DNA of 64,000 bases from Octopus sinensis (taxonomy: Eukaryota), in assembly GCF_006345805.1 (NCBI RefSeq), contig NW_021834150.1, positions 1 through 64,000 on the forward strand. Direction: 5' to 3'. How positions within the stretch are numbered: the first letter of the stretch is position 1; each line of letters opens with the position of its first letter. Below are positions 1-64,000 of the stretch, piece by piece. The notes under the pieces are model-generated. The model saw only the letters and a list, made by a program, of their open reading frames with translations. It was not told the origin of the DNA and ran no database searches. The translations under genes and the position numbers were made by a program.

Positions 1-3000
1 ATTATGTAATAAATTATGTAATAAATTGCGTAATATATTATGCTATTTGGGAGTTCCCTAGATACAGCATACGAGGGTACTTGAGATTATGTAATAAATT
101 GCGTAATATATTATGCAATTTTGGGGGTGCTAAGATGTGAATATACAGGTACTTGAGATTATGTCATAGATTCGTAAACTGCGTAATAAATTGCGTAATA
201 TTTATGCAATTTAGGGAGGTGCCTAGTTTTGTGAATTTTGGGACTTGAGATTATGTAATAATTATGTAATAAATTGCGTAATATTAATGCTATTGGGGGG
301 AGTTCCCAGATTTAACAATTCGAGGGTACTTGAGATGATATGTATAAATTGCGTAATATATTATGCAATTTTGTATGTGCCTAGATGTGAAGATACGAGG
401 AATTGAGATTATGTAATAGATTTCGTAATAAATTGCGTAATTTATTATGCAATTTGGACGTGCCTAGATGTGAAAAGATGGTACTTGAGATTATGTAATA
501 GATGGCGTAATAAATTGCGTATATGTTGTGCAATTTTAGGGAAATGCCTAGTTTTGTGAATTTTGGTACTGGAGATTATGTAATAAATTGCGTAATATAT
601 TATGCAATTTTGGGAGGTGCTAAGATGTGAAGATTGAGGTACTTGAGATTATGTCATAGATTGCGTAATAAACTGCGTAATAATTGCGTAATATTTTATG
701 CAATTTTAGGGAGGTGCCTAATTTTGTGAATTTTGGGGACTTGAGATTATGTAATAATTTATGTAATAAATTGCATATATTAATGCTATTTGGGGAGTTC
801 CCCTAGATTACAATACGAGGGTACTTGAGATTATGTAATAAATTGCGTAATAATTTGCAATTTGAGGCAAGTTTTCCCCTAATTTTAACAGGGTACTTGA
901 GATTATGTAATAGATTGAGTAATAATTGCGTAAATATTATGCAATTTTGAGGAGGTGCTAGTTTTGTGAATTTTGGGTACTTGAGATTATGTAATAAATT
1001 ATATAATAAATTGCGTAATGATTATGCTATTGGGAGTTTCCCTAATTTTGAAGACGAGGGGTAACTTGAGATTACGTAATAGATTGCGTAATAAATTGCG
1101 TAATATTTATGCAATTTAGGGAGGTGCATAGTTTTGTGAATTTTGGGGTACTTGAATATTATGTAATAATTATGTAATAAATTGCGTATGTATAATCCTA
1201 TTTGGGGAGTTCCCTAGATTTAGCAATACGAGGGTACTTGCGATTATGTAATAAATTGCGTAATATATTATGCAATTTTGGGAGGTGCTAAGATGTGAAG
1301 ATACGAAGGTACTTGAGATTATGTCATAGATTGCGTAATAAACTGCGTAATAAATTGCGTAATATTTTATGCAATTTTAGGGAGGTGCCTAGTTTTGTGA
1401 ATTTTGGGGTACTTGAGATTATGTAATAAATTATGTAATAAATTGCGTAATATATAATGCTATTTGGGGAGTTCCCTAGATTTAACAATACGAGGGTACT
1501 TGAGATTATGTAATAAATTGCGTAATATATTATGCAATTTTAGGGAGGTGCATAGTTTTGTGAATTTTGGGGTACTTGAGATTATGTAATAAATTATGTA
1601 ATAAATTGCGTAATGTATAATCCTATTTGGGGAGTTCCCTAGATACAGCAATACGAGGGTACTTGCGATTATGTAATAAATTGCGTAATATATTATGCAA
1701 TTTTGGGAGGTGCTAAGATGTGAAGATACGAAGGTACTTGAGATTATGTCATAGATTGCGTAATAAACTGCGTAATAAATTGCGTAATATATTATGCAAT
1801 TTTAGGGAGGTGCATAGTTTTGTGAATTTTGGGGTACTTGAGATTATGTAATAAATTATGTAATAAATTGCGTAATGTATAATCCTATTTGGGGAGTTCC
1901 CTAGATACAGCAATACGAGGGTACTTGCGATTATGTAATAAATTGCGTAATATATTATGCAATTTTGGGAGGTGCTAAGATGTGAAGATACGAAGGTACT
2001 TGAGATTATGTCATAGATTGCGTAATAAACTGCGTAATATTTTATGCAATTTTAGGGAGGTGCCTAGTTTTGTGAATTTTGGGGTACTTGAGATTATGTA
2101 ATAAATTATGTAATAAATTGCGTAATATATAATGCTATTTGGGGAGTTCCCTAGATTTAACAATTCGAGGGTACTTGAGATTATGTAATAAATTGCGTAA
2201 TATATTATGCAATTTTGTATGTGCGTAGATGTGAAGATACGAGGGTAATTGAGATTATGTAATAGATTGCGTAATAAATTGCGTAATTTATTATGCAATT
2301 TTTGGACGTGCCTAGATGTGAAGAGTCGAGGGTACTTGAGATTATGTCATAGATTGCGTAATAAACTGCGTAATAAATTGCGTAATATTTTATGCAATTT
2401 TAGGGAGGTGCCTAGTTTTGTGAATTTTAGGGTACTTGAGATTATGTAATAAATTATGTAATAAATTGCGTAATATATAATGCTATTTGGGGAGTTCCCT
2501 ACATTTAGCAATACGAGGGTACTTGAGATTATGTTATAGATTGCGTAATAAACTGCGTAATAAATTGCGTAATATTTTATACAATTTTAGGGAGGTGCCT
2601 AATTTTGTGAATTTTGGGGTACTTGAGATTATGTAATAAATTATGTAATAAATTGCATAATGTATAATGCTATTTGGGGAGTTCCCTAGATTTAGCAATA
2701 CGAGGGTACTTGAGATTATGTAATAAATTGCGTAATATATTATGCAATTTGGCGAGTTTCCTAAATTTTACGAGGGTACTTGAGATTATGTAATAGATTG
2801 AGTAATAAATTGCGTAATATATTATGCAATTTTGAGGAGGTGCTTAGTTTTGTGAATTTTGGGGTACTTGAGATTATGTAATAAATTATGTAATAAATTG
2901 CGTAATATATAATGCTATTTGGGGAGTTCCCTAAATTCAAGAATACGAGGGTACTTGAGATTACGTAATAGATTGCGTAATAAATTGCGTAATATATTAT

Positions 3001-4750
3001 GCAATTTTAGGGAGGTGCATAGTTTTGTGAATTTTGGGGTACTTGAGATTATGTAATAAATTATGTAATAAATTGCGTAATGTATAATCCTATTTGGGGA
3101 GTTCCCTAGATACAGCAATACGAGGGTACTTGCGATTATGTAATAAATTGCGTAATATATTATGCAATTTTGGGAGGTGCTAAGATGTGAAGATACGAAG
3201 GTACTTGAGATTATGTCATAGATTGCGTAATAAACTGCGTAATAAATTGCGTAATATTTTATGCAATTTTAGGGAGGTGCCTAGTTTTGTGAATTTTGGG
3301 GTACTTGAGATTATGTAATAAATTATGTAATAAATTGCGTAATATATAATGCTATTTGGGGAGTTCCCTAGATTTAACAATTCGAGGGTACTTGAGATTA
3401 TGTAATAAATTGCGTAATATATTATGCAATTTTGTATGTGCCTAGATGTGAAGATACGAGGGTAATTGAGATTATGTAATAGATTGCGTAATAAATTGCG
3501 TAATTTATTATGCAATTTTTGGACGTGCCTAGATGTGAAGATACGAGGGTACTTGAGATTATGTAATAGATTGCGTAATAAATTGCGTAATATGTTGTGC
3601 AATTTTAGGGAAATGCCTAGTTTTGTGAATTTTGGGGTACTGGAGATTATGTAATAAATTGCGTAATATATTATGCAATTTTGGGAGGTGCTAAGATGTG
3701 AAGAGTTGTGGGTACTTGAGATTATGTCATAGATTGCGTAATAAACTGCGTAATAAATTGCGTAATATTTTATGCAATTTTAGGGAGGTGCCTAGTTTTG
3801 TGAATTTTGGGGTACTTGAGATTATGTAATAAATTATGTAATAAATTGCGTAATATATAATGCTATTTGGGAAGTTCCCTAGATTTAGCAATACGAGGGT
3901 ACTTGAGATTATCTAATAGATTGCGTAATAAACTGCGTAATAAATTGCGTAATATTATATACAATTTTAGGGAGGTGCCTAATTTTGTGAATGTTGGGGT
4001 ACTTGAGATTATGTAATAAATTATGTAATAAATTGCATAATGCTATTTGGGGAGTTCCCTAGATTTAGCAATACGAGGGTACTTGAGATTATGTAATAAA
4101 TTGCGTAATATATTATGCAATTTGGCGAGTTTCCTAAATTTTACGAGGGTACTTGAGATTATGTAATAAATTATGTAATAAATTGCGTAATGTATAATGC
4201 TATTTGGGGAGTTCCCTAGATACAGCAATACGAGGGTACTTGAGATTATGTAATAAATTGCGTAATATATTATGCAATTTGTCGAGTTTCCTAAATTTTA
4301 CGAGGGTAATTGAGATTATGTAATAGATTGCGTAATAAATTGCGTAATATATTATGCAATTTTAGGGAGATGCTTAATTTTGTGAATTTTGGGGTACTTG
4401 AGATTATGTAATAAATTATGTAATAAATTGCGTAATATATAATGCTATTTGAGGAGTTCCCTGGATTTAACAATACGAGGGTACTTGAGATTATGTAATA
4501 GATTGCGTAATAATTTGCGTAATATATTATGCAATTTTAGGAATGTGCCTAGTATTGTGAATTTTGGGGTACTTGATTGGAGAGTTTCCTAAGTTTTACG
4601 AGGGTACTTGAGATTACGTAATAGATTGCGTAATAAATTGCGTAATAAATTGCGTAATATATAATGCAATATTAGGGAGGTGCCTAGTTTTGTGAATTTG
4701 GTGTACTTGAGATTATGTAATAGATTGCGTAATAAATTGCGTACTACATA
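1..4750. repeat. Complex AT-rich satellite, ~60-90-bp monomers with higher-order structure
   Basis: Recurrent core GGGTACTTGAGATTATGTAATAAATTGCGTAATAT(A/T)TTATGCAATT, followed by one of about six related 25-35-bp variable segments. Blocks recur at ~260-bp and ~1.2-kb offsets. The ORFs called here are repeat artefacts. Confidence 0.97.
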
Positions 4751-4759
4751 TGATTCTGT

Positions 4760-6519
4760 GCAAACTCTTCCGGTCCTTATTTATTTGACAAAAAGGGTTT
4801 AGACGAGATGACCTTCTTCCAGTATAGAAGCAACGTCTCCTATGTCGAATAAAACAAAGCAAAAGTTCACTTATATTATGAAACAATTTTTAAAGAAACA
4901 TTACAAATTGATTGAATATAAAATGAAAATGTAATTTTTTAAAAGTTAATTTTTTTAATCATTGACTTTGGAATTGTCTTCCTTTCACTAGATGTGCAAT
5001 TCTCAACGAGAACGGAATGCAGAGAAACTTCTTCCACTACTAGAAATTGTTCCTTGCTAAAAAAACTAGTGAGTAGATATTTTCTTGTTTTTATATTTTT
5101 ATCGAAATCAATTTTAATTGTAACATTATCTCCAATTGTGATATCTTTTTTTCGAAAATTTTCATTTGCGTCTTCTGTAACTTTTCTTTTATACTTTTCA
5201 TTATGAGTTTTTACTTCTAAGGATAATTCCGTTTCTTCCGATTCTGAGTTAATCTCTTCTTCTGCGCCTCCACATGACAAAATATTAAAACCCGTTATTC
5301 CGTAAAATAGACTGGGTAAATAAAAAGAGACTAACCTAAATGGTGACTTTCCAGTTGCGCGATGACAAGTTATGTTGTATTTATACACCACCTTCTGTAG
5401 AATTTCTCTCCACCTTATAGATTCTGTTGCGAACAAAGTCTTCCCCAACCAACGTTTGAGAGTTTGGTTATATCTTTCTATTTGTCCTTGAGATTGTGGG
5501 TGGCTTGGTCTTCCATATATCGGAGTTATTTTCCAATCATCAAGAAGTTTTGAAACTTCTTTGTTGCGGAATTCCTTTCCATTGTCCGAATGAAAATAAA
5601 TTGGAGGACCGACAGTGTGGAATAAACTCTCAATTGCATTATAGATGCTTTGTGATGTTTTATTCTCTAACGCGAATGACCATGCTTTTTGTATGCATCG
5701 ATGACAGTAAGTATCCATTTAAAATTGTCATTATTTGCAGAATACCGCCTTAGATCTATACAGTCGGCGATAAATCTTTCGTATTTTTTTTCCACAGAAA
5801 TCATTCTGATATTTTCACAAGTACTTAAAGAGTTAAATGATTGGCACGGTATGCATTTTGATACAAAATCACGAATTATACATTGTTTAATTCCAATATA
5901 TTTTTGAGAAATTAGATAACACATTTTATTGAACCCAGGATGTCCTTCATTATGTTCATCACAAAGAATAGATTGAATCCTTTCATGTTCAAAAGGACAT
6001 ATAACAATTTTATGTGTTCCTGATTTGGAATAAGAGAATAATTGATCGTCTGCAAAATGAAGAGTTTTACACTTTCTTCGAATTGTTCGCTTTTTGGTTT
6101 CTGTCATTCCAGGTTCATATTTTTTAGACAATAGATATAGTAAAATAGAATCATATTCTCCTTTGCTATTGATGTGTATCGAGCGCACCATGAACAGTTT
6201 AAAAAACGTGAAACTGTTAAATAAAAATTTAAACTTTTAATAATAAAAATCCGGAAAAAAATATAGACATTTTATCCCCAATTCGACTCATTTCCTATCT
6301 AATTCAACAAAAATAAAATTTCAATTTTTTTGCCTACCAGAAAAACATGCGGGTACATTTTACCAATAATTTCATCCGTATCCCCGTATAGGACGTTATT
6401 TAGCCAAAATTAGGCGACACAAATAAAATTTATTCCCAAAATCATAATGATTTGGAGTGATAAATCCGATTTATCACTCCGGACACTTAGAACTGGCCCG
6501 GACGCTATAACTTACGACA
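4760..6519 (-). mobile_element. Ginger-like integrase-only DNA transposon G1 (one terminus visible)
   Basis: HHCC zinc finger plus rve core, with no RT or gag nearby. The right end reads TGTCGTAAG... on the - strand with two CCGGAC sub-repeats. The left boundary is approximate. Confidence 0.7.
4939..6191 (-). pseudogene. Retroviral-type integrase (HHCC + DD35E), frameshifted near 5680, with one 24-nt intron (5312-5335)
   Basis: HNEGH...CIPC, IADCIDLRRY, FHSDNGKEF, QSQGQIERYNQTLK. Removing GTTAGTCTCTTTTTATTTACCCAG gives KSPFSLFYGITGFN. Confidence 0.85.
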
Positions 6520-6529
6520 ATATATATAG

Positions 6530-6670
6530 CAATTTGAAAAGGTCCCTAAATGTGAAGATAAGGGGTACTTGAGATTATGTAATAAATTGTGTAATATATT
6601 ATGCAATTTGGGGAGTTTCCTAAGTTTTACGAGGGTACTTGAGATTATGAAATAAAGTGCGTAATATAAG
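6530..6670. repeat. Detached remnant of the 1-4750 satellite (about 2 monomers)
   Basis: GGGGTACTTGAGATTATGTAATAAATTGTGTAATATATTATGCAATTTGGGAGTTTCCTAAG, same family and orientation. Confidence 0.9.
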
Positions 6671-6679
6671 ATTATAAAC

Positions 6680-8520
6680 ATTTAAATTTAGTCAAATTAT
6701 AACCTTTCTACCTGACCTTGAATCCAGGGGGCCCTTGGTCTTCCTCGTACATGCTTTATAGAAGAGAATAGAATAGTGTTTATTGAGCGAAAAGAAAAAG
6801 AAAAACAAGGAAGAAATCATCGGCGGGGAGATAAAAAAACAAGGCACCGAAGTGTCTCTTTCCATGCGTATCCCCAATACTAGTCATGTTTGACGACAAT
6901 TCTCCAAGACCATCCGGATCGTGGGCACAGAGGATTCTTGTGAGTCTTTTAACCTTCCGTCAAGTTGTACTCCGTAAGCCAATTTCATAGCGAAACGTCT
7001 TGTCTTTTCCAACTGTTCGATCAGGTAGTCACTCTCCTCCGTACCGTACCAGCCCTCGTAACCATATGTGAGGACTGGCTGCACACACGTTTTGTATACG
7101 TAGATGTACGTTTCCGAATCCAGATGGAACCTGGTTAAGCTTTTGAGGATCCTCACACTCCTCTTTCTCTGATTTGCTATATGCTCTACGTACGAGCCAC
7201 GACAGTTGATGGTTGCTCCCAGGTAAGAAAGATTTTTGCTTTTCGGGAGATCCATCACATAGCTACTCATCGCATATGCACACGACTCCGCATAGCGACT
7301 CCCTCTCCGCAACCATGAAATGGTGCTCTTCTCCGGTGCTAGGGTCAAACCCTTCTCTATAGTCCACATCTTTAGCGTTGCAATGTATGATTTCAGTCTT
7401 CTCCAAGACTGCGATATCCTTTTCGAGGTATCCATGACCAGGATATCGTCAGCATAGATAACGAGCTTGCCAGTACGTGTCGACGGCAGAGGAATGTCCG
7501 CCAAGAAGAGGTTGAACAGAAGTGGACTCAAGATAGATCCCTGCGGGACTCCCCTTCTAAGTTCCACACACCCCGATAGGCGGTTTCCATAGCGGACAAA
7601 TGATTGTCTTCGTACATGCTTTATGTTGTACTTTTCACAAAGCCGAATCATATGGGCATTACAAAATTCCTTGCCGTTGTCCGTATGCAGTATTAATGGA
7701 GGCCCCACGTAGAAAAAACTTTTTGAAATAGAGATGTAATTTCAGCGGAGCTTTTTGAATAAGCTAACTCGACCATGGCATATTTCGAAAAAGAATCAAC
7801 AATAACAAGAATCTAATCGTTTAAGAGAAGGCAAATACCCAATTAAATGAGTCATTAATTTCCGAATATCTTCGGAGATCGACCAGATCGGCGATATACC
7901 GGTCTCTACTTCTTGCAATTATCGGCGTAATAGGTGGCTTTTTTGCTAATGCCTTTTTAGACTAAAAATATAGGAAAAATCGTTACCTGACAAGAGACAC
8001 ATTGGGAAATGACTTGATTTATTTCGTTTCTTGTAATTCCATAGTAGCGTGATCTGAGCTTAGAAAATAAGCGATCTCTACCAAAGTGATTAATATTGTC
8101 TTCAACCTATTGATATTGTATTCAAATACATACCTCAACAAATTTGCGTCTCAATTCAGTTCCATCCGTACAAAAAAACGTAATTTTAGATTATTGTGCG
8201 AAATGAATGGCGTTTCGCCTTCAAAAACAAATGACATAACCAATTTTGCTAGCCTAAATCGTTTCATCCGAGACGATGAATCCTCCGAAAGAAAATCACA
8301 GGGGTTTTCTTGAAATTCTTTGATTTTCTGTAGGGATTCTTTTGTTATTTGCACTAAACGCATTATACACAGTTGATAAAATGATTAAAATTTATTCATA
8401 ATTTATTAATATTTATAGATATTTTTTTTCAAATGAAATTATTATTGTTTAACGTATTTTTAATTTTTTTTGTTTACATGCGTAACGCTTCCGGCGCCGT
8501 AACGCTTCCGGACTGCGACA
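6680..8520 (-). mobile_element. Ginger-like integrase transposon G2, spliced integrase gene interrupted by a LINE
   Basis: ATG at 8363. Introns 8107-8133 (27 nt), 7962-7986 (25 nt) and 7813-7838 (26 nt) restore ...CVSCQ/SKK...IADLVDLRRY...NW/ILVIVDSFSK...HTDNGKEF. The frame resumes past the LINE as IKHVRGRPRAPWIQGQVER. The terminus TGTCGCAGTCCGGAAGCG is at 8520. Two single-T homopolymer frameshifts. Confidence 0.85.
6760..7609 (-). mobile_element. 5'-truncated LINE (RT C-terminal half + 3' UTR) with 15-bp TSD
   Basis: RRGVPQGSILSPLLFN and YADD motifs, and a (TTCTA)n-like tail. TSD TCGTACATGCTTTAT at 6745-6759 and 7610-7624. Confidence 0.92.
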
Positions 8521-8699
8521 TTTTATTTTTAGTGTCTTGATATTTAAAATTATAAGTAGACTAGATTGACTATCAAAGATTCTAAAAGTTGAGAAATAAA
8601 TTTTATATCATGTCTGGAAATTTAATTTTGTGATTGCAGAGAAAAGTTTGTCTGTGTATAAAAATTTTGATTTGAGTGTTTTGTTTGTGCATAAAGTTT

Positions 8700-9185
8700 T
8701 TTTAATATTTGTAGTCGGACAAGAGAATAACTTGAAAAGTCCATTTGTGGGGATTAACAACCACATGGGTGGATATCGAGGACCTGTCCTGTAGGCTGAC
8801 CTTCATAGATGGCACAATCCAAGTGCTTAGTCAGAAAAACAAAGAGTTTACGAGTGAATTATCAACATGTGAGTAAAAAAGATGGTGTGTTGTATATGGG
8901 AAGATAGAGAGGACGCTGAGTGAGTATAAAAGTCGACCGTGTTGTCTCAATGGGTGAAACAGACAATTGGAGTCGAGGAATAAGGAACTACAGGCTGAAA
9001 AGTTTGATGAAAGTTTTGACAAAATATAAGTGTAGTTTGGCATTATTCTGTGTAAAAAATGTTATGACTTGTGGTATTGGAAGTAGTACAAATCAAGTTT
9101 ATGATGCTCATAGACAGAATGATGTGGATTCCCGCATTGACGAGTAATTGGATAAATTTGATTACAAATTATTATTATTATTATT
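8700..9185 (+). mobile_element. Degenerate C-terminus of an RLE-type non-LTR element
   Basis: KYKCSLALF..VMTCG resembles the RLE tail seen in 57273-58316. Ends in (TTA)n. Confidence 0.4.
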
Positions 9186-9309
9186 GAACCAGAAAATGAC
9201 TTAGTTGGTGTATTTTTGAAATAAAGTGCAGTTTCGTCGCAATTAAATATATTTTCTTTACCGTAATAAACAACTTTTGTATCTAATCCTTGGAAAATTA
9301 TTCAATAAT

Positions 9310-9640
9310 AATTTTGAAGCGACCATCGACCCAATTTTCTTAATGGTCGGTCCAGATAAAAGAACTTTTTCAAGTCGCAATTTGTGAAAAATTTCGAAAA
9401 CTTTAAGATCGAGATTTTTAAGCTTTTCAGAATCACTAGTTTGCTGGATAAATCAGAATAAATAGTTCCATTATCAAGAAAAGGGAAATCGTTTTTTATA
9501 CGTGAAATTGTAGCCCTGCTAACTTTGAAAATTTCCGCAATTCTGCGCTCTGAAAGCTAATTCCGTTTAATATATTGGGCTATTTCGAGTTTTTTTCGTG
9601 ATCAATTTTCATTTTAGGCATCTAGAAAACATAGAACAGT
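9310..9640 (-). mobile_element. pogo/Tigger transposase N-terminal remnant
   Basis: LSERRIAEIFKVSRATISRIK (HTH) and FEIFHKLRLEKVLLSGPTIK (CENP-B-type HTH) in broken frames. Confidence 0.5.
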
Positions 9641-10689
9641 GGAAAATACTTCAACAAAGATAACAACGCGACATGACTGAACTCGTTTTATCAACTTATT
9701 AAAAAGTTGGTTTTGAGGCCTCTCTACGCTTTCTTGATAACCTGAAAAAAACCCAGAAGAAAGTCGCAGTTGTTATTAAGCAGAGTGAAGACTGTATCAT
9801 CATCGAGGATGAGGAACATTTGAAAATTATCAACAAAAAATATTGTTTGAGATGTAACCAATGAATTGTTATACCGAAAAAATACAATTTTAAAAGGCAT
9901 TTTAATTCCAATCAAGATTATGCGATCATTTCGAAGTTATTAAGTTGTTTATTAACCAAAAAGTCCTAAATGAGTTACGAAATAAAAGGCTTATTTCACA
10001 CAAAATCACAATCAAATTTCAATAAGTGCTCAATAAACATTCAGATGGAGAAAGCTCGAATGACTTTAGAAAGGAAGGAGCTGTGCATCACGATCATTAC
10101 GGATTTGATTAATATATCTATCTCTTTCCTTCTCGACATTTTGACGTTGAGGGAAGACAACAGTTCTCAGTCTTTCCGGAACTTATTGTCTCATTTGTCT
10201 ATTGTTTGAAGCATGTCAACGGACTGGCATTTGGATTAACGTCTCTTCTTCTGCAGTAGAAATTACACCCAATCTTTTGTTGCAAAAATCAAAAAAACGT
10301 CTGTCATAGTCTTCAGAGCCTGTTATTTTCATTTTTTTTTAGAAACTAAATACAGTCGGACCTCGTTATGAGCCAGACCTCGGGTATGATTCATACTCGC
10401 TTTATACAAACTCTATTTTTGAGCCACGTTTTTTGAAACTGCTTTTTTCCTAAGGGGTTTGTAAAAATCAATTAAAAATGAACCTCGTTATGAGCCATCT
10501 AAAAATTGCTATAAATTAAATATTTTGTAATATCATTATTTTTATTTCATATTTTTTATCGTTTATTTGAGGGTCTTGTGAAGGACTTTTAAGTTGATCT
10601 TTTTAATCAAAGACTCTTTTTGTCCCAGAAGGCTGAGATTTTAGATTTTGGGAATTGTTTTGAAGAGTTTTGTTCCTAAATTTGGAAAA

Positions 10690-11800
10690 TATGTATAACG
10701 GGAAGGAACCTCCGTAACCCGACTAGAAAAATCCCAAGACAATTGCTTAAGAAGTAAATTATAAATGGGATCAATGCCTCAATTAAAGAATATATTGATT
10801 CTGTGCACAATTTGAATATCAACGATATTACTGATATCATCTATGCAGGACAGTGCACATATGAGAGCCTTACCCAGATAATTAGAACTAAGAGTAATTG
10901 GGAAGAATTAATGAAGAGCAAACTCATTAAACTAAAACAGCAGCTTGAACAAATTAAAACTGCTAGTGAATTAAAAGAAAAGAAACAATTTGATGAAGAA
11001 ACGCGTAATACGTTGTGCTCAATTTTAATGAGGACGAATGCCTCCCTTTCTGGAGAAAAATTTGGGATCAACATGAATCTAAGAATAGCAATTTTCTGAT
11101 CACCACAAGAGTGACTGGATCAGAGAATATTCGTGCAGAATTTACGGATGAGGCAATTATTAAAATTATCAAGATGCTTCCTAATTGGAGAGCATGCGGG
11201 TGTGACGGAGCCTACAATTTCTTTATCAACAATTTTACATCAATTCATGGACATCTTTGTAATGAGATTCGCAAGATTATAAATAAAGACTTTACCCCTG
11301 ATGATTGGTTTTATACGGGAATCACATATCTGATCCCTAAGAAGGACGTATGTGACTCCCCCAAGGATTTGAGGCCAATCACATGTATGCCTAATTTATA
11401 TAGGTTGACGACGAAATGTGTAAACATAAAGTTTTCAGAGTATATTAATTCTTTTGGATTAATAAGTGACAATCAACTGGGCACAAGAAGAATGTGCCAG
11501 GGTGCAAAAGAACAAGCCATAATCAACCAGTGTATTAACCAAGAGAATGCCAATAAATTATGTTCATCATGATTTCTTAGACCATTTGTTACAAAAGTCT
11601 GGACTACCTTATTGGATTGTCTGCTTTATTCAGAGTCTTATTAAGGAATGAAAAATACGATTGACTTTTGAAAATAAATCATTGGGTGAAGTAAAAATAA
11701 GAAGAGAAATTTTGCAAGGAAACTTTTTGTCGCCACAGATCTTTGTGTTGGTATTTGACTTTTTGAGTCGATGTTAAATGGAAAATACCCGAAAGTAACA
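10690..11800 (+). mobile_element. RLE-type (R4/NeSL-like) non-LTR RT remnant
   Basis: ACGCDG, TYLIPKK, RPITCM, NQLGTRRMCQGAKEQ; multiple stops and frameshifts. Confidence 0.85.
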
Positions 11801-11809
11801 ATGGCTAAT

Positions 11810-12300
11810 ACCCAGAAATGCCGCCTTGTATGATATTGTCAAGCGCGCGCTTTACTCCGCTGGAATCCCTTCGATCCTGGAGCCGGTTAAGTTAGACAGT
11901 GGTGACGGAAAACGTCCTGATGTGTCCACGCAATTCCCGTTCAAGGGGGGACTCGCTCTCGTTTGGAACGTCACCTGTGTCGACTCGTTTTCCTCGTCAT
12001 CTCTCATCGACTCTGCCTCCCGCCCTGGCTCAGCGTCCGCACATGCTGAAACAAAAAAAATCACATTGTATGCCTCATTGGAGAACACCAGCCTTTTCGT
12101 CCCTCTGGCTTTCGAAACGAGTGGGATAATCGGCCCAAAAGCTCTGGAGTTCCTTTCGGAAATCGGCTTGATGATCTCAAGGAAGAGTCACGAGAGACGT
12201 GAGTCTAGCTGGCTTTCTCGCGATATTGCGCGGAAACTGCCTGTCTATTCGCTCGTCCTCTCAATCAAAGAATTAACGTGGATCATTGAATTATTATTAT
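11810..12300 (+). mobile_element. CRE/HERO-like non-LTR 3' fragment (restriction-like endonuclease)
   Basis: DGKRPDV, LVWNVTC, FVPLAFETSG; (TTA)n end. Confidence 0.85.
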
Positions 12301-12639
12301 TTTATGAAAACTTTTCATAATTGGCCACAAATTTTGATTTCAAATGCCATTAAATGCCATTTTCAGTTAATCAACTATTTGGTTGGGTGACGTCACTGAG
12401 TAGTTGTTGCCTAACCTAGTTAAGCGCTAGTCTTGTTTTGGTAAGGTGACCACTTCTATTTAACTGACTAGTTAAGATAGGTTGCCTAGTCTAGTTAAGC
12501 GGCATAGATCACACTCTTGTCGAGAATTGCCATCAAATCATCGTTGCTCACTTACCGGGACTTGTGAAATGGTTCTCGGCTGGATATTTATCGGTATTAG
12601 GGTACATGAGATTTCAAATTGACAGAATATTTCATTTTT

Positions 12640-13040
12640 TATTTGGCTAAATAATTCCCGCCATTGAGGCTCTTATACCCTTGGTGTTCCTCCAAGACAT
12701 TGACTAGGTCACCACACACAGGGGTGTTAGTCGCCGACTTGTTGTAGTTGAGTTCCAGACCCACGGCCTTCATGAAACCTTCCAAGACTTTGCCCATCGA
12801 ATGGAGGATCTCTGAAGACCGAGCGAACAGTTTAATGTCGTCTATGAACATGAGATGGTTGGTGCTAAAACACCCTCATTCATGTTCGATCGACATTTGT
12901 TCGAATTGGGCAGTGAGGACTCTACTCAGCGGTTCTAGTTCGAATTTAGAATTCAAATTTTCAAGTATGACATTCCAACCACCCCTAGGGACACGCCCTC
13001 GATTCGATAGCTTTGACACACGTGCTTTTGGAACGTTCTT
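12640..13040 (-). mobile_element. RLE-type non-LTR RT remnant
   Basis: TNHLMFIDDIKLF...GLELNYNKSA. Confidence 0.8.
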
Positions 13041-13151
13041 CGATTTGCCTTATTGAATTTTTTTTCTGAATGCCATAATATTAGTAATTTTATTAATTAC
13101 AAATTTTATTAAATTAGTTAAAAATTACTTTGTTGCAATTTTTGCCACCAA

Positions 13152-14609
13152 ATGGGTAAGAAAAACAGCAAAAATAGAGGAAAAGGAATAGAAAAGACGA
13201 TAATAAAAACCGAAAAAAACGCATCCAAAAAAGAAAAGAAATTGTGTGCCCAATCAGGAGAGGTTTTGTTAACACCTATACTAAAAGAAATTCATCGACG
13301 ACATGTTATCAGAATTTCTCCTCATAAACTCGAGAAAATCGAGCACAGTCTTTGAGAACTGTTCCCCTCCACGTCCTCGGTCGTGCTTTTCCCTCGTCGC
13401 CCATCCGAAATGGGACCTCATTTTTCTTTTTGGAGGAGAGTGGTATTCTAAGCACGCGGTCGAATTCCTCGACGACCTTTTTTGCTTCCATGTCATAAAG
13501 AAACAATGGACTCAAATTGTCGCCCCCAAAGGCCCTCTCCCACGCTCGTCCCATCAGGTAACCTTTTTTAATAGTTCAGATGGTCTGCTCTGGGGACAGT
13601 TTATGGGTCTTTGGCGGGGAGTTTATCAACCCCACCGAATCACAGTTCCACCACTTTTCTGATCTCTGGAAGTTTTCGATTCCCTCAAAAACTTGGGAGG
13701 AGGTCAAATTCCCAGGAGGCCCTTTGGCCAGGAGTGGCCATAAAATGACCTTTTGGGAGAGAAAAAATTGTCTTTTAATTTTTGGCGGTTTTCAAATAAC
13801 AAATTCGTTTAATTTCCGTCGGGAATTTCTAATTTTAGTGTGTCTCGGTGGTTCAATGATCTCTTTGCGTTCGACGTTGTGCATAATATGTGGATTCCGT
13901 TAGTTTCGAAGGGAGACTGTCCCTCACCCCGATCGGGAGTGGCTTTCAGTTGTTTATCGACTACTGAGGACCGCTTTTTCATATTTGGGGGATACTCAGA
14001 CGGGAATGTTCTTGATGACTTGTTCTCACTCACTCTCCAACTTGGTAAACTCGACTGTTTCTATCCCCACAGTTCCTGGTTGTAAAGTCATTGCGACTTA
14101 CTCTCGGATATATATAGAAGGGAAGAATAACCCAAGTCCTCGGTCAGCATTTGGTTTTTGTTCTATTGGTCCTGGACGTGTTGCCGTCTTTGGCGGTTCG
14201 GGGAGGGAGGTGAGTGGTAATCCGCAACCAAAGTAGGACGGAGAACAATCAGAGACGTACGAAGATCTGTTCGTGTTAGATGCAGTTCGAAAGAAGTACT
14301 TTCTTCCGACAGTTTGCCCACAAGTGCATCCTCGGCCACGAGAAAATTGTTCGCTGTGTTATAAAAGCGGATTTATTTATTTGTTTGGAGGTTGCCTTGG
14401 TTGATTCAGAGTAGGCTATGTCGAGTCGAGGACAGGATGGGAGATGTTTGGGGACTTTTATTGCATTGATGCATTTAAGCTCAACTCCTGGATTTTGTTA
14501 GGGACACAGCCGGATGATGCAATGGTTGGTATGTTTGTCTTATGTTAAGATCGAGTTGAGCCAGTCTGACGAATCATCCGAAGAGTCATCTATGGACATT
14601 TCACAATAA
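13152..14609 (+). CDS. KLHDC4: Kelch domain-containing protein 4; 8 exons, introns 13263-13287, 13558-13579, 13807-13838, 14045-14072, 14210-14236, 14391-14414, 14525-14549
   Basis: MGKK...KGIEKTIIKTEK N-terminus; kelch repeats LFGGEWY, PRSSHQ, LWVFGGEF..PTESQFHHFSDLW, RSGHKM, PSPRSG; acidic C-terminus. Each GT-AG removal restores the frame. Confidence 0.93.
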
Positions 14610-15140
14610 TTTTTTATTTTGTCACTAAATGGATTATAGGTACCGCCAGTCAACTACGGATTTGACTTGGTTGGAACAAATCTACTGTATCTTCAAATTT
14701 TTGGACCAACTGGAAGATTTTCGATAACCAGCGCAAATTCGAAACATCGCCAGAGAAAATAGAATCGCAAACTACTTTTGTTGCATTTATATGGAATACT
14801 TTTCATATAGCATCCTATTAGCAGGAAATATTTGCATCGAGTCACTCCCATAATCTATTTCCTTGAGAAAGGGAATTCCTGCAGACCATCTGGATAAAAT
14901 TACATCGACTGTCTCTTATTTGGCGTGTGAACCAATTCCGGTTCAGGACAGTCATCAAGCTTACCAAAGACAATAACATTGACTGCGTAACACGGCGCTT
15001 ATTTAAGGACGGACCATGTCTGCTTAAAAATCAAATTGTTTAATAACAGTTAAAAACCATATATCATGCAATACATTGGCATGCGTGCCATTGGTGTCAC
15101 TTTTAAACCTTTTGAATATCTTTTTTTAAGTATTAAAATA

Positions 15141-16007
15141 TGTCACAGTCCGATAAAGAAACACGCCGTTAATGAAACGCCAACATCAAATTGACAAAAA
15201 ATCATATCGAAAAAAATATAAACTAATACAAATCGTCATTGGAAATGATTAATTAGTATAGATTTTGACCGTCCATAGAATGGACACGCCGTTAAATGGA
15301 CACTAGGTGCTTTGAATAGGGCAACAAGGTAATGTAAAAAAATATATTTATAAAATGATTTAAAATTTTAACATGATTTAAAATTGAAATAACTTAAATT
15401 TTCCATTGAATCCCATAAAATAATTTATAAGTAGACCTTTATAGAAAAAGTAAAATCAATGAATACTGAACGCTAATTTGGTTTAGGTTGTGAGGGGGGG
15501 TAATAATTTGACAGATCTCATTGCTATTTCTCGTTTCAATCTCTAAAATTAGGTCTTCTAATTTTTTTTTTATTTACAAAAACAACTAAGACCGAAAATC
15601 GTTAAGTTCCAGCGGCGAGGACGCAGTGTGCGTTGCCCCGAACAATGGCCAGGCCGATGCGCTGGCGGAACCAGAGGCCCTCTCTCGAGTCCTTGAGCCT
15701 CCTCCCGATGGACTTCCCGACCTCTTTGAGGAACGAGTCAGTCTCCTTTCCTGCAACTCCAGCGGTCTCCAGGGCGATTGCCGTAACGCGGTAGCGGTCT
15801 GCGAGCGAAGAATATTTGTGTATTTTGATCTTTTCGGCGTGGTTTGCAGCCGAACAAGGGTTTGCCGCAGAAGAATGGATCCTCGATTTCGAAAAAGTAT
15901 CCACAACGGTCTTCTAATCACAAATGAACTGTGCAGACAAAATCAATTTTTTTCTAATTTGATGTTGGCGTTTCATTAACGGCGTGTTTCATAAACCGAC
16001 TGTGACA
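15141..16007. mobile_element. Non-autonomous TGT...ACA element (Ginger-type MITE) with ~55-bp TIRs and 5-bp TSD
   Basis: TIR TGTCACAGTC...GAAACACGCCGTTAATGAAACGCCAACATCAAATT at both ends; AAATA at 15136-15140 and 16008-16012. Confidence 0.88.
15575..15915 (-). mobile_element. CRE/HERO-like LINE 3' fragment nested in the MITE
   Basis: AIALETAG...QRIGLAIVRGNA, then a short UTR and A-rich tail; near-identical to 29320-29512. Confidence 0.85.
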
Positions 16008-16124
16008 AAATATGATAGGATATTAATTCTTTTTAATAATTTTAACATTTTTTTTTATTAAAATGGTATTTGAATAATTTTTAAGCATACTCTTAGTAAA
16101 AAAATCAAGGCAAGCTAAATCAAA

Positions 16125-16380
16125 TGGCAGAGCATTTCAAAATTCATGGATTAAAGAATATGGATTGCTGAACATTTGTTAATATTTTATTTTTAGGAGA
16201 CAAAGCTTTATATGTGTTATGCTCCGGCCAATTTGCTTGCCGAACATCTTCTATAAAACGCTATTTTTAAACTACTCACAAGTCATTAAGGATGAACAAA
16301 GATTAACAATTGCATTTCAGTTTAAAAAGAACTTAACAATCAGAATCACTCAGAACACTCGTTAACAGTGTATCTGATTC
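16125..16380 (+). mobile_element. hAT (GTF2IRD2/SPIN-like) transposase N-terminal remnant
   Basis: RAFQNSWIKEYG followed by a degenerate zinc-finger region. Confidence 0.5.
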
Positions 16381-16539
16381 AATCAGTGCTAGTTACGTTA
16401 TTTCTAAAGATTTATTATTCGTCGTCTTGATTCATTTTATTTCTTTTTTGACCACTTTCTTATTGAAATTGAGAAAAAGATTCATTTTATTATTATTTAA
16501 AGCACGTTCACAGAACCAAAGAATGTAAATTAAATAAAG

Positions 16540-17260
16540 TCCCGATTGTGCTGCACGTTTTGTGTCTTTTGTAATGTTTGCGGGAGTGTTTATGTCCATT
16601 CTAAGCACGTGCCCAGATAGCCTCAGCTTGATTCGATAATTTTAGTGCTTATGGAAGCGATTATGTCATAGATTACAATTTCTTGTTGTAATTCTTTTTT
16701 AGCCAATCTAGGCCGAGTAAATTGCGCAAAAGCTTTTGATAAAATGTGTCCATTTTCTAGAGTTCTAACTCTGTGACTCCCCATGTACTCGAGTTTTATA
16801 CAAGTTTCGTCTTTATATACGAGTAGTATAGCCTTATTCGTAGATTTGTTTTGATTAGCTTTGGTCAACTCCATATTTGTTGCATTTTCTTATACATTGC
16901 ACTGGCTGGGACTCTTCTATACATCATGTCTAGGGATTCCATTTTCCTTTTTTTCTCCCAGTTTTCATAAATACGTTTTAATTCCCTTGTGATTCTTATG
17001 TGTTCGGTCTTTTCCTCATTAACATGCATGGAATTTTTTTCAAAAACAAGTTCAAGTTCCAAATACTTTCCTGACACAAAGTTTATGTCATCTGCATATA
17101 TAATTTCCATCGGCATTGATCCTTCACATTTAGTTCTGAAATCTCTCAGTGAGACTTCCAGGTATACGATAAATAAAACTGAAGATAGAGAGTCCCTTTA
17201 AGGTGTTTCAACTGTAGTCCGAAAGGCATCGATATCATGTTTCAGTACTAGACAAAAAAA
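16540..17260 (-). mobile_element. RTE-type LINE RT remnant
   Basis: IIYADDINFVS, NEEKTE, GHVLRMD; resembles 31332-32270. Confidence 0.75.
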
Positions 17261-17339
17261 CGTATCAGCCTCGTATTTCATTAAGAAAACTCTAATTCAT
17301 GCTAACAATATCAAAATCACTGGACACGTTCACCCCTAG

Positions 17340-17757
17340 TATTTTAAAATCACTCTTGTATCGTTGACACGTGGCAAATATCCATCTGTGGGACCAGACG
17401 ACATCTGAGGTCAAGCGACTTTTTGTGAATCCGCACTGTCCCGGTGCTAGACGTTTGGAACGTTGTGCGGCGTCGTACGCTTATTCTATGGGTTGTTATG
17501 CTATGGATTTCTCCAAGAGCTTGAATTTACTTTATCTTGAAGTAAATGTCAACTGATGTGGCTCGTAAGCCAGAGGAGTGTGAGGATCCTTAAAAGTCTA
17601 GACAGATTCGATAGGGATCCAGAAACTTCCAACTGGATCCGGTTAGCATGGAAAGAGACACTTCGATGCCTTGTTTTTATCTCCCCGTTAATAATCTTTT
17701 GTTTATTTTTAGGTTATGGTTTTTCTTGAACAAATAAAAAACTATTCTATTCTATCT
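17340..17757 (+). mobile_element. Degenerate copy of the 6760-7609 LINE family
   Basis: Shared 3' UTR GCATGGAAAGAGACACTTCG(A/G)TGCCTTGTTTTT and CTATTCTATTCT tail; homologous RT peptide. Confidence 0.8.
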
Positions 17758-17905
17758 TCAAAAAGGGATAATTTGATTTTAAATCATTTTTGTTGAGGAG
17801 TGAATAATACCTGCCTAGTTAAAAATACCATTGCTTTTTTGGAGTCCAAAAATATCCTAAATGAATAACAAGGTCTCTACATGGTTAGAGTAAAACGATG
17901 ATATA

Positions 17906-19224
17906 TTATTCTCCACATAAACCAATAAATATTTTAGCAATGATATCAGCAGAGGAGAGCCTGAAATGAACATCATGAATGAGACAATCATCCCGGCACT
18001 GTTCAATAATCTGTCTGTAATTCCAACTAGTATTTGCCTCCAACGCCTCCTTGATTATACACCCAAAAGCGTAGATATCGACAAGTATGTAGCTATCCAA
18101 TCGATAGTTTATATTCCCTTCCCACAACTCGGGCGCCATGTATGCAGGGGATCCCACTTTTGAATGACAAAGACGACTCTCCTGAGGTAGCTTGAAGCAA
18201 TGGGCAAATTCAAAGTCACAGAGGACGACATTCTTGCAGTCATCTGAGACCAGAAAGTTGTCAGGTTTTATGTCTCTGTGAACTATCGAACGCGAATGAA
18301 TATAAGCCACAGAAGTTGCGGCACATGCTATCAACCAATGTAGGTTTCCAGGATTTGAATTTTTCTACGAATAAAATCCAGTTTTCTACATTATGTATGT
18401 GCCAGGACAGTGATGCTTGGCTGTGATACTCTGTCAATAGTAATTGAGGAGATTCTGTAAAACCAACACAGCCTACGCAGTGTTGCCGGTGGTCCTTTGA
18501 AATGGAAAGATACTCAAATATTGTCAGCTCATTGTGAAATAAATCGCTGTTCGCGTATCTTTTAATAGCCACGTCATGATTGCTAAATTTCCCATGTAAA
18601 ATCCCACTTTCATTTAATAGGAACTGTAGCGTAAATATACATAATAATACTTTCAGATTAGTTAATTGTTTTGGTTTAATTAAATACAGTTTTCTTGATT
18701 TTCTTAATATATTCTTATAGTCTTGAGTGTTTCTGCGTGGCTCATTCCATTTGTGATTTAGATAGACACCAATAATTGTAAAGATACTTGAAATTGCAAA
18801 AATGATTACAAAAAGTTTCATTGAGTTGTTCTCATGTTTGATAATTTCTGTATTATTGATACTTTTGGTGGTGTTGAGAGGCCATTGCACAGGACAGTCT
18901 TTGCTACAGCAACACATGATGGTCTCCTCACTTGTTTTGAAACTGCCACATTTGTTGATCACGTGTATTTTATCTGTGAAAAACGTGGCACAATTGACAT
19001 TTTCAGCGCATTCTTCATGTTTCTATGTTTGATTAGAGCAAATATACGAGTCTTTTCATCGAATCAAACACAGCAAGACAAACTACGGACTCGCCCCAGC
19101 AGACTTTATGCTCCCTGCTTTTATCTGAATTTGGCAATGGGCATTTTATTCGTGTCAGGAGATGTACTTCGTGAATTACGATTAGAACGATTTGAAATTT
19201 AAAAATAAAAAATGTGTTTAACAT
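17906..19224 (-). CDS. Divergent type II TGF-beta/activin-family receptor Ser/Thr kinase (~413 aa); introns 19023-19047, 18624-18650 (in-frame, inferred), 18365-18389
   Basis: Hydrophobic N-terminus, 10-Cys ectodomain ending CCCSKDC, TM helix, no GS box. VAIK, HRDIKPDN and YMAPELWEGNINYRLDSYILVDIYAFG resemble ACVR2 [27 protein letters not shown]. The spliced length is divisible by 3. Confidence 0.88.
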
Positions 19225-19313
19225 AAAATTAATGTAATATCACAAAATTTATTATTATATATAAATTATTTTTGTTATAAAAATTAATTCATTAAATAGC
19301 ATTAATAATTTAA

Positions 19314-20170
19314 ATCGACACTGTTCTTTCTCAAATAAATATGATCGACACTGTTCTTTCTCAAATAAACGAACAGAGGAAATCATTTGCTGTGGATGAT
19401 TGCGTCGTCGTATGGGAAAAGCTGGGATTGCCATCTGATGTGACCTGCCAATCGGAGTGGACGTCGAAAGTCCACGCCAATACGTTTTCATGCCTAAAGG
19501 AAACCATGGACCAGAGAAGGTTGGCTTGTTTACAAGCGGGCAGCCAGCCCCTAAGCGGCGCGTGGCTAAACTGTTGCCCTTGTAATACAACTGGCTGCCT
19601 TCTTAATGATGAAGCCGTAAGAATTGGAGTTTGTCTGCGCCTCGGTCTACGCGTTTATGAAAAACACCAATGCCGGTGCGGCGTGTGGACTGACGAGTTT
19701 GGATATCACTCCCTCTCATGTCGAAACGGAATTGGACGTTCCTCACGGCATTCCTAACTGAACCAGATCGTCTGTCGATCTCTTCGAACTGCTGGATTCT
19801 ACACACAATTGGAACCTGGAGGGATTTTCGTAGAGGACGGCAGAAGACCCGATGGGATGACCACATTTTCGTTCCAGAGGGGAAAGTGTCTGGTTTGGGA
19901 CGTCACGTGTGTGAACTCCTTCTCCAATCAGAATATCAAATTATGCATCGAGAATCCTGGAGCCCAGTCTGAACGGGCTGAGAAGAGAAAAGCTGAGAAA
20001 TACGCTGGAATTGGGAATGGGAGAGTGTTTGTCCCCCTGGCAGTTGAGACGTCAGGAATACAGGGGCCTTCTACTCGGACCCTACTCCAGCGCATTGCCT
20101 CATTAATCGAAAGAGTTACCGGCGACCCGTGTGAGCACCGGTATTTAATCGAAAGAATATCGTTATTGTG
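19314..20170 (+). mobile_element. CRE/HERO-like LINE 3' part (zinc knuckle + RLE), frameshifted
   Basis: SGAWLN, CRCG...HSLSC, DGRRPDG, LVWDVTC, FVPLAVETSG. Confidence 0.88.
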
Positions 20171-20560
20171 CGACCAACGTTCGTTTAATCTGTGGACCCT
20201 TTGTTGGACCTCCTCGATTCACCTCCTGTTGGACCACGATAGCCACGGTGCCCATCATCCGCAGACGTATGAAATGGACGGTTCAAAGTATCGTCGGTAA
20301 ATATACGCCAATACCGAATGGGAACTGTTTTCTATAACGGATAGGCTTCTGAGCACGTTCAGTGTATTAAGAATAGGAAACGCTATTGCTTAAAGCCAAA
20401 CAAGAGTTTATGTAGTTTCTAAATTCGGAAGCAAAACACACCAAGCGGATCCCGCTTGTCATCCTGACTTCACAATCCTTTTTATCTAACTCAGAAACTT
20501 AGCGATCACTAACTCAAATTTTCAAATCAAGAAGGTCCTAACTCCCTACCCTCCCAAAAT
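20170..20560 (-). mobile_element. Degenerate LINE RT C-terminal remnant
   Basis: ISYVCG*WAPWLS...IEEVQQRVHRL resembles the post-RT region of APE LINEs. Confidence 0.4.
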
Positions 20561-20644
20561 GTGTAAACGTTGCATTTTGTGGAGACTCATAACAAGCTTC
20601 TTTCTTGTATGTACCTGTACACTTGATATACCGATAATGTTATA

Positions 20645-21270
20645 AGGAATGACTCTATACCTAAGAGCGTGGCTCAATGCATGTCCTATCCCTTCAGTCG
20701 GAAACAAACTGGACGACGAGACATTGCGAATTGCGATCTCCTTACTCCTTTGCATGAAGATCTGTCGCCAGCACCGCTGTAGTTGCGAGGCTTCCGTTGA
20801 CGAATTCGGACGGCATGCTCTCTCATGCAGACGCAGTGCAGGCCGGTTTCCAAGACATCATGCAATGAACCTAATTGTCAAGAACGCTTTGCATGCAGCT
20901 GGTTTCCCGGCACAGCTGGAGCCTCCTGGTCTCATCCGCACAGACGGAAAAAGGCCTGATGGGATAACAATTTTTCCGTACACCAACGGGAAGTGCCTTG
21001 TTTGGGACTGCGCCTGCACCGACACCTTCTCAGAGACAAACCTGATCGCCTCAGCCTCCTTTCCAGGATATGCTTCACAGAACTACGAAAAAATTAAAAA
21101 ATTAAAATATTCAGAGCTCAAGGACAGGTTCATAGTGCAACCGATTATTGTGGAGTCATCTGGAGTCTTCGGTCCGGAATCAATCTCTTTCATTAGGAAA
21201 CTTGGATCCTTGATCTCGGTTCAGACGAAAGATAGAAGGGAGACCGAATGGCTGTTTCAACAAATTTATT
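20645..21270 (+). mobile_element. CRE/HERO-like LINE 3' part (zinc knuckle + RLE)
   Basis: AWLNACP, CSC...HALSC...RH, DGKRPDG, LVWDCACTDT. Confidence 0.9.
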
Positions 21271-21336
21271 TTGGTTATCTAAGTTTTCCAATTTGAAAAA
21301 ATAATAAGTATAATTGATCAAATCTATATTTCAGAA

Positions 21337-22466
21337 ATGGTTTTACTCAACTTTACTAAAGATGAACTTGAAGTAATCAAAAATATTCAAATAGATGTTT
21401 TTTATATGGACCGATTGCAGATTTAGTGGATTTAAGAAGGTATGCTATCCTTAATAGCGATAATGGATGGGTTATTTCTTTTTGTATAAATTGTAGTTGG
21501 TTGTGGTTATAGACTCATTTTCTAAATTCGCAGTTGTAAAATTTGCCAGGCGGAAATCAGCGGAGGAAATTACTAGAAAATTAAAGAATATTTTTTACAT
21601 GATTGGTCCCCCATTTATTCTACAGACGGATAATGGGAAAGAATTTAAGAACAAATGTATGGAAACAATGTGTAATGATCTGAAAATCATACATATAAGT
21701 GGACGCCCTAAGGCACCATGGATTCAGGGTCGTGTAGAAAGGCAAGTTATTTGTAAATTTATCTTTAGATTCAATCAATCGATCAAAAGGTGGATTAGCT
21801 CAACTAGTGCCTCAAATGGGTCTTTTGGAAGCTATAAAGACTTCTATCAAGAAATCGTTTATAAATATAACATTGCGAAGCATGAAACGACCAAGAGGAC
21901 ACCTTTCGAAATTTTTATGCGAGGAAATCATTTAATCCCGGAGGAAATAAGATCGGCGTTATTGTCATTCGATGGAAATGAAGCGGTTAAATCAAGCCAA
22001 TCGGAGATAATTGGATCTGATTATTTCGAAAACGAGGACGATTGTTTGAATCAACAAAGTGTGTATGAAAGCCATGTTTTCGCCGGAGAAAAAATGAAAA
22101 GGAGGCGGAAATGGAAATTTAATGAAGATTTAGCCGTAGGAGATAATGTCCTACTGAGACATGATATTGATGCAAATCCAAATAATTTTTTATATAATAA
22201 AAATTCATGAATTTTTAATATTTGTTTTTAAATGGTAGACCTAAAAAATTGTATAATTATAATAAAAAACGTTATTGATTCGGAAAAATTGGTGATGCCG
22301 GTTTTTGCCGACTCTTGGAAAAATTCATTCAATCAAAAAATTGATAAAAAATTGAATAAATCGACTTAATTTCATTATCAAATTATTTTTAATTAATTAT
22401 CAGGTTATTTTCGTTTGATCTTAATATGTCACGAGCCTAGGTTGTTACCGAGCCTAGGTCGTTACA
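21337..22466 (+). mobile_element. Ginger-like integrase transposon G3, internally deleted, introns 21471-21496 (GT-AG) and 21742-21768 (GC-AG)
   Basis: IADLVDLRRY...GW/LVVVIDSFSK, LQTDNGKEF, IQGRVER/FNQSIK. Ends in CGAGCCTAGG repeats and GTTACA. Confidence 0.85.
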
Positions 22467-22559
22467 CTTATGGACTTAGAAAAAAATTCAAAAAATATTT
22501 GAATTCAATTTCAAAATCGACTTTGTCAAAATAAATATTATAAAATGACAAATAGTTAA

Positions 22560-25125
22560 ATGAATGAATTAAGTTTATTGTAAATTAACAGAGAAAGTGA
22601 CAGGAATTAAGGACGGTGATAGGACGAGACTGATGCCAAGGCATCTGAACTCTTCTGAGCTTGCGTCCAATTCATCTGTCGTGAGCCAGAGTAGGTTCAT
22701 TAATTTTTGACGAGTGCAGAGAGTTACCGGTCGATAAACAGGTCGGTCACTTGGGATCTCCTCCGGAAAGACCGGATAGATTTCTCAATGACCTGTCGTA
22801 TCTCCAGGGACCTGTTCTCCGCCCAGCTTGGGACGGGGCCTCGTGGGTCAAGCCTATAAGCTAGCTTCAGCGCGTAGCGTCGGATTTTCTCGCATTTCCT
22901 GTAAATTTTCTCGAGATCTTTCGAGTAGTACCATGCTTCCATTCCGTACAGCAAGCTGGGTAGGATGGTTGCATGGAACACAAAGAGGAATGTCTTAGGA
23001 TCCAGATGCATGCTTCTTAAGAGGCGGAGAGCCGCAATGGCTTTTGCTCTCTTTTTCTTTACATGCAGACGGTAACCCGAGTTAGCGTCGATCGTAAGCC
23101 CCAGGTAGCGTATGCAGCTGGGGCGCCCAATTTCGGCTAGGGGCCCAGAGCTCTGATCTGATGACTTTTTTGAGTTGATTTGTAGGAAAGCGGATTTATC
23201 CATTGCTAACGAGAGCTGTTTGCTGGCGCACCACTCCTTTATTACCTCAATGTAGGTGAAAAGCCTCTTTTCTGAGGCCATCATATCTTTTGAGGTGTCA
23301 AGGATAAGGACGTCATCAGCATAGAGAAGTAGATTTGTCCGAGGGTCCCGGGGCAAAGGGAAACTGCTCATAACCAGATTGAAAAGAAGTGGACTGAGGC
23401 AGGACCCCTGCGGAACCCCTCTTCGGAGTGAAATATCTCTTGAGCGGAAACCAGATTCGGAGATAAACGAGTATCTTTCGGAGAGAAAGCAGCGCAGCCA
23501 GAGGTAGAGTTCCGCTGTAGGCACACAGAGTTGGATTCTTTCCAGTAGGTCTCTGTGCCAGACGGTGTCGAAAGCTTTTGAAATGTCCAGACATACAAGA
23601 GATAGAGTTTCTTTAAATTCCATTGCTCTCGAAATCATGGACTGTACCGTTATGAAACAGTCACTGCAGCTACGCCCAGAACGAAAACCCCATTGCTGCG
23701 TTAGCAGCACTCTCTTTTCTTCGGAGTGGAAGTCAAGGCGCTTGGCCATGATTTTTTCCATCAGCCTTGAGATAGTTGGGATTAGGCTTATGGGACGATA
23801 GCTGCTAGCGAGGTTCACAGGCTTCGCAGGCTTTTTGATCATCCGGACCTCTGAGATTTTCCATTTTCCCGGCACATGGCCCCACTTGAGACTTGCCGTA
23901 AACAGATCCGCAAGGAACACATGTAGGTCTTCGGAGGCTTCCTTAAACAGCCGCATCGGTATTTTGTCGTGGCCTGGTGCGTTGCCTTTTGACGAACGGA
24001 TGGCCCAGGTCACCTCTGCAGTGGTGATCGGTTGATGTTCCGACGACAGTGCGCGCGGCAGTGGCTCCGACTCCCTGCCTTGCGGCGTTTTTGGATTGGC
24101 CTCCTGGATAATGGCCAGGTGTTCTGCGAAAATGTTCGGGATTTCCTGTGGTGAGGCGGGCATACCAAATTGGTTGCACAGCCTCGGGGGTGAGGATTTT
24201 CCTTCGAGGTTAGCCACTTTGCGGAAACAGTCCCAGAAATTTGGGTTTCTGTAGTCTAAGTTTTGACAAGCCTTCTGCCATTTCCTGGCAGTTTCCAGCT
24301 TTGTCACGACTTGAACTTCATAGCCAATTTTCGAGATCATGTTTTTAAGTGTACCCCTGTCAGTGGGGTCAACACAGCGTTTGAGTTTGTTTCTCAGCCG
24401 CTTTCTCTCATTGAGGAGAAGTTTCACCTTCGTGCTTAGAGTAGATCTTCGTAGGCGGTCAGCACACGGCACTGTTCCGTACGATTTTAGATAATGGCGC
24501 ATGAAATTTGTTAGCTCATCGCTTGCGTAGTCGATGTCGCTGGCAGTGTTGTAGTATGTAAGGTGAGTGTTCACAAGTAGGAATGCACTCATGGAGCTTC
24601 TATAGTGTGGCCAGTTGATTTTTGAAAGACTGTAGCCTGTGGATACGTGTTCTTGTTTAATAGAGCTAGAGTGAATTTTGATCTCCATAGGAAGGTGATC
24701 ACTTCCGATATCGTCAAGCACAGTAGGCTTTTCCATAATGGTAGCGATCGAGTGAGAACAGATGCACAGGCATAGGTTGTCCTCGCCGTAGGGCGATTGG
24801 TGGTTCGGCACTTCAGATGTCCTGACGAAAACACCAAGTTTGTCAGTGATCTTCTTCAGTGTTCGACCATCCTGGTTGCTTAATCGACATCCAAACGCCG
24901 TATGCTTCGAGTTTAGGTCTCCGATAAGAAGGCAGTGAGCGGTATTTGAGAAGAAATCGTTAATCAGACTGGTGCAGGGAGGAAGATATTTGCAGTATAT
25001 TCCCCCGATTTTTAGCCAGAAAGATTCTGTTTTCACCTCAAGGGATAGGAATTCACACAGTGTCCCCTCGATGATAGTGAGGTTACGGACTTTGAGATTT
25101 TCGCTGTAGAAGATGCTCGAACCAG
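22560..25125 (-). mobile_element. APE-RT LINE, 5'-truncated within the endonuclease
   Basis: Open ORF with a short 3' UTR and an (ATTC)n-like tail near 22565. Confidence 0.93.
22724..25036 (-). CDS. LINE ORF2: APE endonuclease (C-terminal part) + reverse transcriptase
   Basis: IGDLNSKH, SDHLP, APGHDKI, YRPISL, QWGFR, DISKAFD, GVPQGS, YADD; 770 codons with no stop. Confidence 0.95.
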   Translation of the reverse strand: MKTESFWLKIGGIYCKYLPPCTSLINDFFSNTAHCLLIGDLNSKHTAFGCRLSNQDGRTLKKITDKLGVFVRTSEVPNHQSPYGEDNLCLCICSHSIATIMEKPTVLDDIGSDHLPMEIKIHSSSIKQEHVSTGYSLSKINWPHYRSSMSAFLLVNTHLTYYNTASDIDYASDELTNFMRHYLKSYGTVPCADRLRRSTLSTKVKLLLNERKRLRNKLKRCVDPTDRGTLKNMISKIGYEVQVVTKLETARKWQKACQNLDYRNPNFWDCFRKVANLEGKSSPPRLCNQFGMPASPQEIPNIFAEHLAIIQEANPKTPQGRESEPLPRALSSEHQPITTAEVTWAIRSSKGNAPGHDKIPMRLFKEASEDLHVFLADLFTASLKWGHVPGKWKISEVRMIKKPAKPVNLASSYRPISLIPTISRLMEKIMAKRLDFHSEEKRVLLTQQWGFRSGRSCSDCFITVQSMISRAMEFKETLSLVCLDISKAFDTVWHRDLLERIQLCVPTAELYLWLRCFLSERYSFISESGFRSRDISLRRGVPQGSCLSPLLFNLVMSSFPLPRDPRTNLLLYADDVLILDTSKDMMASEKRLFTYIEVIKEWCASKQLSLAMDKSAFLQINSKKSSDQSSGPLAEIGRPSCIRYLGLTIDANSGYRLHVKKKRAKAIAALRLLRSMHLDPKTFLFVFHATILPSLLYGMEAWYYSKDLEKIYRKCEKIRRYALKLAYRLDPRGPVPSWAENRSLEIRQVIEKSIRSFRRRSQVTDLFIDR

Positions 25126-25129
25126 TCCC

Positions 25130-25995
25130 AGTTTTGCTAGATCTCCAAAATCTTCTATTCCTTATTTTGAGTTATTATACAAACAATACTACAATTGAAC
25201 ACGCATGTGCGTCGTGTATCACGTTACTGCCAATATGCGCACAAAACAAACTGGAAGTTGTACAGAACCAGTGCTTACGGATTTTACTGAAACGTGATAA
25301 ATACACTCAGCGTCAAAAAACTAATGGACCATCTTACAGAAAGACAACACATCTTCTTAACGATGGCAAGCTCCATTCCAAGCTGTAAACAAATTCCAAT
25401 GCGACTAAGACAGGCACAATTAATACTTGCTAACTGAAACTGGTCGGCGTGTAAGTGAATATCTTCAAGTATGTGCGAACAATATACAGTATATTATCCC
25501 AGTTGTACATTATCCCAGTTCCTTTGAACAGATGGAATGTCCGGGACTTTAAGCCCCTGAGAAACTTACTCGTTGGTTTAATATCGATTAATCGAAGGGA
25601 AGTCCAGCAGCCTGGCGGATTGCCAAACTGATATTTTTTGGTGCTGATTATTTAAAAATATTTAATTTTTTAATTTGAATGATGATTAGTAATTCTATCA
25701 AAAAATTTTGGGATCATATCGATACCCAAAGGAAGAGAGCCATTAAAATCCTACGTATTCTGATCAGATTTCATCTGAGTCCAAAAACGTACATCTACAT
25801 ATACAAGACATGTGTACAACGACAGGTGAAAAAGTTTGTCTAATCAACAAACTCGAGAAAACGAGGCGTTAAGTTGAGTTGGCCATTAAGTTGGCCTACG
25901 GTCTCGATCTCAAAGAAAAATTGAATAACTTTTATGAATCCTGCGTCCCCAAAATACAGTCCGTCCTTGAGAAGGCGCGGTTGTTTTTGTAGTGG
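25130..25995 (+). mobile_element. Two LINE RT C-terminal remnants (25130-25440 and 25700-25995)
   Basis: KLEVVQNQCLR; RKRAIKILR..RFHL..TYIYIYKTCVQ..LEKTRR..KLAYG, homologous to the 6760-7609 family. Confidence 0.7.
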
Positions 25996-27489
25996 ACGTC
26001 AGATATCTAAAGTTTCTATCAGGGAAATATGCTGCTCAGTAGAGACACTCCGGTGCCTCATTCTTTTTAAAATTTCCCGTCGTCGATAATGGCTAGTTTT
26101 TCCTGTCTTCCTAACTAGTAAAATGAATAAATTGTCATTCTGAAATAAAAAATAACAAGAACTAAACAAACTATCTGAAAATCTACTAGAGCAAACAAAC
26201 TTCAGTTTTGACAATTAGGTTTTTTTGAACCCTATGCATTCATTTTTGTTTTCAATCAGCTAATTTATAAGTGATTTCACTTGGGAGTCGCCTTTTCTAT
26301 CTAGAAGAGTCCTTTATCAAATATTTATTTACAAATTATAATATTTGATTGTGTAGCTCTATTGAGATAATGTTTACATCTTCTCTTTAAAAAAGACGAA
26401 TTTTAATCTCTTGAAAATTGCAATTAAATATTTTTTCTTAATTTTTTTAAAAGAAGGGAGAGATAAACTAGGTAAAGGCTTTACGAGACTCTCGACCAGC
26501 TTTGCAAATAACAAGGCCATTTTATTGGATCACAGCGATCGACAGACTTTCCAAGAGATAAGATAACTTTTTCAAGTCATGTTTTATCTATGATAGCCGT
26601 CGAGCGAGCGAGTGAAGCGAAGCGTCTTTGAGGCGAGAATGCCAGAAAACTCCAAAGGTAATGGTGTAAAAACAGCAAGTTTGAAAGGTGGTCGTACTTG
26701 AGATTTATTTGAACGGTTCGTTAAAAAATGATCATTCGGATTTACAATCAATGAATATCTTTTGAAGTTCATGTCTTTCAAAATGGCGAAAGTTTGTAAT
26801 ATTCAAAGGATTTCAAAGCCCTCCTGAAAACGTCATTGAGTTGTGTGTGGCGTGGAATTCTACCGGCACTTTTTGCCAAACTACCTCGTTTTATGGGTTT
26901 TGATTAAAATTGTAGCCTCTTGATGTTTTTTAATCTTTAATTAAAAATTTGAAAACTCCATCCATCGTCATCAGTGCAGAAGTATCCTCAAACATACTGT
27001 TTAGCCATCTTTTTATAGGTAATAGTGCTTTTTTTGATTTTGTTGTTATATAAAGACAGTGTTGTCGAATACAATCTTTGATTTTTATTTTCTTAATATC
27101 TTTTAATTTAATTTTTATTTTATATATCGTCCAAGCTAAAATACACTTAAACATCTCTATAAAAAACAAAATATTTCATGGCAATAATCCGGGTGGCATT
27201 AAACGCGACCCCGCTCATAATCGTTTACTGTCTATAACTATTTTTTAGACAATCCCGATGTTCTCTTTTAATATGTTCTCGGCGGTTTTTGTTTAGCTCC
27301 CTGTTTTGCAATTGTTTAATATATTGTAAGCTTTTTTCCGACAATATTTGGTCTTTCTCATTATGAAACTATGTTTAAGCATTACTTTCCACCGAAACAT
27401 ATTCGTTGACATCCATCTCACAATTAATATTCAATGTTGAAATCAGTTGATTCAATAGATTTTTATCAAGAAATTCTTTTCTCGAATTT

Positions 27490-28080
27490 TTAGTGCTTTA
27501 AGTTTCGACATGACAAATCTTGGTTTGCCTCCGGCAGTTTTTAATTGTTTCTTCTTTTATGCTGTCCCATGATTTTCCACCGCCAAAGGCAAAATGGAGG
27601 GTTGCCTGTCTCCAACCCATATCGTCGGAGGGGGAATTGTATGTTTTGAGTACAGGTGCGGATAAGGTGGTCAATGGCGGAAAGTCTCTCTGGGAAAGCA
27701 AAACACATAGAAGAGCGTAGCAAATAAGTGACCTTTTGGATTGAAAAGCAATTTCGTAGAAGGAATAATGCTGTGTTTGAGTCCAACTGTCTGATACGTT
27801 CAAAAACTGCCTTGAGAAAGAATTCCTTTTTGCATAGGGCCACATCAATAGAATCGCCAGCCACCGGGGCTCCGAAGATAGAAAGTTCGTTGGAAATTTC
27901 ACACCGGAAGTTGGAAATTTCACATTTGGAAAAATTTAAACTGAGACCAATTTTTTCCAGAGCCGGAATAATTTTTATTATGTCCTGCAGTACTTTCGGG
28001 GCGCCGAGAGTGGAGTCATTGAGATACCAAAGATTTAGTGGGGAAGATATAACCTTGGTCAGCTCAGAGATTCCAAGACA
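27490..28080 (-). mobile_element. CRE/HERO-like RT remnant
   Basis: LWYLNDSTLG, ALFLLRNCFSIQKVTYLLRS, WRQATL. Confidence 0.8.
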
Positions 28081-28132
28081 GAAAATGAGAATTAAACTAA
28101 TTTTGTAATTTTTAATAATTTTGAAAATATTT

Positions 28133-29294
28133 TGTCACCGTCCAGACCGGCCGGGGCGCCAGATCGGTCAGGTCAATTATCTAAATACAAAACAAATATT
28201 TTTCCTACAAAACATTTCATTGCAAAAAAATATTGATAATAAAAAAATAAAATCTTATTAATAAAAAAGTTCTAAAAAGTTGAAAAGATTAGCATTAATC
28301 AATGGTTTTAGTTGAATTAACTCGAGACACCCTCGAAAAAATTAGGGAGTATTTGGAATCAGGCCACCTTGATGATTCCTTGAGTTCGGAAGAAAGGGCA
28401 CGAATACGGAGATATGCCAAAAAATTTAGTTTCAAGGAGAACAACACCTACATTTCTAAAAATGGCTCAAAGTTGCGTTTTTTTTGTATCGAAGACACTG
28501 AACTTAAGTTAAAATTTATTGAAGTAGTGTTTTTGTTTATTTAAATTAGGCTCCACGAGTGCATCAAATGGAAATTTTGGATGCTATAAAACATGCGTGA
28601 AGAAAATAGCAATGACGAAGTTGAAAGTGGCGATGAAATTTTAATACGCCATGATGGGGATGCAAACCCGGGTTATAGAAAATACCCATTATACGACGAG
28701 ATATCTGCACAAAAATATATTGTGAAAAATAGGGATCGAGAACTCGTAACGATAATTAATGAAGAGGATGAAAAAGATCAAAGGATACATATTAACAGAG
28801 TAAAATAACTTTAACTGCAAATATTCATGGGGTTCGTTCTGTGTTTTTTCTCGTGTCATATTTACTTAATTGTGAAATAATTGTGCCATTGTTACAAATT
28901 CGACGCGGCCGAAGGCCGCATAGGGAAAAATATTCACATTTAATCATCCGGCCGTAGGCCGGTTTGTATTTTAGAGTTTTAATGATAAAAATAGAAATTT
29001 ACAACATTTTTAAAAATTAAAAATGGATTTTTCTAATAAACTTTATTGTTGAGAATTGTTTGGCTAACCTTGGTTAAAGCGTTTTTAAATAAAATGCAAA
29101 ATCAATACGGTAATTATCCGGAAATGACTGGATGTTGGTTTTTTATGAACTCAGTAACTTCAATATTTTGACAAAAATAATATTAAAATCAACAAAAGAA
29201 TGAACAGAAAAAGAAAATAACTTCCGAAAGGTAGTTTTTATTAAAAATTTTATACATAACCGATCTGGCGCCCCGACCTATCTGGACGGTGACA
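28133..29294 (+). mobile_element. Ginger-like transposon G4, internally deleted, both TIRs present
   Basis: 36-bp imperfect TIR TGTCACCGTCCAGA..GG.CGGGGCGCCAGATCGGT. The N-terminus is homologous to G2, with a 26-nt intron (28524-28549) at the same site. The C-terminus is homologous to G3. No clean TSD. Confidence 0.88.
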
Positions 29295-29319
29295 TTTTAT
29301 AGTCAACAACTAACAATTA

Positions 29320-29512
29320 ACACCGAAAATCGTTAAGTTCCATTGGCGAGGACGCAGTGTGCGTTGCCCCGAACAATGGCCAGGCCGATGCGCTGGCGGA
29401 ACCAGAGGCTCTCTCTCGAGTCCTTGAGCCTCCTCCCGATGGACTGCTCGACCTCTTTGAGGAACGAGTCAGTCTCCTTTCCTGCAACTCCAGCGGTCTC
29501 CAGGGCGATTGC
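29320..29512 (-). mobile_element. CRE/HERO-like LINE short 3' fragment
   Basis: Near-identical to 15595-15783. Confidence 0.85.
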
Positions 29513-29580
29513 CGCTGGGAACGAATGGTTCTTAATTGAGTGCAGCTGGGAACGAATGGTTCTTATTTCGAAGACAACTA

Positions 29581-30998
29581 AACCATTTTCAGTTCAAGTT
29601 TGACATTTTTTATACCAATTTTGAAAATGCGACGTTTAATTTTGACATTTTTTAGATCAATTTTGACAATGCAACATTTAATTTTGACAATGCAATAAGC
29701 AATATTGACATTTTTTACATTGGTTTTGACAATGCGATATTCAATTTTGACAATGCAACATTCAATTTTGACAATGCAATAAGAAATATTGACATTTTTT
29801 ACATCGGTTTTGACAATGCGATATTCAATTTTGACATTTTTTAGATCAATTTTGACAAAGGACTTTTCTATGCGGCTAAATCAAGATGAGAGTTAATAAA
29901 GACAATTTATTAATCAGGTCAGGTTAATGGAATCCCAATCGTACAATTCGCAATAATTTTTTCTGCATTTCTGTAAAAATTCCGTATTTTCTCGCGAGTT
30001 AGATTTGTCATAGAATATTCTAAGGCATTTTTTAATAATAGTGCTCGAAATTCGGTCAGCGTTCCATTTCCTGCTGCATGAACATCGTTATGAGGATTAT
30101 TGTGATTGGATAAATATGTCTTTATCCCAGCCTTGATAATCGAAAAACACCCTTCGCACGGATTTAGCTGCGGAGAATATGGTGCATCAAATCTTCGAAT
30201 TGTATGTTCTACTCTCACGCCTTCAAAATTTCCTTGTTTTCTATGGATTGGAGCATTATCCATATAAATAATAATTTCCTCTCCAGCTAAACTGTTAGAT
30301 TCAAATCTCACAATAACGTTAAGATTCACTCCTTTGCTTGCCCTTACTGGAACTATAGGTAATCAATCGCCCATCAAGTCGGTTATATATTGTCGCAATA
30401 CAAACTTTATTATTTACCAATTTTCGTAATTCCTTCAATGTTATCGATGGATTATTCTCAATTGTTTCAATTATCAAATTCATATTTGGGGCTATTTTCT
30501 TTTTTTCTCAGAAAATTCTTAGAAAATGATCGAAATACCATAAAAAATTCAAATAGACAATAGAACGTTATGAGAGAATTAAATTTAAAGTAAAAAGTTT
30601 TTATGAATGGAGATTAATTAATTGATAAAATGAATACAAATTCGCTTGCAAAATAAACTTTATCCAGGATATTTTACCAGTAGTCAAATTAATTAATCTT
30701 CAAACAAATAAAAAAACAAAAATATTAAACAGTAAAACATTAATAACAAGAACAAAAGAAATAAAAATTAACAACCGTACAGGGACGGCGAATCAGAAAA
30801 TATAAAATAAATGAAAAATCGGCAAAAGTCAAAATTGATGCAAAAAGTGTCAAAATTGAATGTCGCATTGTCAAAGTTGAATATCGCATTGTTAAAATTG
30901 ATGCAAAAAGTGTCAAAATTGAATGTCGCATTGTCAAAGTTGAATATCGCATTGTCAAAATTGGTGCAAAAAATGTCAAACTTGAACTGAAAATGGTA
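29581..30998 (-). mobile_element. Deleted copy of the IS630/Tc1-like element with minisatellite TIRs
   Basis: Same TIR (ACCATTTTCAGTTCAAGTTTGAC), TA flanks and transposase 3' half; internal deletions and a foreign AT-rich patch. Confidence 0.92.
30610..30770 (+). repeat. Unclassified AT-rich dispersed repeat (also ~52680-52900 and ~60410-60630)
   Basis: GAGATTAATTAATTGATAAA...CAAATT..CTTG.AAAA...TTTATCCA.GATATTTTA in three places. Confidence 0.75.
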
Positions 30999-31141
30999 TA
31001 GACAATAAAATAACGAATGTATATGTTTTTAAATGTTAGATCACATATGGGGCATCTAACTTAATGGAATCAATATCAGTTTTGATTTAATTGATGCTGC
31101 TACGATATCTTCAATAATTTTTTTTGCATGGATCTCTAGAA

Positions 31142-33036
31142 CAGCGGTTCTTATCTTCTTTCAAATTTTTTATAAATTGTACCCCTTGGGGTTAAAAATG
31201 GATCCCGCGTACCCCCTATCAATTTTTAATTCTTTACATATTTTTTTGTGAGATAAATGATTTAATTATAAAATATAAATTATTTTCTAACTAAACAAAA
31301 TCGATTCTTACTCGCCAACACATCGCTATCCGTGCGTGTGGGAAACTATACCTCGATGAAGTTTAAAACCGACACTGGCGTACCTCAGGGCGACTCGTTA
31401 TCCCCGGTTCTATTCATAATCTACCTGGAGGCAGCCCTAAGACCTCTTCGGAGAAATAAATGCTTTACCAACTTGATGGAAGTAATTTACGCCGACGATA
31501 TTGATTTCGTCTCCCGAGATCAGGACTCACTGGAAAACTTATTAAAAGTGATCCCTCATTCGTTGAAGGACTGGTCCCTTGTAATAAACCCGGACAAAAC
31601 GGAAAGAACTACCATATCCCGCCTGGGGACGAGAAACGAGGAGAAGTGGAGAACATGCAAGAAAGTTGAATCTCTCCTTGGGGACTCGGAGGACGTTATT
31701 CGAAGGAAAGTGCTGGCTGTTGCATCCTTCAAAAAAATGTGGACGATCTGGATGAGGCGCAAGTACATAGGAACCCGCCTTCGAATTCGGCTGTACAACT
31801 CCTTTGTCGAACCAATCTTGCTTTACAACGCGGGGACCTGGGGCCTAACCGCTAAAAAACTGGAGCAGCTCAACTCTTTCCACGGAAAACAACTACGACT
31901 ACTCCTGGGAATTCACTGGCCAAAAAAGATGACCAATAATGAACTCTACAGAATCACCCATACATCCGAGATTGCAAAGAAACTGATGTCCACGAAGTGG
32001 ATGCTCTTTGGACATGTCCTAAGAGCCTCGGAAATGACGCCGGCCAATCAGAACATGGAATCCTACTTCTGCTCATTAAATAAAACGGCATACAGGGGCC
32101 GACAAAGAACAACATTACCGACTACGCTCGACCATGATCTCACGTCGATTGGAAGGAAACTGAAATCGGCCGATGATCTGGACGAACTGAGATACCTCGC
32201 ACGTAACAGGGGAGCGTGGATACGACTAACAGAGCGTATCCTGAGTCGGATGGCAAAAGTGGAATCTTAATTAACTTTTTGATTCCGCGAGATTGCTTTA
32301 ATAATAATAATAATAAATCAATAAAATATTTTATGCCGAAAAAGTGTAAAAGATTTAATTCTAGTGAGATATTTGTTGTTGCTTTTCTGCAACAAGTTTT
32401 TTAATATTCGAATCCATGTTGCTAAGAGCGATTCGCATATCATCTCCAACTTTCAATCGATTACGAGATTTATTTTTAATAAATGATAAACAAGACATCG
32501 ATTACTCCAACTTTCAATCGATTACGAGATTTATTTTTAATAAATGATAAACAAGACATCACAGTTTCAAATAAGTATGTTGTTGGATAATGAATTAAAC
32601 CAATCTAAAAATAATTCATGTTTAAAAGACCTCATATGAAACCTCTATATATGGTCTATATATGGGACAATACATATGATGTAAGGGTCCTATGATCATC
32701 ATATTTAATTGAAAAACTTCAAGACTATCTGTATTCTCAGAGTGAGCCGGACGCTTGTGTCTTAATAAATTGGCAGGTTTTAATGAATTGTTTCCAAGTA
32801 AAGCATTGCACAACATACACTACGCCTTATCCACATTGTTTGTTCCAAAAGATTTTGTGAATCTATATTGCACATATGAGTCATCCCATTTACGCGTTTT
32901 ATTAACCATAACGAAAACAAATGAAGCATGCTATCAAAATCGATTAAATTAAATTATTAAAATCATCTTAATAATAACAAATTGAAAAATGTTCCGCGTA
33001 CCCCCTAGGGACATGTACTTCGGTAAAGAGACATTG
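31142..33036 (-). mobile_element. Old hAT (Buster/Charlie-like) element A
   Basis: CAGCGGTTCTT left end, degenerate right end, flanks CTCTAGAA/CTTTAGAA, and the remnant CNALLGNNSLKPANLLRH. Confidence 0.6.
31310..32325 (+). mobile_element. 5'-truncated RTE-type LINE (ORF 31332-32270) with (TAA)n tail, nested in hAT A
   Basis: GVPQGDSLSP, YADD, KTE, RLYN..V.PILLY, FGHVLR, GRQRTT. Confidence 0.92.
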
Positions 33037-34298
33037 CTTTAGAACAGGGCTGGCCAACCCAAGGCCCGCGGGCCGCATGCGGCCCGCGATGGAGTTTGGT
33101 GCGGCCCGCGAGAGAAATTTTGTATGTAGTTAACCTATAAATACATTCAAGATAAATTTTTCTTAAGTTTAATAAATAAAGATAAATTTTATAAGTTTAA
33201 TAAATTTTAAAGTTTATCTATTTTTGTAGCTGTTATCAATATGAAGAAAAGGAAAATTTTTGAGCGAATTTAGAGACCCTTGCTGGATTGACAACAGATG
33301 GGGCGCCGGCTATGATTGGAAGAAATAAAGGAGTTGTAAAGCTAATAATGGATGAGATGGAGTCAAGAAGCATAAAAAATGATTTATTTGTAATACACTG
33401 CTTGATACATCAACACAATTTGTGCGCGCAAGTGTTGTCTATGAACCATGTTATGAGTGTGGTTGTAAGAACTATAAACTTCATTCGTTCTCATGCACTT
33501 CAACATCGCCAGTTTAAAGAATTATTGAACGAGTTATATTCTCACTATGGTGATCTTGTGTATTTTTCCAATGTCAGATGGCTGAGTCGCGGAAAATGTT
33601 TAAAACGTTTTTTCGACTTGAGAGAAGAAATCAAAAGTTTTATGATGCATAAGAAAATGACATTAACTGAATTAAATGATGAAGAATGGATGCTAGATCT
33701 GTGCTTTTTGGTAGATATAACCGAAAAAATTAATCAATTAAACAAGGAGTTACAAGGACAGGATAATTTGATTACTAATGCATGCCATCAAGTCAAAGCA
33801 TTTCGAATGAAATTGTCATTGTTTGAATGTCAAACAAGAAATGGAAATGATCAACATTTTCCAACGCTAAATCAATTTAAAATCAGCCATTGTAAAATTT
33901 CTTCAAGTACGCTGATGAAATAAAAAATCTTGCTGCAGCATTTGACAGTCGATTCTCGGAACAAAAAAAATATGAGAAAATGTTTGAAACATTTTCTTCT
34001 CCATTTCATGTTGACGTTTCTATTGTTTCAAATACTTTGCAGACGGAAATAATTGACCTACAGTGCAACAGTGAACTAAGACTTGTTTATCCTACTATAT
34101 CCAAAATTGACTTTTATAACAAATATGTGACTGCAGAAAAATATCCCAACTTAAGAATTTTTGCACAAAGAGTTGTAAGCTCCTTTGGATCTACTTACGT
34201 ATGTGAATCATTCTTTTCGAAATTAAAGTTTAGTAAAAGTAGATATAGATCTTCTTTAACAGATAAAAACTTAGAAAACCAATTAAGATGTGCAACTA

Positions 34299-36059
34299 TA
34301 CCATTTTCAGTTCAAGTTTGACATTTTTTATACCAATTTTGAAAATGCGACGTTCAATTTTGACATTTTTTAGATCAATTTTAACAATGCAACATTCAAT
34401 TTTGACAATGCAATAAGCAATATTGACATTTTTTACGTCGGTTTTGACAATGTGATATTCAATTTTGACATTTTTTAGATCAATTTTGACAATGCAACAT
34501 TCAATTTTGACAATGCAATAAGCAATATTGACATTTTTTACATCGGTTTTGACAATGCGACATTCAATTCTGACATTTTTTAGATCAATTTTGACAAATA
34601 TTTTTATAACGGACACACATAAGGACTTTTCTATGCGGCTAAATCAAGATGAGAGTTAATAAAGACAATTTATTAATCAGGTCAGGTTAATGGAATCCCA
34701 ATCGTACAATTCGCAATAATTTTTTCTGCATTTCTGTAAAAATTCCGTATTTTCTCGCGAGTTAGATTTGTCATAGAATATTCTAAGGCATTTTGTAATA
34801 ATAGTGCTCGAAATTCCGTCAGCGTTCCATTTCCTGCTGCATGAACATCGTTATGAGGATTATTGTGATTGGATAAATATGTCTTAATCCCAGCCTTGAT
34901 AATCGAAAAACAGCCTTCGCATGGATTTAGCTGCGGAGAATATGGTGCATCAAATCTTCGAATTGTATGTTCTACTCTCATGCCTTCAAAATTTCCTTGT
35001 TTTTTATGGATTGGAGCATTATCCATATAAATAATAATTTCCTCTCCAGCTAAACTGTCCGATAATGCCGTCATAAAATTGCAAAATTTCGATTTTATAG
35101 ATCCAATGTGTGATTCAAATCTCACAATTGTTCCATTGTCATCAATTGCCAAAATAACGTTAAGATTCACTCCTTTGCTCGCCCTTACTGGAACTATCGC
35201 ACGTGATCCTGTAAAGGATCGGCCGAATTTTTTTAACGTAAAAAGATTAAAATTTGTTTCGTCCAAATGTATTTTTCTATTTGTATTACGTTGATAATCC
35301 AATGAAAATATTTTTCTTTTTTCTATATTTTCCGGACTATTCCTAGAAATTGGTTCTCTTCGCAGCATTTTGTAGGTAATCAATCGCCCATCAAGTCGGT
35401 TATATATTGTCGCAATACAAACTTTATTATTTACCAATTTTCGTAATTCCTTCAATGTTATCGATGGATTATTCTCAATTGTTTCAATTATCAAATTCAT
35501 ATCATCATCCGTAAGTTTTATCGTAGCATCCCTTCTACCTCCACGTTTACAAAGATACGGATTTCCACTTTTTACAATAGCTATAGCTGTTGTCCTCTTG
35601 ACACCAAGATCGCGAGCAAGCTGTATATAATCACCGCCCTCTTCATCCTTATTTATAAGTGCTCTTCTTGTAGCTTCTGACACTCTTGAATTTTTTCTTG
35701 ACATAAAATTCGTACAGGGACGGCGAATCAGAAAATATAAAATAAATGACAAATCGGCAAAAGTCAAAATTGATGTAAAAAGTGTCAAAACTGAATGTCG
35801 CATTGTCAAATTTGAATATCGCATTGTCAAAACCGATGTATAAAATGTCAATATTGCTTATTGCATTGTCAAAATTGAATGTTGCATTGTCAAAATTGAT
35901 GCAAAAAATGTCAATATTGCTTATTGCATTGTCAAAATTGAATATTGCATTGTCAAAATTGATGCAAAAAGTGTCAAAATTGAATGTCGCATTGTCAAAT
36001 TTGAATATCGCATTGTCAAAATTGGTGCAAAAAATGTCAAACTTGAACTGAAAATGGTA
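34299..36059 (-). mobile_element. IS630/Tc1-superfamily DD34E transposon, apparently complete, ~300-bp minisatellite TIRs, TA TSD
   Basis: TA|TACCATTTTCAG...CTGAAAATGGTA|TA. Removing it restores the host hAT frame. Confidence 0.95.
34682..35704 (-). CDS. IS630-like DD34E transposase (340 aa from MSRKNSR)
   Basis: HTH N-terminus, LDETNFN, MDNAPIH, YSPQLNPCE with 34 residues between D and E; no stops. Confidence 0.9.
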   Translation of the reverse strand: MSRKNSRVSEATRRALINKDEEGGDYIQLARDLGVKRTTAIAIVKSGNPYLCKRGGRRDATIKLTDDDMNLIIETIENNPSITLKELRKLVNNKVCIATIYNRLDGRLITYKMLRREPISRNSPENIEKRKIFSLDYQRNTNRKIHLDETNFNLFTLKKFGRSFTGSRAIVPVRASKGVNLNVILAIDDNGTIVRFESHIGSIKSKFCNFMTALSDSLAGEEIIIYMDNAPIHKKQGNFEGMRVEHTIRRFDAPYSPQLNPCEGCFSIIKAGIKTYLSNHNNPHNDVHAAGNGTLTEFRALLLQNALEYSMTNLTREKIRNFYRNAEKIIANCTIGIPLT

Positions 36060-36759
36060 TAGTAATTGTGAAGTTGATTTGAAAAAATTAAGTGAAGATA
36101 AAGAAAAACAGATTTCTCATTGATACGTATAATTGGACTGAATGCTATTTTACTAAATAAAATCTTATCTGTGTTGTTTTGATATCTATCCTTAGTATGT
36201 ACATGTATATGCGGCCCGCGGAAAGGATTCATTTGGACAAAGTGGCCCGCGATGCGATTTGGGTTGGCCAGGCCTGCTTTAGAATGTACAATCATACACA
36301 ACGAGATGTGAATAGTTTTGATTCATTGTTCAAAATTAAACAAAGTAAAGATTCGTTGGCCTGGAGTTGCTACTGAACGTTATTTAACTTAAAATACTTT
36401 AATTTCTGGCAAATATGTTTGCTGAGGAGCACACTTTTTGAGAATCCGGCCACATACAATTGACATATAGTTTTATTTTAAAGTCCCCATCCGTGTCTAT
36501 AAAATTAAGTTAGCGATGAATAAATTTTACAACTTTCTGGTTCCTTTTTATGATTCTATGGGAGTTGGCTGCTAGGACGAATCCTCTCCTCGAACGAATG
36601 CACATGATTGTTGTTCTAAGCACGTCCATCTTGTATCAATGAAAATTGAAATTATTTTCACTGTCCTTTTAAATGTTTATTTGATTTTTACAAGAAACCT
36701 TCTGAACTTAGACCCCATAAAGAGTCTGTACGCCCAGAAAACTGTTGCTCACATGAATA

Positions 36760-38427
36760 TTTTAAAGTCAAAAGAACAAAATTTGATTCACAACCAAGCT
36801 TGAATGGTTTAATAAATCCCAAGATAAACCGAAATTAGAAGCATCCTATGCCGTACTTTTAATTGGTATCTAAACAAATAGGTCTCAATGATTATTGCAA
36901 AAAACAAAGCTGCACATAATACTGCGGAAATGTTAATTAAACCAACGGTTCTTGAAATTGCTCGAATTTTATTTGGTCCATATACAGTTATCAAGCTTAA
37001 GGATATACCTTTATCCAACGATTCAATTTCCCGTAGAATTTCAGAATTTTCATGTGATATCCTGGAGGAATTAATTAAACGAATCAATAAAAGTAAATGC
37101 AGTGGTGTCTTATCTTCGCTTTGTTGATGATGTGAATATCATTTATGAGTTTTTATTTTTTTGGAGATGAATGTACACACTTGTGGAGAGTACATCTTTA
37201 ATCTTTTTGACAATTTTATGAAGACAAATAAAATCCAATGGAGTAAATTTGAATCTATATGTACTGGTGCACCTGCGATATCATCAATCTGGACTTGTTA
37301 CTCGTATGAAGAATTTGGCTCCTGATATTGTTACAAGACATTGTGCATTGCACAAATATGCACTTTTTTCAAAAACTATGTGTTCGTTGTTAAGATTAAC
37401 ACTAAACATTATTGTGAAAGTGATAAACTATATTCGATCTCGTACACAGAATCATCGAATTTTTTAAACTCTGTGAAAAGTTGGGAACTGATTATTCCAT
37501 ACTACTTTATCATTCCGAAATCAGGTGGCTTTCAAAAGGGAAAATTCTTTCGAAAATTGATGAACTTTCTCTTGCAATATCTTTGTTTTTACACGATAAT
37601 ATGCAGCATGATTGGGCCGATCAATTTATTTTTAAATCGAAAATGTATTATCTTGCCGATTTTTAAACATTCTCAATGAGTTCAATTTGTAAATGCAGGG
37701 TAACATTTTTATTAATTTATTTAAAGGTCTTTATATCAATTGTAGAGGTTAATCAAATAATAATGGCTTTTAAGAAGGAGTTATTAATATTGATAATGAA
37801 ATTAAAAACAGGAATAACATCAATGTTTCCAATGCTTGAATATCATCTCGGATACAATCCACCTGATAATTTTCTTCTAAGTCTGATAATCAAACACCTG
37901 GAAATCTCAAGACAAAATTTGATGATTACTTTCCAGTTGAAGATTCAATTCCAAACTGGATCGTTCAACCTTTCTTGACTTTATTTAAAGAATATAAAAA
38001 ACTCAATTTTTAGAAGAGCTTGATTCAACTTCAATGTAATCAGTCTGCTCATATTATTTTCAAATTTTAGGTGTCAGATTGTGCAAGTATTCCCCATTTT
38101 GAGTAAAACTGCATTGGAATCAATACTTGCATTCCAAACTACTTATCACTGTGAAATGGCGATGTCGTGCCTGACTTTTCTAAAAACAAAGTAGGCTACG
38201 GGTACAAAATGATATGCAAGTAGCTTAATCGAACATAGAGCCTAACATAAGTAAAATTATTCTGGACAAACAAGATCAGAATTACTGTTAAATTGTCTGT
38301 TATTTTGATAATTTTTATATAATAAATAGTCGAACATGTATTTGAAGAAGTCAAAAACTATGCGCTAGTAGCAAAAAAATATTTTATTTAAGGTGGTCCC
38401 CAGTCTAAAAAAGGTTAAGAACCGCTG
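36760..38427 (+). mobile_element. Degenerate hAT (Buster/ZBED5-like) element C, right end
   Basis: IPLSNDSISRRI, HCALH, EIRWLSKG; terminus AAGAACCGCTG followed by CTCTAG. Confidence 0.85.
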
Positions 38428-39105
38428 CTCTAGTTATTTTTTGTTATTTTTTTTCTAAAAAAATAAGCGTAAAAAATTAAAAAAAATAAACAACAAAGAA
38501 AATGCTTATCTTTTTTTATCTAAAAAAGTAAAAGACTTATTTTTACATGATAATTCATATTTGTGTTATGATGAGATATTGGTGAGTATATCAGTGTTTA
38601 CTATGGCACTGATTATATCAATTTTTACCAATAAAAAGAAACTAATTAATTGCCTAACCAAGTCCTGAGCTTTCGAAGTGGACAAAGAGTCGTTCTCCAC
38701 ACTATATATCAAAAAAGGACTGGATCTGTAGACATCCGTGAGGATGCAGTTTTTTCCGGACTAAATTTCAGAATCCGGAAAGCTGTATTGATGATTTGGG
38801 GGCTAATACTGATCGGCACAGACAGTTCCTTCTATCCCTCTTCTTCATTCAATTAATTAGTTGTGATTGTTTGTGCTGGGTTTGCTATGCAATCTTGGGC
38901 GTTAAAAATAAAAAAATAAAATTTAAGTTTTCCAATTTGAAAAAATAATAAGTATTATAGATCAAATATATATTTCAAAAGTGGTTTTGCTTAAAATTAC
39001 TAAAGGTGAACTTGTTGAAATCAACAAAAATCAATTAGACTATACTTTATAATTAATTAGAATTAAAAAAATAATTGATATATAAACACGCAATTTATAA
39101 AAAAG

Positions 39106-39372
39106 TTAAACTAATGTATGTAAAGCAGAAGAACTGATGGCGATCCAGTTTCCCCTCACTATTGCTTGGGACACGTTCTGGAGGAGCCATCTCGTCTCCA
39201 GAGGATTGTGCGTTCTCAGGGTCTTGAGACGTCCAATACACATGAGGAAGCGCAACGACTCCTTCCCAATCGATCCCAGGGTCTCGACAGCAACCGGCCG
39301 GAAAACGAAACGATCGTTGAGCCCCTCATATTTCCTCTTCTTGATGTCCTCTGCTCTATCCGCAGCACGCAA
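39106..39372 (-). mobile_element. CRE/HERO-like LINE 3' fragment
   Basis: KKRKY..L...FRPVAVETLG...QAIVRGN. Confidence 0.85.
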
Positions 39373-39727
39373 TTATACCAGCGTGTTTGCACGTTTATTA
39401 TTATTTGTTTTCTTGTGATGCACTAGAAAATTTTGTATTTATACAAATTAAATTTGCTACACAATATTTTCATTATCATGAACGTTTTTACATTCTATTT
39501 ATCTATTTTCTGTTTATTTTCACTATTCATTATTGTTGTGTTTGTTGGCTCTTCGAATCTTCTCTTATACCAAAGGAGTCGACTTGAAGGCATCAATAAA
39601 TGCTGATAAACACTATTAACAGTGATTAGTACATCTTTTGATTTGGTTTTTATATAAAGACAGTATTATTGTATACAATCTGTTGATTTTAATTTTCTTT
39701 ATACCCTTTAATTTGATCTTTCTTTTA

Positions 39728-41914
39728 CAGTATACTCCAAAAATATTACACCCCTTGACTTTTTGACAAAAAATCAATTTTCGATACTAATAATTAATTA
39801 CTTAAACTATTTTTATGCAATTTAGTTCTTATTAAAGTTGATTTACTAATTTTTATTTTTTTAAAACCAAAAATCAATTTAAAACCGCCTCATAAATAGT
39901 ACACCATTTAAAAAGTCAGTATTTGGTGTGCCTTTCTTTATTTTTGATGACTGCTTTTAGTCTCGAGGTCATTGATTCCACCAATTTGATACATATTTCC
40001 TTTGGAATTTTTTTCCATTCTTCAACAATTAAATTTTCTAGATTTTTTTATTTGTGACGTCAAATGCTTCAATTTTTCTTTTTAAATATCACCACAGGTG
40101 TTCAATTTGATTTAAATCCATTTGCAAGATTTTTTTTCTGTCAAAAAACTTTTAGTCTTTGTTGCAGTATGCTTCGGATCGTTATCTTGTTGGAAAATCC
40201 GATTTTCTGAATGATCGTTGATAAAGGGAATCATTTTTTCCTCAACTATATTAATGTACATGTCTGCATTCATAATCCCATTTATGATATAACGTTCATC
40301 AGGTCCTTGCGAGCTCATAGATCCCCATATCTTTATGTTTCATTGTAGGTACTATGCATTTTGGATTTAGTGCATCGCCATTTTTGCGCCACACATGCTG
40401 AATTCCATCTGATCCGAACAAATTGATTTTGTTCTCATCTGACTGCAGAATTTTATTCCAAAAATCCATGCTTTTGTTTACATATTTTTTTGCAAATCGT
40501 AAACCGTTTCTTTTGTGACTTTTTGACAATAATGGTTTTCTTCGAGGTACTCGGCCATATAAATTGCATTCATGTAGTGTCCTTTTTATTGTAGATTTTG
40601 ATATTTGAATATCAGAATAAGATTCCAATTGTTTGCAGATGAAGAGATTCTTGGATTTTTTAAGCAAAACGTCTGATCAGACGGATAGATCTGATAGATA
40701 ACTTCTTCGGTCTCCCTCTTTCTCCATTTAAAATGCCGTTTATTCCGTTTTTTTTCGGTATTTTTGTACAATCTTAGCAACTGTATTCTTGCTAATCTCA
40801 AGTTTCTTGGCAAGTTGTCCTCGTGTATGAAAATAATACGATTTTTAATATCTGAAGAGAGATCAACACCACGAAAGTTTATGTTAATTATTTTGAACTT
40901 TTTAAAGTAATTAATTAGCTTAATCTCTTTTTGGGCCCATAATCCAGTGACCGTATGGGTGTGTTCTCGTCGAACACACTCCACATTCTGAGGCTGCCCT
41001 TGGTTGACATTCCGTGTCAGTTTTCTCCTCACTAGGTATCGATATACCATGTCTCTCTTCAGCCTGCATGCTCTCCAATGTCTTCCTCAGAACCACTGTC
41101 TGAACTTGAGGACATCAAGATGACCCTTGAAAAATCTTGAGACAATTCCATCCCAGGTAATTACAACAGGGATTACTTTCACTTTTGCGCGATGAATTGC
41201 TTCAAGTTCATTTGCCAATAAGTCATATTTGTTGAACTTCTCAACTTCGACCTGCTTGAGGCAATTTTGCGAATTAATCCCAACTTCGATAAGAGTAATT
41301 GTATTCCTCATTTTGTCATGAACAAATATATCAGATTTGTTATTCGCCACAGCTGTATCCGTACTAATCGTAGTATCCACACGAATCTCCACAAATTCAT
41401 TGCTAACAACAGATTGAACTGAGTGTGTTTTTAGTTTCTTAGTTTTCCTTATTCCATATTGACGACAGAGATGTAAGTGAATACATCTGACTACTTCGTT
41501 CTGCCGTCTAAGATATGAGCTATTCAGCATTCTCCCGCACCTAGTTGCAAGGTGATCAACTGTTTTTCTTGCCGAGTTACAATGCGTGCACTTATTTTCT
41601 CCATTATCAACATACATGTTGCGGTCCTGAAGTAGACACAGTCTCCCTTCAGTCATGGGGGAATGATTTCCATTAACCAACCATCCAGAAGTAATTATAC
41701 ATATATTTTTTTAATTATACATATATTTAAAAAAATTAATGAATTTCAAATTTGTATAATTAAATTCATTTTGATTTTCTACAAAATGAAAAATTCATTA
41801 AACTCTAAAATAGATATAATTCACAAAAAAATAATTAAATAAATGTATTATTCTAACAGATATAAGATTTTTTTGACAAATAAACAAGGGGTATAATATT
41901 TTTGGACCATACTG
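39728..41914 (-). mobile_element. Tc1 transposon (defective) with 30-bp TIRs and TA TSD
   Basis: TIR CAGTAT..TCCAAAAATATTA.ACCCCTTG; RRKPLLS, SDENKINLFGSDG, FQQDNDPKHT. Confidence 0.93.
40900..41690 (-). mobile_element. RLE-type (R4/NeSL-like) LINE 3' fragment nested in Tc1
   Basis: CTHC..KTVDHLATRC, RQNEV, SDIFVHDK, LIEVG, KYDLLA. Confidence 0.9.
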
Positions 41915-41944
41915 TATATACCGTCCAAGCTAAATTATTTAATA

Positions 41945-42500
41945 CTAGCTCGGCAGCTCGCTTCGCTCACCGCGACCTAGCTCCTGCGGAGGGCCTGTTT
42001 CATCAAACAACTATAAGTTTATGTAGATGTATAAAACTACCTGGTTTAATGTAACCCTATTCTATCGCCTTTTGATAAACGATGTTTGTCGTCCGTCCTT
42101 CCTTGGCATATATGAATAAATTTTCTCTTCTGCCTACCCTCGAGCATCCCACATACAGCTGTCCATGTGAAAAGCACTCACTCTCTAAAAATAACCCAAC
42201 TACCTTTAATGACTGTCCCTGGGCCTTGTTTATTGTCATTGCAAAACTCATCCTCAAAGGAAATTGCAGCCTTTTAAATCTAAATGGTAATTCATCAGAA
42301 ATTATCGGAATTCGTGGAATATAAACATCCTCACCTCTATACTTACCTGTTAATATCGTCGCCTCTATTACGTTAGCCATCAAATTTTTGATAACTAACC
42401 TCGTTCCGTTGCATAATTTAGGTGGCGCAAGATTTTGTAGTAAAACCACTGGAACGCCTATCTTTAACTTTAAGAGATGATTCGGCATTCCAGCCGGAGA
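41945..42500 (-). mobile_element. Helitron 3' end (PIF1-like helicase C-terminus + terminal hairpin-CTAG)
   Basis: LCNGTRL, FAMTINKAQGQSL, FSHGQLYVGCSRV; ends GCGGTGAGCGAAGCGAGCTGCCGAGCTAG|T. Confidence 0.93.
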
Positions 42501-42757
42501 TTTAGCTTAGTGACCTTGATTAGACAAACCACTGGCGGAAATGGGGCAGCCGGAGATGCGGCAGGCAGAGTAGCAGCAGCCAAAAAAGCGACACACAAAA
42601 AAGATTTAATTAATTACCTTAAGCTGACCGTTTTTTCTTCAGCTTCGTTTTTCCTCCTTCGGTTATCTATTTAAAAAATTATTTTTGAATAATAAAAAAG
42701 TTTAGGAAAAGAGGCATACCAAAAATAAATTCTATCTTTACGAAAAACTTAACTAAA

Positions 42758-44364
42758 TCTTAATAATAAAATGGTATGGTGTGTGTCTGTCTGTCTGTCT
42801 GTCTGTGTGTGCACACCAACTTCAAATTGGCAATACGATGTCCTCGACTTACATGATGAAGTCCTTAAAACCTTCCCCCCAAAAAAAATTAAAAAAAAAT
42901 TTTCTGCATTTTGGTTAAAATGAACAACTACAAGTCCTCGACTTAATGATGAAGTCCTTAAAACCTTCCCCCCCAAACAAATTAAAAAAAAATTTTCTGC
43001 ATTTTGGTTAAAATGAACAACTACAATGTCCTCGACTTACATGATGAAGTCCTTAAAACCTTCCCCCCAAAAAAAATTAAAAAAAATTTTCTGCATTTTG
43101 GTTAAAATGAACAACTACAATGTCCTCGACTTACATGATGAAGTCCTTAAAACCTTCCCCCCAAAAAAAATAAAAAAAATTTTCTGCATTTTGGTTAAAA
43201 TGAACAACTACAATGTCCTCGACTTACATGATGAAGTCCTTAAAATCTTCCCCCCCAAAAAAATTAAAAAAAAATTTTCTGCATTTTGGTTAAAATGAAC
43301 AACTACAATGTCCTCGACTTACATGATGAAGTCCTTAAAACATTCCCCCCCAAAAAAAATTAAAAAAAAATTTTCTGCATTTTGGTTAAAATGAACAATT
43401 ACAATGTCCTCGACTTACATGATGAAGTCCTTAAAACCTTCCCCCCAAAAAAAATTAAAAAAATTTTCTGCATTTTGGTTAAAATGAACAACTACAATGT
43501 CCTCAACTTACATGATGAAGTCCTTAAAACCTTCCCCCCAAAAAAAATAAAAAAAAATTTTCTGCATTTTGGTTAAAATGAACAACTACAATGTCCTCGA
43601 CTTACATGATGAAGTCCTTAAAATCTTCCCCCCCAAAAAAAATTAAAAAAAAATTTTCTGCATTTTGGTTAAAATGAACAACTACAATGTCCTCGACTTA
43701 CATGATGAAGTCCTTAAAATCTTCCCCCACAAAAAAAATTAAAAAAAAATTTTCTGCATTTTGGTTAAAATGAACAACTACAATGTCCTCGACTTACATG
43801 ATGAGTCCTTAAACCTTTCCCCAAAAAATCAAAAAATTATTTTCTGCATTTTGATTAAAATGAACAACGCGAATGTCCTCGACATTCATGATGAGGTCCA
43901 TTAAAACCTTCAAGGCAAAAATCTCACGTATTAAGAATATCCTTGATGAAAACGACAGCGAGTATATTAACAATGATGAACTCCCAATTATTCGCGATAA
44001 AGAAATTCAATTCATCCTATGTTTTTCTCTTTAAAATTAAATGCATATATCATTATCGACCATGAATCAAAATTAAAGCTATTATCATATTTGACTTTGA
44101 CAGAATGTGCAATCACAGATTGCACGACTTTGAATAGAGTGTGCAATTAACAGATTTTGAAAAACCACTTTGATAGTTGAAACCACATTAGCACAATCAT
44201 TAACACAATTTACCACCAATTGACGCACGACCTTGAATAGAGTGTGCAATTAACAGATTTTGAAAAACACTTTGATAGTTGAAACCACATTAGCACAACC
44301 ATTAACACAATTTACCACCAATTGACAGCGCAATCAGAAGAATTTGCGTAAAAATATTAACTAT
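42758..44364 (+). mobile_element. Non-autonomous Helitron-like element E1 with about 12 x ~93-bp tandem repeat (42835-43900)
   Basis: A|TCTTAATAATAAAA 5' end, (CTGT)n microsatellite, tandem array, and a 3' hairpin CGCAA...TTGCG. Confidence 0.8.
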
Positions 44365-44706
44365 TTACTTGAGTTTTTCGTAAAGATAGAATTTATTTTC
44401 GGTATGCCTCTTTTCCTAAACTTTTTTATTATTCAAAAATAATTTTTTAAATAGATAACCGAAGGAGGAAAAACGAAGCTGAAGAAAAAACGGTCAGCTT
44501 AATAAGGTAATTAATTAAATCTTTTTTGTGTGTCGCTTTTTTGTGTGTCGCTTTCTTGCCTGCCGAATTTCCGCCTGCCGCATCTCCCCCTGCCCCATTT
44601 CCGCCAGTAAAAAACAAAAAAATAAAAAAAGAAAAAAAAGGAAATTACAAAGGAAAAATGAAAAAATTAAATATAAAAAAAATAAACCACAAAAAATGAA
44701 AAAAAG

Positions 44707-45007
44707 TTTGCAATGACAATAAACAAGGCCCAGGGACAGTCATTAAAGGTAGTTGGGTTATTTTTAGAGACTGAGTGCTTTTCACATGGACAGCTGTATG
44801 TGGGATGCTCGAGGGTAGGCAGAAGAGAAAATTTATTCATATATGCCAAGGAAGGACGGACGACAAACATCGTTTATCAACAGGCGATAGAATAGGGTTA
44901 CATTAAACCAGGTAGTTTTATACATCTACATAAACTTATAGTTGTTTGATGAAACAGGCCCTCCGCAGGAGCTAGGTCGCGGTGAGCGAAGCGAGCTGCC
45001 GAGCTAG
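44707..45007 (+). mobile_element. Helitron 3' end, second copy
   Basis: Near-identical to 41945-42245, in the opposite orientation. Confidence 0.93.
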
Positions 45008-46473
45008 TAGTTAATATTTTTACGCAAATTCTTCTGATTGCGCTGTCAATTGGTGGTAAATTGTGTTAATGATTGTGCTAATGTGGTTTTAACTATCAAA
45101 GTGTTTTTCAAAATCTGTTAATTGCACACTCTATTCAAGGTCGTGCAATCTGTAATTGCACATTCTGTCAAAGTCAAATATGATAATAGCTTTAATTTTG
45201 ATTCATGGTCGATAATGATATATGCATTTAATTTTAAAGAGAAAATCATAGGATGAATTGAATTTCTTTATCGCGAATAATTGGGAGTTCATCATTGTTA
45301 ATATTCTCGCTGTCGTTTTCATCAAGGATATTCTTAATACGTGAGATTTTTGCCTCGAAGGTTTTAATAGGCCTCATCATGAATGTCGAGGACATTAACG
45401 TTGTTCATTTTAATCAAATGCAGAAAATAATTTTTTGATTTTTTGGCGGGAAGGTTTTAAGGACCTCATCATGTAAGTCGAGGACATCGTAGTTGTTCAT
45501 TTTAACCAAAATGCAGAAAATTTTTTTTTAATTTTTTTTGGGGGGGAAGGTTTTAAGGACCTCATCATGTAAGTCGAGGACATCGTAGTTGTTCATTTTA
45601 ACCAAAATGCAGAAAACTTTTTTTTAATTTTTTTTGGGGGGGAAGGTTTTAAGGACCTCATCATGTAAGTCGAGGACATCGTAGTTGTTCATTTTAACCA
45701 AAATGCAGAAATTTTTTTTTAATTTTTTTTGGGGGGGAAGGTTTTAAGGACTTCATCATGTAAGTCGAGGACATTGTAGTTGTTCATTTTAACCAAAATG
45801 CAGAAAATTTTTTTTAATTTTTTTTGGGGGGGAAGGTTTTAAGGACTTCATCATGTAAGTCGAGGACATTGTAGTTGTTCATTTTAACCAAAATGCAGAA
45901 ATTTTTTTTTAATTTTTTTTGGGGGGGAAGGTTTTAAGGATTTCATCATGTAAGTCGAGGACATTGTAGTTGTTCATTTTACCAAAATGCAGAAAATTTT
46001 TTTTAATTTTTTTTGGGGGGGAAGGTTTTAAGGACTTCATCATGTAAGTCGAGGACATTGTAGTTGTTCATTTTAACCAAAATGCAGAAAATTTTTTTTT
46101 AATTTTTTTTGGGGGGGAAGGTTTTAAGGACTTCATCATGTAAGTCGAGGACATTGTAGTTGTTCATTTTAACCAAAATGCAGAAAATTTTTTTTTAATT
46201 TTTTTGGGGGGGAAGGTTTTAAGGATTTCATCATGTAAGTCGAGGACATTGTAGTTGTTCATTTTAACCAAAATGCAGAAAATTTTTTTTTAATTTTTTT
46301 TGGGGGGGGGAAGGTTTTAAGGACTTCATCATGTAAGTCGAGGACATTGTAGTTGTTCATTTTAACCAAAATGCAGAAAATTTTTTTTTAATTTTTTTGG
46401 GGGGGAAGGTTTTAAGGACCTCATCATGTAAGTCGAGGACATCGTATTGCCAATTTGAAGTTGGTGTGCACAC

Positions 46474-46504
<31 letters not shown>

Positions 46505-46530
46505 CACACCATACCATTTTATTATTAAGA
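45008..46530 (-). mobile_element. Non-autonomous Helitron-like element E2 with about 12 x ~93-bp repeat
   Basis: Reverse-complement match to E1 along its whole length. Confidence 0.82.
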
Positions 46531-46589
46531 TTTGACTGACAGCGTTCATCACAAAAATGGAAATAGCAGTTTTAATAATTTCTCTATCA

Positions 46590-46930
46590 CAGTGGTCGGC
46601 AGGATTTTTGTCTTCGCGAGCCAAAATTTTATTTTTGTATGCGACCCAGACCAATTGAGAAAAAATCTTTATCGGTCGCAAAAATAACAATATACGAGAA
46701 TCCTCAAACAATTTTTTACATTATTCATTTTGGAGAATAACTCTTCACAAAAAATGTCCTTCCAAATATACAAGCCATTTTCTTAGCATTGTCTGTTAAT
46801 TTTAGATATTTTTCAAAACATAAAAAATTTTTGTAGAAGCTCAATATATCTAATTCAGAAAAATATTTTGATTTAAGTGAAGTGTTGCATTGAATTTCAA
46901 GTAATTCCATTTGATAACAACCTGGTACTG
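46590..46930 (-). mobile_element. hAT terminal remnant (dimerisation domain)
   Basis: CAGTGGTCGGCA end; MELLEIQCN...ACIFGRT. Confidence 0.7.
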
Positions 46931-47079
46931 TCTCAATTTCTACATCAACTGGGATTGAAAGAATGTTGAAAAGATTTTTATGAACCTAAAAAATTATATA
47001 TAAGTATTGTAATATTAAATCCATAAAACGTGATGAAAATTCTTATCTCAATTCCATCACTATATTTGCATATTCCGGA

Positions 47080-47608
47080 ACATCAGTCGGTTTCGTAGAA
47101 AGAAAATTCTGACGGAGGGGTGTATATGTTGTCAATAGTGGTCTTTCCAAATTTAGTATTCAAGATAATTCCAGATATTTCTGATACGCCGTCCTGAATT
47201 GTTGTCTTGAGGTAATCCGTAGAGTCCGTATAGTGCAAAACGTTTTTGATAATGAACAGATGGCCCTCGCCAAGTCGGTTTAGCCGGTCCAAGCGGATAC
47301 AGTTATATCCCGACAATGAGTGAGTACAAGAGGGAGGTTTTAATCTGGTTTCTTGCAAGGCAGCTACATCGATGTTGTGCTTTTTAAAGGTATGTCCGTA
47401 ATTCAAGAACTTTTCCTTCTATTTCATTGATGTTCAGTTGGAGTATGGTTAGATGGGGTCCTGGATTCTTCTCAACATCGCCCGAAAGCAGAATGCTCAA
47501 GCCTTTTGTCCATTGGGGGCTGAGGATTGTCGTCTGGAAAATTCCAGCTGGGAAGAGTAAATGGTCCTTTTTTCGAATGCTTTAGGAGCATTCTGTGCGC
47601 CTCCAGAA
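47080..47608 (-). mobile_element. 5' part of an APE-type LINE ORF with a 2A-like peptide immediately before the endonuclease
   Basis: LSILLSGDVEKNPGP-HLTILQLNIN...DVAALQET...RLDR. Confidence 0.85.
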
Positions 47609-48701
47609 CAGTGTTCCCTCTAAGCTGCGCGCGTGCGCGGCCGCGCAGCAGTTTGCACCTTGCTGCGCAGCGAAATTTTTTTCTGCGCAGTAGAAAGTAT
47701 AATATTAAAAATTGCTATTTTTTTAATTTTTTATATGAATTTATATATTCTTATTTTCATTTCAAAACGAAAACGTGTCTATAATATTGATATGAGACTT
47801 AAGAAAAATTCTCCTTCTTTTAAGCCGGAATGGTTGATAGAGTACGTCGAAACCTTAACACCAGATTCAAAAATTCCCCAACATGTGCAACTGGGTGATA
47901 TTTTTAGTTTTTCCGAAGACTGCGGAGTTGTTTGTAAAATATGTGGCGACGCTAAAGCGACTTGTGATTTTGCGAGTGGAAAAACCTGGGATATATGGAA
48001 ATTGGATTATCTGAAGAGACATATTACCCATAAAATTCATTCAGATTCAATAATAAAATTAAGATGAATTCGAGCAGGAACTGGAATCAGCTGCTTGCTC
48101 ACAGAGTCTAAGGATGACCGACAGATGAGATTCAAAATGAGTGATCGTGCACGAAGTAAAATTGAAAAAGTGAAAATTCTCATTGACAATGTTAGTCCCA
48201 CTCATAAAACTGCAGTCGGAATATACAGATCTCAAGTTTATTTTAAAAGAAAAACTGCACTCTGGTGCTTTGAAAACATTTGAAGATGTAATTTACTATA
48301 TACTAGCGGAGAAAAAATTTTCAGCCACTGCAACATTTGTGGATATTTGTGGCACATTTCAAGCGTCGAGTGCTGATGCTGAACGTGGATTTAGTTTGAT
48401 GAACTGTATCAAAACTAAACTACGTAATAGACTTGAGATTGACCATTTGGAGATGATCATGCGAATCAAGTTCTATTTAACAAGTGGGAATACAGTGGAT
48501 CTTGATCGAGTATACAAATTTTGAATACAAAATAAAAACAGAAGAGAATATCCAATTGACTAGACCTATTTTTTTAACCATTGGTTTTTTAATTGTAAAA
48601 TTTCCCCCCCCCCAAAAATTTTTTGCACACGTCACTTTATAACGCTGCACAATGCAATGTGCCCAGCGCGCATAGCTACCACTCGCTTAGAGGGAACACT
48701 G
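47609..48701 (+). mobile_element. Internally deleted hAT element with 17-bp perfect TIR
   Basis: CAGTGTTCCCTCTAAGC; TSD CTCCAGAA/CTCCAGAG; remnant SSADAERGFSLMNCIKTKLRNRL. Confidence 0.92.
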
Positions 48702-49377
48702 CTCCAGAGTTGTAACAATAGGTGAACCGCATGACGCAAAAATTAATCATTATGTGAAGAAAAATAAAAAATGAAGAAAATTAAAAGCAGGAGTAAAATA
48801 CATGTTTTGTAAAAACAACGCTTTCTTGTCAACATTAAATTAGGATGCAGTTTACCTATTTGTTTACTATTAGCTTCATTAAGTTTTAAAGTATTAAATA
48901 ATATTAAAAATAATCTTTTTTGTTGCTTAACAGTTGAAAACTCGATTTTTTGTTAAAAACACAAAAATATGGGATTTATTTTTCTTTATTTTCGTTTATA
49001 CTTTTCAAAATGAATATTAAATTTGTGAAGATTTGGTACTAGAGATACGCTCTTGTTTTGTTTTTCGGGAGCATTAGCATAAGATGACATGAAATTTTAA
49101 TAAATGATTTTTTCACAGTTTTAGAAATTTATTGTCACTAGTTTTTTAGTGGACTAGGTTTTTACGAACCAGGTACGTATATTAAAATAAAAAATAGATA
49201 AAAAGTAAAGATTTCGAGGAGGACAATTAACGATATTTCGAAGATGCGTGAAAGGATTTTCGCACAATATAAAAGCGTCAATTCTTTTACAAAAACTTTA
49301 AAACAGCTGAAATATCCGGAACTATATGAAAAGCTCGTCGAGTGGATAGATCTTATGGAATCGAAAGGTATTTTTAA

Positions 49378-51441
49378 CAGGGTTGTTAGATTTAAATCAT
49401 TTGATTTTAATCAACAATAAAAATCAATGATTTAAATCATTAAAAAAAATCAAAAAAATCATTTAAATTTTTTTAAATGTCTGGAAGAAAGCGTGATTCT
49501 TTGTGGGCTTATTTTGATAAACGTATTATTCCTGGAAAGACCGGAAGTCGTGCCAGATGTCGTAATTGTGGGAAGGACATACAAGGTCTTGTATCTCGGA
49601 TGAGGCAGCATCATTTATTATGTCGAAGTAATATTGATATCCCTGAAAATATGCCGAGACCTGAAAGCGAATTTCCTCCAAGGATGAAGGACCATTCATT
49701 AATCAATTTCGTAACTACGACGACTTCATCTAAGAAAGATTTGATGGATCTGCAACTCGCTAGATACATATTTTCTACAAACACTCCGTTTGCTGCTGTA
49801 GAACATCCCGAATTTGTCAAATTCGTCCAAATGCTTCTTCCTGGGTATCGTTTACCCTCTCGTCATCAAATTGGTGGTACATTACTTGATCATGTGTACG
49901 ACCAAATACATGAAGACTGTCGACAAAGACTCCAGGACAAAACAGTGTCTATGATGTTGGACGGGTGGAGCAACATTCATAATGAACCCGTTATTTGTGT
50001 CTCGGTTGTGACATCAGATGGGGAAAATTATCTCATTGACACTGTGGACACTTCTGGATATAGCCACACTGCGGAATATCTTCAATCTGTTGCTTTAGCC
50101 TCCGCACAATTGGCTGAACAACGGTTTGGATGTAAAATCGGCAGTCTTGTAACGGATAATGCTGCCAACATGACTAAAATGAGACGGATAATGATGGAAG
50201 ATGGCAATGAAATAATTACTTATGGTTGCTCGGCACATTATCTCAACCTTCTTGTGAAGGATGTCGAGGTAGCGGACGTTAAAGGAACTATTGTAACAAT
50301 CAATAAATATTTCCGAAACGTCCATCTTCCAGCTGCATGGTACAAATCTAATGGAGGAAAAAAACTCGTTCTTCCGATTGATGTACGGTGGAACACTTTA
50401 TCAGACTGTTTTCAATCTTATCTGGATAATTGGTCTATTATTTTGAGAACTTGTGAGGAACACAGAACGGATATTGATACAGAGATTTTTTCCAAGGTCC
50501 AAAATATTTCCCTAAAACGACGCGTTGAAGAATATCTGATGCTTATTAAACCAATTGCTGTCGCTTTAGATAAAATTCAGAATGATTCTACCACGATTAG
50601 TCAGGCTGTAGAAATTTGGAAAGAACTTGAACAGACATATATTGACAATGGATGTACGAATATTTTAGGAAAAGTGAGAATTCGAGCAAAACAAGCATTA
50701 ACACCTTTCCACTTACTTGCGAATTTGATCGACCCGACATGTAGTGGGAAATCTCTTTCAAATGTTGAGATTGACATTGCATTGAGTTATTGTGCTCAAA
50801 ATTATGAATATGCACTTCCGACTCTGATTAATTTCAGAGCAAAAGCTGATCCATTTAAACAATACATGTTTGCTCCGAATTTATTGAGTAAAGTATCACC
50901 TATAGCTTGGTGGGAGTCGAATTCATACCAGTTACCTTCACAAGTAATTTCACTATGCAAAAAAATTCTTGGAGCAGTTGCTTCGACAGGTGGAATAGAA
51001 AGAATCTTTTCAACATTCGGATTTCTACATTCAAATGTACGCAATAGGCTGGGGATCGAAAAAGCAGCCAAACTTGTTTCCATTTACAAGCTTTTAAATA
51101 AATAAAAACGATTTCCATTGTTTTTGTTTTTTATTTTAGTTCGCTTTGAAATATTTTTTTATTATTAACCCGAAGACCATAAAGAAAGAAAGCGTAATGC
51201 AAACTAGTTAAGTGATCCCGGTGGACATAAGGAACTACGATAGATCGTTCTGCGTGGCCGTTTTTCAGTGTTTATGTACAAAGAGAGAGGTTCTCTGATA
51301 AGCCAGGTGGAAAGGGTCGTTTTGAAATAAAGATCATTTAATTCAAAAAAATCTGATTTAAATCAAAAAAATCGTGATTAAATCAAAAAAATCAGATTTT
51401 TTTGATTTTTTTGAAAAAAATCATGATTTTTAACAACCCTG
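49378..51441 (+). mobile_element. Complete hAT transposon with perfect 8-bp TSD
   Basis: TIR CAGGGTTGTTA; ATTTTTAA on both sides; subterminal GATTTAAATCA repeats. Confidence 0.96.
49477..51105 (+). CDS. hAT transposase (BED-like zinc finger, DDE, dimerisation domain), 542 aa, intronless
   Basis: W..F...CRNC..MRQH, LDGWSN, VTDNAANM, CSAH, RWN, ASTGGIERIFS. Confidence 0.95.
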   Translation: MSGRKRDSLWAYFDKRIIPGKTGSRARCRNCGKDIQGLVSRMRQHHLLCRSNIDIPENMPRPESEFPPRMKDHSLINFVTTTTSSKKDLMDLQLARYIFSTNTPFAAVEHPEFVKFVQMLLPGYRLPSRHQIGGTLLDHVYDQIHEDCRQRLQDKTVSMMLDGWSNIHNEPVICVSVVTSDGENYLIDTVDTSGYSHTAEYLQSVALASAQLAEQRFGCKIGSLVTDNAANMTKMRRIMMEDGNEIITYGCSAHYLNLLVKDVEVADVKGTIVTINKYFRNVHLPAAWYKSNGGKKLVLPIDVRWNTLSDCFQSYLDNWSIILRTCEEHRTDIDTEIFSKVQNISLKRRVEEYLMLIKPIAVALDKIQNDSTTISQAVEIWKELEQTYIDNGCTNILGKVRIRAKQALTPFHLLANLIDPTCSGKSLSNVEIDIALSYCAQNYEYALPTLINFRAKADPFKQYMFAPNLLSKVSPIAWWESNSYQLPSQVISLCKKILGAVASTGGIERIFSTFGFLHSNVRNRLGIEKAAKLVSIYKLLNK

Positions 51442-51669
51442 ATTTTTAATATTTTAGAGTTTTAAGGTGCATTACTAAATGATGTCTTAATACCCAGCAA
51501 GACCGAAATTTTTGCTCTAGATCTTTCTCTCGATAATTTTAAGAACTCTGCCGGATTCTTGTTCAAGTTTAAAAAAGACATGAATTCCGTCTGAGAAAAT
51601 TGCATGGGCAGATGAAAACTGATAAAAAAGTTGACATCGAAGGATTTTTAAATGAATTTCAAAATCTAT

Positions 51670-51910
51670 CCAAGTCCTATACTCCCGCTTTAAGACGGCA
51701 TGTCGCCCTCACAGCGGAACCTGTCTAAATGCCACTCCACTGCCAAGGATTGGGAACCTTCTGGACAGCGAGTCCGTACGGACTGGAATTTGTTTACGTC
51801 TCGGTCTTCGCCTATGCGAGCCACATGTCTGCCGCTGTGGCGCGAAAATCTGTCGCTTTGGACTGCACGCTTTATCGTGTAGACGCAGTGCTGGCCGCAT
51901 CCAGCTGCTC
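51670..51910 (+). mobile_element. CRE/HERO-like zinc-knuckle fragment
   Basis: SGTCLNATP...GICLRLG..CEPHVCRCG...HALSC. Confidence 0.8.
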
Positions 51911-52019
51911 TTAACGACCTTATTAGGAGAGCCCTGGAAGTGGAAATGAATAAATCAATTTAAAAAACTTGACGAATTAACTTTTAATGGTTTTCGTCGA
52001 TTGGGGGAAAATTCCTTTT

Positions 52020-52350
52020 CTATTTCGGGTACATTAATCAAAACCATCGCGAAAAAAATATCGACAAATTAAATTATTGAACATCTTTTAAGGCCTCAAA
52101 CGTTTGGTTAGACCGAATTAAGGAGAGACATGATATGGTTTTTAAAACCATTTGTTTAAAGTATATTACACAAACTTCCTAATAGACTTTATGTTTAATT
52201 TGAAAGAAAATATAACAATTAATCCTAAATCTTTGAAAAATATAGATATGCGACAGATTATGGTACTTGTTAGAAAAGCGTGGATGGAGGTTAAAGAAAC
52301 AACGATAATTGTTGAAAGAAAATTGAGGAAAATAGAGAAGAATTAATTGA
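52020..52350 (+). mobile_element. pogo/Tigger remnant
   Basis: FKASNVWLDRIKERH. Confidence 0.65.
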
Positions 52351-54029
52351 AAATAAAAATTGCGGAGAAGTCCTGGAAGATATAATAACTGAAGTAATAT
52401 CTGAAGAAAACGAAGATCTAGTAAAAGTCGCGAATTTTATAATGGAATTGGCACAGAAGACAGAACCATATTAGAAAGGTATGAAATGGTTAATATGATG
52501 GAAGATAAAAGTATTATCTCCATGTCAACATTTTGGAAGATGGGTTAAAATGGATTTAATTATCAAGATTACAAGCATCCATATCTTACTACAATGAACT
52601 ACAACTATAACAATAAAATACTAAAGAATCAAAATAGTGTGTGGATAGAAATAATTTTAATTGAAAAACCCATATTAATAGAGATTAATTAATTGATAAA
52701 GTGAAAACAAATTTGCTTGTAAAAGAAATTTTATCCAAGATATTTTACAGCAGTCAATTTAATTAATCTTCAAACAAATAAAAAACCAAAAATATTGTAA
52801 AAATAAAACATTGATAGCAAGAAACGATCAAATAAAAAATAAAAACAGAAATGCACAACACAAGATAAAAATATGACGTGAATAACACGTGAATAATTTA
52901 TTTTATTTAATTCGATAATTAAAATAATTAGAAAATAAATTAAATAACATTTAATATCGTCAGTCTATTTGAGCAAACAAAGTGAATTCAACCGGTTAAC
53001 ATTAATGAGACGTCCAGTGTACGAGCATACCAACTCCTTTTTTGACGATAAGGCCAATCAAAATGTCAAAAATTATGTCACCTGTTTTCTGATCAAAGTC
53101 AGGACAATTATTCTTTGGACCAGTCAATAAAAATTGATTTAAACTTTTCTAATTTATCGGAGATAAACAAACTATATTGAACTTTGTAATTGACAAATTG
53201 AATTATGCAGATGACATTTGAAGTTTGTTATTGTCAAATTGACTTGAAAATGGTATAGTTTTCTCAGCTTTCCAAGATTTAAGCGATTATTAAATTTCAG
53301 TTTTGGGAACATTGTTAAAAAAATATTATGTTAAAAATCACCCAAGGACTCAAAATTTTAATCTGGAAGATAATGAAATTATTAATGCATCTTTAAAAAA
53401 TTCATCGGTTTTTTCATAATAGGCATTATGCATCTTTTGAAATCTTCAGCATAATGCTTTTTCAGTCATTAAAAAAGTCCATATTTACCCGCTATAATTT
53501 GCAATGGTTAAAGTTGCAACTTCTAAAAACTCCGAAGTCTTACTTATAATCAATTCCGATAATGGAAAAAAGTTTAAGAACTCAAAATAGTTAAGTTTTG
53601 TGGTTGAGTTATGTGCATCTCTCAAACCCCGTAAAGTACGTTTGTAATATGGTTTTATCTTGCTCATCTTACTGTAAAACTAACGAAACTGAGAACCGAA
53701 TCAGAAATGTGTTAAAAATCTCAGTGCCTTTACAGAAAACAACTTTACAGAAGTTGAAAAAAAGGAGAGAAATTTATTTAAAAAATTTCATTTTAAAAAA
53801 TAGTAAAACATTCTAATGTCATTTTATACGAGTACAGTTAGAATGAAATACGACAAATTATATTAGGGAGTTTTACAGTGCAAAATTAAGGGGCTGGCTT
53901 TATGATTTGCAGCTTTCCTTTTTTTACCTGAAAACAATTGAAATTCTGTTTTTCCCTTCTGTTTTTCTATTTTTACCATTTTTCTAAGTTCATCAAAATA
54001 CAGGTTATTTCGATCAGAAAAAATACGTG

Positions 54030-54320
54030 CTGATAATTAACAATCGCTCTAAATCTCTAAATTTAAAAGAAAAAATGCTATTATTGAATACTGCAAAAAA
54101 CAAACATGTAAAACATACTACAGTTTCCAAAATATTTTCCTTGCTAGTCAAAAAGAAAATCAACCGTCGATTTATTAAAAATCATCTTAATAATAAAGCA
54201 GAACTAAAAAAGCTTTTGCTTTAAATGGAAATTTGAATTTTATATCACCAAATATGAAATTCAAAACTATTGACTCTAAGTTAAAGGAATTAGTCGATAT
54301 GATTGAAGCTTTAATAATGA
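54030..54320 (+). mobile_element. pogo/Tigger N-terminal remnant
   Basis: RSKSLNLKEK HTH start; similar to 49200-49377. Confidence 0.45.
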
Positions 54321-55628
54321 CGCAATCTTCAAGGAAAAACCAAACTATTAACTACCTCCTATTTATGGACGATATAAAGCTGTTTTTGCATCATAATGAC
54401 GTAATGGAAATGATGATAGGAGAAGTAAAATTGTTTTATGACCCAGCTGGGTTGGAAAAAAAACGCTGAAAAATCTGCGACGAATGTCAAGTCTTTGTCT
54501 ATGAAAGCTTGCTTACTTGATGGGTTGGATGGAAACCGATATCTGGGGGTTCTCAAAGATAAAAATAGCAACGTTCTAAAAAATAATGTTATGGAAAAAA
54601 TCTATGAAGAAGCATGGAAGAGAATTAAATACTTGATCCAAACTGAATTAAACTCAGTAAACTTGTCCAAGAATATAAACGAACACGCACTTTCCCTTTA
54701 TAACTATTACATTAAACCGATTGATATTAAGTCCGGAGAGTTTGAGCACATTGATAAAAATATCTGTCGAATTCTTATAAACTGCCATATCCACTTGAAA
54801 CCGGCAAACAAAAAAAGACTATCTTCCAAGAAAGGAATTTGGGAGAGGCCGAAAGTCAGTTAATAATAAAGCAGAGAGTATGCTTCTTCAATTTTATAGT
54901 GATTTGAAATATAAGGAGATCCACTGCGTAAGAAGAGCAAGAATTCTGTCATTGATCTAAAGAAAACACATATGGCGAGAATTTTTATCACGAGAATACA
55001 ATAAAAATGTAAATGAACTAACAATATCTGACATGATGAAAATTCAACGTGAATATTATTATTATTAGACGCACTTTTCGCGATGCCATGGATCATGACA
55101 AAGCTTGTGCGGCCACATAAGATCAAGACAGAGAGAGAACATGTTATTAAGAAACTATGGGCAGTAAAGCTGCATATTGACAGTAGAAGAATTGGATCAG
55201 TGAAGTTAAACCGAGGAATTTTACAGGGAGACTCATTGTTTCCTTTACTATTTGTAATGGTATTAAATCCTCCAAGCAGAATCCTTAATTCCGTGTTTCA
55301 AAAACTTGAAATTAACCAGGAAGATCCCAATATGTTAACATATTCTACTAATCATTTGCTATTTATTGACGATCTATTTCATGCTATAAATGAATATGCA
55401 TTGTCACTATATAATTATTATATTGGGCTAATCAATATTGAACCTTCTGAATTTGATGATATTGACAGACAAATACGGCAATTGCTTACGTAACTCAGAT
55501 TACATCTCAAACCTGCAAATAAAGAGAGACTGTATTTAAACTGGAAGGCTCTTGGAAGAGGGTTTTCATCAATTATTTTCAAAAGTGAACTAATACTCTT
55601 TCAGTTCCTTACGAGTCTGGAAAATATG

Positions 55629-57217
55629 TCCGGGGGACCTTTTGCGGTTTAATTTCTTAATGGCATCCATTGTTTCTGTAATATTAATAGGACCGATTAT
55701 TCGAGTGTCTTGAATGTTTAGAATTTCATTGACTTCGCTATTTTGGTTGAAATTTTCGTGGAAATATTCCGAAATGATTGCAGTTTTTTCAGTTTCACTA
55801 ATGACTGTTCTTGCAAGTTTATCATGCACAGTAATATGGTTTATTCTTTTTCCTCTGTTTATTAAGCGAACAGCTTTAAACATCCTCGTTCCATCCTTAT
55901 ATTTTTTAATTTCAGCCACTTGCTCCTCAACTTCTTTTTGTAAGTGACGTTTTTGTATTGTTTTGATTTTTGTTAATATTCTTCCACGTTGTGTCTTCAG
56001 TTCCCTTTTCCTATTTGCCGTTAATGTTTTGAATTTAGACCAATCGAGCTGGCCGAAGTAATCACACGCATACTGAACAAAGCAATTAAAGAAAACGGAA
56101 ACTTAGATATTGGAAAAGGATTGCTAATTCCACTACCAAAACCCGGGAAACCGAGAGGACCTCTTGGCAACCTGAGGTCGATTATTCTACTATCGACATT
56201 GAGAAAGATATTATCGCTAATTATACTGACCCGAATCAAAAACCGAGTAAACAGTTTTCTATCCCATAGACAAAGTGGATTCAGGGAGGGAAGATCAACA
56301 GCTGATGTAATTTGGACATACAGATGGACTGGTGCCCTGTGCCAAAAATATAAAAGTATATTGAAATTTTTGGGGTAGACATGACTCGGGCCTTCGACTC
56401 CATTCACAGAGGGCTCCTTATGGAAGTATTAAAGAGCTTCCTCCATTCAGACGAAACAAGAATGATAAACCTTCTCCTAGTGAACACACTCGCCGTTAAA
56501 GTCGAAAAGACGACATCAAGATATTTGAAACAAATCCTTAAGCCGATCGGAAAGACGCATTGATGAATCATGGAAAAGGCTCAAAAAGTTGGGAACGTTC
56601 CTGGGAGACACAGAGGATGTTACCAGAAGGAAAATCCTTTCAAATGGAGCCTTTAGAAAGCGTATGTCTTTATAGGGAACTAAAAAGAAGCTAACTGGAA
56701 AAACGAAAATAAGGATATACAACTCGTTTGTATTGCCAATCCTTACTTACAACTGTAAAACCTGGGGACTCACAAAACTGGAAAATCAGAAACTAGACAG
56801 TTTCCATAGATCTCAATTACGTGCAGCACTCAACATCCGCTACCTGCAGAAGATCACAAACGACAACCTATACAAATTATGCAACTCAGAAATTCTTTCG
56901 ATCGAAATCCTGAAATCACGACAGAGGCTATTTGGCCACATTCTGCGGATGTACGTCGCCACTCCTGCTAACATTGCTATGGAAACATATTCCATGCAAT
57001 GCGGAGACGCATTCCGAGGAAGACCAAGGACAACACTTCCATAGGTGCTAAATCAGGATCTCAAAATTATTGGGAGAAAACTCGAAACTGCTGATGATCT
57101 CGACAACCTGAGAGAATTGGCAAAGACCTGGAGAAGGTTGTGTAACAGTATTGTTGTTCGCGCGGCACAAGGAAAGCTTAATTAGTTTTATGACTTCTCG
57201 GGAGTGCTTTTAATAAT
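55629..57217 (+). mobile_element. RTE-type LINE with inverted 5' segment (55629-~56038 on - strand), (TAA)n tail, 6-bp TSD
   Basis: The - segment ends KRSPG; the + segment starts PIELAEVI..LIPLPKPGK. AATATG at 55623-55628 and 57218-57223. Confidence 0.85.
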
Positions 57218-57272
57218 AATATGCTTAGGGAGGGCGAGGATTCTGCGTGTAATTAAAATGAATAAATGACAT

Positions 57273-58316
57273 TTGGCTATGATCGCAGGATTTCTATCCT
57301 GTAAATATGCAATTATTGATAAGAAGAGTATTACTATTGAGTCTCTAAAGTTCAGTCAGATACAATATTTACAAAAGAAAATTAGTTCTAAAGTACTACA
57401 CTCTGTGCTCTTCAAATGTATGGATGAACCTAATGTTGATTTACCTGCATCCTCATACTGGCTCTCTAATAGAAATAATGGGCCACGAAGCGAAGCATTG
57501 TATTGTCTTTTGAAAGATCGAAACTTGTTCTTTACATCCGCTGGCTCATTATGCAATCATTGTAAGAAAAGCAAGAAAACTGTTGATCACTTGGCTACTC
57601 AGTGTGGTAAAATGCTCAACAGTGATTATCTCCGGAGACACAATGAAGTTGTGAAGTGTATTCACCTTAACTTGTGCCGAATGTATAAACTTAAAAAAGC
57701 AAGACGATTGAAGGGACATTCTGTTCAGTCAACACTGTCGACGGGAAAAGTTGAAATCAGAGTTGATACAACAATCCTCACCAAAACAAAAGTAGAATAC
57801 AACAAACCAGATATTTTTGTCCACGACAAAATCAAAAACGAAATAAATCTAATTGAAGTGGGTATTACTTCACAGGATCGCCTCAAGCAAGTGGAGGTTG
57901 AAAAGTGTCACAAGTATGATCTACTGGCAAGTGAGCTTTCGCTTCTGTATAGTTGTCAAGTAAAAATAATTCCTGTGGTTATGACATGGGATGGAGTTGT
58001 CTCGAAATGCTTCAAAAATTATATGAAGAAACTATCTATTGAAGCAGGAACGGGGACATACATCCAATCCGTTGTACTGAAAAGAACGCTCGAGAGTATG
58101 ATGATCGAACACAAGCACGGAATGAAGGTATCTGGTGAAGAATACGCTTCTGCTTCCAACCGGTATGTGGAGATGGCATGGAAAGGTGAATACGACCCAA
58201 TGAATGCTAAAGAAGATGCAATGGTCGAATCAGATGTGGTAATGGGGAGTAAGAGGCAGCTGAAAGTAGGCTCTTCTTTCAAGAGAAAGAGAGTGGATAT
58301 CAGCGAGCTGGAGTGA
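57273..58316 (+). CDS. C-terminal zinc knuckle + restriction-like endonuclease of an RLE LINE
   Basis: CNHC..KTVDHLATQC, RRHNEVV, KPDIFVHDK, LIEVG, KYDLL. Confidence 0.85.
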   Translation: MAMIAGFLSCKYAIIDKKSITIESLKFSQIQYLQKKISSKVLHSVLFKCMDEPNVDLPASSYWLSNRNNGPRSEALYCLLKDRNLFFTSAGSLCNHCKKSKKTVDHLATQCGKMLNSDYLRRHNEVVKCIHLNLCRMYKLKKARRLKGHSVQSTLSTGKVEIRVDTTILTKTKVEYNKPDIFVHDKIKNEINLIEVGITSQDRLKQVEVEKCHKYDLLASELSLLYSCQVKIIPVVMTWDGVVSKCFKNYMKKLSIEAGTGTYIQSVVLKRTLESMMIEHKHGMKVSGEEYASASNRYVEMAWKGEYDPMNAKEDAMVESDVVMGSKRQLKVGSSFKRKRVDISELE

Positions 58317-58659
58317 GATCTGCCTCGTTTGTGATTAACTATTAATTTATTATTGTTCATGTCGTTAATAGGCTTTATAATTGATTCATTAGAAGAGAGT
58401 CTTTACATTGAGACTGAATACAACGAAAGTGAAGAACTTGAATAAAATAATTTAGAAAAAATAGAACAAGAAATTAGCGAAAAATCGTGTGAACAAAGTC
58501 AAAAAGTTGTTACTATTAACGAGGGTTTTATCGCTCTAAAAAAATTAAGAGTTATATAATCAAGAAGAATTCTTTAATATAGAAAATCTTGAGTATATTG
58601 AAAACATTAAGAAATACGAGTTGATACAACAATTCAAACAGAGTTGAAAATACAATATA

Positions 58660-59157
58660 AAAAACGCAACATTTTCCTCTACGATAAAAAAGAGAACCTA
58701 ATATGGTTTATTGAAGTGGGTGTGACTTCAATAGATAGCCTAAAGAGTTTAGAAGTAGAAAATTGCATAAATACAACATTTTAGCTAGTGAATTAGAACT
58801 GATTCACAAGGCTAAGGTGAAGATCGTGCCAATTGTTATTACGTGGGATGGAATCGTCTCAACATTCTACCGCACGTACATTGAGCTCCTTGGGATTAAG
58901 AACGTGTTCGTTCTTACATTCAGACTGTTACGCTGAAGGACACTCTAGAGAGCATGTTTGTCGAGTACAAACATGGCTTCAGTGAAATCCTGGACTCTGC
59001 AAATTCCGTAAATGGGGACTCGCTGAAATATAATTTCTCTATGAAGATCAGCAAGTCCCTTAAGAGACCCAGAGACTGCACGCTCCAGAAGGAGATTGAG
59101 GATCATGGCGGAAACGATCAAGGTGGACTCATGATGAACTCGGAAAACAAAAATTAA
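58660..59157 (+). mobile_element. RLE LINE C-terminal remnant
   Basis: FIEVGVTS, IVITWDGIV, ESMFVEYKHG. Confidence 0.8.
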
Positions 59158-59202
59158 TACGGCTGGATAGAATGAAAACTCGAGATATTGAAAACATTAG
59201 AT

Positions 59203-59790
59203 CAGGGGTGCGCAAGTGCGGCCGTGAGTCGATGAATGTGCGGCCGTGGGCACAATTAGGTCATCGAGCAACTAATCTTAAATATAATGCTCACAGTGTT
59301 AATTAATCAAGAAAAACCCTAAATAATAATTAAAAATATTCATATTAAATTTACCTGTTAAAAGACGACGTTCTTTGAATGAAGAAAAAAGAAAATTTAA
59401 TATCAACTGGGAAAGTGAATACTTCTTGTCGAAACAAATAACAATAGCATGCAATGCTTATTGTGCCATGAGATTGTGAAAACTATAAAACGGGACAATG
59501 CTAAACAACATTTTCAAAGACATTTAGACCACCTAGTTGTCAAGTCCAAGTGTTCAAGAGAAGATTCCCTCGAAAATTTGAAATACAAATTAAGACAACA
59601 AAAAAAATGTTTAAAAACTTTTTTAAATGTGGCAAATGCAAGAGTTGAAGCATCCTTTCGAGTTGCTCATATCCTTGGATCTGCTGGAAAACCTTTTTCA
59701 GACGGCGAACTTGTGAAAAGATGTATCATGGAATCAGTTAAATGCATTGATCCCGACAAGAAGCATAACTTTGAATTAATTCCACTTTCA
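59203..59790 (+). mobile_element. hAT (GTF2IRD2-like) left end and N-terminal fragment
   Basis: CAGGGGTGCGCAAG end; QCLLC..H...H, KPFSDGELVKRC. Confidence 0.8.
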
Positions 59791-60109
59791 CGTGACCGCC
59801 GAATTTTACCGATCCCCGAAATTGGCGGATTCGAGAGACTTTACTGTATTAACAATACAGGTAATAGGGATGAAGAATTTCATAATTATGATTCGATTTG
59901 TCACAAAATTCTTTCCGAAACATTCATTATTTTCTCGACAACAAGTCTTTAATCATCCCGAATGATTGAGAACAAATGATTGATTTTTTTGAGAACAAAA
60001 GGTTAGTACGAGACCACGAAATTGAGAAGACAGTTTAAAACGATACATTCTGTATATGTCCATTAGTCTGAAAAAAACAAAAACATTCCTTTCGTAATTG
60101 TCAAAATTG

Positions 60110-60290
60110 ACATTAAAAATGACTTCAACTCGATACGACGTGATACACTTCTAGAGGATTGCTTTACATACTACCCATCAGTGTATAGCTATATTCATAG
60201 CTCATATGGAAAACCATCCAGTCTGGTGCACGGCCAATATTACATTCCATCGTGTTCTAAAATCCAACAAGGAAACCAACTGCCTAACAC
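60110..60290 (+). mobile_element. CRE/HERO-like RT fragment
   Basis: FNSIRRD..Y..PS.L....I.S..IQQG. Confidence 0.6.
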
Positions 60291-60636
60291 TAAACACCAA
60301 TAAATGTGAAGTTATCAATTTTAAAGATCAAAATAATATAAATTAATATAAATTTAATTCAAAAAGGATCAAAATAATATAAATTAAAATTCAAAAAGTC
60401 AATATTGGTTGAGATTAATTAATTGATAAAATAAATACAAATTCACTTGCAAAATAAACTTTATTCAGGATATTTTAGCAGTAGTCAAATTAATTAATCA
60501 TCAAACAAATAAAAAACGGAAATATTATAAAAATAAAACATTGATTGTACAAAATAATAGAATAACAATTAACAACAGAAATGGAACAACAGAAGAAAAG
60601 AATATAACGTGCTTTACAAGTGAATAATATATCATA

Positions 60637-61185
60637 CTAGCTCGGCAGCTCGCTTCGCTCACCGCGACCTAGCTCCTGCGGAGGGCCTGTTTCATCAAAC
60701 AACTATAAGTTTATGTAGATGTATAAAACTACCTGGTTTAATGTAACCCTATTCTATTGCCTGTTGATAAACGATGTTTGTCGTCCGTCCTTCCTTGGCA
60801 TATATGAATAAATTTTCTCTTCTGCCTACCCTCGAGCATCCCACATACAGCTGTCCATGTGAAAAGCACTCACTCTCTAAAAATAACCCAACTACCTTTA
60901 ATGACTGTCCCTGGGCCTTGTTTATTGTCATTGCAAAAACTCATCCTCAAAGGAAATTGCAGCCTTTTAAATCTAAATGGTAATTCATCAGAATTATCGG
61001 AATTCGTGGAATATAAACATCCTCACCTCTATACTTACCTGTTAATATCGTCGCCTCTATTACGTTAGCCATCAAATTTTTGATAACTAACCTCGTTCCG
61101 TTGCATAATTTAGGTGGCGCAAGATTTTGTAATAAAACCACTGGAACGCCTATCTTTAATTTTAAAAGATGATTCGGCATTCCAG
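60637..61185 (-). mobile_element. Helitron 3' end, third copy
   Basis: Near-identical to 41945-42500. Confidence 0.93.
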
Positions 61186-61566
61186 AGGGATCTAAGAATT
61201 TTAAAAATTCAATCCGGTTGAATTTTTAGAAAATAACAAAAAAAATAAAAAAAAACAAATAAAAATAAATAATTTAAAAACAAAAAAAATAAAAAAACTT
61301 TAAAAATTTGTAAAATAGTATAAACAAAAAAAATCTCTGCCGCCACGGCAACAACCTGTCTAATTTTTTTAACAGCCAATTAAGATAATGCTTAAAAGCC
61401 TTTATAGTCCGGAGATTTAGCTTAGTGACCTTGATTAGACAAACCACTGGCGGAAATGGGACAGGCAGAAATGGGACAGGCGGAGATGCGGCAGGCAGAG
61501 TAGCAGCAGCCAAAAAAGCGACACACAAAAAAGATTTAATTACCTTAAGCTGACCGTTTTTTCTTC

Positions 61567-62300
61567 GATTGCACATTCTGTCAAAGTCAAATATGATAAT
61601 AGCGGGTTACATTAAACCAGGTAGGGAAGGTTTCAAGGACCTCATCATGTAAGTCGAGGACATCGTAGTTGTTCATTTTAACCAAAATGCAGAAAAATTT
61701 TTTTTATTTTTTGGGGGGAAGGTTTAAGGACCTCATCATGTAAGTCGAGGACATCGTAGTTGTTCATTTTAACCAAAATGCAGAAAATTTTTTTTAATTT
61801 TTTTGGGGGAAGGTTTTAAGGACCTCATCATGTAAGTCGAGGACATCGTAGTTGTTCATTTTGACCAAAATGCAGAAAAATTTTTTTTAATTTTTTTTGG
61901 GGGAAGGTTTAAGGACCTCATCATGTAAGTCGAGGACATCGTAGTTGTTCATTTTGACCAAAATGCAGAAAAATTTTTTTTAATTTTTTTTTGGGGGAAG
62001 GTTTTAAGGACCTCATCATGTAAGTCGAGGACATCGTAGTTGTTCATTTTGACCAAAATGCAGAAAAATTTTTTTTAATTTTTTTTGGGGGGAAGGTTTT
62101 AAGGACCTCATCATGTAAGTCGAGGACATTGTAGTTGTTCATTTTGACCAAAATGCAGCAAAATTTTTTTTAATTTTTTTTGGGGGGAAGGTTTTAAGGA
62201 CCTCATCATGTAAGTCGAGGACATCGTATTGCCAATTTGAAGTTGGTGTGCACACACACACAGACAGACAGACAGACACCATACCATTTTATTATTAAGA
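61567..62300 (-). mobile_element. Deleted Helitron-like element E4 with about 7 x ~93-bp repeat
   Basis: Same 5' end, microsatellite and repeat as E1/E2. Confidence 0.85.
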
Positions 62301-62406
62301 TTTAATTCGATAAATTAAGAACATTTTATTTTTCAAAATAAATAAAAAATCAAATTTTATTAACATTTTACAATTCTTTATTTTCTAGCTTTAGTAATAT
62401 TATGAT

Positions 62407-63029
62407 ATGGTAGATAGCCTTAATATTTTCCTAATCAGTCATAATATTGTATTCCTGAACTACATTTTTTTTTTGTTTAGTGGTGTAAGGATGGTTGGTT
62501 TTTCTCAGTCTGGAAAAGTCATTTCCATGGACGCATCCACAGAATACCAAGTAAATGACGCTCAAGAAAATGTGGATTTGTCTGTTCATGGCTGTCTTAA
62601 TGCCCCTGTCAAATACAATGAAACTCAGCAGCTCTCGTCAACTTTGTTATCCTTAAAAGCTATTTGTGAGTCTATTGATTCGTCCAACCCAGGAGAGTGG
62701 ATGTCATCTCTTTTGAACTATGTCAAAGATCGTCTCAAGCGAGTACCTAGGGGAGGGTGGCCACTTATGGCCAGCTATTTTAATTCTAAATTTGGTAAGA
62801 AAAAATCGATATTCGAATTGAAAAAAACTTGCTACTACTTTCCGCGGAAATAATGAAATCACCAAAACTGGACATAATATGAATAGAAAATTACTGATTT
62901 GACACTGTACAACAAAATTTTTGAAGAATATTAATTCAAATTGATCAAAATAAATCAATACCAATCGAAGAAAGGAAGCAAACAAGAAAGATTCAATCTC
63001 AGCATGTATCATGAATGAAGTGATTGAAA
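62407..63029 (+). pseudogene. Probable N-terminal part of an RLE LINE ORF (Myb-like helix region)
   Basis: W..MASYFNSKFG; downstream ERKQTRKIQ resembles NPTRKIP at ~10715. Assignment is by analogy only. Confidence 0.4.
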
Positions 63030-64000
63030 TCTTTAATAATAATGGTATGGTATGGTTATGGTGTCTGTATGTCTGTCGTCTGTCTGTCTGTCTGTCTGTG
63101 TGGGTGCACACCAACTTCAAATTGGCAATACGATTGTTCCTCGACTTACATGAGGAAGTCCTTAAAACCTTCCCCCCAAAAAAATTAAAAAAAAATTTCT
63201 GCATTTTGGGTAAAATGAACAACTACAATGTCCTCGACTTACATGATGAAGTCCTTAAAACCTTCCCCCCAAAAAAAATTAAAAAAAATTTTCTGCATTT
63301 TGGTTAAAATGAACAACTACAATGTCCTCGACTTACATGATGAAGTCCTTAAAACCTTCCCCAAAAAAAAAAATTAAAAAAAATTTCTGCATTTTGGTTA
63401 AAATGAACAAACACGATGTCCTCGACTTACATGATGAGGTCCTTAAAACCTTCCCCCCAAAAAAAATTAAAAAAAAAGTTTTTCTGCATTTTGGTCAAAA
63501 TGAACAACTACGATGTCCTCGACTTACATGATGAGGTCCTTAAAACTTCCCCCCAAAAAAAATTAAAAAAAAATTTTCTGCATTTTGGTTAAAATGAACA
63601 ACTACGATGTCCTCGACTTACATGATGAGGTCCTTAAATCCTTCCCGCCAAAAAATCAAAAAATTATTTTCTGCATTTGATTAAAATGAACAACGTAATG
63701 TCTCGACATTCATGATGAGGCCTATTAAAACCTTCGAGGCAAAATCTCACGTATTAAGAATATCCTTGATGAAAACGACAGCGAGAAATTAACAATGATG
63801 AACTCCCAATTATTCGCGATAAAGAAATTCAATTCATCCTATGATTTTCTCTTTAAAAATTAAATGCATATATCATTATCGACCATGAATCAAAATTAAA
63901 GCTATTATCATATTTGACTTTGACAGAATGTGCAATTACAGATTGCACGACCTTGAATAGAGTGTGCAATTAACAGATTTGAAAAACACTTTGATAGTTA
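63030..64000 (+). mobile_element. Helitron-like element E3 with about 7 x ~93-bp repeat, runs off the window
   Basis: A|TCTTTAATAAT 5' end, (CTGT)n, array, and the same unique 3' region as E1. Confidence 0.85.

What the first reader, a model, noticed from the sequence alone, without database searches (positions are those of the whole stretch)
6680..8520. Integrase-only DNA transposons carry host-type 24-27-nt spliceosomal introns at shared positions
G2 becomes one continuous integrase frame only after removing three tiny GT-AG introns (27, 25, 26 nt), apart from two single-T homopolymer slips. G4 has an intron at the same FVE/FIE site (28524-28549). G3 has one at the same W/(I,L)LV site (21471-21496). 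G2 and G3 both break at VER (donor at 6703; intron 21742-21768). The intron sequences differ but positions and lengths are kept. G1, a different subfamily, has its own 24-nt intron. Introns in Ginger transposons are established, but a family whose introns have converged on the host's extreme micro-intron size looks like a long-resident lineage adapted to a miniaturised spliceosome. It may be an undescribed clade.
Basis: partly seen in the sequence, partly recalled or inferred. Interest (0 to 1): 0.8.

Follow-up and report, generated by a model that had tools for sequence, protein, structure and literature searches.

The report
Integrase transposons with host-sized micro-introns
Four decayed copies of a cut-and-paste transposon that uses a retrovirus-type integrase carry 24-27-base introns, the same size class as those of a normal host gene 5 kb away; this is a tidy example of a mobile element shaped by its host's splicing machinery, not a new kind of element.

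Summary
Six micro-introns are confirmed: G1 24 nt; G2 27, 25 and 26 nt; G3 26 and 27 nt. Removing them makes each copy align without gaps to a profile of intronless relatives. G2 and G3 share two intron positions in the same phase, although their DNA no longer aligns.

Corrections:
- G2 is not one continuous frame. It also holds a nested non-LTR retrotransposon fragment and is cut off at its 3' side.
- The G3 intron after VER is GC-AG, not GT-AG.
- The acceptor of the G4 'intron' cannot be verified, because G4 is internally deleted next to it.

New evidence:
- A host KLHDC4 gene (13152-14609) has seven GT-AG introns of 22-32 nt, so 'host-type' is shown directly.
- G4 has 41-nt terminal inverted repeats (TGTCA...TGACA).
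- Relatives are 1.7-2.0-kb TIR elements with a single intronless integrase ORF. The named ones are microsporidian.
- No LTR-type gag, protease or RT accompanies any copy.

These are Ginger-like DNA transposons. The host is probably a dicyemid. Whether the introns are spliced is inferred, not shown. Interest is moderate.

The parts
6669..8520 (-). G2: 3'-truncated copy of the integrase transposon. Its 5' terminus reads TGTCGCAG... in element orientation.
   Evidence: The 5' end has a GC-rich stretch of about 45 nt with two direct 14-nt repeats, starting TGTCG. The low-coordinate side abuts a partial satellite unit at 6519-6668. No second arm is present in the window.
6703..8363 (-). G2 integrase (transposase) gene, broken: 2 frameshifts, 1 nested retrotransposon insertion and loss of everything after the VER donor.
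   Evidence: Pfam finds Integrase_H2C2 and rve pieces. Profile hits cover positions 9-242 in several frames.
8107..8133 (-). G2 intron 1: 27 nt, GT-AG, phase 0, after ..KFVE.
   Evidence: A 30-nt alternative scores about the same. The donor position matches the G4 donor after ..KFIE.
7962..7986 (-). G2 intron 2: 25 nt, GT-AG, phase 0, directly after the second Cys pair of the H2C2 finger.
   Evidence: It is uniquely the best splice pair, by 10 bits.
7813..7838 (-). G2 intron 3: 26 nt, GT-AG, phase 0, between W and ILVIVD (just before the first catalytic Asp).
   Evidence: It has the same position and phase as G3 21471-21496.
6884..7708 (-). Open frame that runs from integrase codons into a nested, 5'-truncated non-LTR (LINE-type) reverse-transcriptase fragment.
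   Evidence: Pfam RVT_1, E 1.4e-14. It is 37% identical to the APE+RT LINE ORF at 22727-25171. It is flanked by a 15-bp direct duplication. It is a separate element, not part of G2.
4942..6191 (-). G1 integrase gene, a different subfamily, broken by 1 frameshift. It is otherwise full length (profile positions 1-420).
   Evidence: The element ends are not settled. Candidate 5' termini ..CGACA end at 6519 or 6419, and no matching 3' arm was found.
5312..5335 (-). G1 intron: 24 nt, GT-AG, phase 2.
   Evidence: Removing it closes an 8-residue insertion against the profile and raises the score from 245.4 to 257.1 bits.
21414..22207 (+). G3 integrase gene remnant. It is 5'-truncated (starts at profile position 142), and its C-terminal roughly 45 codons are unrecognisable after a premature stop.
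   Evidence: A candidate 3' element end ..GTTACA lies at 22466 but is unconfirmed.
21471..21496 (+). G3 intron: 26 nt, GT-AG, phase 0, between W and LVVVID.
21742..21768 (+). G3 intron: 27 nt, GC-AG, phase 2, inside the R codon of VER (just after the catalytic Glu).
   Evidence: G2 has a GT donor at the identical codon position (6703).
28133..29294 (+). G4: complete-ended but internally deleted (non-autonomous) copy, 1162 bp.
   Evidence: The terminal inverted repeats are 28133-28173 and 29254-29294, 36 of 41 positions identical, reading TGTCACC...GGTGACA. The flanks ATTT/TTTT give an imperfect 4-5-bp duplication.
28302..28805 (+). G4 gene remnant: an N-terminal piece, a short middle piece and a C-terminal piece, left by 2 internal deletions and not in one frame.
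   Evidence: Profile positions 9-76 and 351-417 are covered. The middle piece matches G3. A GT donor after ..KFIE lies at 28524, and the acceptor cannot be verified.
13152..14609 (+). Host gene, a KLHDC4 orthologue. It is not part of the elements and serves as the yardstick for host introns.
   Evidence: It has 8 exons and 7 GT-AG introns: 13263-13287 (25), 13558-13579 (22), 13807-13838 (32), 14045-14072 (28), 14210-14236 (27), 14391-14414 (24) and 14525-14549 (25). The spliced 424-aa product is colinear with animal KLHDC4.

Best explanation
WHAT IT IS
G1-G4 are four dead copies of small cut-and-paste DNA transposons of the Ginger kind. They belong to at least two subfamilies: G1, and G2/G3/G4.

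HOW IT WORKS
- An intact element would be about 1.7-2 kb, bounded by roughly 40-nt terminal inverted repeats that begin 5'-TGTC(A/G) and end (C/T)GACA-3'.
- It would carry one gene for a 400-450-aa Ty3/Gypsy-type integrase, with an N-terminal extension, an H2C2 zinc finger, a DDE core and a small C-terminal domain.
- By analogy with retroviral and Ty3 integrases, this protein binds the repeats, exposes the CA-3' ends and joins them to target DNA with a stagger of a few bases. One relative shows a perfect 5-bp duplication.
- In this host the gene is split by spliceosomal micro-introns: one in the G1 lineage, and at least four within the first 240 or so codons in the G2/G3/G4 lineage.
- The host spliceosome must remove these introns before an integrase can be made.
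- Their length (24-27 nt) and weak signals (little beyond GT/GC...AG) match the introns of a neighbouring host gene (22-32 nt).

SHOWN VERSUS INFERRED
- Shown: the intron structure, the shared positions, the terminal repeats, the lack of retroelement genes, the intronless relatives and the host intron size.
- Inferred: that the introns are spliced, the transposition chemistry, and that the introns were gained inside this host lineage.
For: INTEGRASE IDENTITY
- Pfam finds H2C2 and rve in the window copies and in 20 of 20 relatives.
- The family profile aligns to Ty3 integrase (7q5b) over profile positions 32-419, and to PFV integrase over 69-312.

INTRONS
- Six GT/GC-AG segments of 24-27 nt were found. 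Removing them gives gapless alignment to a profile built from intronless relatives.
- Two positions are shared in phase between G2 and G3, although their DNA no longer aligns.

DNA-TRANSPOSON NATURE
- G4 has terminal repeats with 36 of 41 positions identical.
- The G2 5' end starts TGTCG.
- L002 (Dictyocoela muelleri) is a 1726-bp element with 42-nt repeats starting TGTCGCATGCC, and a single 425-aa ORF.
- L007 is a 2000-bp element with 39-nt repeats and a perfect 5-bp duplication TTGTA.
- L003 is 1970 bp, TGTCG...CGACA, and lies next to a host P4-ATPase gene.
- G4 is an internally deleted derivative, as is typical of DNA transposons.

NO RETROELEMENT PARTNERS
- The only RT within G2 is a nested non-LTR fragment with its own 15-bp duplication.
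- Frames upstream of G3 hold no RT, protease or gag.
- In a neighbour-joining tree of the core, 110 integrase-only proteins plus G1 and G3 form a clade free of the 12 polyprotein-length hits.

HOST INTRON SIZE
- KLHDC4 at 13152-14609 has seven introns of 22-32 nt, mean 26.1, against 25.8 for the elements.

RELATIVES ARE INTRONLESS
- They are called as single uninterrupted ORFs of 392-537 aa.
Against: - There is no transcript evidence. The 24-nt G1 intron and the 27-nt G3 intron are in frame and stop-free, so retaining them would only add 8-9 residues.
- No copy in the window is intact.
- Only G4 shows both ends. The ends of G1 and the 3' end of G3 are unresolved.
- The G4 target duplication is imperfect, and L002 shows none.
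- The G3 VER intron has a GC donor, which could be a rare functional class or a mutated donor in a dead copy.
- The protein database favours intronless relatives, because intron-bearing ones would be called only as fragments. 'All relatives are intronless' is therefore biased.
- The host species is not identified.
Confidence: 0.8

Rival explanations
1. The integrases are the integrase part of LTR retrotransposons (Ty3/Gypsy-like) or of Polinton/Maverick elements whose other genes lie nearby or have been lost.
For: - The protein is homologous to Ty3 integrase over its whole length.
- An RT domain lies inside the G2 coordinates.
- Polyprotein-length proteins appear among the more distant hits.
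Against: - The RT in G2 is of the non-LTR type: it is 37% identical to an APE+RT LINE in the window, 5'-truncated, and carries its own 15-bp duplication.
- No gag, protease, RNase H, DNA polymerase B or capsid domains were found on the element strand.
- G4 and the relatives L002 and L007 are bounded by short inverted repeats, not long direct ones, and have room for one gene only.
- Polintons are reported to lack the HHCC finger (PMC10045372), which is present here.
- The window copies fall in a clade free of polyproteins.
Confidence: 0.04
2. They are host genes domesticated from an integrase (like vertebrate GIN1/GIN2), which would explain an intron density like that of host genes.
For: - The G2/G3 lineage has about one intron per 60 codons, the same density as KLHDC4 in this window.
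- Ginger1-derived host genes with conserved introns are known (PMC2836005).
Against: - There are four copies in 64 kb, from at least two subfamilies, and all are broken (frameshifts, truncations, deletions, a nested insertion).
- They lie among satellites and other transposons.
- G4 keeps inverted terminal repeats around a gutted gene.
- The G2 5' end has the same TGTCG terminus as mobile relatives.
Confidence: 0.05
3. The 'introns' are not introns. They are small insertions or junk accumulated in pseudogenes, and GT...AG is coincidence.
For: - All copies are dead, so nothing constrains them now.
- Two of the six segments are in frame and stop-free.
- One segment starts GC.
- Site 1 of G2 has an equally good 30-nt alternative.
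Against: - All six segments fall within 24-27 nt, and five of six start GT. All end AG, with exact restoration of frame and gapless alignment.
- The two 25/26-nt segments of G2 shift the frame exactly as removal requires.
- Two positions are shared in phase between copies too diverged to align as DNA.
- The true frameshifts in the same copies cannot be bridged in this way.
- The neighbouring host gene has the same class of intron.
Confidence: 0.05
4. The introns are real but are not a sign of adaptation or of gain in this host. They were inherited from an intron-bearing animal Ginger ancestor and simply shrank with all other introns of the genome, and the intronless relatives lost theirs.
For: - Ginger1 families of Hydra have 1-4 introns, three of them conserved in GIN1/GIN2 (PMC2836005).
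- Host introns in dicyemids keep ancestral positions while being very short (PMC13644364).
- The database is biased towards intronless relatives.
Against: - G1 and G3 each sit closer to intronless relatives than to each other, in 80 and 91 of 100 bootstrap replicates, and share no intron position.
- More than 60 relatives at 30-50% identity are uninterrupted.
Confidence: 0.3

Closest known systems
Ginger1 DNA transposons (Bao, Kapitonov & Jurka 2010, PMC2836005)
   Same: - Cut-and-paste elements with terminal inverted repeats and TGTNR termini.
- The transposase corresponds to a whole Gypsy-type integrase (H2C2, DDE, C-terminal module).
- Some families have 1-4 GT-AG introns.
   Different: - No OTU or Ulp1 protease domain.
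- Flanks are AT-rich, not CCGG/CCGT.
- A relative has a 5-bp rather than a 4-bp duplication.
- Elements are smaller (1.7-2.0 kb).
- Introns are 24-27 nt.
- The YPYY motif was not assessed.
Ginger2/TDD DNA transposons (PMC2836005; PMC10045372)
   Same: - Integrase-only TIR elements with TGTNR termini.
- 4- or 5-bp duplications in AT-rich targets.
   Different: - Ginger2 is described as lacking the GPY/F C-terminal module, whereas this family's profile aligns to Ty3 integrase through its C-terminal domain.
- No phylogeny against curated Ginger2 proteins could be made here.
Ty3/Gypsy LTR-retrotransposon integrase (PDB 7q5b)
   Same: Homologous over the whole protein, and the same TG...CA end chemistry is expected.
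   Different: No LTRs, gag, protease or RT-RNase H. The element has inverted, not direct, terminal repeats.
Other DNA transposons whose transposase genes carry spliceosomal introns: Tc1-like elements of molluscs (bioRxiv 10.1101/656579), CACTA (PMC4158355), and the P element (own knowledge)
   Same: The transposase can only be made after splicing by the host. Intron positions are conserved within lineages.
   Different: Different superfamilies. Introns there are of ordinary length.
Ultra-short host introns of dicyemids and myxobolid myxozoans (PMC13644364; PMC6736024)
   Same: Same length class, and the same reduced signals (GT(a)...AG with no clear polypyrimidine tract), as seen in the KLHDC4 gene of this window.
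   Different: Those reports concern host genes. Transposon genes were not discussed in the parts read.

Membership tests
Ginger-type (integrase-encoding cut-and-paste) DNA transposons | Transposase is a Gypsy-like integrase with an H2C2 zinc finger and a DDE core | tested here: met
   Pfam finds Integrase_H2C2 and rve in G1-G3 and in 19-20 of 20 relatives. H, H, C, C, D, D and E columns are invariant in alignment A1. The family aligns to Ty3 and PFV integrases.
Ginger-type (integrase-encoding cut-and-paste) DNA transposons | Terminal inverted repeats with 5'-TGTNR termini | tested here: met
   G4 reads TGTCA...TGACA with 36 of 41 positions identical. The G2 5' end is TGTCG. Relatives L002, L003 and L007 read TGTCG...CGACA. 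The ends of G1 and G3 are unresolved.
Ginger-type (integrase-encoding cut-and-paste) DNA transposons | No RT, RNase H, protease or gag in the element | tested here: met
   Complete relatives of 1.7-2.0 kb hold one ORF. The RT in G2 is a nested non-LTR fragment.
Ginger-type (integrase-encoding cut-and-paste) DNA transposons | Short target-site duplication (4 bp; 5 bp in TDD) | tested here: inconclusive
   L007 has a perfect 5-bp TTGTA. The G4 flanks match at 3 of 4 to 3 of 5 positions. L002 shows none.
Ginger1 subgroup | CCGG/CCGT target; C-terminal OTU or Ulp1 domain; YPYY and GPY/F motifs | tested here: not met
   Flanks are AT-rich. No OTU or Ulp1 is found in 20 relatives. The C-terminal domain aligns to that of Ty3 integrase but is not detected by any Pfam SH3-type model. 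YPYY was not assessed.
Ginger2/TDD subgroup | AT-rich target, 4-5-bp duplication, integrase without a GPY/F module; placement by phylogeny | tested here: inconclusive
   Target and duplication fit. A Ty3-like C-terminal domain is present. No curated Ginger2 sequences were available for a tree.
Ty3/Gypsy LTR retrotransposon | Long direct terminal repeats and gag-protease-RT-RNase H upstream of the integrase | tested here: not met
   no direct repeats flank any copy, and no such domains lie on the element strand.
Polinton/Maverick | DNA polymerase B, packaging ATPase and capsid genes; integrase without an HHCC finger (PMC10045372) | tested here: not met
   None of these domains was found. The H2C2 finger is present.
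Spliceosomal introns of the host's micro-intron class | GT(GC)-AG borders, length within the host's range, and removal restores the reading frame and colinearity with intronless homologues | tested here: met
   for the elements. The host range of 22-32 nt comes from KLHDC4.
Spliceosomal introns of the host's micro-intron class | Absent from mature transcripts | not testable with these tools
   No transcript data are held.
Domesticated integrase gene (GIN1-like) | Single intact copy without terminal repeats, conserved in synteny | tested here: not met
   There are four broken copies in 64 kb, and G4 has terminal repeats. Synteny is not testable.

The most novel reading that the evidence does not exclude
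Two separate lineages of this transposon family, G1 and G2/G3/G4, each lie closer to intronless relatives in other organisms than to each other. The reading is that each gained spliceosomal introns de novo after entering a micro-intron animal, probably a dicyemid, and that the G2/G3/G4 lineage reached host-gene intron density. Because introns of 24-27 nt are below the size that ordinary spliceosomes handle, such elements would be 'splice-locked' to this host. They would then be a dated record of recent intron gain in an animal lineage otherwise known only for intron shrinkage.
Probability: 0.3. Interest if true: 0.6.

Novelty: new member of a known kind. Interest (0 to 1): 0.42.

Why it matters
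- It shows that the extreme intron size of this genome applies to a selfish gene as well as to host genes. That argues for a genome-wide cause (spliceosome limits or deletion bias) rather than selection on particular genes.
- The many diverged, dated transposon copies could serve as a clock for how fast introns are gained, lost or shrunk in such a genome.
- It extends Ginger-like elements to a micro-intron animal, and links them to a compact integrase-only family that is common in microsporidia and in environmental assemblies.
- Practical point: gene finders and repeat annotators that forbid introns under 30 nt will miss or fragment these genes.

Tried and rejected
- Exact look-ups of window proteins (the G1 ORF and the hAT ORF) found nothing on record, so the source assembly could not be named.
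- tRNA and Rfam scans of the window found nothing.
- Searches for second terminal arms of G1, G2 and G3 found none.
- I first placed a G1 5' terminus next to the satellite. I then found that satellite similarity may extend over it, so the G1 ends are left open.
- DNA alignment between G1, G2, G3 and G4 gives almost nothing: only 46 nt between G4 and G3. No DNA-level family comparison was therefore possible.
- Names for the closest relatives were mostly absent from the collections.
- The repeated ORF next to G3 (20646-21293) has no Pfam or PDB match. My reading of it as a restriction-like endonuclease domain of a non-LTR element rests on motif recall only.
- Considered and rejected: ciliate or microsporidian host. 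The standard code gives long ORFs, and the introns lack the strong microsporidian branch-site motif. KLHDC4 is animal, with its best hits in molluscs.
- A myxobolid host is not excluded, but fits less well on GC content and on the best hits.
- Assignment to Ginger1 or Ginger2 by tree was not attempted. Only published consensus sequences would have served as references, and I did not write those out.
Full report
SETTING

The window is AT-rich eukaryotic DNA read in the standard code, and it consists mostly of repeats.
- A satellite array occupies 1-4750, with a partial unit at 6519-6668. A second satellite of about 95 bp lies at 42.8-46.4 kb and 61.6-63.7 kb.
- Other mobile elements are present: an APE+RT LINE ORF (22727-25171), an uninterrupted hAT transposase ORF (49477-51105) and a Tc1/mariner ORF (34685-35857).
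- No tRNA and no Rfam family was found.

THE OBSERVATION

On the minus strand of 6680-8520, Pfam finds pieces of an H2C2 zinc finger and an rve integrase core in different frames.

- Each begins GT and ends AG.
- Joining the exons as they stand gives a stop-free 139-codon reading.
- Against a profile built from 20 uninterrupted relatives (alignment A1), this reading aligns as one stretch to positions 64-196, with no gap at any junction.
- I scored every GT/GC...AG pair within 40 nt of each site. The proposed pair is uniquely best at the second and third sites, by 10 and 7 bits. At the first site a 30-nt alternative is as good.

The other copies give the following.
- G3 has a 26-nt GT-AG segment (21471-21496) at the same W|(I/L)xV junction and phase.
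- G3 also has a 27-nt segment (21742-21768) that splits the R codon of VER in phase 2.
- G2 has a GT donor at the identical codon position (6703).
- G1 has a 24-nt GT-AG segment (5312-5335). Removing it closes an 8-residue insertion and adds 11.7 bits.
- G2, G3 and G4 no longer align as DNA. Shared positions in phase are therefore inherited features of an old common ancestor, not copies of one recent insertion.

- G2 is not one frame after intron removal. Besides two frameshifts, its coding region is interrupted by about 0.85 kb of a 5'-truncated reverse-transcriptase fragment.
  - The fragment matches RVT_1 at E 1.4e-14.
  - It is 37% identical to the APE+RT LINE at 22727-25171.
  - It is flanked by a 15-bp direct duplication.
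This RT is a nested non-LTR insertion, not a partner gene.
- G2 also ends inside the intron after VER, where the satellite begins.
- The G3 VER intron starts GC.
- G4 is an internally deleted copy with two deletions, and one lies so close to the FIE donor that the acceptor and the length of that 'intron' cannot be verified. Only the donor position is comparable with G2.

WHAT THE ELEMENTS ARE

G4 is bounded by inverted repeats (28133-28173 and 29254-29294) that are identical at 36 of 41 positions and read TGTCACC...GGTGACA. The 5' end of G2 (8520) starts TGTCGCAG and holds two direct 14-nt repeats.

An exhaustive protein search with a G1 piece returned 17 proteins below 1e-30 and 903 below 1e-10. 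Many of the best are 390-460-aa proteins that match from about residue 170 onwards, that is, integrase-only proteins of the same build. A profile search gave 64 more.

The named relatives are microsporidian: Dictyocoela muelleri, Enteropsectra breve and Hamiltosporidium tvaerminnensis. All are called as single uninterrupted ORFs. Their loci show the element structure.
- L002 (Dictyocoela) is 1726 bp, with 42-nt inverted repeats starting TGTCGCATGCC and one 425-aa ORF.
- L007 is 2000 bp, with 39-nt inverted repeats starting TGTCGTGCC and a perfect 5-bp duplication TTGTA.
- L003 is 1970 bp, TGTCG...CGACA, and lies beside a host P4-ATPase gene.

Further points on identity:
- Pfam finds only H2C2 and rve in all 20 relatives. 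There is no RT, protease, OTU or Ulp1.
- The family profile aligns to Ty3 integrase over positions 32-419, so the protein is a complete Ty3/Gypsy-type integrase.
- In a neighbour-joining tree of 203 core columns, 110 integrase-only proteins together with G1 and G3 form a clade that excludes all 12 polyprotein-length hits.

These are therefore Ginger-like cut-and-paste transposons in the sense of Bao et al. (PMC2836005).

Assignment within Ginger is open.
- The whole-integrase build recalls Ginger1.
- The missing protease domain, the AT-rich flanks and the 5-bp duplication recall Ginger2/TDD.

THE HOST'S INTRONS

Scanning the remaining open segments found Kelch repeats in three frames at 13.3-14.2 kb.
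- The gene (13152-14609, + strand) has eight exons and seven GT-AG introns of 25, 22, 32, 28, 27, 24 and 25 nt.
- The spliced 424-aa product is colinear with animal KLHDC4. The alignment favours the 24-nt over a 15-nt choice at the sixth intron.
- The best hits are molluscs and other spiralians at 34-38% identity.
- Mean intron length is 26.1 nt for the host gene and 25.8 nt for the elements. In both sets the signals are little more than GT...AG.

'Host-type' is thus shown within the window.

Among animals, introns under 30 nt are reported only from myxobolid myxozoans and Dicyema japonicum (PMC13644364). Several features fit a dicyemid better than Henneguya salminicola (29% GC): the spiralian best hits, a window GC near 35%, the repeat richness and about seven introns per gene. 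For comparison, D. japonicum has 36.7% GC, 49% repeats and 6.2 introns per gene (PMC6736024). The species is not established.

HISTORY OF THE INTRONS

- G1 lacks all the G2/G3 introns, and G2/G3 lack the G1 intron.
- G1 groups with a set of about 43 relatives that includes the Dictyocoela and Hamiltosporidium proteins. G3 groups elsewhere.
- In 80 and 91 of 100 bootstrap replicates respectively, each sits in a clade of at least five other proteins that excludes the other.
- The simplest reading is two lineages that acquired introns separately.
- The alternative is inheritance from an intron-bearing animal Ginger, with loss elsewhere. It cannot be excluded, because the protein collections would record intron-bearing relatives only as fragments.
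- The hAT, Tc1 and LINE ORFs of the window are uninterrupted, so introns are not a general feature of mobile elements here.

STATE OF THE COPIES (counts only)

- G1: one frameshift; ends unresolved.
- G2: two frameshifts, one nested insertion and a 3' truncation.
- G3: a 5' truncation and a premature stop, with the last roughly 45 codons unrecognisable.
- G4: two internal deletions.
- If the assembly comes from long reads, the single frameshift of G1 could be an assembly error. Only the reads can tell.

VERDICT

The finding is real and the main interpretation holds.
- Known already: Ginger-type transposons, introns in Ginger1 transposases, intron-bearing transposases in other superfamilies (bioRxiv 10.1101/656579; PMC4158355), and the host's micro-introns.
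- New here: the combination of these in one family, the number and conservation of micro-introns in it, and its link to a compact family otherwise seen without introns.
- Splicing, intron gain within this host and adaptation remain inferences.

Noticed in passing
window 13152-14609 (+): Host KLHDC4 orthologue with seven GT-AG introns of 22-32 nt. It is the only clear host gene found in the window and sits between transposon remnants.
   Followed up: yes
window 1-4750 and 6519-6668: Satellite array with a unit of roughly 80-90 bp. A partial unit separates G1 from the truncated end of G2, and similarity may run a few bases into what looks like a G1 terminus.
   Followed up: partly
window 42834-46446, 61624-62228, 63138-63735: A second satellite (unit about 95 bp) in arrays of both orientations, 90-96% identical between arrays.
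   Followed up: no
window 11799-12317, 19314-20297, 20646-21293 (+); 15605-15913, 29336-29593, 39109-39372 (-); 51656-51946 (+): At least seven copies of a Cys/His-rich ORF of about 200 aa with no Pfam or PDB match. One follows a weak RT hit at 11015-11569. It is possibly the C-terminal nuclease domain of a 5'-truncating non-LTR family. Two copies lie directly upstream of G3.
   Followed up: partly
window 49477-51105 (+): Uninterrupted 542-aa hAT transposase ORF (BED finger, DUF659, hAT dimerisation domain). It has no introns.
   Followed up: no
window 34685-35857 (-) and 29581-30362 (-): Tc1/mariner transposase ORF (391 aa, DDE_3) and a second, degraded copy 82-97% identical in pieces.
   Followed up: no
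window 57270-58313 (+), 41090-41710 (-), 58611-59154 (+): Repeated ORF family (60% identity between copies) with no Pfam match.
   Followed up: no
window 22427-22466: Just 3' of G3 lies a forward-oriented TGTCACGAGCC... stretch with two direct 17-nt repeats, built like the G2 terminal repeat. It may be the G3 end or the start of another copy.
   Followed up: partly
L001 12-70: In a forest-soil metagenome contig, the end of one family copy (...ACGACA) and the start of the next (TGTCGTATCC...) are separated by only 5 nt (ATAAA). This could be tandem copies sharing one duplication or a joined-ends form. A second family ORF follows at 1646-2650.
   Followed up: no
window 53498-53587 (+): Weak 15-residue match to the DNGKEF region of the integrase profile (E 0.0097). 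It may be a fragment of another integrase or chance.
   Followed up: no
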